From Octopus sinensis (lineage: Eukaryota), in NCBI RefSeq assembly GCF_006345805.1, contig NC_043006.1, positions 64,914,001-64,978,000 on the forward strand: 64,000 bases of DNA. Reading direction: 5' to 3'. Both the position numbers and the translations under genes were made by a program. The number at the start of each line of letters is the position of its first letter. Positions within the stretch are counted from its first letter, which is position 1. Below the pieces are notes generated by a model. That model saw nothing but the letters and a program-made list of their open reading frames with translations, did no database searches and was not told the origin of the DNA. This document shows positions 1-64,000 of the stretch, one piece after another.

Positions 1-325
1 TCATTCAGTATTACTGTCTGAACTCCCTAATTGACTATGCAAATGACTGATTTGAGTCCTATTTAGTAGCTACCAGGAGTAGCAGCTTTCCCTAATTTCT
101 TATCCTTAGTAGTCATTTTAGCTGGTCCCTCAGATGGATATATTTGGAGTAAACCTGTTTCTTCCTACATATCCTCCACAGTCCCTAGCCTCTCATCATA
201 ACATTTCCAAACCATTTTGTTTTTAACATCAGTGAGGGAAGTGCACCACTGTCATTTTAAACTCACTTTTTCCCCTAATAACATCTTGATTCACTTAGAC
301 ACATTGCTTTGCAATCCAGAACACT
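1..325 (-). mobile_element. RTE-clade LINE ORF2 remnant (linker before RT)
   Basis: Minus strand reads VFWIAKQCV*VNQDVI..., a decayed form of the RTE VFRIAKQ..NQDV.GEKC motif. Confidence 0.6.
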
Positions 326-651
326 TAACGACTCTGATCCACTCATTTTTAAATATTTCTTTATTACCCACATGGGGCTAAACATAGAGGCGACAGACAA
401 GTGAATTAAGTCGATTACATCGACCTTAGTGCGTATTTAAATTGATTCCAAAAGAATGAAAGGTGAAGTACTCATTTAAATTGACTCCAAAAGAATGAAA
501 GGCGAAGTCGATCTCGGCGGAATTTGAACTCAGAATGTAATGGCAGATGAAGTACCGCTGAGCATTTTGCCCTGTGTGCTAACAATTCTGCCAGTTTGCT
601 GCCCTACTCATTGTTAAATATTGGCACCCCTCTTGTTTTCGTTTCTCTCCT

Positions 652-950
652 TCATCATCATCGTTTAACGTCCGTTTTCCGCACTAGCATGGGTTGGGGA
701 AACCAGGTTCTGGGAAACCAGGGTCTGGGAAGCCAGGGGCTGCACCAGGCTCCAGTCTGATCTGGCAGTGTTTCTACAGCTGGATGCCCTTCCTAATGCC
801 AACCACTCCACGAGTGTAGTGGGTACTTTTTACGTGCCACCTGCGCAGGTACCAGGGGAGTCTGGCATCGGCCACGTTCGGATGGTGCTTTTTATGTGCC
901 ACCGGCACAGGTATCACAACTACTATTTCCATTGATATTTATTTCGATGT
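652..950 (-). mobile_element. RTE 3'UTR-derived short repeat with (ATG)n/(CAT)n tail. More than 20 copies, e.g. 3640-4024, 5305-5690, 21170-21400, 23610-23878, 28004-28370, 31940-32230, 34226-34619, 39440-39760, 46150-46620, 57783-57945, 60560-60850
   Basis: Shared core catcatcatcgtttaacgtccg..ttccatgct.gcatgggttggacg...ctggatgcccttcctaa.gccaaccactc; same sequence as the 3'UTR of the RTE copies at 22312 and 48195. Confidence 0.85.
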
Positions 951-959
951 TCATCATTT

Positions 960-1880
960 GTAAACCTAACGCCTGTTTTAGATATTCTTTTAGTTTTTCC
1001 AGACTTGTCTTTTCACTTTTTTGATGTTATCTACAATATTGTAGATTATAGCCTACACCACCAGATGTTTAAGCATCTCAGCAGTGATTCCTGATGGGAC
1101 AGGACCTTTCCTTGTTTTCATACCTTTAATTGCTTTATCTACCAAGGCACTGTCAATTCGAACTGTTAGGTCGACATTTGGCAAACTTTCCCTCACCCAT
1201 TCATTCTCTTCATTTAGCAACCTTTCTTAATGGTGTCTCCAAGTCTCTCTCTTCGCAGCATCATTAAATGCGAGTGAGCCATCATCCATGTGGACATATT
1301 TCTCTCTCTCCTGTGGCATCACGATTCTCTCTCACACACTGTCTTGCAATATGAAACACTTCAATTCTCTGGTCCTCACAACGCAGAACATTTAAATTGT
1401 TTGTGTAACAGAACTCCAGGAGTCTTGCACATTTTTTATTCCCTGTGTCATATTCATAGCCATTACAGAGAGCTGCTCAAAATGTCCATTAATGTCCCTC
1501 ACTTTGTTATGAAATTGATTTCATTATTGAGGTGGTCTGCAACAGATTCTTAGTGAAATGGTTCATTTGCTCATCTGTCAGTCCCAGTTATGATACATAA
1601 GCAGAGATAGTTGCTATTGTGACTATGACTAGTCCTAAGTTAACTATTCTCTCCTATACTTTGGCTACTTTATCTACTTCTCTGTCAGTATCATATCCTC
1701 TTCTCCCTGCCTAGAAAAATTTATACTGTGCTCTTTGCCTGTGAGCAGTCAGGTTGTGGCTCACATGCATCTCACCTCTTGTACACAACAATCATCTATT
1801 TAATCATCAGCTCTAGTATCTCAACAATCTTTCAAACCTGCCTTTCGTTGTACCAACACTGACAGTGGCAACTCTGAATT
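960..1880 (-). mobile_element. RTE-clade LINE remnant: APE endonuclease and start of RT, degenerate
   Basis: Minus translation includes RVATVSVGTTKGR..., QYKFF*AG, ISAYVS*LGL and ENEWVRESLPNVDLTVRIDSALVDKAIKGMKTRKGPVPSGITAEMLK, with stops. Confidence 0.8.
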
Positions 1881-4346
1881 GTTTTACTTGACAAAAAAGT
1901 AGAGAATATCCAATAGTGATTCAGGTGTTATGTTTTGTCTTTTACTTGTTTCAGTCTTTGGACTGGGGCCTTGTTGGAACATTGCCTTGAAGGCTTTTAG
2001 TTGAAACAATCAGCCCCAGTACTTATTTAAATCTGGTACTTATTCTATTGGTCTCTTTTGTTAAACTGTCTTTTCTCCTCTCACTACTCCCTGTCTTAAT
2101 ACCCCCACCTCAAGTCCCACCCACCATCCTCTAATACACTTAGCTTTCCATATTTAATTATTCCATCTTTGAACTTCTCTGCATTTAGATCTGAAATGTA
2201 AGATCTTCTCTTCCTGGAAGATGGAGGCTTGTCTCATCCTATGTTAAATGCATCTGTACGACCAAATTTTCTGATGGACTAAATCTACAAACATTATTAT
2301 GGCTTGCTAAGCCCCAGAAACAACTGTTGCACTTGTAACACCTTTCTCCCACCCCTTTAATTTTCTCTGTCGTTTGTACTCTGTGTGAGTGGACCCTTTT
2401 ATACGTATACATGTATACATATGTTGTATTTGATATATTTAATATACTTTATATATTAATGCGCCTAATTTGCTTCTATACTTGCTCTTATTCCTTATTC
2501 CTCCCTCTTATTCCTTTCTATACTTTGTGGAATATCCCCTGTAAAGATGTTGGAGTTTAAGCAGCAACTCTTTTGATGTCCTTTGAAATGGGTCTTGGCA
2601 ATGCCAGACCTCCAATTACCATCATTCCCATAAGTCAATAAAGTGAAGGATGTTACATGATCAAATCTGTTTCCGTGGCCGTCAGTCTTTTTGATCATGT
2701 ATCATGCAGGAGATCGAGTAAATATAGAAAATTTTTAAATAAAAAAAAAACATTGGTTTAAAGTTAAAAATATGTCATGAGATGTTTTGGCATTGCTGAG
2801 TTGATGCTGACTTATTTGACATTAGGCATTTTAATGTTTCTCCCATTCTCTTTCTCTCTTCTTTCAATCAGAGTTGATAATTACTAAGCAAAAGTTTGTT
2901 TTTTGCTGTTGTTATGTCGAGCAAACTGGAGTGGTTCATCCTGTGTTGTGCTCAAAGTACTGTACAATAGCTGTAGGAAGATTGTAACTCAGTTGTAGGC
3001 AATGATTCCAAAAACATTGAATTATTCTCATTTAATACAGCGAATAACAGATGAATACATTAATGCTCCAGTGTGGCCATAGCCCACCAAATGAAGCTAG
3101 TCAAGGACAGAAAGTGTGTGTGTGCATGTACATATATATCAATTATATTCAACTAAGAAATTGCTATGTCTCTTTCCTTCTCTTTTTCTCATTATATGGC
3201 TGTGTGGCAAGTAGCTTGACTACCAACCACATGGTTCCAGGTTCAGTCCCACTGTGTGGCACATTGGGCAAGTGTCTTCTACTATAACCTTGGGCTGACC
3301 AAAGCCTTGTGAGTGGATTTGGAAGATGGAAACTGAAAGAAGTCCTTCAAATATATATATATGTTTGTGTGTCTGTGTTTGTCCCCCCCAACCATCATGT
3401 GACAACTGCTGTTTGTGTGTTTATATCCCCGTAACTTAGTGTTTTGGTAAAAGAGACCGATAGAATAAGTACTAGGCTTACAAAGAATAAGTCCTGGGGT
3501 CGATTTATCTGTTGTGTGTGAATAGATAATTGAAAAAAGAAGGAGTATGGTTGGACATTTATTTTCAATCACTACAATTGTTTCTACACAACATACTTCT
3601 CCAGGTGTGCAGGTAGAATTTTCAATTATATATAGATAGATAGATTGGCTCCTGTGCTGGTGGCATGTAAAAAGCACCATTCGAATGTGATCGACGCCAG
3701 GACCGCTTGACTGGGCCCTGTGCTGGTGGCACATAAAAAGCACCATCTGAACTTGGCAGATGCCAGTACCCCCTGTGCTGGTGGCATGTAAAAAGCACTA
3801 TCCGAACATGATTGATGCCAAACCCGCCTGATTGGCTCCTATGTCTGTGACACTTAAAATGCGCCCACTACATTCATGGAGTGGTTGGTGTTAGAAAGGG
3901 CGTCCAGCTGTAGAAACATTGCCAAATCAGATTGGAGCCTCGTGCAGCTTGTGGCTTGCCAGTTCTCAGTCAAACCATCCAACCCATGCCAGTATGGAAA
4001 ACGGACATTAAACATTGATGATGATGTGTGTTTGTGGGTGTTTGCCTCCTGTCCAAAAAAGTACTATCACCAAAACAGGTTCAATATCCACTCAGCTATT
4101 CCCAATTGTCGTTTACCTTCTCTTGTGCATTCTTGTGAATAACCAAATTATGAACATTAATGTACATTTTGTAATGTCTTGGAATAATATTTTTAAAAAT
4201 TTGCAAAGTGGTTTGCAAATTTCTTGCATTACTGTACTGGCTCTAATATAAAACACTTAATGTATGATTTATTAATCACATAACTAATTGACTAATGCAC
4301 TCAAGTAATTAATTTATTGTCTTGAAATTGTAAACATGATGTTTAA

Positions 4347-4377
<31 letters not shown>

Positions 4378-5789
4378 AAGTGCTCAGATATTTATAGATG
4401 TTGTCATGGAAAAAAATTAACAAGTGGTTTGCACTGCTTTTGACGAGTGATGGTGAGAATGGACACCAATTTATTTTATTTATTTTTGTTTTTATAATGT
4501 CCTCTTCTCCATTCTTGCATCAGTTTGATGGAATCTGTTGTGGCAGATTTTCTATGTCTGGATGCCCTTCCTGTTGCCAACCCTTGTTTCCAATGGTTGG
4601 ACATATTTTCATGGACTTTTGGAAATAAAGGATGCTGCATGTATGATGGTGACACTCATTTACAGCAATCACATATACATGGTGCTAATATACATGTGTG
4701 TTCATGTGTATATATATATTCTTTTATTTGTTTCAGTCATTTGACAGCGGCCATAGTGGAGCACTGCCTTTAAACAAACAAATCGGCCTCAGGACTTACT
4801 CTTTGTAAGCTTAGTACTTATTCTATTGGTCACTTTTACTGAACCGCTAAGTTACGGGGACGTAAACACATCAGTTGTCAAGTGATGGTGGGAGGACAAA
4901 CACAGACACACGTATACGATGGGCTTCTTTCAGTTTCCATCTACTAAATCCACTTACAAGGCTTTGGTCAGCCCAAGATGCCACACAGTGGGACTGAACC
5001 CAGAACCATGTGGTTAGGAAGCAAGCTACTTACCACACTGCCACTCCATACAGTCGTCACTAAAGTGACGGAGAGTGCTAGTAAGCACCAACATTGCTGG
5101 AAGTAAGAGTCAAAACTGTTAGCCATGTGAGATCACTTTTCTAATGGCAGACAAGGGAGACAGGTCATTAGAAAAGTGCTCTCACGTGGCTAAGAGTTGT
5201 TTTGACTCTTATTTCTAGCATTGCTGGTGCTTAAAAATACCCTCCGTTGCTCTAGTGACAACTGTACTTGTTGCCTATCGGTTCTAAATTGCGAATAGCC
5301 ACATCATCATCATTGTTTAATGTCTGTTTTCCATGCTGGCATGGGTTGGACCGGTTGACTGGGGACTGACTGGCAAGCCAGTAGGCTGCACTAGACTCCA
5401 ATCTGATCTGGCAAGGCTTCTACAGCTGGATGCCCTTCCTAATGCCAACCACTCTGAGAGTGTAGTGGGTGCTTTTTATCTGCCACCAGCACCGGAACCT
5501 GTCAGATGGCACTGGTATTGACCACATTTGGATGATGCTTTTTACATGCCACCGGCACAGGAGCCAATCAGTGAGGGGTGGGGGGATTGGCATCAACCTA
5601 TGCTTGAATGGTGTTTATGTGCCACTGACACGGGTGCCAGTCAGGCAGCACTGGCATTGGCCACAACTACAACTACAAAATTTTCATTTTGATTTTGATT
5701 TTTATACACACACACACACACATATATAATAGGCCTCTTTCCATTCTCATTTGCCAAATCCACTCACAAGGTGTGTGTGTGGACACATA

Positions 5790-6400
5790 AAAGGTGCAGC
5801 AACATGAGAGGAAGGTTTACAAGGAAACTAACATTTGTATGTGGAAGGTTCACAGATACAATAAATACCAAAAATACGCAGAAAACAAGCTAGAGGTAGT
5901 TGATAGCTTTCATTATCTAGGTGACCAAGTTAGTCATGGAAGTGGATTCTCCGAGAGCATAGCTGTGAGAATAAGATTAGGCTGGGCAAAGTTCAGAGAG
6001 CTACTCCTGCTGGTAGCAAAGGGCCTCTCTCTCAGAGTGAAAGGCAGATTGTTTGATGCCTATGTGTGAACAGCTATGCTGCATGGCAATGAAACATGGG
6101 CGAATATATGCGTAGGTTTGAGAGAAATGAAGCCAGTATCCTTTGCTGGATGTGCAATGTCAGTGTCCTTGATCGACAGAATGTAAGCATCTTGAGAGAA
6201 AAGTTAGGCATAAGAGGAATCAGATGTGATGTGCAAGAGAGACGATATGTTGATATGGTCACGTGATGCATATGGATGAGGACAGCTGGTAGAGGTAGAT
6301 CCAAGAAGTCATGGGACAAGGTGGTGAAGCATGATCTTTGAACTTAAGTCTCTTAGAGACAATGACTGGTGACAGACCTTTGGTGTTGTGCTGTTGACCA
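5790..6400 (+). mobile_element. RTE LINE ORF2 C-terminal remnant
   Basis: LEVVDSFHYLGDQVS...RIRLGWAKFRELL...LSLRVKGRLFDAYV, then a GRSKKSWDKVVKHDL-like tail. Confidence 0.88.
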
Positions 6401-7499
6401 CACAGCTACACCTGTAGCAGTTTATGTTGATTACAATTTGAGGATGTTCACCCTTTCAGTCAATCCACTGAATTTAGTGACCATTCAGCTATGTTTGCAT
6501 CTGTTGACTAATGTAGTTTATTGCTTATAGTTCTGGTGGGTTGGTGGTTGGGGACATATTGTAGGACTAAACTCAGAACACACACACACACACATGGTGG
6601 TTTTTTTCATTTTCTACTGAATTCATTCACTAGGTTTTCATTAGCCTAAGTCCATAGTAAAGAACTTTCCTGAGGAGGAGACTGGAGTAATTAGTCCTGT
6701 GTTGTCAGATTACTACACATTAGCTCTAGGGAGATTTGTAATCCATTTATGAGTAGGTATTTCCAAAATGATATTCAATTATTCTCATTTAACACAACAA
6801 ATAACAGATGAATATATTAATATCAGTGCCCAAGCATGACCATGACCTACTGAATGAAGCTAGTAAAAAGGTGTGTGTGTGTTATCTGTGTTGAGTAGAA
6901 ACCAACTGTTGCAAAGAGAATGCCTGTGTTTCAGCTAATTGATATTCAGCTCCAAATGTCAGACCTGATTGAACAGGCCTATGAACAAAAGTATTCCAAG
7001 TGTGGCCATCCTGACTTGCTTGCGGGTATAGTGTGTCTCTGGCAATATTGTTCAATGTATCCTGACTTTTTATTTTTTCTGTTTTTTAAGGTGGGTGAGT
7101 GAGATCTGAGGGGGATGTACCTTCTTATTTTTTTCAGGTTAATGTGAAGTATATGGTTTAGATACTAATGCTGACTCAATGAAAGATATCCCCCTCACAC
7201 ACACACACTACAGTAATTGTATTAATATTCATTATTCATGGATTACTGAATAATTTAGTACATTAGCATGACACCTGTTTCGATTTTCAATATTTAATTA
7301 GTGATTAATACATTGACATGATGTCTGCTTCCAATTTTGATATTTGGAGTTAGAAAGGGGAAGTAAGCAGTTGTCAAAAGAGATTTTTTTTAGCAATTTT
7401 ATTTGTGTGTTTGAAGTTTAATAGAGTTTATTTTGATGTTTTAATTTTCTATTTTTTTCTGGCTGGTTCTGGGGAAAGGGTCAGTGCCTGTGACATGCT

Positions 7500-7700
7500 C
7501 TCTTAAACTGGTGAGACTAATGCCATTTATTTTTTTGAACCTTTGAAAGTGAACACCTGTGAGAAACATAGGAGCAGGAAAAGAATTCCAAATGGTTGAT
7601 GTTCTGGAAAGGGAGGACATGGTATGAGGATTAGTGCAGGACCTGGATTGGGTTGGATACGACAAGGATGATGGGAGAAAGGGATATGATTCAGATAGGA
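7500..7700 (-). mobile_element. CR1/L2-type LINE ORF2 C-terminal remnant
   Basis: SSLSRTSTIWNSFPAPMF...FQRFKK resembles the CR1 end F.RT..LWNSLP..VF...NL..FK. Confidence 0.65.
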
Positions 7701-10700
7701 GTGTCTGGACAATGATGGCACGATGAACAAAGCCAATAATAAAAACACACCCACTGGTTCAATTTTACTTCATTATTATTTGTCATTAGGTTAATCAGTG
7801 AATCAGTTGTATTTGCCAAAGTCCTTTCATTGCCATTCATGGCCTCCTCAATGATATGCCCCTTCTGCTCCAAAATGAAATAGTCTTATATATATTTTTG
7901 ACAATATCAGCTCTGTTGTGTCTGATAAAAGTTATTGTTTAGAGCTTAAAATACATTTCGAGTAATTCTCTTTGTAAGATAAACTTTCACTTTGTGCTTA
8001 CAATATATTTTTGTCACCTAAAAATGTGAAAAATAAAAAAAAAAACATTGCAATTATTTGGTTTAAAAATTTCCCCTGAGTCATATGTTATTTCTTTTCT
8101 TTTTTTTTATATATAAATGTGCAGGATGTGTGTATTTATTTTCTATTTTTACTCATTGATTTTGAAGATATATGTGAATAAAATCATGACATGGCAAATT
8201 CAGTGCTAAAGGGCTTACTGAAAAGAAGCAAGAAATTTTAATTATATTTGCAGCTGTGGTATGGTGAAAGAATCATTAGCTTAATGATCAATTCTTGCTA
8301 ATAAAGGCAGGGGAAATGGTTCCAAAATCTTAGTTGAAATTAATTAAAATGGAATGTGAGCAATGTCTTTGTTATAAGTCTCATGTTAGTGAGTATTGTA
8401 GGCATGTCTCAGTCTTATTTCAACTCTTCAGTGACTGAGGAGTTTAAATACATAGACAAAGATGGCTTGTGATACATGCATCATCATCATCATCATTTTA
8501 ATGCCCAATTTTCCATGCTTGCAAGAGTCAAATAAAATTTATTGAGGCATTGAACCAGATGACTTTCCTGTCACCAACCCTCACTTGCCTCCAAGTAATA
8601 TTTCCCCTTGGCCATGTATCCCCAGGGCATGATACATTGTACAATGTTAAGACAAGCGTTCACACACACACACAATGGGTTTCTTTTCAGTTTCCATTTC
8701 CCAAACCCATTTTGAAAGTTCTGGTTGGCTTGGGTTCTGGTTTTATCGTTGCCTTTGAATGTCTGTTTTGCCATAATTACATGGGTCAGATGGGATTTGT
8801 GGAAACAAATTTTTTTTATGGTCCTATCACTAGTCACTTGTTTCCAAGTGAGGTAATATTTACCCCTGGGTGGACATGTTTTCATGGAAGATTGGAAATG
8901 AGGGACACTGCTTGTATGACAGTGATACTCATTTACAATTATTACCAGTTACACAGAGTCAAGACATGGTGCCATTAACACATGCAATCGTGTGTGTGTG
9001 TCTGACTGTGTATACACACACACATACACATATATACACATACACGACAGGCTTCTTTCAGTTTCCATCAACCAAATCCTCTCACAGGGCTTTGGTCGGT
9101 CAAGTGCTACTTGCATGCAGTAGGACTGAACCTGAGACCATGTGGTTGGGAAACAAACTTCTCAACCACACAGCCATGCCTGTTAAAACTTCACATACTA
9201 CTTCTTTACTTGTGGAGTGTCTCCATGAAGGATTCTTGCTTTTGTAGGAAACTGTTTTAGACAAAGAAAATTGTGGGTGTGTGTGTCCAGTTGTCTTCTA
9301 AAGATAGGATGTACATACATATATTGTTATCCTTATTTAACATCAGTTTTCCATATTGGTATGGGTTGGACTATTTGACAGGAGCTGGCAAGCAGCAACA
9401 GGCTCCAACTGTTTTGGCATGGTTTCTATGGCTGGATGCCCTTCCTAATGCCACCCACTTTACAAAGTGTACTGAATGTTTTATACATGGTACCAGTACG
9501 GGTGCCTTTTATGTGATGCTTGCATGTGTGTGTGTTTTATTTTGGAATTACTTAAATCCACAGTTCTCAAACGGACAAATACCAAGTCTCCAAAATAATA
9601 TTGGTGAAATTCATGCCCCATTGCCAACAGGCATGCCAGTGTGGTCACAAGGTTTGCTTTGTTACCATATAGTTCTGGGTTTGGTCCCACTGCATTGCAC
9701 CTTGGGCAAATGTCTTCTATTGCAAGCCTCAAGCTGACTGATGCCTTGTGAGTCTAATGGAAACTGAGAAGAAAGCCATTGCACATGTTTTACTGTGAAT
9801 GTCATTCCTTGGTCCTCATTAATATTATCTGAGCAAAAACAGTGTCTTGTGCCTGTGTTTAGTATCTGGTGAGAAGCAAAAAGTTCTGTAGTTTCAGCTT
9901 TCAATGGGTGAGGATCAAAGGAATGAAATGATACCTTACTTGGAAAGTAAGATGCCATCAACCTTTACTTGGTAATAGTTGGTAACAAGAAGGGTCATTA
10001 GCTGTAGAAAATCTGCCTCAACCAAGTTTTGTCTTACCAATAATCGTCCAAATTATTCTCCCTTCTTTGGCATGGTGTTCGACAAATCTAAAGTCTAAAA
10101 CCATATTAATTTTATTAAACATAGTAATCTATTTGCCCCTTTTCAGTCCTCATAGGCATGAAAGCCTCCTACTCCTTGAGAAACACTGGCTTAAACAGAC
10201 GGAGAAGGGCAGTGCCAACAAAGTTTGCTAGACTTCAGCGTCTGTTGAGGAATAGTTGGAAGAAATACCTCCTCTCAGGACATATCAGAACACAGTTTCT
10301 ATCCTCAGGCTGGAGATCTGGTCAGATTGCTTGTAAGTGAACTCTGCTAAAGATGGCCAAATGCCAGACAGTGGTGTTAAATTGTTTTTTCTGTTACGGT
10401 TATAACCCAAGAACATATATAATGAATATCATGAGCTTTTGCACAGTGGAATTAATCAGGGAACATCATGATTGTGAAGTGAACTTCACCGTCTGGATTA
10501 GTATGACGCAGTTCTCCTGTGATTACTAAGTGCTGTGCTTACTTGAGTTAAGAAATTTTGCAAGAACTTTCTCGCTTTCTTTCGTAACAAGTGCAGGCAT
10601 GCCTGTGTGGTAAGAAGTTTGGTTCCTAACAACATGGTTCTGGGTTCAGTACCACTGTGTGGTATCTTAGGCAAATGCCTTCTATTATAGCTCCAGGTCA

Positions 10701-13700
10701 ACCTAAGCCTTGTGGGTGAATTTCATCATCATCATCATTGTTTAATGTCCGCCTTCCATGCTGGTATGGGTGGGAAATTTGGTTGATGGAAACTGAAAGA
10801 AGCCCATTGTATGTGTGTTACAGTCTCTTTGCCTTCGCATCATATCGTTTGTAAATGATCATCACTGTCATGAGAACAATGGCCTTCATTTTCAGTGTTT
10901 CACAAAAACACGCCTGGTCATGGGGGAAATATTACCTTATTTGGTAACAGATGAATATTAACAAAAGAAAGGACATCCAGTCATAGAGAATCTGCCCCAT
11001 TTCCATCCAACCCATGCAAACAGAGAAAAGTAGTTATTAAATGATGATGATCTAATAGATTACACAAGTTGTCCATTATTTAACATGTTAGCCTTTGTTT
11101 AAAGTGATTTAAGCTTTTTGTTAGATAAAGCTTCACTTTGTGTTTATAATAAATTTTCTAAGAGACAAGAAAAGACATAAACGCTATGACAGGCCAGCTG
11201 TTGAAAATATATACATATGTCAATTGTCCTGTGTGGTTTTTAAGACCATTAATATGAAATACTCCTAGTTCTAATATCTACTTATGAATGAGCTCTTTAT
11301 GCATAGTTTGTGTCTTCTTTGAGTGACACACTGATACAGTCTCTTTTGAAACGGATCTCTACAGATTTAATCTTGCCATCTTTCTTATTGCCTTGTGAAG
11401 GGTGTAATGTTAAAAAAAATTAAAAAGTGTGTTTGAATGACTTCAATGGAGAATTACATTCAAGGACTGAGTTTATATAGTTTAATGTAGGTGCAGGCAT
11501 GGTTGTGTGGTAAGAAGTGCTTGTTTCCTAAGCATATGGTTTGAGGTTCAGTCCCATTGTGTGGCATCTTGAGCGAGTAGTATCTTCTACAGCTTTGGGC
11601 TGACCAAAGCCTGTGAGCAGATTCAGTAGATGGAAACTGAAAGAAACCTGTCGTGTGCATGTGTTTGTGTCGATGTTTGTCTCCCCCACCAGCACTCGGC
11701 AACTGATGTTGATGTATTTACATTCCTATAACTTAGCGGTTCGGCAAAAGAGACTGATAGAATAGGTACCAAGCTTAAAAGATAATATGTAATGCAGTCG
11801 ATTCATTCGACTGAAACAAATAAAAGATGAAAAATACGTATGCTTCACTGGCTTCAGTAGAGAATCATATTCAAGGACTGAACTTTATATAATTGACTCT
11901 ACCCTCTCTCTCATATACAAGGCTTTGTGCTATGAAAGAAATCAATATTTGTGTGTGTGTGTGTGAAAAGTCGTTATTTCTGTTAATTACATGAGACCAC
12001 CTGAGCTGGAAAATATGGTGTTGTGTTTGTATTCCCAGTGAACATTAACCTCCTGCTGTTCCTGCTATAACTAATAGACTATGACTACTGCAAATGAGAG
12101 GAGTCGATCACCTCAAGTAACTAGCCAATAGCACGTGAGTAGTTTATGGAATCCAGATACTATCGCTGTTGGTGTTTACCCACACTTGTACTTTGATGAA
12201 GCAAACCTACAATCAAAAACATTCCAGTCATGACTATCCCCCTTTTCTTGGAATTGTATTATTTATTTTTTCCCATATAGGTGCATGCATGGCTGTGTAG
12301 TAAGAAGCTTGCTTCTCAACCATATGGCTCCAGGTTCAGTCTTACAGTGTAGCACCCTGGGCGAGTGTCTTCTACTGTAGTGTTGGGCCAACCAAAGCCT
12401 TGTGAGTGGATTTAGACAGAAATTGAAAGAAGCGCATTGTGTATGTGTGTTTGTCCTCCCACCACTGATTGACAATCAGTGTTGGTGTGGTTACATCCCT
12501 GAAACTTAGTAGTTCAGCAGAAGAGACTAATAGAATAAATACCAGGTTTTTAAATAAAATCCAAAGAACTGGTATCAATTCATTTGACTAAAAATTCTTC
12601 AAGGCAGTGTCCCAGCATGGCCACAGTCTAATGACTGAAACAAGTAAAAGGTAAAAGATTTTGCATGGTAGGGTGAGATTTAAGAAAGATTTGGTTGCTC
12701 TTTTTAGCAGATTACAGAACAGTGTAGAGGCATCCTTATTAGTTCATGTAACAAGATGTATAGTGGAGAGGTAAGTTCCAGGCAAACCACTGCCATTTCT
12801 TCTGGAAGTTCCAATCTGTCTAGGAGGTGGGGAGGTGTATGGCTACATCTGGAAGGTCATAGATTTTAATCAAAGATGACCTAGGGCTATACAACAGTAG
12901 TTTACTGCACAAAGCTTCAAATTTAAGTGGACAGCGAGCTGGCAGAATTGTTAACACTGGGTGAAATGCTTAGCAGTATTTCATCTGCCGTTATGTTCTA
13001 TGTTCAAATTCCGCCGAGGTCGACTTTACCTTTCATCCTTTTGGGGTCAATTAAATAAGTACCAGTTACGCACTGGAGTCAATGTCATTGACAATCCCTT
13101 TGTCTGTCCTTGTTTGTCCCCTTTGTGTGTAGACCCCTGTGGGCAATAAAGAAATAAATTTAAGTGGACAGTATAGTCAAATTGGACCCTAGTAAGTGAC
13201 CGGTACTTATATTATTGATCCTTGAATGAAAAGGCCAAGTTGAGCTTGACCGGAGTTTGAACTTAGGATATATTGAGGGGTAACTAAATGTCATTACTAT
13301 AACTAATAATTTGTTGGATATTTTGTAAGAAGGAAGGTAATGTATTTTATTGATTCTGTTGGTTACTGTTGCTTGTTTTATTTACCCTGGGAAGGTTGAA
13401 ATACAAAGCTGACCTCAGAAGTTTACTTTACCACCTTGTGGTTTTTCAGGCTCAGTTTAACTGTGGTGCACTTTGCACAATGTTTTCTCCTGTAAACTTA
13501 GGCAACCAGTACCATGTGATTAAATTTGGTTGACAGAAACTGTACAACGCCATTTATGTGTGTATGTATCTCTCTATATTAATGTTTGTTTTTATGTTCA
13601 GTTATAAAAAAAATTTTTACATTAATCTGATGGGTTACTCCATATTTTTGTAGAGTACAAATATATTACTCTTATACAGGAATGTTTTTGACAGTGACTT

Positions 13701-15430
13701 CAAAATTTTGGCCTGCTAAGCCATTGTCAGACTGCAATCTGATGATGGCTTAGCTAGCCAAAACTTCAAAGTTACTATCAACAGCATTCTTTGTGAGCAT
13801 ATATATATGGAGAGAGATTTGACATGTTCACTTAACCGTGTCAGCCTTAATTTTCGGTGCCAATAATATTGTCATATGATATGAATACACAGACTTAGCA
13901 GGGAACTTACAAAAATTTCTAAGTCTAATCACGTAATCACCCTCTGCCAATCAAATTCTGTCCTAAACAGATACTAATTCGAGCCATGTTCTCTCTATAA
14001 AAACAACAGAATTTTTAAATGCCATACAGTTGTGGCATAGCCCTATGTCTTTCTATCTCAACTTTTGAAAACTAGAGAAATGTATGAAACCAGTTAAGCT
14101 TTTAAAAATAAATTATCTAAAAGACTTGGTACAAGCATTATTTAATGTCTGTTTTCCCATGCTTGCATGGGTCAGACAGAATTTGTTGGGGTAGATTTTC
14201 AACAGCTGGGTACCCTTCCTGTTTCCAAGCAAGGCAATATTTCCCCATAGCCTGACATGTTGTTTGTGGAAGACTGGAAATGAACAATGCCACTTGTATG
14301 ATAGTGATACTCATTTACAACCATCACATTATGTCAAGACAAAGCTACATGCAAATATGCACATGCATGACGAGCTCCTTTTAAGTTTCTAGGTGTCAAA
14401 CCCACACTCAAGGCTTTGGTTAGCCTTGGGCTATAGAAGAAAACACCAAAGTGTCGCACAGTGGGACTGAACCTGAAGCAATGTGGTTGACAAGCAAGCT
14501 TCTTAACCACACAGTCATGCCTGTGTGTGTGTTTATCATCATCATTTAACATCCACCTTCCATGCTGGCATGGGTTGGACAGTTTGACAGGAGCTAACCA
14601 GGCAGAAGATTGCACCAGACTTTTGTGTCTGTTTTGGCACTGTTTTTATGGCTGGATGCCCTCCCAAACATCTACCACCACACAGCTTGTATGAAAATCA
14701 CTGATCCACAAGCAGTCATTTCTCTGTCAGCAAATTGTCCACTAGCTCTGAGCTTTTGAAGACAACTGGAAGAAAACACCCTTACTTGAAAAACAGGTAA
14801 AGGTTAGTAATGGGGAATGTGTCTGGTTGTAAAATGATGCCTTGATAAAACTTTAATTCATCTAACCCATACCAGCATGTGAAATCAGACATTTAAATAT
14901 ATATGAGTACAAAGAGACTTAATTAAATACTATAAGGGAGATAATACAGCAATACTTTTTTTTCTTTTTTTCTACTCCAGGCACAAGGCCTGAAATTTTT
15001 AAGGAGAGGGCCAGTCAATTAGATCAGCCCCAGTATGCAACTGGTACTTAATTTATTGATCCCCAAAAGGATGAAAGTCAAAGTCGTCATTAACGGGATT
15101 TGAACTCAGAATGTAACGGCGGATGAAAACCGCTAAGCATTTTACCCCAGCATGCTAATGTTTCTGCCAGCTTGCCCGCTTAATAATATGGCAATACTGA
15201 TTGCATCACTAATAATAATGATGACTCACGAAAATGTTTTCTTTAATATTATGTTGTCTTCAAGTTAGATAAATTAGGCACAAGACTACATATTTTGTTG
15301 AACATAGAGTTTATTATATCAGGCTCCAGTATTTGAGTAATATGTCTTTTATTGATGTCTCTTCACCCATTCAGCTAAAGGACAAAATTTTATCAAGTAC
15401 TTGTATTAAATTTTTCATTATCTTTTGCAG

Positions 15431-15544
15431 CTGACAGATGGGAAAGCAGAAGTGTTTGGTACAGAACTGGTGAAGGGGAAGAAGGCCACTTTCCTGCCAA
15501 GTTCAAAGTTAGCTGTCTTCACATGGCATGGATGCAGCATCAAA
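15431..15544 (+). CDS. CLP1: CLP1 coding exon (first found in window): LTDGKAEVFGTELVKGKKATFLPSSKLAVFTWHGCSIK
   Basis: Acceptor tcttttgcag. Manual translation aligns with the CLP1 N-terminal domain (human GMAEIFGTELTRNKKFTF..KVAVFTWHGCSVQ). The exon ends at the non-canonical donor ATATCCTTT. Confidence 0.95.
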
Positions 15545-16993
15545 ATATCCTTTTTATGTATTTATTAGCTACATATTTCCTTTTATTGCATGTGTGTGTG
15601 TATGTATTCGCGGATACAGAAATAGCTGCTGTTAATGGTTTTTATGTTCTGCAGTTGATCCTGCTGTGCTGCACAGTAGGACTGGTTTTACTTGTAATTC
15701 AAAAGACCAGTTTTGATACCGATTGTATTTGAGAATTACGTTAAGGGTACAATTGACTGTGACATCATGCTCAGCCATTTAGACTATAACTCAATGGGTG
15801 GCTAGTTCTGCCGATGGGATTAGATAACTCATCTGCTGAAATCAATCTTCAATCTTCGTGACTCTGTGTATGTATATATACCATCATTTTAATGCCCACT
15901 TTTCCATGTACGCATGGTTCAGAGGAAGTCTCTTGGGGCAGATTTTTTATGATAAACACCCTTCTTGTCACCAGCTTTTGTTTCCAAGTAAGGTCAAATT
16001 TCCCCATCACCAAACATTTTCACAGAAGATTGGAAACATGTGACAGTGACACCAATTTACAACAAACACAAGGAAACACTAACATGCATGTGTGCGCATG
16101 TACACACGCTCGCGATGGGTTTCTTTTAGTTTTCATCTACCAAATCCAGTCTAGAGTAGCCTAGGGCCATAGTAGAAGATATTTTTTCAAACTCTATGCA
16201 GTAGAACAGAACCCAAAGCCATTTGGTTGGGAGGCAGACTCCTTACCACACAGCTATGCTTGTACCTACATATATGTGTGTGTGTGTAAAGGCACATGAC
16301 TCGGTGGTTAGAGCGTCGAGCTAACGATCATGAGGTTGTGAGTTTGATTTCTGGACTGGGCTGCGTGTTGTGTTCTTGAGCAAGACACTTTATCTTATGT
16401 TGCCCCAGTTCACACAGCTGTAGAAATGAGTTGTGACATCACTGATACCAAGCTGTATTAACCTTTGCTTTTCCCTTGGATAACATCAGTGGCATGGAGA
16501 GAGGAGGCTGGTATGCATGGGTGACTGCTGGTCTTCCATAAAAACAACCCCAGGTTGTGCGTTTGCTGGTGAAACGACTTTCCGCCCACACTTTTACCCC
16601 AGAAGGGAACCACTTAGGTGTACCCATGGTCATTCATGACTGACAGAGTTGAGTTTTATATATATAGTTTTTGCTTGATGGAAACTGTAGTGGTTCATTA
16701 GATTGATTTTGCATGTGATTCAAAGAACCAGCCTTCTTAGTATTACACTGAATCTGTTTTAACATTACATCTAATGTATTAGTGACTGTAGAATAATTAG
16801 CTACTCTTTTGAACAACTGGATGATCTTTGAAACCAGTAGCAAGCAGTGTTTAATTTTAGCCCTGGTGATGCTGGTTCTAATCCAGCATATAGCCAGCAT
16901 AAATTTCTGGTTGTCTTGGGAACAAACACACTGAATGTATTTTATTTTTTTTTGTTCTACCTCTCTGTAAATTTATCCTTAATTCTTTGTTAC
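15545..16993 (+). other. CLP1: U12-type (minor spliceosome) AT-AC intron of CLP1, phase 0, 1449 nt
   Basis: 5' splice site ATATCCTTT at 15545, U12 branch point TCCTTAAT at 16976-16983, and terminal AC at 16992-16993. The join gives GCSIK|LIGKTE, colinear with human GCSVQ|LSGRTE. Confidence 0.93.
16290..16640 (+). mobile_element. tRNA-headed SINE with CORE-like central domain (related copies 44705-44990, 49455-49710, 51815-52060)
   Basis: Head ggcacatgactcggtggttagagc; central gtgttcttgagcaagacacttta..cagttcacacagctgtagaaatgag resembles the CORE domain. Confidence 0.6.
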
Positions 16994-17119
16994 TTAATTG
17001 GTAAGACCGAAATGGCTTATGTCTCAAAGGATACTCCAATGGTGATGTACTTGAATGTCCATGGAGCATTGGAACAGATGAAACGGAAGGCCAGTGAAGA
17101 GATGGGTCCTGGACCCAGG
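16994..17119 (+). CDS. CLP1: CLP1 exon: [42 protein letters not shown]
   Basis: Matches human [37 protein letters not shown]; donor agg|gtgagt. Confidence 0.96.
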
Positions 17120-17349
17120 GTGAGTATATTTCATCAGTTACATTCATCTCTCTCTATCTTATTTTACTCTTTATATATTAGCAAAATATGTATAGCTACA
17201 AATATATGCATGCACACATATATGTAGCTGTACTCTCTCTCTTTCATCATCATCATCATTTCTACAGCCTTGCTTACTTCTGGTTAATTAAAATTGTATC
17301 CCATAATTGATTGAGTTTACCTCATCATTAAAAGCTATAGAGTTATACA

Positions 17350-17852
17350 TACGAAGTCTGATCAAATAGTATTGGAATAGGTGCTAGAAAACTAAAACTA
17401 CAACACCTATCAATTCAGCATTTAATCTCCTTCAAAGTAGTCCCTTTCCAAAGCCACACCTTTTATCTAGCCATCATTTCCTAGAACTCCTTTTCTGGGG
17501 ATAGAGAGCCTCATTACATTCTCTTGGATTTCCTTGATGTCTTGAAATTTTCTTCCTTTCAAGTGGGATTTGATTTTTATCTTGGTTTCAAAATCACAAC
17601 CATAGACCCATGATTCATCACATGTTATGATTGTTTTACAAAAGCTTTCATCTTAATCAAGGAGATCCTGCACAGCTGAAACCTGACCTTTTTGAGATAA
17701 CCATACTCTACCCACTTTACTTTCAAGTGCTGCTATAAACTATGGAAGTGAGTGAGAATGTTCAGGGTCATTCCATGCGAAGCAGCTTCACTCTGTGTAT
17801 TTTAGCTCCATTACCATGTTAACTGTCCCAGTACTTCTTGATCAGACCTTGT
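17350..17852. mobile_element. Mariner-like non-autonomous element
   Basis: Imperfect TIRs tacgaagtctgatcaaatagta / tacttcttgatcagaccttgt; internal cttcaaagtagtccc typical of mariner 5' regions. Confidence 0.5.
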
Positions 17853-18985
17853 GTGCTTCACTGTTTTTCCAACCCTCTTTCTGTTGCTGTTTAGATAACA
17901 GTTTAGTATGTGCCACAATGTGCAAGATAGAAGACTGCACTAGTATGGACGTGGTGTGTTTGAATGTGTGAAGGATGACTGATAGATGGGGTTGAAAAAT
18001 ATGTCAGATGCGACTTGGGAGAAAGTGGTGAGGTCTAATCTAAGGATGTTGGACTTGAGATGAAAGTCCTATAGCCTTAGATGATAAGACTACAGTAAAT
18101 ACATGTTGTCTTGTTTATTACTGATCCTGGGAAACATGGTATGCTTAGTTGTGAACTGTGTTACACTTACCAGTGGATTTGATCTAGGATAACATGGTTT
18201 GGTGATCAGTTGAAGATTATATATATGTACTGCAAAAATGTACCCCAGTGGCCACCCGGAATGCACTGACTTCTGCCTGTATTTACGTAATTGAGCTGCA
18301 TGTATTTTTTATGCAGATTTATGCTTTCATACCAGTCAACATGGGACCAGTGGACAGAAAATATATGAAGGTGTTTAATCATAAAAAATGATTCAGATGA
18401 GGGTATTCTTTACAGGAAAAGTTAGAGATGAGCAAAGAAATACATGAAAGCGGAAGCTTCATTGTTGTGGGGCAATGAGTTTGGTGCCAATGAATCTACC
18501 ATTTGTTCCCCTCTGCAAAGTGCATGGGGAGGATGCATTTATCAGTGATTTGCAGGGACCAAACTCCCAAGATAAATGAAGATAGATGGGCATGCTTAGA
18601 CTATGGCCATGCAGGGTCACTGCCTTGAAGAATTTTTAGTCAAATGAATTGACTCCAGGACTTATATTTTAAAGCCTAGCACTTATTCTATCAGTCTTTT
18701 TTGCTGAACCACTAAGTTATAGGGATGTAAACATATCAACACCAGTTGTCAAGCAGTGGTCATATTTTTTTCCTTGTCCTTGATAAGTGAATTCAAATCT
18801 CACCAAAGGCAACTTAATTCTACACCTTTGTGGGACGGGGTATAAAATAAGTCCCAGTCAATTGACGTGACTGTCCCCTCCCACACTCAATATTTCTCTC
18901 CTTGTGTTTCTGTTATAAATAAATCATTATAAATTTGTTTCACGCATTTTAAAATACTTTTTGCCTTTTTTTTTTTTTTTTGTAG

Positions 18986-19099
18986 ATTATGATTGTTGGA
19001 CCTAAGGACGTTGGTAAAAGTACCGTTTGTAAGCTGCTCCTGAATTATTGTGTGCGAGCTGGCCATGCCCCATTATTTGTGGATATTGATGTTGGACAA
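18986..19099 (+). CDS. CLP1: CLP1 exon with P-loop and Walker B: [38 protein letters not shown]
   Basis: Poly-T..tgtag acceptor and caa|gtgagt donor; GPxDVGKS Walker A and DxDVGQ motif of Clp1 kinases. Confidence 0.97.
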
Positions 19100-20653
19100 G
19101 TGAGTAAAGAACTTGGTCCATAACCTCCTACTACCTACCCACACCCCACTTTCAAATCAATTATTCCATTCTGAAACTTTTTTCTTGTTCTTCAGTCCTT
19201 ATTATCCATAATTGAGCAGAACTATGGTCAAAAGCATGCCAACCACGACCAATCCAACTTTATGTTTTTTTTTACACTACTACTACTAACTCAAAAATAG
19301 GAAGAACACAGTGGGCAATGAAGTAGTCATATATGTAGCAAAGACAGGGTGGTCCTGATTGGAATGCTTTTGATCACAAGTTGTTCAATCTGGAAGGTAG
19401 TAATCTTTATAAATTCAAGTACTGTGGATGCCAGCTTTATCTTTATTCCTTCCAGGGTCAACAAAATAAGGTACAGTAGACATGATGATTAGCTGTTCTC
19501 TTCCTCTAGAACTTGTGGTTTTGTGTTTATGTTAGTAATCATTATTGCATTCCTTACTGTTCTGAGTTTGTATCTGACTGTCTGGGAATGGCTCTGGGCA
19601 TCAATGAGAACAGTCTGAGCAGTCTCTTCTGAAAAACTTTCAAATTGGAAACTGTGGATAACTTCCAAAAGTCCTTGTTGTAGCAGTGCTACAGGAGGTG
19701 GGTAGGATGTAGGGTATTACTTGGCTTAAGCATTGGAAATACCAACTGCAAGCCAGTTTGAAATGCAAGTAGTTTGACAAAACTGCTCTGCATATTATTA
19801 TTTAGTGTCTGGGCATTACTGATTTGTGGTCTTGTGTTAAACAGCTGTTGCTGCATGTAGGATGAATTCAGCCATCAGCTGAGTCTAGAGTAAGAATTAA
19901 TCCCTTTCCTTTGGTAGGGAAAGGTAGCTAGTCTTCCTCTCTATGGCAAATCAAATGGTGCTGTTGATTCTTCTGCAAGGCTTTTCCTCTCAACACGTGG
20001 CTGTGATGCTCCCCCACTACTTCTGCTTGTGATTAGAGATGCACATATCGTCAGCCTCTAAGGGACATGCTCAACTGGTTACGGTCAAACAACTGACAAG
20101 CAACTCTGTGGTATTGAGCAGAATATTTGCTGTGATTCCTATTTTACAAGACAAAGCATGTACATGTTAATACTTCCTATCAGTTAAGGCCAGAAAGCAT
20201 GAGAGCCACTACCTGGCATTGCAACAGAGTACCATGATCATTCTTCTTCTTATCATTATTATAATAAGGAAGTACATTGGTAAGATTGTTAGAGCATCAG
20301 ACAAAATATCATGCAGAATCTGTCTCGGCTCTTTACCTCCTTTGAGTTCATATTCTACTGAGTAAAACATTGAATCCTGTTTACATTCCTGGTTGACATT
20401 AAGATGAATTGCTCTATACATTCAAAAAGTAGTGGAATAAGAAATCCTTTACTTGACAAACAGGTAAGGGTTGGCAACTGGAAGAACGCCTGGTTGTAAA
20501 ATGCTGCCTCAGTAAGTTTCTCTTCTGTCCATCTTGGCATGGAAACAACATTAAATGAATAAACAAATGTCATAGTTGATTTCTTTGATTACTTTTCTTA
20601 TGTCAAATAAATTATGAATGATCGCTAAATTGTTTGTTTTTCTTTGTTTCCAG

Positions 20654-20681
20654 AGTATGATTTCAATCCCTGGTACCCTGG
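20654..20681 (+). CDS. CLP1: CLP1 28-nt micro-exon: SMISIPGTL(+1 nt)
   Basis: Acceptor ctttgtttccag and donor g|gtaagt; fills the SVSIPGTM gap in the alignment with consistent phases (0 in, 1 out). Confidence 0.92.
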
Positions 20682-21989
20682 GTAAGTCTTCTGGAATTAT
20701 TATTATTATTATTAAGGCGGTGAGCTGGCAGAATTGTTAGCACGCTGAACGGAATGCTTCCTGTATTTTGCTCATCGCTATGTTCTGAGTTCAAATTCCA
20801 CCGGGGTTGACTTTGCCTTTCATCCTTTCAGGGTCAATAAATTAAGTACCAGTTGAATCCTGGGATCGATGTAATTGACTGTCTCCCCTCCCTACAAAAT
20901 CCAAGCCTTGTGCCTATAGAAGGAGGGATTATTATTATTAAGGGGGCAAGCTCGCAGAAGCGTTAGCACACTAGGCAAAATGCTTCCTGGTATTCTGTTC
21001 TTCATGTTCTGACTTCAAATTCTGCCAAGGTTTGACTTAGCCTTTCATCCTTTTGGGGTCAATAAAATAAGTACCAGCTACACACTGGGATTGATGTAAT
21101 CAACTATCCCCCTCCCTAAATTTCAGGCCTTGTGCCTATAGGAGAAAGGATTATTATTATTATTATCATTCATCGTCGTCATTGTTTAACGTCTGCTTTT
21201 CAAGCTGGCATGGGTTGGACGGTTGGACTGAGGGCTGGCAAGCCAGAAGGCTGTACCAGGCTCCAATCTGATCTGGCAAGGTTTCTATAGCTGGATGCCC
21301 TTCCTAATGCCAACTACTCTGAGAGTGTAATGGGTGCTTTTTATGTGCCACCAGCATGGGAGCCAGTCAGGCAGCACTGGCATCGACCATGCTTGAATGG
21401 GATGTGAACATATATAATAACATAGTATAATGTTCAACAATAATGAATGGAAATAGAAACAGCAGGGATAAGTATAGAAAGAAGAAAAACCTGTCATACT
21501 CAGGTGGTGTGATTTTAGCAGGATCAACATCTCTGAGCCAAGCACAATTTAAAGCTTGTTCAGCACTGCATTGCCGACTTGGATCATGTTCTAACATATG
21601 ATCAAGCAGGTCTAGAGCTGGCTTGGGAATAAAGGAAAATTATTATTATATAGGTGGTGAGCTGGTAGAATTGTTAGCATGCCAGGCATCGTCAGCATCG
21701 CTGCCGCCGTCGTCTTTATTGTCGGGATGTATAAGATAGCGCTGCTGTACTGTGAATATTATTTAATATATGAGGGTGTGATGCTTAACCCTTTCGTTAC
21801 CAACCTGGCTGAAACCAGCTTTGACTCTGAGTATAAATGTCTTGTTTTCATAAGTTTTGAATTAAAATTTTCCACCAAACCTTAGTCACAATTTATGTTC
21901 CTAACACTAGCTGAATGATAACTAAGTTATTTTACTAAATTCTTTGTTATATTTAAAGTAATTGAAAGAAATACAGTAACAAAAGGGTT

Positions 21990-22297
21990 GTTGTTGTTTG
22001 TTCCTTCTCAAGCCACGCCTGGCTCATAAGGGCCGGTTTCCTGATTTCCTTGGCGTATAGGTTCCCCACCTGGATGGTACGCCGGTCCGTCGCAGGTGAG
22101 CTGCAAGATGCAGGAGGAAAAATTGAGAGGAAGTTGTGGCGAAATAGTCAGCAGAAGTTAGCCATTACCTTCTGTCGGAATCGCGTGGAGCTCAGGTGTT
22201 TCGCTCATAAACACACACCGTCCAGTCTGAGATTCGAATTCGCGATCCCTCGACCACGAGTCCACTGCTTTAACCACTAGGCTATGTGCCTCCACAC
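21990..22297 (-). mobile_element. tRNA-headed SINE family E with 12-bp TSD aacaaaagggtt (other copies 55038-55315, 62205-62495)
   Basis: A box tggcctagtggtt / B box ggttcgaatc in the family; direct repeats at 21978-21989 and 22298-22309. Confidence 0.82.
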
Positions 22298-22311
22298 AAC
22301 AAAAGGGTTAA

Positions 22312-23163
22312 GACGTGTAAAATAGTGTGGGTCTTGTTGTAAATGTAAATTAGTGTATTAAGTGTAACCTGTTTTGTGTGGTGAATGGTGTTTAACGCAT
22401 GAAGCATTAGTGTTGTATGGTGTTTTATAATGTCATGGTCTGGGAGATTGTGTTGTATTAAGAGAGAAAAGTTTGGTATAAGTGGCACCAGATGTGGTGT
22501 GCAAGAGAGACGACTGCGCTGGTATGGTCTTGTGATGCGTATGGATGAGGACAGCTGTGTAAGGGAGTGTCGATCTCTAACTGTAGAGGGAATCTGTGGT
22601 GGAGATAGACCCGGGAAGACATGGGACAAGGTGGTGAAGCATGATCTTCAAACTTTGGGCCTCACAGAGGCAATGACTAGTGACTGAGACCTTTGACGAT
22701 ATGCTGTGCTTGAGAAGACCCATCAAGCCAAGTGAAATGGCAGTCGTGGCTGATGCTGGTGTCACGTAACTGGCACATACAAAGCACCTTTTGAGCATTG
22801 GGCTTCACAGACAAAGTGGCTGAAATCCTTTCAGGTGTTGAGCATCATGGAGGCAATGACTGAGACCTCTGTGCTGGTGCCATTTAAAAGCACCTTTTGA
22901 GCGTTGAGCCTCATGGAAGCAAAATGGCTGAACTCCTTTCGAGTGTTGGGCCTCATGGAGGCAATGACCAAGACCTTTGGCATTATGTCGTACTTGAGAA
23001 GAAGATCCATCAAACCATGTAAAATCTCCGAATGGTTGGCATTAGGAAGGGCATCCAGCCGTAGAAACCATGCCAAATCAGTTTGGTGTCTGGTGCAGTC
23101 TTCCAGCTTGCCAGCCCCTGTCAAACCCATGCCAGCATGGAAAATGGACGTTAAATGATGATG
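22312..23163 (+). mobile_element. RTE LINE 3' end (ORF2 C-terminus, 3'UTR and ATG-repeat tail)
   Basis: CGVQERRLRWYGLVMRMDEDSCVRECRSLTVEG...RPGKTWDKVVKHDLQTLGL; ends ggacgttaaatgatgatg. Confidence 0.88.
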
Positions 23164-23903
23164 TATTAGCTGTAGTTTGTGTTGTGTATTGTAATGTCAA
23201 TGTGTATAAGATTGTGTTTCTACTGTGATTGTTGTTTAATGTTTTAGGTGTGACCAGTGTTGTGCTGTGTAACATCAGCTTTGTGAGTGTTATCTCAAGT
23301 TGTGCATTGTTACATTCTGTAATATCTTTGTGAACTTCTGTTTCTGCAAATCTCCTTGTCAGCTCTGATCAAGTAATTTTATGATTGCAGGCATCTCAAC
23401 TTTCCCAGGCAGTATATTTAGGACTATTCTATCCATCCACTGTTCTTCCTTTCTTAATATACTAGTGTGATTTGAGGAAGATTTGGGTGCTGTGTACAGC
23501 AGCTCGAGTGGCTGTGTAGAGTTTTCTAATTTGTCTCAGAACAGTGAGAACTAGAGGTGAAAAGGAAATCCTTATTCCACTCTTTTTCTCCATTATGCAT
23601 TTTCCAGATAATGGGTCATTGCCAGTGTTGCTGGATTGGCTCCCGTGCAGGTAGCACGTAAAAAACACCTTTTGAGCATGGTCGTTGCCAGAACTGCCTG
23701 ACTGGCCCTCATGCCGGTGGCATGTAAAAACACCCACTACACTCGTGGAGTGGTTGGCGTTAGGAAGGGCATCCAGCTGTAGAAACTCTGCCAGATCAGA
23801 TTGAGCCTGGTGTGGCCTCAGTCAAACTGTCTAACCCATGCCAGCATGGAAAGCGGACATTAAACAATGATGATGATGGGATGGCTTAAAACAACTTCCC
23901 TAT

Positions 23904-24201
23904 ACATTATTTGTCCTCATTTTGTTTGTTGTTAACACAACGTTTTGGCTGATATACCCTCCAGCCTTCTTCAGGTGTCTTGAGGAAATTTCGAACCTGG
24001 ATTCTCATTCCTAAGGTATTTTTCGATTTTATTATTATTATTATATTATTATTCAGGTTACTGCTTGGAATCAAACTCGCAATCTTGGGGTTAGTAGCCT
24101 GTGGGAAATTATGGAGTGAATTTTAGGGCTTATGAATCTAATTTTTTTTTTTCTTTTTGTAAATAATGTAAATAATTCCTCATCTCTTAAATATAGAACT
24201 T
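23904..24201 (-). mobile_element. Partial foldback element (tRNA-like segment plus Penelope-type hammerhead motif) in a CLP1 intron, flanked by a 13-bp direct repeat
   Basis: Minus strand gacac-CTGAAGA-a-ggctg..cagcc-AAAA-cgtt-gtgtt; acaacttccctat at 23891-23903 and 24202-24214. Confidence 0.7.
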
Positions 24202-24432
24202 ACAACTTCCCTATGTCCCATACGTTTGTCAGATTTTTTAAATAAAAACCTGTTTAAATGTTGCCTTGCTTTTGGGGCTCCCTATAATTTCTGAGATTCT
24301 ATGGTTTCAGTACTTTAACATGTGTTGTGGATGATGTTAATGAAAATACTTCATACTGTGTATTAGAATTTAACCTAACTTCCATCTTGTTCCTTGTTTG
24401 AAACTAAATTGTACATTTTTTCCTATTAACAG

Positions 24433-24606
24433 CAGCAGCAGTTGTAGAAAGACCTGCAGACATTGAAGATGGCTTCATCCAGTCCGTGGCACCTGTTGTC
24501 TACCATTTTGGCCATTTTAGTCCCAATGAAAATCTTGCTCTGTACAACCTCCTCATCAGCAGACTAGCATCAGTAATCCAGTTGAAATGTGAGGCAAATA
24601 AGAAAA
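24433..24606 (+). CDS. CLP1: CLP1 exon: AAAVVERPADIEDGFIQSVAPVVYHFGHFSPNENLALYNLLISRLASVIQLKCEANKK
   Basis: ERPAD.E.GF...AP.VYHFG motif; tandem CAG acceptor; donor a|gtaagt. Confidence 0.95.
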
Positions 24607-25079
24607 GTAAGTATATCATCATCATCATCATCATCGTTTAGCATCCGCTTTCCATGCTAGCATGGGTTGGACGGTTCAACTGGGGTCTGGGAAGCCAGAA
24701 GGCTGCACCAGGCCCAGTCTGATCTGGCAATGTTTCTATATATATTATGTGTGTATGTGTGTATTTCTCTCTTACTTTTTGAAAGTGCATGGCCTGTTGG
24801 TTTGATCTGTAGATATATACACACAGGATGACAGTGCTAAGCTGTGATGTGTAGAAAACTTGTTACCAGTTAGAAGTTTGTATTTATACACATCACCACT
24901 TAGCGCTGTCACTCTGTATTTTATTGAACAATGATGGGAATATCATATCTCTCTCCTGTCAGTTCACAGTGTCTACCTCTCTGGTTTTTGTTGCTGAAGA
25001 GAGGAGATAATCACTCCAAAATGCATGTATGCAACAGTCTGGTTAGGTGGCACTGAAAGCTGACTTGGTGTGTTTACAC

Positions 25080-25366
25080 CAGTGGTTCCTAAAGTGGGTG
25101 GTTTTGCCCCCTTGGAGGCAGTGAAAAGATCCAAGGGGGCATTGAAGAAAAGTGGGATGATAATGGGGTGGCCAAAAGGGGGCAATGGATGTTGAAAAAA
25201 ACCCCCAAAATAATGGGTTAATTAGGTTAGGTTATATTTGAAATAATTGTTTTGAATTTAGTGCAGAAGGTGGTCCATGTTTGTGGTGTTGAGTTGTGGT
25301 GGGGGTGCTAGGAATGTGGAATAGGGGTTAAGGGAACAGCAGCCTGAAAATATTTGGGAACTACTG
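25080..25366. mobile_element. hAT-type MITE with 8-bp TSD
   Basis: Ends cagtggttcc / gggaactactg; flanks gtttacac (25072-25079) and gtttacat (25367-25374). Confidence 0.75.
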
Positions 25367-25692
25367 GTTTACATTTATCTCTATGACAGATTTCTTTCTT
25401 ACAGGTTCAGGTATGCCCCAAGTATATTTGAACTGGTAAACAAGTTTATACATACATATGTGTGTGTGTGTGGTGGGATTCTACACAGTTACCATCTACT
25501 AAATTTCCCCACCAGGCATTTGTCAGCCCAAGGTGCTGTACAGTGGGATTGAACCACACAACCATGCCTGTGTCTTTACTAAATTCTTTTTGTCTGGATT
25601 AGTTTGTCCTTAATTTAAGCAGGACATATTGATTTTTGCAAACAGCTCCAGTGTCTGGATGGGTGATTTATTAACTTGGTTTTCTGTTTCAG

Positions 25693-25782
25693 CTAACCTC
25701 AGTGGTGTCATCATCAACACAAGTGGCTGGGTGCGAGGTGGAGGTTATCAATCGCTAGTACATACAGCTGGAGCATTTGAAG
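25693..25782 (+). CDS. CLP1: CLP1 exon: [30 protein letters not shown]
   Basis: Matches human [27 protein letters not shown]; acceptor ctgtttcag, donor g|gtcagt. Confidence 0.96.
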
Positions 25783-27210
25783 GTCAGTCTATTAAAATAT
25801 ATTAATTTACCTATTGAAATTACTGGGTTCAATTTACTCAGCTACTTCTCTCCTTCACCAAATGAGCTTTATCTCCAGTCAAACTAAATCACTGTTGTTG
25901 TTGTTACTACTACTACAACAACTTATGTCATTGGGCAAAAATGCTTAGTGGTATTTCATCTGTTTTTTTTTTTTTATGTTCTGAGTTCAAATTCCACCAA
26001 GATCAACAACATTGCCTTTCATCTTTTTAGGGTCACTGAAATACGTATTAGTTGAGCACTAGGGTCGATATAATCGACTAACTCCCTTCTCCAAAATTTC
26101 TGGTTTTGTGCCAAAATCTGAATCATTGTTGTTATTGTCATCAACATCATTAGTAAAAGGTATTAGCTCTTGATCAAATAAGTCCTGATCTATAACAGGA
26201 ATCTATTTTGACTTCAACTTCATACTAATGTGTTCTGTGGAGGTGCAATGGCCCAGTGTTTAGGGAAGCAGACTTGCATTCATGGGATCACAGTTTCGAT
26301 TCCCAGACTGGGCATTGTGAGTGTTTATTGAGCGAAAACACCTAAAGCTCCGTGAGGCTCTGGCAGGGAGTAGTGGTGAACCCTGCTATACTCTTTCACC
26401 ACAACTTTCTCTCACTCTTTCTTCCTGTTTCTGTTGTACCTGTATTTCAAAGGGCCAGCCTTGTCACACTCTATGTCATGCTGAATCTCCCCGAGAACTA
26501 TTTTAAGGGTACTCGTGTCTGTGGAGTGCTCAGCCACTTGCACATTAAATTTCATGAGCAGGCTTTTCTGTCGATTGGATCAACTGGAATCCTTGTCGTT
26601 GTAGCCGACAGAGTGCCACGAATGTGATCTGAAAAAAAGACCAACATTAGGTTCCTGACAGCTGCAATTTTATCAGTTCTCTACTAGTCTAGCACCAATA
26701 GTGCATCAACCTTTTCCCTCAATTGAAGGATTGTTGTTTCTTGGGAAACTCTGGGCATAGCCAATACACAACTGAATAACTTACTCTGGAGGATTCAGCC
26801 TGGGGATTATGGACAGATTCCAGTTGCATGTAGGATGGACATGGCTGCCCATTTTGAGTAATGTTCTTTCTTTACTTTTTTTTCTTCTGTTTATGGCTGA
26901 GAGGACCTGGTGATCTTTCTCCATCTGATTGCGTATGGTGCTTGGTGAAAGTTGGAAGAACTAAAGGCAAGCGCTTTCTTTGTCGACCATGCTGCTATCA
27001 GCTTGAAAAAGTTTAACTTGGAGAGTGAAGTGAAGGTGGAAAGGAAGTGCTGCCTTCCATTGATTTTGCTAAAAGGCTGGTGAGACTGGTTACTGGGATG
27101 AATGAGCCTACTATCAGCATGTACCTGTCAGCCAGAGGAAAGTGCTTGTCCATGAAAGAATAATCCTGAATCTGTAAAGTTACCTTTATTAGCTTTAGTT
27201 GATTCTCCCT

Positions 27211-27362
27211 TTTCATTTCATCCCTGCTCATATACTCTTTCATTTCATTCCTGTTCGTATACTCTTTCATCCCTGCTCATATAGTCTTTCACTTCATCCC
27301 TGTTCACATACTCTTTCATCCCTGCTCATATACTCTTTCATTTCATTCCTGTTCGTATACTC
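27211..27362. repeat. Minisatellite, six units of 22 or 27 bp (tttca[tttca]tccctgctcatatactc)
   Basis: Units read directly as 27,27,22,27,22,27. Confidence 0.85.
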
Positions 27363-28804
27363 TTGTTTTCCAAAACTGTTTTATATATTCTTCCATAATT
27401 CATAATCTTTGCAATATGACTCCATCACAATTTTCTCATTTGTCCTCATAATGTCCACTTTCACTCTTGTGGCAAATAAATGAAATAATTTATTCTTTTC
27501 TAAGCTGGCTACATCAGTACAATAATTAGAAAACCATCAAGAGACTTTATAGTGTTAAATTTAATGATTTTTGGCTCAATCCATTGTAGTAGCTGTGGTC
27601 ATACTTCAGCATTGTTGCACTTTTTTTTTGAAAGCTTTTCTCAGAAAAATCATCCTGGGTCCTATATGCAAAGTTGGGCTTATATTACATGGAACCCTTT
27701 AGCATTCAGATCATTCTGTCAAGTGTAGCACTTATTTATTCACATTGTTTTGGAATTAATCATGCATTGTCTCGTAGCTTTGACATTTCAGTGATTTACT
27801 GGTTTAGTTTTAGAATGACATTGTAGGATAGATGTGAAAGGCTGGATTTGGTCAGTTTGAACATGAAATGGGTGGAATATTTTGGCTGGATGTGGCAGGT
27901 TTAACCTTAGTCATAATTTATGTTCCTAACACTAGCTTAATGATAACTAAGTTATTTTACTAAATTCTTTGAAAGAAACACAGAGCATCTCAAAATAAAT
28001 ACAGAGGATCAGAATCGAAATCGATCAATGGAAATTGCAGATGTGCTACCAGTGCCGGTGGCATGTAAGAGAACCATCCGTTCGCGACCGTTGCCCCGAC
28101 TGGCCTCGTGCCGGTGGCACATAAAAAGCACCATCCGTTCGTGGCCGTTTGCCAGCTCTGTCTGGCACCTGTGCGGGTGGCACGTAAAAAGCACCCACTA
28201 CACTCACGGAGTGGTTGGCGTTAGGAAGGGCATCCAGCCGTAGAAACACTGCCAGATCTGACTGGGCCCGATGAAGCCTTCTGGCTTCACAGACCCCAGT
28301 TGAACCGTCCAACCCATGCTAGCATGGAAAACGGACGCTAAACGATGATGATGATGCTGATGATGATGATAAAAGGGTTAATTGCACTAAAAAATGTTTT
28401 TGTGAATCTGCACCTCTGCAGTTGTGGTTCATCTAATATGCCTTTGCATCTTTTAGGTCTTTTAATATGGTAATTCATCATCATCATTTAATGTTTGTTC
28501 TCCATGCTGGCATGGGTTGGGCAGTTTGAATGGGCTGGCATGCTAGATAGCTGCACCAGGCTCCAGTTAGATTTGGCATGCTTTTCTACATCTGGATGCC
28601 CTTCCTAATGCCAACCACCCCGAGAGTGTAATGGGTGCTTTTACATGCCACCGGCATGGCTCCTATTTGTGTGACACCAGGGTGCGTTTATGTACCACTG
28701 GCACAGGTGCCTATTTGCGTGACACTGGTATCTGCCATGACTGTGATTTTGCTTGGTTTAATGGGTCTTCTCAAGCCTGACAAAATGTCAAAGGTCTCAA
28801 TCAT

Positions 28805-28960
28805 TGCCTCCGTGAGGCCCAACGCTTGAAAGGAGCTCAGCCACTTTGCCTCTGTGAGGCCCAATGCTCAAAAGGAACTCAGTCACTTTGCCTCCATGAG
28901 GCCCAGTGCTCTAAAGGAACTCAGTCACTTTGCCTCCGTAAGGCCCAACATTCGAAAGGC
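28805..28960. repeat. ~41-bp tandem repeat derived from the RTE 3'UTR
   Basis: cactttgcctcc.tgaggccca..gct.aaaaggaactcagt repeated about 4 times; reverse complement of the units at 22790-22970. Confidence 0.65.
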
Positions 28961-29035
28961 ATTCTTATTAATTATTTTATTAGAACATTGTTGTGGTCAC
29001 TCACACATCATACCATTTTTCTTATCTATTTGCAG

Positions 29036-29136
29036 TGGACATCATAGCAGTGTTAGACCAAGAGAGATTGTACAATGAATTGGTGCGAGATATGCCAGAC
29101 TTCGTGAAAGTTATCCTGCTGCCAAAATCTGGAGGG
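29036..29136 (+). CDS. CLP1: CLP1 exon: [34 protein letters not shown]
   Basis: [10 protein letters not shown] and LLPKSGG motifs; acceptor tttgcag, donor ggg|gtaagg. Confidence 0.97.
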
Positions 29137-29765
29137 GTAAGGAATCAAGACCTTTTTCTCACATTTTACCCACCCCTCAAACTATTAGCTGTTTTATACA
29201 CACACAGACACGGCTATGTAAAGAAGCTTGCTTCAGAACTATGTGATCTTGAGTTCAGTCCCACTGCACAGCACCTTGGGTAAGGGTCTTCTTCTACAAT
29301 AGCCCTGGGCTGACCTAAATTTTGTGAGTGGATTTTGTAAACAGAAACTGAAAGAAGCCTATTGTGTATTTGTGTGTACCCTTGTCTAGATGTCACATGA
29401 TGAAAATTATGAAAGATTGCTGTGTATGTGTGTGTTTATGTCTTTGCATTTGTCCTCCTTCCACTGCTTGACAACTATCATTGGATTGTTTACATCTCTG
29501 TAACATAGCAGTTCAGTAAAAGGGTATTGATAGAATAAGTTCTGGAGTCAATTTGTGCAACTAAGACTGCCTTCAAGGTGGTGCCCCAGCATGGCCACAG
29601 TCCATTGATTGAAACAAGTAAAAGATAAAAGATAAATTATTAAGTCAATAAATTAGAAATGAACATAACCTAAAAGGCGGTGCTACAGTGTGGCCGCAGT
29701 CAAATGACTGAAACAAATTAAAGAATATATATATAATGTGCATGTTAATATTTTGTTGTTATTAG

Positions 29766-29904
29766 GTTGTTGAGAGAAACGCCCACAGCAGAACAGAAAG
29801 CCGAGACAGCAAAATCAGGGAATATTTCTATGGAATCAGAAACACATACTTTCCTCATTCGTTTGAAGTGAAGTTCACTGATGTCAAAATTTACAAAATA
29901 GGGG
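29766..29904 (+). CDS. CLP1: CLP1 exon: [46 protein letters not shown]
   Basis: Lid region RxxxRDxxIREYFYG; acceptor ttattag, donor g|gtgagt. Confidence 0.96.
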
Positions 29905-31436
29905 GTGAGTATTCTTTTACTTTTTCTCTTTGTCGTAGGTGTGGCTGTATGATAAAAGGTTGCTTTCCCAACCACATGATTTCAAGTTCAGTCCCACTCA
30001 TGACACCTTGGGCAAGTGTCTTCTACTACAGCCTCAGGCTGACCAAATCCTTGCGAATGGATTTAGTAGATGGAAACTGAAAGAAAAACATTTGTATGTG
30101 TGTGTCTGTTTGTTTCCCACCTCCGTTTGACAACCAGTATTGGTGTGTTTATGTCCCTGTAACCTAGTGGTTTGCCAAAAGGCACTGATAGAATAAGTAC
30201 CTGGCTTTCAAAAAAATAAGCATTGGTATTGATTCGTTTGACTAAAGGTGGTTGCCCCAGCATGATTAAAACAAGTAAAAGATTGTCAGTTAATCAGCTC
30301 AGCTTTAGCAGTTGTTGTTTAACCCCAGGTCTACCTTGATCATGCACACCTATAGTCAGAGGTGTCATGATCCGTCCTATTTTTTATCAAGACTTGGAGT
30401 AGGAGTACTACTGCAGTATACAATATATCATCCCTTTTTTTTAATTCTTATTTCAGTGTATGTTGTAAGCCTAAAAATGAAAAAGTTATTTTAGTAAACC
30501 CCTTCAAATTCTTAGTTATTTTCAAACCTCAAATAGTCAGTGTGTTTCATTAAATAATATGCTCACAAAAGGGTTCAATGATTCTGCTGACCATATAGTT
30601 AAAAATAAATTAGAAATAACTGCTGTTGCCTTGAGATAAGTTTGGGGTCCAATTTTCCATACTCTTAGCAATATGGTTTGATATGAACCTACAGGGGTAC
30701 TTCTCTAAGATCGGGGCCAAACAACGATGATGTGGTTTGGTATATTTTATTATTTCTGTACAAATGTCTTATGCTAAAGACAATTTGCCAACATAATGTG
30801 ACTGTCCTGGAAGGGACAACTGCTACTATTGTTTTGCCCCAGGAAACATTATTTCCAGCTGGCTATATAGCACAATATCTGTGTCATATTTTCAAACAGG
30901 GAGTCTAGCACCCCACCCCACTCCAGTCCAAAACAACATCTGTGGACTGGTTTCAGGGTAATTGTTCTTTATCAATACAGAATAACTGCTTGGCTAGGTG
31001 GCGTTGCCGAATTCACTGTTCGAAAATATATATTTTTCAAAGTGACACATAGTCACTGATCTAATAAAAGAGAAACATTATTATTTCTAAATCTCTCAGA
31101 AAGAGATATTCAGTAACAGTTCTTTAAAGTAAAGGCTGTTTGCCAACATAATGTGGCTGTCCTGGAAGGGACAACTGCTTCTGATGTTTAACCCCGAGAA
31201 ACATCGTTTTCAGCTGGCTTATAAGACACAATATCTGTGTCCTTATATTGCCTTATAAGGACACAGATATGAAAAGCCATTCCAATTAGATAAAACAAAC
31301 TCAGCAGTGTACTGCTGACCTAGGAGCTAAATACTTGATAATTTGAAGGAATTTGTTAAAATAGTAACTTATTGATTTGACAACCCTGTATAGTTTTGCA
31401 TAAGACAATTATTCTCTCTTTCCCTCTGTCTTTTAG

Positions 31437-31517
31437 GCCCACATTTACCTGATTCTTGTTTACCATTGGGAATGAAATCACAAGACAGTAAGACAAAACT
31501 TGTTCCCGTTCAACCAG
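31437..31517 (+). CDS. CLP1: CLP1 exon: GPHLPDSCLPLGMKSQDSKTKLVPVQP
   Basis: PDSCLPLGM motif; acceptor ctgtcttttag, donor g|gtaatt. Confidence 0.96.
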
Positions 31518-32864
31518 GTAATTTCTCACTCTTTCTCTTTCTCTGCTTTTCTGTCTCCACCTCTCTCTTTTTCTCTCTCTTTCTCTTTTCTCTCTCTCTG
31601 CCTTTCTGTCACTATCTCTTTCTCCCCCATCTCTCTCTCTCCTGTGTTATTGAAATCAGATGTTTTCCCACATTCTCTGGAAGGTCAGCAGTTTTATGGG
31701 GAGAGAGAGATTAGTCAATTACATCCATCCCAGTACTTGCCTGGTACTTTATTTTGACCCCCAGATGAATGAAAGACAAAGCTTACCCTAGCAGCAACTG
31801 AACTCGGGACATAAAAGTTAGAAAAGATACATGAAGATCTCTCTTCCAACTGTTTACATTCAACTTTGCCATTCATCTTTCTGGGGTCGATAAAATAAAA
31901 TACCAGTCAAGTACAGGGGTCAGTGGTGACACTTGTCTCATCATCATCATCATCGATTAACGTCCGTTTTCCATTTGACAGTTTGACTGAGGACTGGCAA
32001 GCCAGGAGGCTGCACCAGGCTCCAATCTGATCTGGCAAGGTTTCTACTGCTGGATGCCCTTCCTAACGCCAACCACTCCAAGAGTGTAGTGGGTACTTTT
32101 TATGTGCCACCAGCACAGGAGCCAGTCAGGCAGCACTGGCAATCACCATGCTCGAATGGTCCTTTTACATGGCACAGGACCAGTCAGGAGGCAATGGCAT
32201 TGACTACACTCAAATGGTGTTTTTTACGTGCCAATCAGGTGGTAGTGGCATCTCTTCTCCTAAAAACTACAGGCTTTGTGTCTGAATCAGAAACCATAAT
32301 TTAAAGGCAAAATGCTGGACAAAATGCTTGCCGGTGTTTCTGTTACTTTAAACTCTTTATGTTGTGAGTTCAAATTCTGCCAATGTCAACCTTGCCTTTG
32401 GTGCAGGAGTGGCTGTGTGGTAAGAAACTTGCTTACCAACCACATGGTTCTGGGCAAGTGTCTTCTACTGGAGCCTCAGACTGACCAAAGCATAGTGAGT
32501 GGATTTGGTAGATGGAAACTGAAAAATGCCTGTGTGATTGTGTGTCTATGTTTGTCCCCCACCATCGCTTGACAACTGAAGTTGGTGTGGTTACGTCTCC
32601 GTAAATTAGTTCAGCAAAAAAAAAAGTCACCGCTAGAATAAGTACTAGGCTTCCAAAGAATAAGTCCTGGGGGTCGATTTGTTCAACTAAATGTGGTGCT
32701 CCAATATGGCCACAGTCAAAATGACAAACAAATACAAGAATATGAAAAAAGAGTAAGAGAATATCCCTCTGGGATCAATAAAATAAAATACCAGTCAAGT
32801 ATTGGGGTTGATGGTACTGACTATCCACTTCTTCCTAAAATTGCTGGCCTTGTGACAAAATTTG

Positions 32865-33050
32865 AAAACCAGGCGGAGGTAGTGTTTCCAGTCGTGTTTG
32901 TTTGTCTGTGGACAAGATATCTCAAGAACCACTGGATAGATTTGGATGAAACTTTCAGGGATAATTTGGCCTCGTGACTGACACAAACTGATTAGATTTT
33001 GGGATTGATCTGGTACTGGACAAGGGTTCTGGATTATTTTCTATATTTTC
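32865..33050 (+). mobile_element. Possible DINE-1/Helentron-like non-autonomous element fragment
   Basis: ggcggaggtagtgttt..(tgtt)n ctgt...gatttggatgaaacttt layout resembles HINE/DINE-1 elements. Confidence 0.3.
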
Positions 33051-33250
33051 TTTACATGTATATGTAAAGTTTCACATAATTCTCTTGTACACACACATAC
33101 ATACACATATATACTCAGGCTTCAAATGCCGTTTATTGGCTTTTTCACTCCTTCCTTCATTACTCATCTGTCATCCCTTCCTTTCTCATTCATACAACGC
33201 TCTCTTTGCCATTTATCTCCTCTGCCTTCACCTCTCACTCTGGCTCTATG

Positions 33251-33254
<4 letters not shown>

Positions 33255-33287
<33 letters not shown>
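33255..33287. repeat. (TA)n microsatellite; others include (CA)n 4348-4376, (GA)n 57116-57143 and (AAT)n 52566-52612, 53363-53404
   Basis: Read directly. Confidence 0.9.
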
Positions 33288-33293
<6 letters not shown>

Positions 33294-33630
33294 ACTCACA
33301 AATATATAAAAGGACACTGCTCATTATTATATTAGGAGATTATACATACATTTTAATACTTTACAATATACTTACATATATACATAATTCTATACATCGA
33401 TCTAAAACAACAGGATTGATTACTAAAGGAAGAACGGAATTTAAGAGAAGAGAAAATCAAAAGATCTCATGATATTTATTGAAGGATTTTATTTCAGATA
33501 TTCTCATTTTGAATATTATCTCCAGTTAACCGTTGAGAGGATGTTGATGTTGCATTGGCAGATGTTTGCGCTCTTTGAGTGCTCTTGTTTATTTATGTAT
33601 TATGTATTTATTCATTGAATCTCTTTTCAG

Positions 33631-33721
33631 GTGTGAACTTAATGCATCATGTGTTAAGTATGAGTGCAGCCACAAGTTTAGAAAAACTAGTCGAAGTGAA
33701 TGTGCTGGGATTTGTAGTTGT
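33631..33721 (+). CDS. CLP1: CLP1 exon: GVNLMHHVLSMSAATSLEKLVEVNVLGFVV
   Basis: Matches human GRDMVHHLLSVS...VAGFIVV; acceptor ctcttttcag, donor gt|gtaagt. Confidence 0.94.
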
Positions 33722-34881
33722 GTAAGTACATCTAATTACAACAGCTCTGAGTGTGTGTGTGTGAATGTTTTTTTTTTTATGTTCAGTTATAATGAAAACA
33801 ATTTTACATTAATCTGATGGGTTATACTATGCTTTTGTAGAGTACAGGCTTATTATTCTTAAACAAGAATATTACTAACAGTGACTTTGAACACTTTAAC
33901 AGGCAGTCTGACAATGGCTTCTTAACTGGCCAAAACTTCGATGTTACTCTCAATAATATTTTTCATTTAAGAGGCTGTGCAGACACAGGAGTGTCTCTTT
34001 TACTCTTTTACTTGTTTCAGTCATTTGACTGTGGCCATGCTGGAGCACCGCCTTTAATCGAGCAACTCGACCCCGGGACTTATTCTTTTGTAAGCCCAGT
34101 ACTTATTCTATCGGTCTCTTTTTGCCGAACTGCTAAGTAATGGGGACATAAACACACCAGCATCAGTTGTCAAGCAATGTTAGGGGGACAAACACAGACA
34201 CACAAACACACACATACATATATATGAGGATCAGAATCGAAATCGATCAATGGAAATTGCAGATGTGTTACCAGTGCCGGTGGCATGTAAGAGAACTTTC
34301 CGTTTCACGACCGTTGCCAGCACCGCCCCGTTTCGTGTCCGTTGCCAGCCTCGCCTGGCCCTCGTGCCGGTGGCACATAAAAAGCACCATCCGTTCGTGG
34401 CCGTTTGCCAGCTCTGTCTGGCACCAGTGCGTGTGGCACGTAAAAAGCACCCACTACACTCACGGAGTGGTTGGCGTTAGGAAGGGCATCCAGCCGTAGA
34501 AACACTGCCAGATTTGACTGGGCCTGATGAAGCCTTCTGGCTTCACAGACCCCAGTAGAACCGTCCAACCCATGCTAGCATGGAAAACGGACGCTAAACG
34601 ATGATGATGATGATGATGACGACGGGCTTCTTTCAGTTTCCGTCTACCAAATCCACTCACAAGGCTTTGGTCGGCCCGAGGCTATAGTAGAAGACATTTG
34701 CCCAAGGTGCCACGCAGTGGGACTGAACCCGGAACCATGTGGTTGGTAAACAAGCTACTTACCACACAGCCACTCCTGCGCCTGTCTGTGTGGTATTAAA
34801 ATCTAACTTGTATCTATTTAATAGCTGAACCATAAAAAGGGCTCGAAACTGAAATTTTTATCATTGTTTTTTATATTTCAG

Positions 34882-34993
34882 AACCAATGTTGATGCTGAC
34901 CGTCAAGTGTTTACAGTGCTGGCGCCAGCTCCTCGACCACTACCCAAAACTTACTTACTACAGATGGACATACAATTCCTTGATATAAAATAA
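34882..34993 (+). CDS. CLP1: CLP1 last coding exon: [37 protein letters not shown]
   Basis: Matches the human C-terminus [37 protein letters not shown]; stop TAA at 34991-34993. Confidence 0.96.
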
Positions 34994-35109
34994 CCAGAAC
35001 AGACATCTTTTATTTATTTTTTGAAAATGAAAGACAATTATTTTTTTATGCCCCCCACCCTCCCTCATTCATGTATATATTGCTATGCATATTTATTTTT
35101 AATTCCAGC

Positions 35110-35115
35110 AATAAA
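35110..35115 (+). terminator. Candidate CLP1 polyadenylation signal AATAAA
   Basis: Canonical hexamer ~115 nt after the stop codon, followed by U/GU-rich sequence. Confidence 0.5.
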
Positions 35116-35431
35116 TATTCTTTTTAAGGTTTTAAATCAGTGTTTCATGTTCTATTTTAATTTTAAAAGTATTCTCAATGTTGTATTTCAGTTTGTTCTA
35201 AATACTTGAGTCACAGGACATGCTTTAGAATTACAGCTACAACCCAACCAACAGTCTTACACATTGTTTCCATTCTTCCCCAATTTCACCTATATGACTT
35301 TAATCAGCCCAGGCCATAGTAAATACCAACATGTCATGCAGTATGATTGAACTCGGGACCCTATTACATTGATATAAACAGTCTAGATATTCTGGATAAC
35401 AGCAATGCCCTTTATTTAAAAAAAAAAAAAA

Positions 35432-35492
35432 TAGCACCCGGTGGAATTGAACCACCAACAACTGAATCATCAACTGTTTCACCAGAGATGCT
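35432..35492 (-). ncRNA. 61-nt tRNA-like (D-armless, mascRNA-like) element followed by a T14 tract
   Basis: Manual fold: 7-bp acceptor AGCATCT/GGGTGCT, discriminator A, perfect T-arm GGTGG-TTCAATT-CCACC, and 8-bp hairpin AACAGTTG/CAGTTGTT. A-box-like TGGTGAAACAG and B-box GGTTCAATTCC are present. Confidence 0.5.
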
Positions 35493-35527
35493 GCACAATA
35501 TATTTAAAGGATATTGGTCACCAGAAT

Positions 35528-35766
35528 ATAAATTGTCTTAACCCTTTCGTTACTGAATTTATTTTGAGATGCTCAGTGTTTCTTCCAATTATGTTAAATA
35601 TAACAAAGAATTAAGTAAAATAACATCGTTATCATTAAGCTAGAGTTAGGAACATAAATTGTGACTAAGGTTTGGTGGAAGGTTTTAATTCAGAACTTTT
35701 GAAAACCAGACATTTGTACTAAAGAGCCAGAGCCAGTTTCAGTCGGGTTGGTAACAAAAGGGTTAA
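35528..35766. mobile_element. piggyBac-like MITE (TTAA-ccctttcgttac ... gtaacaaaaggg-TTAA); related copies 21785-22311 and 27900-28382, both interrupted
   Basis: Terminal inverted repeats with TTAA flanks; shared internal sequence among copies. Confidence 0.75.
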
Positions 35767-35894
35767 TGAACTTGTTCACAACCCCTCTTTGTATGTGAAG
35801 TGGAATATTTAATCTAAATGCATCTGTTAGCTTGTCCCTTTCAACAAAGAAATCAATTCACTTGCTCTCTGTTGAACTGTGCCTTTTCTTTGTC

Positions 35895-36025
35895 CTTTCA
35901 ACAGCTGCTATTACAAAGGACGTTGCGCTAGCCAACCATCTGATTGTATAAGACCTGCACTCCCACCTAAACCTTTTGTTTCACTCGATTCTCCTCCATT
36001 TACTACTGCTATTCCTGACTCTTAA
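35895..36025 (+). mobile_element. CR1/L2-type LINE C-terminal remnant
   Basis: CYYKGRCASQPSDCIRP...SPPFTTAIP resembles the CR1 motif YY.G.CS.EL...IPP......HPFTV.IP. Confidence 0.5.
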
Positions 36026-36605
36026 TAACCAAATGACCATTTAAACCAGCCACATCAGGCTGAAATATTCTGTCTTATGGTCGTACTGACCAGATCTGGC
36101 CTCTCACACCTACCTTACAATGTCATTCTAAAAATAAACAATCATATCACTGAAATCTTGAAGCTACAAGATAATGCATGTTGCACGGCCAATCAACTGA
36201 CCTGTGAAATTTTCTCCCTAAACATTCAACTCTATTAATTAATCTTATCTGACCTCCAGCCCGTATCCCTATTAGTCCAGTTTAGGGTATTTTGGACAAA
36301 GATCACATTATCCTTCACTGATTTGTCTTTAGGCCTGATCTAAGTGACATTTAACATACCCAGTTCTTTGTTGATGTGAGACTGTCGGGTCATATGGACT
36401 TTGTACTTAGCAAGGAAGATAAAAGCATTTTTCATCAGTTTAAATGACACCACTAATGAAATGTCATCAGCATCAATGACTAAGTTTTTTCAAGATGCAT
36501 ATGTATGTATACGTATTTATATTTCACATAGGCATACTAACCAGTTGTTAGAGCTGAATGCAAATATGCTTTAGGATAAAGCATTTGGTAAGTACAGAGC
36601 ATTAT

Positions 36606-36798
36606 ATTAATGAATGACAAGGGAACAGAAATCATGTACTTAACTTCATTAGCTTACAGCTGTTTCTGTTCTAAGAAGCAGTGCACTCAGAGCTGAGTGC
36701 TTGTGTAACATCCTATGGCTTCTTTGGAGCCATTAGAATGTAGACTGTTAGTCAGTAAAGTTGATTACGTGATTTCTGTTTCCTTGTCATTCATTAAT
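36606..36798. mobile_element. MITE with 41-bp TIRs in TA-rich flanks
   Basis: attaatgaatgacaagggaacagaaatcatgtacttaactt versus the reverse complement of 36758-36798 (4 mismatches). Confidence 0.7.
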
Positions 36799-37818
36799 TA
36801 TATATATAGTTATATTTATTGTGCTCATTCAATGTGTTCTACAGGCACCGTAGCCAATGTATTATTCCTACATTCAATAATATGCTAATTTCTCAGTTGT
36901 ATGCTACTGGTTTCAAATGTTAATATCTAGGGGAGATAAGCAGCTCCCAGAGGAGATATCTCTGGAAAGTAGCAAGTGTACAGTTGGTTATATGACTAAT
37001 AACTATATCTATCTCATTGTGTAACACCTGGAATTGGTAGATGGAAACTGTATGGAAGCTTGTGTGTGAATTAAAATTTTTGCAAAATGAAACTATTTGA
37101 ACAAAACAGCAATCTAATGTTGACATTTCATTTTGAATATGAGTGGAATAAAGAAATCTTTACTGAAAAACAGGTAAGGGTTGGTGATGGGAAAGGCATC
37201 AGGTCATTAAAATAATACCCCAAAAGTATTTGTTCAGCCCATGCTTTGAAAGATGTGAAATAACAAACAAGGCAGTGTTTCATCGCTGGATGCTCTTCCT
37301 GTCACCAACTCTTATGTTTTACAAGAGATTATTTTGTTATTCCTCTACAGCAGAGGTATATGACAATATTCATTGAGAATATTATAAACATGAACCTCTT
37401 ACCCATTTCCATGGCACACTGTGCCAGTGATACATTAAAGGCACCCACTACACTTGAAGTGGTTGTCATTAGGAAGGATATCCATCTGTAGAAACCATGC
37501 CAAATTAAACCAGAATCTGGTGCAGCCCCTCAGCTTGCCAGCTCTGGTCAAACTGTCCAACCCATGCCAGCATGGATAATGGACATTAAATGATGATGAG
37601 GATACATATATAATATTTGTTTCTATATTATATTTTCTAGAAGTAAAATACATTTCATATCATTTGCTATATTGTGTGTCAAAGAGGAGAAGGATATAGC
37701 AGTCAACTCCTGGAATTGCACCTCAAATAATGACAGAAGACCTAAAAAGATGGGATGGTCATCTTTTGGAACGCCTTTAGTAGGATTAGTATTGATCTGT
37801 GGTGAAACGTCAACTTAC

Positions 37819-38011
37819 CACTTTGCAGTAACTGAATGACCTTCATCTGCTCCTGCATGAGATGAGAATCCACGACACAATTTTATCATATAAGTCTCTC
37901 CGAGATTGGGTGAACTGTGATGATGAAAATGAAGGGTCTTGCTGAAGTTCACAACAGCAAAGTCACCCACTGAGCTTTTGTGATTCCATCTTGACGTTCT
38001 TATAGATGTAC
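37819..38011 (-). CDS. Candidate exon of an unidentified minus-strand gene (TSIRTSRWNHKSSVGDFAVVNFSKTLHF...HSVTAK)
   Basis: Strong acceptor tctcttatcttccatcttcag and donor gtaagt; one frame open across 193 nt; unique, non-repeat sequence; no homology recognised. Confidence 0.4.
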
Positions 38012-38528
38012 CTGAAGATGGAAGATAAGAGATGGTGAAAATTTAGTGTCAAATTTTGTGAGGAACATTCTGGAAACTTTGACACAAACACTCCCTATCT
38101 GCTAACATTTACATTGATTAAAAATATGATTCACAACCAAGATTAGTTTTAAATCTCTTCATGCATTCATAAACAAAATCTCTGTGTGTCCGTGTATATG
38201 TATGTACATAGCACAGATATTGTGTAATCTAGTCAACGACCAGGTTGTAGCTTGTGCAAGGCTATAATAGAAAACACTTGTCATACAGTGGGACTGAACC
38301 TGGAACCATGTAGTTAGGAAGCAAGCTTCTTACCACACAGCTACACTTGCACCTTCATATATGTATGTAGATATGTGCACACACACAAATATCGAACAAA
38401 TAAAGCACACACACATATATATATAATAATGGGTAAAGTTAATTAATCAATTTATAATTAATATTTTTTTTTACCAAGTAGTTTGGTATGTTAAAAGAAC
38501 CATTATTGGTAAACTTATACAAAAATGT

Positions 38529-38845
38529 TATAATTATAAGCATAATTATAATTAGGGTTTAGCAAAATTGCTTCACCACATACCGAAATTTAGAAATAGC
38601 AGTTATATACTATTCTACTACCATAAGATATCTCCCAGACAGCAATACTCTACAACTCACGCAAGTAAAGAGAAAAAATAACGAATCCACCCAGCTTCGT
38701 TATTCGCTATTTTTTTCTCTTTACCTGCGTGAGTTGGGAGTATTGTTACCTGGTAGTAGAATAGTATTTAACTGCTATTCCTAAATTACGGTAAGTGGTG
38801 AAGCAATTTTGCTGAACCCTAATTATAATTATGCTTATAATTATA
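38529..38845. mobile_element. Near-full-length palindromic foldback MITE (~315 bp)
   Basis: Left arm tataattataagcataattataattagggtttagcaaaattgcttcacca... mirrors the right arm ...tggtgaagcaattttgctgaaccctaattataattatgcttataattata; the inner arms also pair. Confidence 0.78.
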
Positions 38846-41279
38846 AAATTTGTGTGTATATATATATATATATATTTCTTTACTACCCACAAGGGGCTAA
38901 ACATAGAGGGGACAGACAAAGGGATTAAGTCGATTACATCGACCCCAGTGCGAAACTGGTACTTATTTTATCGACCCCGAAAGGATGAAAGGCAAAGTCG
39001 ACCTAGGCGGAATTTGAACTCAGAATGTAATGACAGACGGAATTTTGTCAGTGAACAGGTCACAGTCTCAAAGTAACGAAAATATTTTGGCAAATAAAAT
39101 TTAAATGTTGAAGTGAATCTAACAGTTTTTGTGTGTTTTAAATGGCTTATAAACACCTTCCACACTGCAATTGTTTTTGTTCCAGCACATGATCTCAGAT
39201 CAGGTCACTTGCTATGCAGTTACATCTCCTATATAAAACTCAGTATATGCAATAGGAACAGCACTAAATTAAAATTGCCGTCTGTGTGTGAGCAGCCTTC
39301 GATATTTTCTTTCCAAAAGGGTTTTTCCAACCAATATTTACATGCTATTATTTATAGGTTTAAGATGGCGAGCTGGCATTTCTTGAAACTTTATACAAAA
39401 ATTCTAGACATCAATAATATATATATATATATATATATATCATCATCCTTGTCGTCATTTAACATCTGCTTTCCATGCTGGCATGGGTTGGACGGTTTGA
39501 CTGAGGGCTGGCGAGCCAGAAGGCTGCACCAGGCTCCAATCTGATTTGGCAAAGTTTCTACAGCTGGATGCCCTTCCTAACACCAACGACTCCGAGAGTG
39601 TAGTGAGTGCTTTTTATGTGCTACCGGCATGAGGGCCAGTCAGGCGATACTGGCATCGACCGCGGTTGAATGGTACTTTTTATGTGCCACTGGCACAGAA
39701 GCCAGTCAGGCAGCACTGGCAACAACGACGATCGAATGGTGTGTTTTATGTGCCATGTATATATATGTGTGTGTGGAATGGAAACCCCCTTCGGTCACAA
39801 ATGACCATCGGATTGCACCTAGAAAGTTACCCTCCGAGGCACAAGGCCAGCAGTCACCCATGCTTACCAGCCTCCCGTCTCCACGCCACCGATGTCATCC
39901 AAGGGAAAGGCAAAGGCCGATGCAGCTTGGCACCAGTGACGTCTATATATATATATCATCATCAAACTTTAACATCCGTTTTCCGTGCTGGTATGGGTTG
40001 GATGGTTTGACCAGAGCTGGCAGGCTGGAGAGCTGCACCAGGTCCCAGTCTGATTTGGCATGGTTTCTACAGCTGGATGTCCTTCCCAATGCTAATCACT
40101 TTACAGTATGTGCTGGGTGCTTTTAATGTGCCACCAGCAGGAGTGCTTCTTACACACACACACATATGATGAACTCACCCGTTGAAGACGATGTATGAGT
40201 GTTCAGTTTTTGCAGAATGACCTGCACAGGTGATTTGTTTATAGGGAACAAATGTATTTGCTGTACATCAGCTCACTCCTTCCATCAAACTGACATTGCC
40301 TGAACAGGTGCACAGGGTACCACACAACAGGTGTCAAAGTGATATATATAGAGAGAGAGTGCATTCTCCCATTGCTTTCAACATACGAGGGTTTCACAGC
40401 CAACATTATAACTTGTTGGACTATCCACTCAAATTATGTTTTCAGTGGTGAAGATTTGTGTAGGACCAGCCATGCTTTTTAAAAATGCTGAAAGCAGAAA
40501 GCTGTACAAATATGTCACAAATTCAATGACTAACATACTTCAAGTTTTTTTGTCAGAGTTCCCCATATCCTGGGTTAGTAGCCCCCACCATGACTCAGAA
40601 TCCAACCCACACTGGTAGGCTACCAAACAAGAAATTCGTAAGTTTTCATGCACCATCATCACCATTATCATTCATTTTCCTTGCTGGTATGGCTTGACAG
40701 GAGCTGGAAGGTTGCACCAGGCTTGAATTGTGTTTTCTCATGGTTTCTATGGCTGGATGCTCTTTCTAATGCCAGCCATTTTACAGAGTCTAATGGGTGC
40801 TTTTTATGTTACATTAGCACAGGAGGTTTTTATGTGGTGCCAACACAGGTGCCTTTTATGCAATGCTGGCATACACACACACATGCACGCACACACATAC
40901 ACACACGTATATATCTCATGATTGGATGGCCTTTGATTCTCCCAAGTTCTTCCAACTTTGATGAGTCTTCACCTCACAAGCTGTCCAAAGACCAACCTAC
41001 TCACTAAATAGGTTTGGTGGTGTTGTTGCCTGTTTAGTCCCTGACTGCTTGACTATGCAACAAGTTTGTACTGGTTTACATGTTACCTTGGTTGCATGTC
41101 ACTCATGAGTGACCTGACTTAACATGTGTGTGTGTGTGGTTGTCGTTTGTCAAGCAGTTTTTTTTTTACAGATTTTCTTTTTGATAGGGCTACATTTATG
41201 AGTCAAGTGTAGACTAGAATAGTGTCCTTGGCATCTGGAATGTTGTCAAAGACTCACGGTCCTTTCAAATTAGCCAGTG

Positions 41280-41760
41280 GGGCATCAACCATTGATATGC
41301 ATGAGAGATGGTCTGAGAGAGGATCTAGCTATCAAAGAAGACTATGGTAGTTTCCCAGGTTGGAAATTATGGAGAACTTTTATTAAATTCTTTGGCTTAG
41401 TAGTGCAACCAACACTAAATGAAGTCTCAGCTGGGCCTGTCCAAGACAGACGGGTAGAATTAAAAACTCATTCAACACTGGAACATTGTTGTCAGATTTA
41501 GGATGCACTTAGCAGTCAGCCAGCTCCCTTGTAAGCATCATTCAACTGCCTTCCTTTGGGGGAGGAGGGAGGCAAGCAGTTTCCAGGATCCTGCACTGCT
41601 GATTTCCTCTGCAAAACTGGGATAACTGTGGCCCATATAGGAAATGAGCCCCATGAAGTGAGGTGGTTGCTGCAGCAAATGTCACTGGCCATTTCCAACA
41701 GCAATGCCATCATGGTTATGTGAGCAGAGCATGGCTGAACAGACCATTTGTTCTGGGGTC
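41280..41760 (-). mobile_element. LINE reverse transcriptase remnant (start of RT)
   Basis: WATVIPVLQRKSAVQDPGNCLP corresponds to the W..A.I.P..KK....DP.NYRPI motif. Confidence 0.6.
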
Positions 41761-42578
41761 TACTTCTCTCTCCACTAACTTCTGCTGCTTAATCCCTCCC
41801 TTTTTCTTTGTTTCCTTGTATTTAAATTGGGATTCAATCTTTATATAAATTAAACTAATTCTCTTTGAACAAAATAGTTCCTTTTTGGTGAAGCTTTCAT
41901 CAATTTAAATATCATTTGAAGAGGAGGATGAAAGAGTAGTTTGATGTTGTTAAGTGAGCCTTCTCCATCACAGGGTCTGGTTCCTGTGTGGTGTGGTGGC
42001 TTGCATGAGAATTATGCCAGCAGAGTGCAAGTTCCTGGTATGATCTCCCACATTGGACAGGTCAAAGGACAGTGGTTAGACTCATATGGACCACTTCTTC
42101 CTTGAGGTAAAAATGTGCAGGGCCAACACCCCTACCGAGAAAAGAACAAAACCACAAGCATTGGTAACAATTCAAAACCAACCAACAAAATCTGGGAAAG
42201 GAAAGCCTTCGTTCATCAAAACTTATAACCTAATACTCACAAAGGAAGCAAAAAAGAGGATGCACTAAAAATAGCTGGGGCAGGATAGTGAGGCAGAGCT
42301 GCAAGAAATAAGGATCCAGTTGGTGAGAAGCAGAAAAAGCAACCCAGAGTTGAGAACAGCAGAGAGAAGTTGTTGATGACCCTTTCTCCAAAGAAAGTGA
42401 AGGGCTTGAGTAAATAAATGGGCCTACTACAAACATCTTGTTGCAGACCAGAGGAAGTACTTGCCTTGATAGGCAAAGTACTCAATAATATGTGGGGCCC
42501 CTTGCTTGATTGTAAAGTGTTGTCTCACTATTGGGACACAATTGTTTTATATTTTTTTACATTATATTTCATTTAATA

Positions 42579-42753
42579 CAGTTCTCTATTTAAGAGATGA
42601 GAGGAATTATGTACACTATTTACAATTGACGGATATTTGTCCTCATGTTGTTTGTTGTTAACACAACGTTTTGGCTGATATACCCTCCAGCCTTCATCAG
42701 GTTATCTTGGGGAAATTTCAAACCTGGGTTCTCATTCCTAAGGTATTTTTTTA

Positions 42754-42784
<31 letters not shown>

Positions 42785-43095
42785 TAGGTTACTGCCTGGA
42801 GTCGAACATGGAATCTTGGGGTTAGTAGCATGCACTCTTAACCGCAACACCATATATCCACATATGGCATAGTGCTTAAGGGCGCGGGCTACTAACCCCA
42901 AGATTCTGAGTTCAATTCCAGGCAGTGACCTGAATAATAATAATGATAATAATAATGATATCAAAAAATACCTTAGGAATGAGAACCCAGGTTCAAAATT
43001 TCCCCAAGACACCTGATGAAGGCTGGAGGGTATACTGGAGGGTTAACAACAAACAAGACGAGGACAAATATCTGTCAAATGTAAATAATGTAAAC
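42579..43095. mobile_element. Palindromic foldback element with two outward-facing tRNA-like heads and two hammerhead-like motifs
   Basis: Left and right arms are reverse complements. Terminus TA-cagttct.tatttaagagatga; A box ~42865, B box 42908-42919; CTGATGA at 43013 (+) and at 42694-42700 (-). Confidence 0.75.
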
Positions 43096-43264
43096 AATTT
43101 CATTTAATGTTTCTCTCTCTCTTGATGTAAACCTTCCCACCACTGTCAAGAAATGTCCTTATTTGCTGTCCTTGTGGCAATAAAAGATATCATCATTTGG
43201 TGGGTTGGTAGAATCATTAGTGCGATCTAAGGAAGATTTGTCTGCTATTTCTAGCAGGTTGAGC

Positions 43265-43620
43265 AATTTTGAGAAGGACTGAGAGAGCAATGGTGAGAGA
43301 AATGTGTGGGGTGAAGCTGTTTGATAAGAAGAGGATTGAGGACTTGATGGGGATGCTGGGGGTTGGAGGAATCAGTGGAATGGCTGGCAAGGGCAAATGG
43401 AGTGTGGTGGTATGGGCATGTGTTGAGGAGGGTGCTAGAGTTTGAGGTATATGGACAGCGAAAGCGGGGTAGACCAAGGAAAATGTGGAGGAGGAGATTG
43501 GGAGGGTTGGTTTAAGAAGGGCGGACGCCCAAAACCAGGCAAGATGGTGTGAGAGTGGTTGCTATGGCATTGAGGTAAATCCGACCACCCCTGTTAACGG
43601 GGACAAGATCTAGATTTAAA
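43265..43620 (+). mobile_element. RTE-like LINE 3' remnant (second family)
   Basis: RRTERAMVREMCGVKLFDKKRIEDLM...WYGHVLRR...KRGRPRKMW. Confidence 0.75.
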
Positions 43621-45019
43621 GTGATGGATGGTGGATGAGCAACCACTACCAGTTTCCTCATTGAAGAGATACAACCTGTGGAGTAACAATTTCATGATGT
43701 GGGTTTTGTAAGTTTATTGAGAAGAGTTTAAATCCGTTATCTGCATGCCAAACCTGTGGCAGGTTGAGCATAGAGAGAGATGGTCCCTGGTAGACTGTGA
43801 TGTCCGAGATATGTTAAATGTGGACAGGGTTTCAAACAGTAACCCCAAACCTGTTTTTTTTTTTTACTCTATTTCTAATAAAGTACATTGCATGTGTATC
43901 TTCTTTATCTTTTATGTTTTACTTGTTTTAATCATTGAACTACAGCCATGCTGAAGCATAGCCTTGAGGGGTTTCAGTTGAATAAATCAACCCCAGCACT
44001 TAAAAAGTAGTCTGGTTCTTATTTTGTCAGTGCTTCTTTTTTTTTTTTTTGCCAAGAAAAGTTACAAGGCTTGAGTAAATACATGGACCAACCACAAACA
44101 TCTTGTTACAGAGCAGAAAAAGTACTTGTCCTTGCTAGGCAAAGTACCCTACAATATGAACATCGGTTGTCAGATGGTGGCGGGGGGACAAACACACAGA
44201 CACACACACACACACACTCGCTTTCTCATGCCAATTTCATGAGCAGAGAGAGAGAGAGAGAGAGAGAAAGATATTTGCTCAAGATTATGTGAAGTAGGAC
44301 CAAAATCAGGATGTCAAGATTGTGAAGGGACCTTGTTAATTATTCAGTGATGCTGCAGTAAGTAGCAGGAAATCTTCCCTAAAGTCAAAATTTCTTAAAG
44401 GAGTTGGTGTCTGAGTTCATGGCATAAAGCAGACAGGACACAGGGTGTATAGCACAGCAGTCTGTCAAAAGGACCAGTCCTGGATTGATACGATACTTAT
44501 TCCAACTAACTACAGAGTTTGTAGCTTTTCTGTACATCAACCAGAGATGCATCTGGACACATCTTCAATGATGCTTCTTGGGGGTCATTAAATGTTTTGG
44601 GATCTTTCAACATTGGACACCCTCACTCAAGTGACCCAGCGGCAGTTGATCAAACCTCAGCTTGGGTCTTGTTAGCACTAGCCCTGCTAGTGGCTGAGTT
44701 AGTAAAGGCATGTGGCTAAACGGTGAGGTTGTGAGCTCAATACCTGGTAGCATGTTGTATCCTTGAGCAAGAGACTTTATTTCATGTTGCTCCATTCCAC
44801 TCAGCTGGCAAAAATGTATTGTGCCAGCCTTTTCATTTTCTGTGTCATGCTGAATCTCCCTAAGGACTAATTACATTAATAGTATGCATGTCTGTGGAGA
44901 ACTCAGCCACTTTCATGTCAATTTCATGAGCAGGCTGTTCTATTAATCAGATCAACTGGAACCCACACCATTGAAACTGATGGAGTGCCAGCCTTAGCCC
45001 TAGCAGCCCAGTTCCTTTG

Positions 45020-45265
45020 AAGGCTCACACCTCCAGATCCACGGACACCTTGAGGAAACCTCTACTGCCTCAACAGCAAACCTGATGGTCTTCTGCCTAC
45101 TGGCCCCTGTAATGCCCAGTATGTTATAAGCTCTGTAGAGGGATTAGTTTACAAACCCTTTGCACTCAACTTTGATGGGATCACACCTTCCTTGCATAGC
45201 CCCTCCAACTCAGTATATTTCCTTCTCTTACTCTCATTTGCCTCCTCCATGTGGTCCTCCTAACC
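45020..45265 (-). mobile_element. HERO/NeSL-type non-LTR retrotransposon 3' remnant (restriction-like endonuclease region)
   Basis: Minus translation EDHMEEANESKRRKYTEL...DPIKVECKGFVN*SLYRAYNILGITGASRQKTIRFAVEAVEVSSRCPWIWR parallels the HERO motif WE..EEA.ERK..KY.EL...PIEVGCRGF...AE.ASRWLW. Confidence 0.7.
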
Positions 45266-45757
45266 ACCTGCTTGGATGCTTTTAACTGCAAGTAATTTGA
45301 ACTTAGAAACCTGTAATTTGTAATCTAATATCTCCTTCGCTGACTTATCACTGTACACAATAACAAGGGGGCAGGGTAAACAGAGGGCAGCTTTAGATGC
45401 AGTTTGAGAGGTTACCTAAGGCCACGAGATGGCAGAATTGTTAGCATGAAGGACAAAATGCTGGGCAGTAGTTTGTGCTTCTTTACAATCTGAGTTCAAA
45501 TTTTGCCAAGTTTGACTTTGCCTTTCATCCAGGGTCAATGACATAAAAACCAGTTAAGCACTGGAGTCGATGTAGTCAACTACCATACCCCTTCTTCAAA
45601 TTTCAGGCCTTGTACCTATAGTAGAAAGGTGATTATGGTTGTTGTGCAGCACCCCTCTTCATAAGTCAGTCTTTTAGACAGACCCACTTATGGCACACAT
45701 CTATCTGGTCATAGACCTGGATGTGACCCAATGCTTCAGTATTTCCTATATACTATA

Positions 45758-46138
45758 GTGGAGGCGCAATGGCCCAGTGGTTAGGGCAGCAGATTCATAG
45801 TCATAGGATTGTAGTTTTGATTCCCAGACTGGGTGTTGTGAATGTTTATTGAGTGAAAACACTTAAAGCTCCACGAGGCTCTGGCAGCGGGTGGTGGAAA
45901 ACCCTGCTGTACTCTTTCACCACAACTTTCTTTCACTCTTTCTTCCTGTTTCTCTTGTCCCTGTATTTCAAAGGGCCAGCCTTGTCACACTCTGTGTTAC
46001 CCTAATATCCCTGAGAACTATGCTAAGGGTACATGTGTCTGTGAAGTGCTCGGCCACTTGCACGTTAATTTCATGAACAGGCTCTTCCGTTGATTGGATC
46101 AACGGGAACTCTTGTCGTCATAAAAGACGGAGTGCCAC
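45758..46138 (+). mobile_element. tRNA-headed SINE family D (second copy 26238-26605)
   Basis: A box TGGCCCAGTGG and a degenerate B box; two highly similar ~380-bp copies. Confidence 0.8.
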
Positions 46139-48194
46139 ATATGACAAATAAATCAAATTCGATGACTGGTATCCGTACTAGTGGAGTGCTAAGAGTACTA
46201 TATGAGCATGATCGTTGCCAGAGCAACAAGCTGGCTTCTGTGCTGGTGGCACGTAAAAAGCACCATTCGAGCGGGATTGTTACCTGCATTGCCTTACTGG
46301 AGCTCGTGCCAGTGGCATGTGCAAAAACATTTGAGTGAGGTCGTTGCCAGTGCTGCTGGACTGGCTCCTGTGCAGGTGGCATGTAAAAAACACCATTTGA
46401 GTGTGGCCGTTGCCAGTACCACCTGACTGGCCCTCGTGCCAGCGGCATGTAAAAGCACCCACTACACTCTCAGAGTGGTTGGCGTTAGGAAGGGCATCCA
46501 ACTGTAGAAACTCTGCCAGATCAGACTGGAGCCTGGTGCAGCCATCTGGTTCGCCAGTCCCCAGTCAAATCGTCCAACTCATGCTAGCATGGAAAGCAGA
46601 TGTTAAATGATGATGATGATGATTTGACTGACAGATTTAACCTAAAGCTTCCTATTGGTCAACTGTTTGATGAAAGGTTTTCTAGCCATGACCATCATGT
46701 CTTTCAATGCATTTACATCTTTTCATTTTTTTTTTATCATTACTATCTTTAAATGGTGGAATCTGGTTTGATGGCTTTTGGCTGCTATTTCTAGCATGCA
46801 GAGTGATCACTTAAAGCATTGAATTTATAAGTGAGACTTCAATCCTTTACAACTAATTTATCTTTAATCTTTTACTTGTCTCCATCAGTTATCAGAATAA
46901 AAGATTTGGATGGAGTTACCTTCTCTTAGACGAGCAATTAAAGAACTGGAGGGCCTCACCTGCTCTAGGTCTGCTGAGGTGTGTGTCAGGGACTATTTGC
47001 AGAGGTATGCTAAATAACTCATAGCTGGGTGGGCCTTGACAGCCGCTAGTACTCTGGATGAGAGTAGACCTGGGAACAAAAGTGGATAAGAAGTGATGCT
47101 ACACTCCTCAAAACCCTGGAACTCCTGAACCAGGCCTCAATAACTGGATGTAGCTTAAAGTCATACCCAACCAGAAATAATAGAGTACCAGTAAAATTCT
47201 GGGTTCAAACATAACCAAAGAAATTTTACCTTTCATTCTTCCAAGGGTCAATAAAATAAGTACCAGTCATAGAATGTGGTTGGATCAATAAGCTGTCATT
47301 TGCAAATATATCACCTCTTTGTGGCTATCTTTTAGCTTTTACTCGTTTCAGTCATTAGACTGTGGCCATGCTGGGGCACCACCTTGAAGAATTTTTAGTT
47401 ATTTGAATGAATGGACCAACTCCAGTTCAAACACTTTTCCATGGAAGATTGCAAATTACATTGTTTCGTATGATGGTAATATTTGATGGAAATTTAAGCA
47501 GGAGGGCTGGCAGAATCGTTAGCATGCCAGACAAAATGCTTAATGACATTTCGTTCATCTTTATGTTCTCGTAATTTCATTCAGGTTGACTTTGCCTTTC
47601 ACCCTTTCAGGGTCAAAGAAATAAAATGTAATCAACTATAGACACAGGAGTGGTTGTGTGGTAAGTAGCTTGCTTCCCAACCACATGGCACCTTGGGCAA
47701 GTGTCTTCTACTATAGCCTTGGGCCAACCACAGCCTTGTGAGTGGATTTGGTAGACGGAAACTGAAAGAAGCCCGTTGTATATATGTGTGTGTGTGTTTG
47801 TGTTTCTCCCCCATCACCATTGTTTGACTACTGATGGTGGTGTGTTTATGTCCCCTGTAACATAGCAGTTTGGCAAAAAAAAAAACAATAGAAGTACTAG
47901 GCTTACAAAGAATAGGACCTGGGGTTGATTTTCTCGACTAAAGGTGGTGCTTCAGCATGGCCACAGTCAAATAACTGAAAAAAGCAGAAAAATAACATCC
48001 TCCTCCAAAATTGCTGGCCTGGAGCCAAAATTTGAAATCATTATTATTCAGGTCACTGCCTGGAATTGAACTCGGAATCTTGGGGTTAGTAGCCCGCACT
48101 CTTAACCATGGGTATATGGCATAGTGGTTCAGGGGGTGGGCTACAAACCCCAAGATTCCGAGTTCGACTCCAGGCAGTGACCTGAATAATAATA

Positions 48195-48945
48195 GTGTTC
48201 ATACTCGACAGAATGTAAGAACCTTGAGAGAAAAGTTGGACCTAAGAAGCATCAGTTGCAAGAGAGACGTTTGCACTGGTATGGTTATGTGACGAGAATG
48301 GATGAAAATATTTGTGTGAAAAAGTGCCACACCCTAGCGGTTGAGGGAACTTGTGGAAGAGGTAGACCCAGGAAAACCTGGGACGAGGTGGTGAAGCACG
48401 ACCTTCAAACTTTAGGTCTCACCGAGGAAATGACTAGAGACCGAGACCTACGGAAGTATGCTGTGCGTGAGAAGACTCGACAGGACAAGTGAGACCATAA
48501 CCCATGGCCTCTACCTGGGATGTGGCCAATCCACTTATGCATACCTTTCCTTCTTGGGACACAAAACTATACTTGTGAAGACCTGTTGAGGCATGTGAGA
48601 GTCAGAATCAAAATCGAAATCGATCAACATCAATAGAAATTGTAGGTGTGATACCTGTGCCGGTGGGCATGTAAGTGAACCATCCGAACGTGGATGTTGC
48701 CAGCGCCGCCCCGACGGTGGCACGTAAAAAGCACCATCCGACCGTGGCCGTTTGCCAGCCCTGTCTGGCAGCTGTGCCAGTGGCACGTAAAAAGCACCCA
48801 CTACACTCACGGAGTGGTTGCCGTTAGGAAGGGCATCCAGCCGTAGAAACATTGCCAGATCAGACTGGGCCTGGTGCAGCCTTCTAGCTTCCCAGACCCC
48901 AGTTGAACTGTCCAACCCATGCTAGCATGGAAAGCGGACGCTAAA
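48195..48945 (+). mobile_element. RTE LINE 3' end with a 12-bp target-site duplication (tgaataataata)
   Basis: QERRLHWYGYVTRMDENICVKKCHTLAVEGTCGRGRPRKTWDEVVKHDL plus 3'UTR; direct repeats at 48183-48194 and 48946-48957. Confidence 0.9.
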
Positions 48946-49013
48946 TGAATAATAATAATAATAACATTGAAAAATACCTCAAAAATGAGAACCCAGGTTC
49001 GAAATTTCTGCAA

Positions 49014-49059
49014 GACACCTGATGAAGGCTGGAGGGTATATCAGTTGAAACGTTGTGTT
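49014..49059 (+). ncRNA. Minimal type I hammerhead ribozyme motif (Penelope-like, dimer-type), intact core
   Basis: Stem I GACAC/GTGTT; core CTGATGA plus an extra A; stem II GGCTG/CAGTT; GAAAC; palindromic AACGTT stem III; predicted cleavage after GUU (49054). Confidence 0.65.
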
Positions 49060-52000
49060 AACAACAAACAAAATGAGGACAACTACCCGTCAAATATAAA
49101 TAATGTACATAATTCCTCATCCCTTAAATATAGAACTGCTAAAGGGTTAAGACAAACAAAGTATCGCTAAGCATTTTGTCCAGCATGCTAAACGACAACA
49201 ATAATAATGATGATGATGTTAGTATTCAATTGTTGTGGGATTCATTCAAATGAAGTAGATTTAAAGATTGTAATATACTAATTGTCCAAGGACCCACAAT
49301 TCCTATTTGGAATCTTACCTGCTGAGCTGTTTTAGCTGTTGTTGTTGTTGGTCTTTAGAAAAGGAATGGTGTCTGTCCACCAGTGCCTCACTCTTGAGTA
49401 TTTTCTCTCTCTTTGTCTCTCCTTCACCTACTTGTTCTACTACTATTAGACATATGAGGCACATGGCTCAGTGGTTAGAGATATTTGATTCATAATCATA
49501 AGGTTGTGAGTTCAATTTCTGATGGCATGTTGTGTCCTTGAGCAAAACACTTTATTTCATGTTGCTCCAGTCCACTGAGCTGGCAAAAATGAGTGGCATC
49601 AGCCTTGTCACACACTGTGGAATGCTCAGCCACTTGCTTGTTAATTTCACAAGCCAGGTGTTCCACTGAATGGATCAACTGGAACCCTGGTTGTCATAAC
49701 CAACGAAATACCAGATATATGAGAGAAGAGATATCATGTCCCCAACCCACGCCTTCTTTATTATTCCCTAATCTGCTCTTGCCAAGTGCTGTGGAGCAGT
49801 GTTTGTTCAAATGCCTTTCCTCTGATTCATAGATGTTGCCAGTTAAAGAAGCCACAGTGACACCTGTTTTTCTGACTGATTTTCACAGGACAGTTCCTTT
49901 AAAGGTCAGAGTGGACTTGTTACCTTGAATGACTCTTATAAACGATTCTTTTACTGACCAAAGACAGCCTGCTTCTCCACCTGTGACCCATGGGATTTTC
50001 TGAATAGCATGCCTAATGAGAAATTACTTTGAATTTTTTTAGTAATGCAGCTCACTTAAGATCACTCATGTCTCATATGGCCTGCTTCTTGTAAAAGGTT
50101 GCCCATGCCTGCTCTATATGATCCCTCAACCTGCTAGAAATAGCAAGCAGACTTCTCAAATTACACTCTATTGATTTTGAAAAGGAAGTCACATTAGCGT
50201 ATGTAGTCCTAGATACACTGTCCAAATAAAAGACATGACTGGCACTTTAGGGACACTTTTGACTACAGGTCAGCTCATTCAGCCAAAGTGACTTGGAGCT
50301 AAATAATGGCGAGATATTTTATAATAGCATTGTTCATAACTACTTCCCCCACACCTCTTTCTCTCCCTTTCTATTGTCTGTTTTTTGACATTGACTTCTG
50401 CAGAACCCCACCCACCACATTGTCATTTTTCTCTCTGATAACTGGTGCTGGTACCACATAAAAAGCACCCAGTACATTCTGTAAAGTGGCTGATGTTAGG
50501 AGAGTCATCTAGCTGAAGAAACACAATGGAGAGGTCATCTACCTGAAGGAACCAGGCCAGAAGAGACAATAGAGTCTGTTGCACCCCCTGGCCTTTACCA
50601 GCTCTTGTCAAACCATCCAACCCATGCCAGCATAGAAAACAGATGTTAAATGATGATGTTGATAACCCCTACTCCCTCATCTACTTCACCTTTTCTCTCT
50701 CTCTCCTCTTATTTAGGTCTCTCCTGAGCCCTTAAAGACTCATAAGCCAGAGCTTAATCCAGTTTAGTTTCCATTACTTATAAATGACTGAGATGATAGC
50801 AATCCCCTGTTCTGAGCAGGATGCTGGTTTCTCTCAGGGTTGACTTCCCAGAAATTGCTGGAATTCATTTTACAGCTGAGTGGACCGTGGCAACAGGAAA
50901 TGAGGTGTTTCACACAAGAACACAATGCATGGCCTCGTATCTTTTATCTGTTATCTTTTACTTGTTTCAGTCATCTGACTGTGGCCATGCTGGGGCACTG
51001 CCTTCAAAGAAATCAACCCCAGGATTTACTTCTTTTTCTTAAGCTGGGTATTTATTGTATCAGTCTCTTTTGTCAAACTGCTAAGTTACGGGGACATAAA
51101 CACATCAATGCCGGTTGTCAAGCAGTGGTGGGGGACAAACACAGGCACAAAGAAACACACACACACACACACACAACAGGGTTCTTTCAGTTTCTGTCTC
51201 CCAAATCCTTCCACAAGGGTTTGGTTGGTCTGAGGCTATAGTAGAAGACACTTGTCCTAGGTGCCATGCAGAGGGATTGAACCTAGAACCAAGATCTTAT
51301 GATCATGAGTGCAACCCACCAACCACTAGTTTAAATGCATTCACTCTGCCTCCCCTGCTTTAGTTAATCTATCTTTCTTCTTTATTTCCCCCACCCCCTA
51401 TTTCTCTCCTTCCAGGCAATGGACCCTCCATTGATAATTTCAACTGTTGTTATTCCACTTACTTCAGTATCAACTCTGTCTCAATTTTTATTTTGGATAA
51501 CTGACAAGGTGGACGAGTCCTTGACCAATGGTTGGAAGGTTACTGGGTCAAGCGGAAGATCTGTACAATCAGACAACAGTTGGACATCAACTAGCAAGGG
51601 AGCTACTGCTGCAGGGTAGCCCCACCATCGACCAAGCTTGTTGCATGCTTCTGCACCGCTTGATACTTGGCATGGAGGCCCAAGAAGCAATCCAGTGGGG
51701 GAGACAATGCCAGCTGCCTTACTCACCGTCCAAAGGAGTGTCACTCAAAGAATTCTGGACAGAACAGTCAATGTTGAAATGACAGGCAACCACTGCTGAC
51801 CTTCCACCAGGTGAGTGGCTTAGTACTTTGGCTGTTGCACTCATGATCACAAGGTCAAAGTTTCAATATCTGGACCGGGTGGTGTGTTGTGTTCTTGGGC
51901 AAAACACTTCATTTCCCATGGCTCCAGTCTCCTCAACCATAAATAAGTAACCCGGCAATGGACTGGTGTCCCATTTAGGGGGAATGTTGTAATATTGGTC

Positions 52001-52578
52001 GTTTATATGCTGTGGAAATTAGAAACTGGATTTATGAGTCTTAAGGCTTGAGACAGGGGTCTAAGAAAATGCTGCAAGGCATTCTATTGAAGATAATAAT
52101 AATAATAATGATTTATTTTATTGGCCACAAGGGCATAAAACGTTGAGAACAACATCAAAGGACAATAATGGTAATAATAATAATAATCCTTTCTACTAAA
52201 GGCACAAGGCCTGAAATTTTGTGGGAGGGGGGGGGCTAGTCAATTACATTGACTCCAGTGCGAAACAGGTACTTTGACACTAAAAGGATGAACGACAAAG
52301 TCAATCTCAGTGGAATTTGAACTCAGAACGTAAAGATGGATGAAATACCGCTAAGCATTTTGTCTGGTGTGCTAATGCTTCTACTAGCTTACCACCTTTA
52401 ATAATAATAATAATGATTTCTTTTTTTCATTTATTCCCTTTCTACTAAATGCACAAGGCCTGAAATTTGGAGGGAGGTGAGTAGTTGATTACATCGACCC
52501 CAGTGTTTCACTGGTACTTAATTTATCAACTCCCAAAGGATGAAATGCAAAGTCAACCTTGGTGGAATAATAATAATA

Positions 52579-52614
<36 letters not shown>

Positions 52615-53361
52615 TAAGGATAATTTCAAGTTTTTGCCATAAGAGCAACATGGGGGAGGGGATTAAGTCGATTGCATCAACCCCAGTATGTAACTGGTAC
52701 TTATTTAATTGACTCTGAAAGGATAAAGGGCAAAGTTAACCTCGGTGGAATTTGAACCCAGAATATAAAGATGGGTGAAATACCGCTAAACATTTCGCCC
52801 AGCATGCTAACAATTCTGCTAGCTCACCAATTTAATAATAATAATAATATTTCTACTTTTTGGCTGAAGCAATTTTAAGGGGAGGGGCGAGTTAATAACA
52901 TTGACCTCAGTACATTTTATTGACCCAAAAGCAAAGAAAGACAAAGTTGACCTTAGCAGGATTTGAACACAGAACATAAAGAATCAGAAAATATGCCACT
53001 AAATATTTCGTCTTCCTTGCAAACAATTTTGTTCACTCACCATCCACATAATAATAATAATAATAATAATAATGATTGGAAGCATTATCATGTACATTGT
53101 TTTGTCTTGGTATAAAAGAAGGGCTACAGTAAATAGCATGCTAATGATTGTTTTCTACTCAAGACACAAGGCCTGAAATTTTGGGGGAGGGGGCCTGTCG
53201 ATTAGATCAACCCCTGTATGAAACTGGGGCTTAATTTATTGACCCAGAAAGAATGAAAGGCAGAGTCGACCTCGGCAGAATTTGAACTCAGAACGTAGCG
53301 ATGGGCGAAATACCGCCAAGCATTTTGTCCAGTGTGGTAACGTTTCTGCTAGCTCACCACC

Positions 53362-53406
<45 letters not shown>

Positions 53407-53591
53407 GTTTTACAATTTGGCACAAAGGGATGGGGTAAGCTGATTACATCGACCCCTGTATGCTACTGGAACTTATTTTGTCGACCCTGAAACAATGAAA
53501 GGGAAAGTGGATCCTGGTGGAATTTGAACTCAGAATGTAAAGACAGATGAAATGCTGCAAACATTTCGTCATCCAGCTTGCCATGATGATG

Positions 53592-53683
53592 GCGGCAGCG
53601 GCAGCAGCAGCAGCAGCAGTAGTAGCAGTAGTAGCAGTAGTAGTAGTAGCAGCAGCAGCAGCAGTAGTAGCAGAAGCAGCTGC

Positions 53684-53722
<39 letters not shown>
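53592..53722. repeat. Compound (GCA)n/(GTA)n trinucleotide microsatellite
   Basis: Read directly; accounts for the spurious poly-A/poly-V ORF. Confidence 0.9.
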
Positions 53723-54317
53723 TTCTGACAGAGGTACAAGGTCAGACCTTTCGGGGAGTAGGGAATGGATTTTTTTTTACTGTCTCTTGATTTTATTAAA
53801 ACTGAAATGATGAATGGGAAAGTTGACCCTGGTGAGATTTGATCTCAGAAAGCAGAGAACTTTAACTATGTACCACAAGGCAATTTGTCCAATGTCCTAA
53901 TGATTGTGCCAATCAACTGTCCCTTATAACAATAAAGATTCCTTACAGAAGTAGAAATTTTTAGACACAGAGAAAGGAGGAAGATTATCTTAATCTAATT
54001 AATCTAGGTCAGTGTTTCTCGCTCCTTTTTTTTCACCTATGGACACCTTAGATTCTTATTCTACTCTATTGGACCGTCATAGCCATTTGATGTTTTAAAA
54101 AAATCCTATTATACTTTTAGAATTAAATTTTATTAGAAATCATCTAAAAAAAATGTTGAAATATTTTGTGTACAGTAATCCCTTGCCATATCGTGGTTCA
54201 CCAATCATGATTTATTATTTAAGCTTACATCAATTCCTTTGTGGTGTTGTTTTGCATTATTATAAAATAAATATGTACAAATTATAAAAATGATTTTAAA
54301 AATATACAGTATAAATA

Positions 54318-54504
54318 GGCACAGGAGTGGCTGTGTAAAGGCGTAGGAGTGGCTGTGTGGTGAGTAGCTTGCTTACTAACCACATGGTTCCGTGTTCAGT
54401 CCCACTGCATGGCACATTGAGTGAGTGTCTTCTACTATAGCCTTGGGCCGACCAAAGCCTTGTGAGTGGATTTGGTAGATGGAAACTGAAAGAAACCCGA
54501 CATA

Positions 54505-54563
<59 letters not shown>

Positions 54564-54775
54564 ATGTTTGTGTGTCTGTGTTTGTCCCCTCAGCATTGCT
54601 TGGCAACAGATACCGGTGTGTTTACATCCCCATAACTTAGTGGTTTGGCAAGAGAGGCCGATAGAATAATTACTATGCTTACAAAGAATAAGTCCTCGGG
54701 TCAATTTGCTCAACTAAAGGAAGTGCTCCAGCATGGCCACAGTCAAATGACTGAAACAAATACAAAAATAAAAGA
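54318..54775 (+). mobile_element. tRNA-derived SINE family B (ggcgcaggagtggctgtgtggtaag...). Other copies 3195-3510, 4718-5046(-), 11490-11830, 12280-12660, 29205-29630, 29932-30282, 32400-32740, 33995-34782(-), 47640-47975, 50938-51290(-)
   Basis: Recurrent ~400-bp unit with A/B-box-like head (tggctgtgtggt, ggttcagtccc), a central (TA)/(TG) tract and a 3' tgactgaaacaagtaaaag end. Confidence 0.85.
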
Positions 54776-56034
54776 ATACTGTTTCTACTTCGCAGATTTT
54801 CACCTAAAACCTGGAAAGTAACACCCACAATAGTTAAGGGATGACTGTGTTATAGAAGTAAAATCTATTTATTACACATAAAACTCTTATATAGAACCCT
54901 AAGGGCCATATGGGTCCTGGTAGCAGACCACTGATCTACATAAGCCTGGCATTCTTTATCTCATCATTGTTCAGTGTTCAGTTTTCCATCCTGGCATGTG
55001 TTGGACAGAATTTGTTGAAGTGTATTTTCTATGGCATGGAGGCACATGGCCTAGTGGTTAGAGCAGTGAACTCACAGTCAAGGGATCCTGGGTTCGAATC
55101 TCAGACCGGGCGATGTGTGTGTTTATGAGCAAAAACACCTAAGCTCCACGCAGCTCCAGCTTTCGCCCCAACTTTCTCTCACTCTTTCCTCGTGCATCTT
55201 GCAGCTCAGCTGCAACGGACTGGCATCCCATCCAGATGGGGAACTTATACACCAAGGAAACCATGAAACTGGCCCAATGAGCCAGGTGTGGCTCAAGAAG
55301 GAACAAACAACAACAATTTTCTATGGCTCGATACCCTACCTGTCATCAACCTCATGTTCCCAAGTAAGGTAATATTTCCCCAAGACTTGACATGTCACAG
55401 ATGATTAGAAATGAAGGACAAGGACACAGCTTGCATAGGGGTTGACACTCACAGCTATCTTGTAACGTCTAACACAAACATATACACCATGGGATTTGGA
55501 AGGGCATCCAGCTGCAAAAAACTACACCAAAACTGACCTTGCTTGTGCTGGTGCCATATAAAAAGTACTCAGACCATTCTGTAGAGTGGTTGGTGTTAGG
55601 AAGGGCAGCTGGCCATAAAACCCATGCCAAAACTGACACTGAACCCTGGTGCAGTCTAGCCAGCTCCTGTCAAACCGTTCAACCCATGCCAGCATAGAAG
55701 GTTGACATTAAATGATGATGATATATAAGGTGGGCTTCTTTCAGTTTCCATCTACCAAATCCACTCACAAGGTTAGGTTGGCCCAGGGCTATAGTATAAA
55801 GCATTTGCTCAAGTTGCCACACAGTGGGACTGAACTCAGAACCATGTGGCTTACCACACAACCATGACTGATACACACCCACACAGATGTGACTGGGTGG
55901 TTCAGTGACTTATTTCCAAACAAGTGGTTTTGTATTCGGTCCCACTGCACTGCATCCTGGACAAATGTCTCCTACTATGGCCTCCGATCATCAAAGTTTT
56001 GCAAATGAATTTGGTAGACAGAAACTGAAAAGAA

Positions 56035-56585
56035 GCTGGCAGAAACGTTAGCACGCTGGGCGATATGCTTAGCTGTATTTCGTCTGCCATTACGTTCTGA
56101 GTTCAAATTCCGCCAAGGTCAACTTTGCCTTTCATCCTTTCAGGGTTGATTAAATAAGTAACAGTAGTGCACTGGGGTCAATCTAATCTCCCTCCCCCAA
56201 AATTTCAGGCCTTGTGGCTATAGCATAAAAGATTATTATTATGAAGGTGGTGAGGTCGACTTTGCCTTTCATCATTTTGGGGTTGATAAATTAAGTACCA
56301 ATTACGCACTGGGGTCGATATAATCGACTTCATTCGTTTGTCTGTCCTTGTTAGTCCCCTCTGTGTTTAGCCCCTTGTGGGTAGTAAAGAAATAAGTATT
56401 TCATCTGCCGCTACATTTTGGGTTCAAATTCTGCCTAGGTCGACTTTGCCTTTCATCCTTTCAGGGTCGATTAAATAAGTACCAGTTATGCACTGGAGTC
56501 GATATAATTAACTTAATCCGTTTGTTTGTCCTTGTTAGTCTCCTCTATGTTTAGCCCCTTGTGCGTAATAAAGAAATAAGAAACT
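56035..56585 (+). mobile_element. tRNA-derived SINE family C (gagctggcagaa.cgttagcacg...ttctgagttcaaattccgccgaggtcgac), partial tandem copies. Others at 352-603(-), 12935-13155, 14985-15182(-), 20715-21160, 38874-39040(-), 45420-45630, 52180-53920(-), 63670-64000
   Basis: Recurrent unit with B-box gagttcaaattcc; heads typically sit next to (TTA)n tracts. Confidence 0.85.
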
Positions 56586-57108
56586 GAAAATAAGTCTGTT
56601 CTGTGTGTGTGTGTGTGTGTGTGCGCACGCATTTGTCTTGACATCATATGATGACAGTAAATGATGATGATAATCATCATCATTGGCCTCATCACGACCA
56701 CCACCATCATCATCAAACAAATGATGTTTGTTTTCAATCTTTCATAGAAAACATGTCTGGTCATCAGAATATTATGGATGTTAAAACAACAATGATGATA
56801 TATACGATCATCACCAGCGTATCGTCCACTTTGCTATGCTTGCCTTGGTCAGATGGAATCTGCTGTAGGAGATTTTTTACAGTCTGATGTCGTTCCTGTT
56901 GACAAACCTCATGTTGTTTGCAAGCAGGGTAACATTCCCCTACAACCAAACAAGTTTTTTTGCAGAATATTGTAAATGAAGGACCCCGCTTGTGTGACAG
57001 TGACACTCATTTACACCCATTACGTGATGTCAAGACAAGGAAACACAGACTGTTAGGTGAAGGAGGGAATGAAAGGTTTGATTGAAAAGGAAGCAACACA
57101 AGAATGGC

Positions 57109-57146
<38 letters not shown>

Positions 57147-57189
57147 CAGAAAGCAAATGAGAAGAAATTAAAAAATTACAAAAAAAAAA

Positions 57190-57560
57190 TACAAAAGCTG
57201 TGAGAGTGAGGGAGGAGGAAGGCAACTGCTGTGTCGTCTTCCTTTTATCTATAACTGAAGGAGGAGGAGGAAGAGAAGTGAAACGCTAATATAGCCAAGG
57301 GAGCTAACTCTTATTGTATTTCGATATTTATCGATTTGTGAGGGTTTGTCACAAACGATGTAGTCTAGCTGAAGAGATCGATGTCGGTTTTTTTTAAGGT
57401 GATGACGGTGGTAGTGGTGGGTGTCACCTCTCCCTATATTTTCATGTAGTCGGTGAATCAGAGTAGAAAGAAATTCACTACACTAGTTTTACTATTTACT
57501 TTCTCTACTAAACTCACCTCCCAATATCCCAGTAACATCTACACACACACACACACACAT
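57190..57560 (-). promoter_or_regulatory. Possible promoter / 5'UTR region of a minus-strand transcription unit
   Basis: Unique sequence with a local CpG excess (about 9 in 300 bp) beside (GA)n; donor gag|gtgagt at 57517 and pyrimidine-rich acceptor ttcacttctcttcctcctcctccttcag ending at 57255. Confidence 0.3.
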
Positions 57561-58689
57561 ACATACATAAAAGATTGATAAAAACAACAAATGTGTGTCG
57601 TATGTGTATCAGTGTATGGATACGCCGCCGCCACCATTTAACGTCGCTTTCCATGACGGTTCGATATGGGTAAGCGAGCCAGAGGACTGTGTGTCATGCT
57701 CTACTTTCTGCTTTGTCATGGGTTCTACAGCTGATTGCTGTGTGCTTACATGGCATTAGTATCAGTAAGGTCACCAACGAACTTCATCATCATCATCATC
57801 ATCATCATCGTCGTCGTTTAACGTCCGCTTTCCATGCTAGCATGGGTTGGACGGTTTGACTGTGGGCTGGCGAACCAAATGGCTGCACCAGACTCCAATC
57901 TTGATCTGGCAGAGTTTCTACAGCTGGATGCCCTTCCTAACGCCAAAGACAATAAATACTTCTCAACTGCAGGCGGAGAACAAGACTGATGGAGGTGGCT
58001 CTGGGCCCAGGTGATGGAAGGTTTGGTATATCTGCAATTTATTTAGTGCAACACTGGTCATTGACTAGAAACCACAAAAGCCATCCACTACTGCTATTCC
58101 CTTTGTTGAATCTTACTCTCACTCCCAGAGTATTTATGGTACCTTTTTAAAAATCAGTTCCAGTCTTCCCAAACAGGTGAAGACAATGTGATTAATGTTT
58201 AGCTGATAGTTGTTGGTGCTACAGAATGAGATGCTTTGATGCAGCTGACTGAATATGCAGCTGGTTTAGGTAAGGGTACGTTTTGGCGCTGGAGGCAAAT
58301 GCATCCACTCACATACATACAGATAGGAATAGATAGAGAGAGTGAGAAAGAGGTATTACAATTTATTATAATAATAATAATTATCATCGTCGTTTAACGT
58401 CCGCTTTCCATGCTGGCATAGGTTGGATGGTTTGATTGGGGACTGGTAGGCCAGGAAGCTGCACCAGGCTTCAATCTGATCTGGCAATGTTTCTACAGCT
58501 GGATGCCCTTCCTAACGCCAACCACTTCAAGAGTGTAGTAGGTACATTTTACGGGCCACCAGCATGGGTACCAGTCAGGCAGCATTGGCATTGAATGAAC
58601 TTATTGTATACAGTGCTCAGGTGCACTATAACTCATCAGAAAAGGTAGCTAAAAGCGCATTAACACATAAATAGAATAATGTACAGGAA

Positions 58690-59070
58690 GTGAACAATGA
58701 AGGAGTTGTTAAAAAAAAAAAAAAAAAGAGGGAAGGACATCAGGTGTATGGCTGGCGAATTTCAGGAAGCAAGTTTTGAAGGATGTACTGTCCTGAAGAG
58801 CTAACAACTGATGTGAGTAGTTTATTCTATGCTTCAGCAATTAATTGCCACTGAAACTCCGAATATGAACTCTACATCTCATCAGCGGATGACAACTACA
58901 GCTCTGGCATCTATTCTACTTGACATGATTGCTCTCCCAGTGGGGCAACTGTCTGCCAGGTGTGGTTGGCATCCACGAAGGACATGTAAACTCGTTGGTC
59001 AGAACCAACTCAATTCTCTCCAGGTAAATACTGCAGCAAGTACAAGTATGATGGTCAGAGACAGAAATAG
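58690..59070 (-). mobile_element. CR1/L2-like LINE 3' remnant
   Basis: Decayed ORF ending QDSTSFKTCFLKF..., similar to CR1/L2 C-termini; next to an A-run. Confidence 0.4.
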
Positions 59071-62000
59071 ATGAGGATAGCTAGTAGTGCACATTGTTGA
59101 GAATTCAGTCTGTGATTTCAGTGGTTTGGGTAAAAAAAAATGAAAGAAGTTTTATGTATTGAACTCATCCTAGATAAAAAGGGAGCTTCAATGTGGTCTC
59201 TTGCTCTGCTAAAAATAGCAGCCTAATTTTCCCGGAATCACACTCTACCATCTTTAATAAAGAAGATACAGTTGATAATTTAGTTTGTAGTAGATATAAA
59301 GACTAGATGATTATGGCTGGAATAAGTTTAATGGTAGATCTACTGAATCTGGACTGAGCTAGAGATAATTATCAAAAATTTCTGGTAAGCCAATGAAAGA
59401 ACCACTATCTGGATACTCAATGTGCAAGAAATAGCAACCAAATTTTCCATCATCAACAAACCCTAGGGCTTGAGACAGTTATGCCTCAAGCCCTAGGAAT
59501 CAAACGGTCAGTCATTTGGTTTCCACAGCATTTCAGTACCTGAGATCACGACACTGCCCTGAACAGAATGCCTGTCTGTTGAAGGGGAACTCATTTATAG
59601 CTGAGTGATCTGGAGCAATGTGAAATGAAAGGTTTTGCTCAAGAAGGCAATGCACCACTCAATCCAAGAACCAAAACCACGATCTAGTAATCTTGTGCTC
59701 ATGGGCACAAAAGCTTTACCACTAAACCCTGTGCCTTCACTTCAACCTTTTCACATTCAAATAATTCTGCCAAAACTAATTGTCATGTTTTGAATTAATC
59801 TTGCATTATCTCGCTCCTTTCAGAATTTGACGAGGTAATTGAATGACATTGTAGGATTGGTGTGAAAGGCCAGATTCTGGCCAGTTTGAACATAAAACAG
59901 GTAGAATATTTGGGCCTGATATAGCTGGTTCAACCCATTAGCATTTAAACTATTTCGTCAAATGCAATTTGTGTTTATTCACATTGCTTTGAATTAATCA
60001 TAAATTGCTTTGTAGCATCAAAATTCTAATGATGTGATTGTTTATGTTTAGTATGGCATTGTAGGGTAAGTGTGAGAGGCAAGATCTGGCCAGTTTAACT
60101 ATAAACAGGAAGAATATTTGGGCTGGATACGGCTAGTTTAAATACTTAAGGGTTAAATGATAGTCATGATTGAAATGTCTTTGACTGTTGATCTACTGGG
60201 GCCAAGCAACCAGAAAAATAAGGTGAGGTTGCTGACCTTTAGGGCTCCTTTTATTCTATCACTGCTGTTTATTTCAAAATATTTATTTCTTACAGGGAAC
60301 AAGGATTCAGATTTATAATGGAAGAAAGAAGGGATATTGTGGTGATCATGCATTTCCCAAGGACATTAGCATTAAGCTGTGTCCCAGCATGGCTGCAGCC
60401 TTGAATAATGTAGCTGAGCGAATTGACCCTACGACTTTCTTTTAAGTCTGCGAGTTATTCTATTAGTCTGTTTTGCTGAACTGTTAATTATGGGAACATA
60501 AACAAACTAACACTAGATGTCAAGTGGTGGTGGGTGGGGGGGACAAACACACATTATTCGTTTCACGTCCGTTTTCCATGCTGGCATGGATTGGACGGTT
60601 TGACTGGGGATTGGCAAGCCAGGAGGCAGCACCAGGCTCCAATCTGATCTGACAATGTTTCTACAGCTGGATGCCCTTCCTAATGCCAACCACTCCGAAA
60701 GTGTAGTGGGTGCTTTTTATGTGCTACCAGCACGAGAGCCAGTCAGGCAGCACTGGCATCAGCTACGTTGAGATTGTGCTTTTTATGTGCTACCAGCACA
60801 GGAGCCATTTGGGGCGGGGTGGCTGGGTTTGACCATGTTTGGATGGTCCTTTTTACATATACATACAATGGGCTTGGGCTTTCACACAGTTTCTGTCAAA
60901 CGAAATTCACAATTTATTCATGAGGAATTGGTCAACCCAGGGCTTATAGTAGAAGACACTTGCTCAAGGTACTAACCAACATTGCCAAAAGTTACAAAAG
61001 TTATGGAAAAGTGTGTTTAGGCAAGGATGAGAGAGAGAATCAATGAAAGAAGTGGAGAAGTGAAAAGACATGAAAAGGAGAAGTGGGTGGGTGGGTGGGT
61101 GTAGAGAATATAATGTAGAATAAAGAGTTCTAAGCAAAAACATAAAGAAATGCCATGAAAAGATTTGAAGTCAAAATCTATGAGCAGTCATACGAAAAAA
61201 ACATTAACCACTTGACCATCTTGCCTGTACAACGCTGTCATGGCTGTTATATTACACCTGCAGCTCAGCCAATACTGGGATAGTTATATCTGGTAGGAGA
61301 CATTACACAGTGGTACTAACACCTGGGGACTAGACTTGGTGCTAACAATAGACATGTTGTGACTTACAGAAAGAGCAACAGACAATATACTTGTAGAGTC
61401 AACAATGGCTACAGTGTTGTTACAATCCATATTTTCTCTACAATATTGTACAATAAGTAATCCTCCCCTTGTCTCTCCCATATACTGTTATTCATTGATC
61501 CACATGCTTCACAACATTGGACAGTAAACCAGACGCACACACTCTCTCTCTCACCAATATCATACAGCAATCTTTTCACACTCTACAGCAATCTATTCTC
61601 ATTCTCTAGACAACTACTCAGTAATTTCTTCTCTGTAACACTACACAGCAAGTTAGCTTCCCTCCCTCCCTCTAAATTGTACAGTAACCCACTCTCCACT
61701 TCTCTCTCTGTATATATTACATTTATGTACTCCCTCTCACTCACAGTCTCTATACTTCTATTTTTAGCACATCACAATTTGTACAGAACTGTCAGTACAG
61801 GCATGGCAATGCGGTGGAGAAGCTTACTTCCTTATTACATGATTGTGGGATCAGTCCTATTGTTTGGCACCTTGGGCAACCGTAACTTTATAAGTAGGTT
61901 TAGAAGATGGAAACTGAAAGAAGCCTATTGTGTGTGTATGTGATTGTGAATCCTTTTCTAGACATCACTCTCATAGAAGTGAAGTTGCTTATTTCCAATC

Positions 62001-62861
62001 TTCCATGAAAAGCATGTCTGCTCATGAGGAAATATTAGCTTGCTTGGAAAAAAAAGTGAGGGTTGGTGACAAGAAGGTCATTTGCCAATAGAAAAATATC
62101 TGCCCCACGCAAGCATGGAAAAGCGAACCTCAAACTTCTGGGTTTTCCATCTTTCACTTTCTCTGGGTTAATCTCGCTGATTTCCGTCCCTCTAGATGTC
62201 AATATGTGGAAGCACATGGCCTAGAGGTTAGAGCAGCGTACTCGTGGTCGAGGGATTGCGGGTTCGAATCTCAGACCAGGCGATGTGTGTATTTATGAGT
62301 GAAACACCTGCGGGTCCGGCAGAAATTAATGGCAAACTTCTGCTGACTTTTTTGCCACAACTTTCTCTCACTCATTCCTCCTGCATCTTGCAGCTCACCT
62401 GTGACAGACGAGCGTCCCGTACTGGTGGGGAACCTATATGCCAAGGAAACCGGCCCTATGAGCCACGAATGGCTCGAGAAGGAACAAACAACAGACGTCA
62501 ATATTGGAATAAAAGATTTAGAGAATATGAAGGTCCTTAAATGTAATCTATGACAAAAAGAAAAAAGATTAAAATTAATCCTTCTGACTAAACTTAATAG
62601 ATCAGGGGTCCTAAACTGTTGCTTTCAGGGCCACATGTGGCCCGCAACCATCCTTTTGGTGACCCCCAACAGCCTTCCTGTGTATAGATAATGATAAATG
62701 CAAAATTCTTTCTGTCCAGGGCCCCAGTATCTCAGTCTTCACATACATATTATATCTTTTTGGAATCAGGATAATCTCAGAACTGAAAATCTGCCCTTCA
62801 TTTGGTTCTTGAACATCCAGTATTGTGATCGGGTCTGGATGAGGATTTGTTATATGCTAAC

Positions 62862-63006
62862 ACAGTGGTTCCCAACCTGGGGTCTAAAAGGTATTAGTGG
62901 GGGTCCATGAACTAAATTCAAAATTTCATAATATAAATATATGCATAAGGATAAGCATACTGAAAAGGGTCCATGGGAAATAGATAAAAGGGTTGGAAAC
63001 CACCGT
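62862..63006. mobile_element. hAT-like MITE
   Basis: Termini cagtggttcccaacc / ggttggaaaccaccg. Confidence 0.5.
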
Positions 63007-63401
63007 GAAAAGGGTTGAAAATCCAAATTTTAAATGAACCAACTTTTAAGCTAGTTCCAAATAAGAATCAAAAAGAGGCAGACAGATTACCATAATTAAA
63101 TAATAAAATTAAGATGGTTGAAAATGTTTTAAGAATTCACTTGTGTTTTACTTTTTTTGGTGCAGCCCACTAAAAAGATTCAGATTTTGGATCTGGTCTA
63201 GATATTAAAAAAATTTGAGAACCACAGGGAGAGATACTAAATGTTGAAAGCTTAATTCTGTAATTAATTGATTTCAGTCCAAAGAGAGCTAGGAATCAGA
63301 AATCAAAGGTTAAAGGGCAGGAAATATTCAATGTTACTATTAACGTACTGAATGGAATGAGATGGAATTGAAACCCTGGTTGTGTGTTCTTGGTGTTCTT
63401 A

Positions 63402-63460
63402 CCTGTGGTTCAAAACAGCAGTCACCTCATTCATCTGTTGCATCCAGTTGGACACAATAT
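63402..63460 (-). CDS. Candidate exon (NIVSNWMQQMNEVTAVLNH)
   Basis: Acceptor gattattag and donor cag|gtaaga; one open frame; product not recognised. Confidence 0.3.
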
Positions 63461-64000
63461 TCTAATAATCAGGTGTTCAAAAATTAAAACTGATCACCAG
63501 GTGTTCCTCAGAGAAAACAGACAACCAGATATTCACCAGATGAAAATGACCACCAGATGTCCAAAAACTTTTACAGTCATTTTAATTTCTTGTATCTCCA
63601 GTTTTAGTCTTTTCCCTTGTACAGTTCCCAACATCTCAGCTTCTTATTACCATTAGAAGTAATTATTATTGTTATTGTTAGCATGGACAAAATGCTTATC
63701 AGCATTTTTTCCAATTCTATTCAGTTCTGAGTTTAAATTCCAACAAGGGTGACTTTACCCTTCATCCTTTCAGGATTGATAAAATAAGTACCAGTTGAGC
63801 ACTGGATTGATATAATTGACCAAGCCCCTCACACCAAAATTTCAGGCATTGTGCCAATATCAGAAAGGATTATTATTATTGTTATAATTATTATTATCAT
63901 CATCATCATCATTAAGGCAGTGAGCTGGCGGAATCATTAGCATGCTGGACAAAATGCTTAGTGATATTTCGCCGGTCACTACATTCTGAGTTCAAATTCC

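Follow-up and report, generated by a model that had tools for sequence, protein, structure and literature searches.

Introduction

Introns of the rare U12 type, those of the minor spliceosome, include a subclass with AT-AC termini that was reportedly described by Hall and Padgett in 1994 and by Tarn and Steitz in 1996. In U12 introns the 3′ dinucleotide varies while the distance from the branch point to the 3′ end stays fixed. The gene considered here, CLP1, codes for polyribonucleotide 5′-hydroxyl-kinase Clp1, a subunit of the mRNA 3′-end cleavage and tRNA-splicing machinery. Human CLP1 is not known to be a minor-intron gene, and for that reason CLP1 is absent from human-centred minor-intron lists.

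U12-type introns have been surveyed (PMC10639083), the minor introns of Octopus sinensis were catalogued there in bulk, and molluscs were found to be relatively rich in them, with minor introns being generally biased away from phase 0 (PMC10639083). In the same work, 136 minor introns were common to Saccoglossus (an acorn worm) and Aplysia (a sea slug) and 102 of these also occurred in human, counts which imply that human lacks dozens of ancestral minor introns (PMC10639083). Cryptic U2-type splicing around minor introns has also been reported (PMC8034651; 10.1101/2020.05.18.101246). Our literature search found no paper tying CLP1 to U12, minor introns or AT-AC and none tying CLPS3/At3g04680 to U12, and nothing on CLP1 was found in the supplements of two survey papers.

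We analysed a window of Octopus sinensis DNA (the whole stretch of 64,000 nt) that contains most of the CLP1 coding region. From its sequence, we consider that positions 15545-16993 are, with a probability of about 0.93, coding intron 3 of CLP1 and a U12-type intron of the AT-AC subclass.

Results

Exons were placed by tblastn with a remembered human CLP1 sequence used as a lead only, followed by mapping with database proteins. CLP1 occupies the + strand of the window with eleven coding exons and an intact open reading frame. The first of them (15431-15544, found by tblastn and translation and preceded by the acceptor ttttgcag) corresponds to coding exon 3 of the O. bimaculoides model. It is followed by the exon at 16994-17119, which has the donor gtgagt at its end, the exon at 18986-19099 with the P-loop GPKDVGKST, a 28-nt microexon at 20654-20681 (SMISIPGTL) that is entered in phase 0 and left in phase 1, and exons at 24433-24606, 25693-25782, 29036-29136, 29766-29904, 31437-31517 and 33631-33721, while the final coding exon, stop codon included, lies at 34882-34993. 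When the first coding exons (amino acids 1-39) were searched for across the window, no match was found; alignment to the O. bimaculoides locus places the window start inside CLP1 intron 2 and the first two coding exons just upstream of it. The window from 1 to 15430 consists wholly of intron 2, with 83-91% identity to positions 6188-17280 of the O. bimaculoides locus sequence. No second gene was recognised 3′ of CLP1 in the window.

The resulting 389-amino-acid model is contained without mismatch in XP_029641814.1 (O. sinensis) and in CAI9727755.1 (O. vulgaris), and it shares 98% identity with Clp1 of O. bimaculoides (XP_014774939.1), which has the Pfam domains CLP1_N, CLP1_P and Clp1. The best protein matches to the model all carry PF16573, PF16575 and PF06807, and on full-length similarity together with the three domains the octopus gene is a CLP1 orthologue.

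Several other features of the locus were observed. The sequence of the microexon forms a separate exon of 27-33 nt in Nematostella, Capitella, Haliotis, Centruroides and O. bimaculoides, and is merged with a neighbouring exon in Lingula, Branchiostoma and Patiria. Short (CAT)n microsatellites occur directly 3′ of exon ends (24610-24635 and 17240-17255). Dispersed SINE-like repeats of about 300 nt, belonging to several families, fill the introns and the 35-64 kb region (for example, at 3197-3506, 11486-11816, 12278-12650, 29935-30264, 32402-32749, 47645-47994 and 54319-54778, with further copies at 4717-5047 and 50937-51291), and they give rise to spurious long ORFs with recurring peptide strings.

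Nine of the CLP1 introns in the window are GT-AG introns with ordinary donors. The remaining one, at 15545-16993 on the + strand, is 1449 nt long, lies in phase 0 and, given the two coding exons that precede the window, is coding intron 3 of the octopus gene. Its 5′ splice site ATATCCTTT (15545-15553) matches the U12 consensus /[AG]TATCCTT(T) at 9/9 positions. A putative branch-point sequence, TCCTTAAT, is found at 16976-16983; it fits the TCCTTRAY box expected about 10-15 nt upstream of a U12-type 3′ splice site, its last base being T where the consensus has C, and the likely branch A is position 16982 (the second A of the box), 11 nt before the last intron base. The terminal dinucleotide, at 16992-16993, is AC. 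On the + strand, the donor boundary reads ...TGCAGCATCAAA/ATATCCTTTTTATG... at 15544/15545 and the acceptor boundary ...AAATTTATCCTTAATTCTTTGTTAC/TTAATTGGTAAG... at 16993/16994. Joining 15544 to 16994 keeps the frame in phase 0 and gives the product ...FTWHGCSIK/..., which is colinear with CLP1 of many phyla, so that the intron combines AT and AC termini with a correct product, as in the U12-type AT-AC subclass. The preliminary description of this DNA had proposed a U12-type AT-AC intron in CLP1 with this donor, branch point, AC end and junction; we found every one of these elements where it had placed them, with the motifs at the exact exon ends and a product colinear with orthologues.

If the intron were retained, translation would continue for 7 codons (SIK-ISFLCIY-stop) up to an in-frame TAG at 15566-15568, read directly from the sequence, and thus a correct CLP1 protein needs the AT-AC splice. 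The interior of the intron has 80-86% identity between two Octopus genomes and is composed largely of dispersed repeats that are also present elsewhere in the window. Runs of (GT)n/(TG)n occur within it, for example at 15590-15603 and 16272-16287. Rfam and tRNA scans of the whole window detected no ncRNA family or tRNA within the intron, and the Rfam scan found no minor snRNA genes in the window.

Measured in the window, the frequency of the donor 8-mer ATATCCTT is 3e-5 per position and that of TCCTTRAY is 7e-5. With both strands of the window counted, the 8-mer has 4 matches against 3.1 expected, so that the motif alone does not exceed chance. However, the only + strand copy begins exactly at the base where CLP1 homology stops. 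The joint chance that a donor falls on the exact base, a branch box into a 10-nt window and AC on the exact acceptor position is, as a rough figure, 1e-9. It is therefore the placement that is significant and not the motif, because donor, branch box and AC coincide with the homology boundaries and with U12 spacing. In addition, every GT-AG, GC-AG or AT-AC pair close to the two exon ends that leaves the frame open was enumerated. The junction 15544/16994 was the only one giving an orthologue-colinear protein; no GT-AG or GC-AG pair near the exon ends did so, and the in-frame options among them lose at least 14 conserved residues.

For the comparison among animals, annotated CLP1 proteins were mapped spliced onto their own genomic loci, and a junction was accepted when it reproduced the protein exactly. 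An orthologous AT-AC intron was found at the same alignment column and in phase 0 in O. bimaculoides, Haliotis asinina, Lingula anatina, Capitella teleta, Centruroides vittatus, Patiria miniata, Branchiostoma lanceolatum and Nematostella vectensis. In all 8 species, AT-AC was the only solution with recognised termini at the site of 15544/16994. Position and type are thus the same in 8 other species from 7 phyla, the groups with the intron being cnidarian, mollusc, brachiopod, annelid, chelicerate, echinoderm and cephalochordate; a comparison of intron positions across CLP1 genes had been proposed earlier, and the mollusc, annelid and cnidarian genes share the same site and phase. The first 8 nt, ATATCCTT, are identical in 9/9 orthologous introns (octopus and the 8 species), and all orthologues contain CCTT[AG]A[CT] (CCTTRAY) with the branch A 9-14 nt from the intron end. 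Intron length ranges from 93 nt in Capitella to 4419 nt in the scorpion, and the flanking codons vary. As a control, we looked at 85 other introns from ten CLP1 genes, of which none had a U12-like donor or branch box (0/85), compared with 8/8 at this site. Since the intron is orthologous at the same codon boundary in cnidarians and many bilaterian phyla, its sequence distribution indicates that it is older than the cnidarian-bilaterian split.

A blind DNA pattern scan of a metagenome collection, using the FTWHGC codons followed by 9 nt and ATATCCTT, returned 10 contigs, all of which (10/10) proved to be CLP1 exon ends. Five of the 10 match a CLP1 cluster of anthozoans (corals) at about 97% identity, and in these coral-like contigs the CLP1 intron ends with AA, not AC, with TTCCCTAAC about 10 nt upstream of its end. 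Another eukaryote, represented by 3 of the 10 contigs, apparently also has an AT-AA intron; throughout the AT-AA contigs, coral-like ones and those of this eukaryote, the branch box is TTCCCTAAC or CCCTTAAT and stands 9-10 nt before the end. The last 2 contigs (JADMIO01...) belong to a GC-rich (53%) eukaryote in which the intron at this CLP1 site is AT-AC and 100 nt long and the CLP1 introns next to it are very short. Protein searches with CLP1 of the two non-coral metagenomic eukaryotes gave no match closer than 56% identity. Variation between AA and AC at a kept branch distance fits U12 introns and argues against a U2-type mechanism. The FTWHGC, 9-nt and ATATCCTT string is also a handy marker, only CLP1 genes having been retrieved with it from the metagenome collection.

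In vertebrates the situation is different. The lamprey Petromyzon marinus has a single exon spanning amino acids 22-110, with WHGC at amino acid 92, and the shark Chiloscyllium plagiosum has a single exon spanning amino acids 1-201, with WHGC at amino acid 67, so that in both the site is without an intron, whereas amphioxus retains the AT-AC intron. This agrees with the earlier suggestion of an ancestral U12 intron lost in vertebrates, the intron being present from cnidarian to cephalochordate and absent in lamprey and shark. CLP1 has 5 coding introns in lamprey and 1 in shark, and between them these retain 0/12 of the ancestral CLP1 intron positions (Nematostella to Octopus). One new intron position is common to lamprey and shark. 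These gene structures support the loss of the intron on the vertebrate stem together with every other ancestral CLP1 intron. The vertebrate gene looks like a retro-copy replacement in which introns were gained later, as the 0/12 shared positions point to a retro-copy and not to a single intron deletion or a U12-to-U2 conversion.

Discussion

The placement of the splice at 15544/16994 is a prediction from protein colinearity and from annotation, the latter possibly derived itself from RNA-seq. Concerning annotation, the preliminary description had suggested that automated models of this gene may be wrong. This concern is mostly unfounded, since the main public models splice the AT-AC junction correctly, and CLP1 can serve as a practical check that gene models handle AT-AC introns. 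The exact junction is present in the NCBI models XP_014774939.1 (O. bimaculoides) and XP_029641814.1 (O. sinensis), in one O. vulgaris model, in an Argonauta model and in the older JGI models of Capitella and Nematostella. One partial exception is CAI9727756.1 (391 aa), the other O. vulgaris model, which corresponds exactly to a GT-AG junction, 15469/17030. It uses a cryptic U2-type donor, GTGAAGGGG, within the upstream CLP1 exon (15470-15478, + strand), paired with a cryptic AG acceptor (...TCTCAAAG) within the downstream exon (17028-17029, + strand).

This model raises the possibility that splicing here mainly uses the cryptic U2-type GT-AG pair (15470 / 17028-17029) and that the AT-AC motifs are not functional splice sites. 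The exact fit of a public O. vulgaris model with GT-AG termini to 15469/17030 speaks for such a reading. However, that junction deletes 37 conserved amino acids, among them FTWHGC, a block with conservation across eukaryotes, and both of its sites are weak, the donor being GTGAAG and the acceptor being without a pyrimidine tract. Among the sequences compared, the Val codon that supplies the cryptic GT is found only in cephalopods, whereas the U12 motifs are conserved across phyla. Moreover, annotations of three Octopus species and of Argonauta contain the full-length AT-AC model. We therefore consider it very unlikely that the cryptic pair is the main route. CAI9727756.1 itself may be a genuine cryptic U2-type isoform and may equally be an artefact of GT-AG-only modelling; given this annotated O. 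vulgaris isoform, some CLP1 transcripts may bypass U12 splicing. The arrangement, a weak GT-AG pair in the flanking exons that spans the U12 intron, resembles the cryptic U2-type splicing described near minor introns (PMC8034651). Unlike the cases of that type (PMC8034651), the octopus pair is known from an annotation record alone and its donor is cephalopod-specific.

A small class of U2-type AT-AC introns is established, and the CLP1 intron could in principle belong to it and be removed by the major (U2-dependent) spliceosome. The donor of such introns is U1-like (e.g. ATAAGT), and no TCCTTAAC box lies near their 3′ end. The CLP1 intron, however, has a donor matching the U12 consensus ATATCCTTT at all nine positions, a branch box 11 nt from its end and no AG or pyrimidine-tract acceptor, and both motifs, unlike the remaining intron sequence, have been conserved over more than 600 Myr, which makes splicing by the major spliceosome extremely improbable. 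A U1-type donor, a distant branch point with a pyrimidine tract and the lack of TCCTTAAC, which together would place an intron in the U2-type class, are not what we found here. Finally, a chance coincidence of motifs, or a locus that is a pseudogene or a mis-assembly, has next to no likelihood: although the ATATCCTT 8-mer is not enriched in the window, the motifs lie jointly at the exact homology boundaries (roughly 1e-9 by chance), the ORF is intact over 11 exons and 100% identical to an annotated protein, and the O. bimaculoides genome, an independent assembly, shows the same structure, its intron being 80-86% identical.

Thus we favour a U12-type AT-AC intron, and by analogy with characterised U12 introns it would be removed by the minor spliceosome. 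The donor ATATCCTTT would be recognised by U11 and later by U6atac, and the branch site TCCTTAAT by U12 snRNA, its final T presumably forming a G-U wobble. The 3′ site would then be chosen for its distance from the branch A, 11 nt further downstream, and with the intron excised 15544 would be joined to 16994 in phase 0. Going by U12 introns in general, it is possible that this splice is slow or rate-limiting and gives the minor spliceosome control over CLP1 dosage. A more far-reaching and rather doubtful idea is that CLP1 dosage in non-vertebrates is coupled to minor-spliceosome activity through this single, extremely conserved AT-AC intron acting as a regulatory valve, which vertebrates would have discarded with the intron-less retro-copy. 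Retention would lead to a stop after 7 codons, and the cephalopod cryptic GT-AG pair to a protein with 37 amino acids deleted. In most animal phyla the intron would put a kinase of RNA processing (mRNA 3′-end cleavage and tRNA splicing) downstream of the minor spliceosome.

The CLP1 intron is a well-supported new but ordinary member of the known U12 class, already implicit in public annotation, and it leaves the concept of how U12 introns work unchanged. It is a clean case of a minor intron with deep conservation which, owing to its loss in vertebrates, does not figure in human-centred catalogues. As in the U12-type AT-AC class, the intron has a /ATATCCTTT donor, ends in AC and carries a TCCTTAAY box at 9-14 nt from its 3′ end, without a separate pyrimidine-tract/AG acceptor. 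It is also typical of the class in being the only U12 intron of an old "information-processing" gene whose many other introns are GT-AG, with a deeply conserved position and a variable 3′ dinucleotide (AA in corals). It departs from the U12 consensus in the T that ends its branch box and, unlike the average minor intron, for which phase 0 is depleted (PMC10639083), it lies in phase 0. Its distribution, present in amphioxus, echinoderm, protostome and cnidarian and absent in lamprey and shark, is like that of the ancestral minor introns lost in vertebrates (PMC10639083), with the difference that in CLP1 the loss was part of a wholesale change of introns.

Follow-up and report, generated by a model that had tools for sequence, protein, structure and literature searches.

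A tRNA-like domain at the apex of a long, conserved stem downstream of CLP1 in octopods

Introduction

Among animals, recruitment of RNase P and RNase Z to transcripts other than tRNAs by a tRNA-like module is known essentially only from vertebrate MALAT1 and NEAT1, which have been called the only long non-coding RNAs to be matured by the tRNA machinery (PMC12941219). The locus described here raises the question of whether octopods possess a module of a comparable kind and, if so, what it consists of, what would transcribe it, and whether selection maintains it as an RNA or as a stretch of DNA. It lies in a segment of 64,000 nucleotides from Octopus sinensis (contig NC_043006.1, positions 64,914,001 to 64,978,000 of the forward strand), hereafter the window, whose own numbering is used for all coordinates. 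Over positions 1-44993 it matches CM016868.1 of GCA_006345805.1 with 100% identity. A sequence-only reading of this window had proposed a mascRNA-like tRNA mimic immediately downstream of CLP1, the gene for a tRNA-splicing kinase. A selectively kept, structurally distinct cassette in a cephalopod would mean that this solution arose more than once, and would offer a small RNA open to testing in a clade with unusual RNA biology. The comparisons presented below make it credible that the locus holds a conserved, structured non-coding element that has so far gone undescribed.

Genomic setting of the element

CLP1 occupies the plus strand, with exons between 15405 and 34993 that were placed by tblastn and were confirmed by homology to O. 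bimaculoides CLP1, by the Pfam family Clp1 (PF06807) in the last exon, and by exon-wise conservation with Argonauta. The label "CLP1 (minus strand)" in the sequence-only reading thus fits the tRNA-like element, which is indeed on the minus strand, and not CLP1 itself, to which the element runs antisense 439 nt past the stop codon. The element probably lies past the CLP1 poly(A) site. The features of the locus are:

34883-34993, plus strand: last coding exon of CLP1 with its stop codon (34991-34993), from tblastn, Pfam and homologues
35110, plus strand: likely CLP1 poly(A) signal AATAAA, 117 nt past the stop
35404-35533, strand not assigned: conserved block as found by blastn with Argonauta hians (132 alignment columns, 84% identical)
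35505-35538, minus strand: 5' (leader) arm of the outer stem, paired with 35376-35414 in each species' own MFE structure
35493-35504, minus strand: leader spacer AAATATATTGTGC, 12 nt, single-stranded (alignments A2 and A4)
35492-35432, minus strand: tRNA-like domain, 61 nt, RNAfold -20.1 kcal/mol
35492-35486 (AGCATCT) with 35439-35433 (GGGTGCT), minus strand: acceptor stem, 7 bp
35485-35479, minus strand: 7-nt linker CTGGTGA, containing GG
35478-35457, minus strand: hairpin of 8-9 bp, AACAGTTG-ATGATT-CAGTTGTT
35456-35440, minus strand: T arm with 5-bp stem GGTGG/CCACC, canonical TTCAATT loop and closing G-C
35432, minus strand: discriminator A (U in Argonauta)
35431-35418, minus strand: T14 run, a U-rich trailer or Pol III terminator
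35417-35411, minus strand: AAATAAA, overlapped by the 3' arm of the outer stem in Octopus only
35376-35414, minus strand: 3' (trailer) arm of the outer stem, from the inverted repeat, MFE structures and covariation
35541-35763, strand not assigned: MITE at a TTAA target, exactly at the base of the outer stem, with copies at 21785-21971 and 27903-28004

In four annotated genomes no gene is annotated within 10 kb downstream of CLP1, and between 36 and 64 kb the window contains no convincing exon or minus-strand host gene, only repeat-derived ORFs. The last CLP1 exon and the element, tested for editing-complementary pairing, share no meaningful inverted repeat. The sequence-only reading had noted a MITE interrupting the region upstream of the tRNA-like fold; this MITE, 48 nt upstream of the tRNA-like domain, is found in O. 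sinensis and O. vulgaris and not in O. bimaculoides or Argonauta; it is lineage-specific, so that an insertion this close to the domain is evidently tolerated.

Other features of the surroundings were recorded in passing. A diverged, tRNA-derived SINE-like fragment (GAGTTCAATC...ACTG...GGGCTGA...) lies at ~35236-35365 (minus strand; compare 25455-25572, minus strand), between CLP1 and the cassette; present in Octopus and not in Argonauta, it largely explains why the element is farther from the CLP1 stop in Octopus (~440 nt) than in Argonauta (~310 nt). Within a CLP1 intron, an ORF at 21370-21639 (minus strand) looks like the C-terminus of a kinase domain of the CDK type but scores only 12.9 bits against Pfam Pkinase; with no conservation in Argonauta and no annotated gene at this place in the four genomes, it is probably a pseudogene fragment. 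An ORF at 48196-48489 (plus strand) has, by eye only, the look of the C-terminal part of a LINE reverse transcriptase (…GRGRPRKTWDEVVKHDL…). A near-perfect foldback palindrome of ~200 bp with an internal T-run occupies 38587-38784 of the window (51900-52110 in the O. vulgaris locus) and occurs in O. sinensis and O. vulgaris only.

Architecture and fold

Read on the minus strand, the tRNA-like domain is AGCATCT-CTGGTGA-AACAGTTG-ATGATT-CAGTTGTT-GGTGG-TTCAATT-CCACC-GGGTGCT-A, with T14 and then AAATAAA directly on its 3' side. These parts are exactly those that the sequence-only reading had listed, and the three-way structure it proposed is the RNAfold MFE of the 61-nt domain (-20.1 kcal/mol, z = -2.44), equalled by 5 of 200 shuffles. 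Four of its pairs are G-U. The acceptor and T stems form a coaxial helix of 12 bp (7 + 5), and the D arm and anticodon are absent. Helices of these acceptor/T dimensions are recognised by RNase P, RNase Z and the CCA-adding enzyme.

The conserved unit exceeds the tRNA-like fold, which is flanked on each side by inverted repeats of ~35 nt. Upstream, 34 nt (35538-35505) pair with 39 nt past the T-run (35414-35376) in an imperfect outer stem of ~32 bp, the apex of which is made up of the 12-nt leader, the tRNA-like domain and the T-run. In Argonauta, an inverted repeat of 27 nt, 81% complementary, brackets the element, and the same is seen in Octopus when bulges are allowed. Independent folds yield the same architecture, at -41.2 kcal/mol (z -2.5) for the Octopus window and -39.9 kcal/mol (z -4.9) for Argonauta. 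The 5' arm includes the TATA-like TTTATATT, at -40 to -33 relative to the first nucleotide of the tRNA-like domain. The last 7 nt of the leader spacer, ATTGTGC, are invariant across all species.

Just 5' of the tRNA-like domain, TTGTGCAG resembles a splice acceptor. A frame, C|ATC...TAA (ISGETVDDSVVGGSIPPGAIFFFF*; 35494-35417, minus strand), is open in Octopus and, in changed form, in Argonauta, with its TAA after the T-run. A coding exon was nevertheless rejected: the frame was judged non-coding because all of its substitutions (5 of 5) are non-synonymous, the leader carries a 1-nt indel, and open frames over the element share no words with any of 5.8 billion proteins.

Conservation and copy number

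The CLP1 loci of O. sinensis, O. vulgaris, O. bimaculoides and Argonauta hians, reached via the CLP1 protein, were compared, and the element was found at the orthologous site and in the same orientation in all four. Among the three Octopus species, the 164-nt block differs by 3 substitutions and by the length of the T-run, and the 5' arm is invariant; presence alone is uninformative at this level because the flanks are ~93% identical and the species are too close. The split between Octopus and Argonauta goes back ~100 million years or more. Across the whole locus, the unique collinear matches between the two genera are ten CLP1 exon blocks and 35404-35533 only, the latter at an identity (84%) that equals the best CLP1 exons, while the remaining non-coding sequence is unalignable. 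Conservation at the level of exons argues that the block is under purifying selection, and by the same alignments no other non-coding part of the CLP1 locus is shared by Octopus and Argonauta. That a repeat inserted independently in the two lineages is, judging from these loci, very unlikely because no other copy was seen.

Self-BLAST and pattern search gave no second copy of the element in the window, and two covariance models, R1 (65 nt) and R2 (164 nt), recovered only the orthologues from 265-273 kb of octopod and mollusc DNA; at ~265 kb, such a copy-number search detects only families of roughly tens of thousands of copies. Further afield, the element is absent from the 3' UTRs, at most 256 nt long, of the next CLP1 cluster (73% identity, Logan transcripts), and a metagenome scan with a 31-mer of the element returned 0 matches. 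An ancient tRNA gene linked to CLP1 was also considered and rejected, the CLP1 loci of Haliotis and Mya having neither a tRNA nor a match to the covariance models.

These data bear directly on one rival explanation, a functionless relic, whether a decayed tRNA or tRNA-Sec pseudogene, the head of a SINE, or a MITE, that is merely alignable. Repeats are abundant nearby, with the SINE-like fragment directly downstream of the element and the MITE directly upstream, and the failure of all tRNA models (see below) would also suit a relic. We disfavour this explanation as very improbable: a relic would not be expected to match Argonauta as well as the best exons do when the other non-coding bases of the locus cannot be aligned, to lack further copies in ~265 kb, or to change, as described next, in a pattern that preserves structure.

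Covariation

Across four sequences, which amount effectively to one deep split (Octopus-Argonauta), 96% of the cells of the tRNA-like domain are paired. One pair changes from C-G to U-A, two switch between G-C and G-U, and two helix-end pairs are broken, while none of the 20 nucleotides in the linker, the hairpin loop and the T loop changes. For the whole block, a hand-made structure-aware alignment equates 41 of the 53 pairs in the Octopus MFE with homologous pairs in the independent Argonauta MFE, and contains 3 compensatory pairs and 5 one-sided changes that still pair; the broken pairs fall mostly in the basal helix, which is poorly alignable. The 5' arm is conserved in Argonauta with a C-G to U-A covariation. 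Random placement of the 20 core substitutions would be expected to break 7.2 +/- 1.9 pairs against the 2 observed (P = 0.005), and yielded at least 3 compensatory pairs in 0.5% of runs. A covariance-model alignment, being fitted to the structure and so biased towards pairing, has 98.5% of its cells paired and 5 pairs in which both partners differ, values that 0 of 500 shuffles matched.

Counts for the 3' arm are taken from the hand and covariance-model alignments because MAFFT and the pairwise aligner misplace gaps there, and one compensatory pair depends on how gaps are placed in this arm. Two compensatory pairs recur wherever both sides align ungapped, one in the hairpin and the other in the apical part of the outer stem, with TAAAG and ATTGC as anchors; at the latter, a plain pairwise aligner opens a gap. 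The sequence-only reading had said that dispersed copies, absence at orthologous loci or a lack of covariation would weigh against it, and the comparison went its way on each: no second copy in 265 kb, the element present in four octopod species, and compensatory changes between them.

A separate observation concerns the seventh acceptor pair (35439; alignment A3, column 54), which is U-G in O. sinensis and Argonauta and U.U in O. vulgaris and O. bimaculoides. This pattern requires two changes or an old polymorphism, although O. sinensis and O. vulgaris are very close.

Strand asymmetry

In the window, the 61-nt domain folds at -20.1 kcal/mol on the minus strand and at -11.5 kcal/mol on the plus strand, with a similar gap in the three other species, such that the minus strand is more stable by ~10 kcal/mol in all four, for 61-nt and 175-nt versions alike. 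The four G-U wobbles that had been said to work on the minus strand only are real pairs there, and on the plus strand the proposed structure is lost. The plus strand would have 6 non-canonical pairs, as C.A mismatches, where the minus strand has 0 in Octopus and 2 in Argonauta; only the minus strand is compatible with a G-C to G-U change in the Argonauta T stem; and the canonical T loop exists on the minus strand only, the plus strand reading AATTGAA. The outer stem forms on either strand, at -30 to -37 kcal/mol on the plus.

This last point leaves room for a quite different explanation, in which the functional form is a long plus-strand hairpin within a read-through or long-3'UTR RNA of CLP1, serving as a target of ADAR or Staufen or as a termination or processing signal. 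Such a hairpin would lie 300-440 nt past the CLP1 stop in Octopus and Argonauta, in a zone that is transcribed past the likely poly(A) signal, and in all four species an A-run (A14 in the window) is followed by the mirror tRNA-like fold, the same order as in MALAT1. However, the plus-strand structure is the weaker one in every species, loses the cloverleaf, converts conserved G-U pairs, two of which belong to the acceptor stem, into C.A mismatches and has no T loop, and the AATAAA of CLP1 already occurs 117 nt past the stop; we regard this explanation as distinctly improbable.

Strand asymmetry and covariation also bear on the possibility that there is no functional RNA and that the element, derived from a tRNA or a MITE, was co-opted at the DNA level as a B-box site bound by TFIIIC, an insulator or an enhancer. 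It is well known that tRNA-derived repeats can be co-opted as conserved non-coding elements. The B box here is intact and invariant, the palindromic architecture is foldback- or MITE-like, and the position between CLP1 and a gene desert of >10 kb would suit such a role. A protein-binding site does not, however, predict compensatory and wobble-compatible one-sided changes with so few broken pairs (P about 0.005), nor an asymmetry between G-U on one strand and A-C on the other, and neither a TSD, by reading, nor another member of a family, in ~265 kb, was found. A DNA-level element is improbable in our estimation; even as such, it would be the sole conserved non-coding element of the locus and worth annotating.

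Transcription and processing

The closest rival to the reading that we favour was already offered by the sequence-only reading, namely a stand-alone Pol III gene; its product would be a tRNA-like RNA of ~61-70 nt. Transcription, driven by the internal B box, a motif resembling an A box and TATA-like elements further upstream, would start a few nt upstream of 35492, T14 would terminate, and the product would be processed like a pre-tRNA by RNase P, RNase Z and La, the palindromic flanks being promoter or other DNA elements, or a relic. Much of the sequence is in keeping with this. GGTTCAATTCC agrees with the B-box consensus; TGGTGAAACAG agrees with TRGYNNANNNG but is only an approximate A box. 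The T-run occupies the same spot in all four species, as T14, T5GT7, TTCT15 and T10CTCT, with a run of at least 5 starting 0-3 nt past the acceptor end in each. Upstream, 45 nt are conserved, including TTTATATT at -40, and a MITE insertion at -48 was tolerated; the T arm shares its sequence with tRNA-Sec, the gene for which uses an upstream promoter. Nor is a host transcript evident in the annotation of four genomes or at 36-64 kb of the window. The T-run right after the acceptor, the good B box and the upstream TATA-like motifs are exactly the features of a Pol III gene, and they count against our own preference, as do the lack of a visible host gene and of any Rfam family in its support.

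What weakens the Pol III gene, its B box and T-run notwithstanding, is that the 3' arm shows conservation and covariation with the 5' arm although it lies past T14, out of reach of a Pol III transcript; an RNA ending at T14 could not form the outer stem. In addition, the A at position 7 of the A box is C in Argonauta, and neither TATA-like motif is at the usual -30 position, barring a leader of ~9 nt. We consider a stand-alone Pol III gene somewhat unlikely.

Because T14 lies inside a conserved, co-varying outer stem, we favour Pol II read-through and mascRNA-style processing. In this preferred reading, which we hold tentatively as quite possible, 35376-35538 would encode a structured minus-strand RNA of ~160 nt, kept by selection in octopods, that is made as part of a Pol II precursor and processed in the manner of mascRNA. 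What the comparisons show directly is the sequence, its fold, orthologous conservation as strong as that of exons, covariation and strand asymmetry; transcription, the polymerase involved, cleavage by RNase P and RNase Z and any role downstream of these are what we infer, as follows. The precursor would need to span both arms, which implies a polymerase that reads through T14, most likely Pol II making a non-coding RNA that converges on CLP1. Cuts by RNase P just before the tRNA-like domain and by RNase Z after the discriminator would release a tRNA-like small RNA of ~61 nt that could receive CCA, as mascRNA does; the cleavage would also set the 3' end of the upstream RNA. The outer stem may serve to present the tRNA-like domain or to hold both flanks together.

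Comparison with known RNA families

Searches with models of known families assign the element to none of them. At gathering thresholds, Rfam gave no match for the element in the window, and the canonical tRNA model (RF00005) gave none even at E<=10. ARAGORN predicted 0 tRNA genes in the window and in the CLP1 loci, and none at a relaxed setting; its mitochondrial mode called D-armless tRNAs whose anticodon differs between species, and which therefore have no decoding identity. Within the tRNA clan, the best match in a 91-nt search is tRNA-Sec (RF01852; 13.1 bits, E 2.3, threshold 47), in an alignment that places the long hairpin on the variable arm and deletes the D and anticodon arms (35 model positions). 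The resemblance to tRNA-Sec extends to the T-arm 16-mer GTGGTTCAATTCCACC, which, as the sequence-only reading had recognised, is identical in human tRNA-Sec-TCA-1-1 (sequence from PMC10359600), and to a long helix abutting the T arm, comparable to the variable arm of tRNA-Sec. The acceptor/T geometry is, in contrast, 7/5 and not 9/4 or 8/5, and there is no conserved UCA anticodon; together with the failed models, this rules out a canonical tRNA or tRNA-Sec gene.

Several other identities were examined and set aside. A tRNA-derived SINE is at odds with the lack of a second copy in ~265 kb and with orthology to Argonauta at exon-level identity. Terminal inverted repeats of the sort that MITEs and foldback elements have are present, as the ~35-nt arms that flank the element; no TSD was found by reading, and no related copies in ~265 kb. 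The foldback of the O. vulgaris locus (51900-52110; window 38587-38784) was hit at 51936-52070 by the long-stem covariance model through its structure alone, its sequence being unrelated to the cassette. An animal pri-miRNA would fit the stem length of ~33-35 bp but not a "loop" that is a structured domain of 90 nt, and a search of the text supplementary files of an octopus miRNA catalogue (PMC9699675) found neither the arm nor the T-arm strings. Hammerhead, C/D snoRNA and triple-helix motifs were not found by reading.

Vault RNAs and the source genes of tRNA-derived SINEs have in common with the element a B box, an A-box-like motif, paired ends, an oligo-T tract adjoining the 3' end of the fold and, upstream, conserved AT-rich sequence. 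Vault RNAs are longer, however, and there is no Rfam Vault match; and, unlike Pol III small RNAs of these kinds, the element is a single orthologous copy without a dispersed family and has conserved complementary sequence past the terminator. The t-elements of plant mitochondria and the tRNA-like/pre-miRNA chimeras of viruses are reportedly tRNA-like folds within longer transcripts that act as cleavage signals for RNase P and RNase Z. They belong to another genome compartment or to viruses, bear no sequence relationship to the element, and sit beside a hairpin, whereas the tRNA-like domain of the element tops a long stem. Nothing that we found matches the layout seen here, in which a long leader-trailer stem carries the tRNA-like domain at its end.

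The closest likeness in principle is to mascRNA and menRNA, the 3' modules of MALAT1 and NEAT1. Like the element, these are tRNA-like folds of ~60 nt with an acceptor/T minihelix, reduced in their D and anticodon parts, non-decoding, and with a U-rich trailer next to them. The 61-nt fold, the 7 + 5 bp and the T loop that had suggested a mascRNA-like mimic thus stand; membership of the family does not, as the mascRNA/menRNA model (RF01684) has no match at its gathering score or at E<=10 (searched in 64 kb, 1 kb and 91 nt), so that the check with Infernal tRNA and mascRNA-menRNA models proposed by the sequence-only reading came out negative. Neither a U-rich ENE nor an A-rich tract occurs in 300+ nt upstream in O. 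bimaculoides, which is free of the MITE, or in Argonauta, which extends to uninterrupted loci the earlier remark that a MALAT1-type triple helix is missing upstream; the place directly before the tRNA-like domain is taken by the outer stem's 5' arm. With no RF01684 match and no upstream triple helix, there is no support for placing the element in the mascRNA/menRNA family.

A leader-trailer interaction is functionally important in the 3' maturation of MALAT1 (PMC8457004), but the corresponding helix of the octopod element is ~32 bp long and 12-18 nt away from the acceptor, and is not a short extension of the acceptor stem. The vertebrate modules come with an upstream triple helix, and the octopod element is without an ENE or A-rich module. 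That the latter is an independently evolved counterpart of the MALAT1/NEAT1 principle, a non-coding RNA convergent to CLP1, matured by RNase P and RNase Z and releasing a tRNA-like small RNA, is in our view unlikely, and much would follow if it were true. A conserved tRNA-like small RNA would be released beside the gene for the tRNA-splicing kinase CLP1, a fixed position next to a tRNA-splicing component that may be coincidence. The element would also be the first such module outside vertebrates and would represent a new architecture, in which a long leader-trailer stem stands where MALAT1 and NEAT1 have a triple helix.
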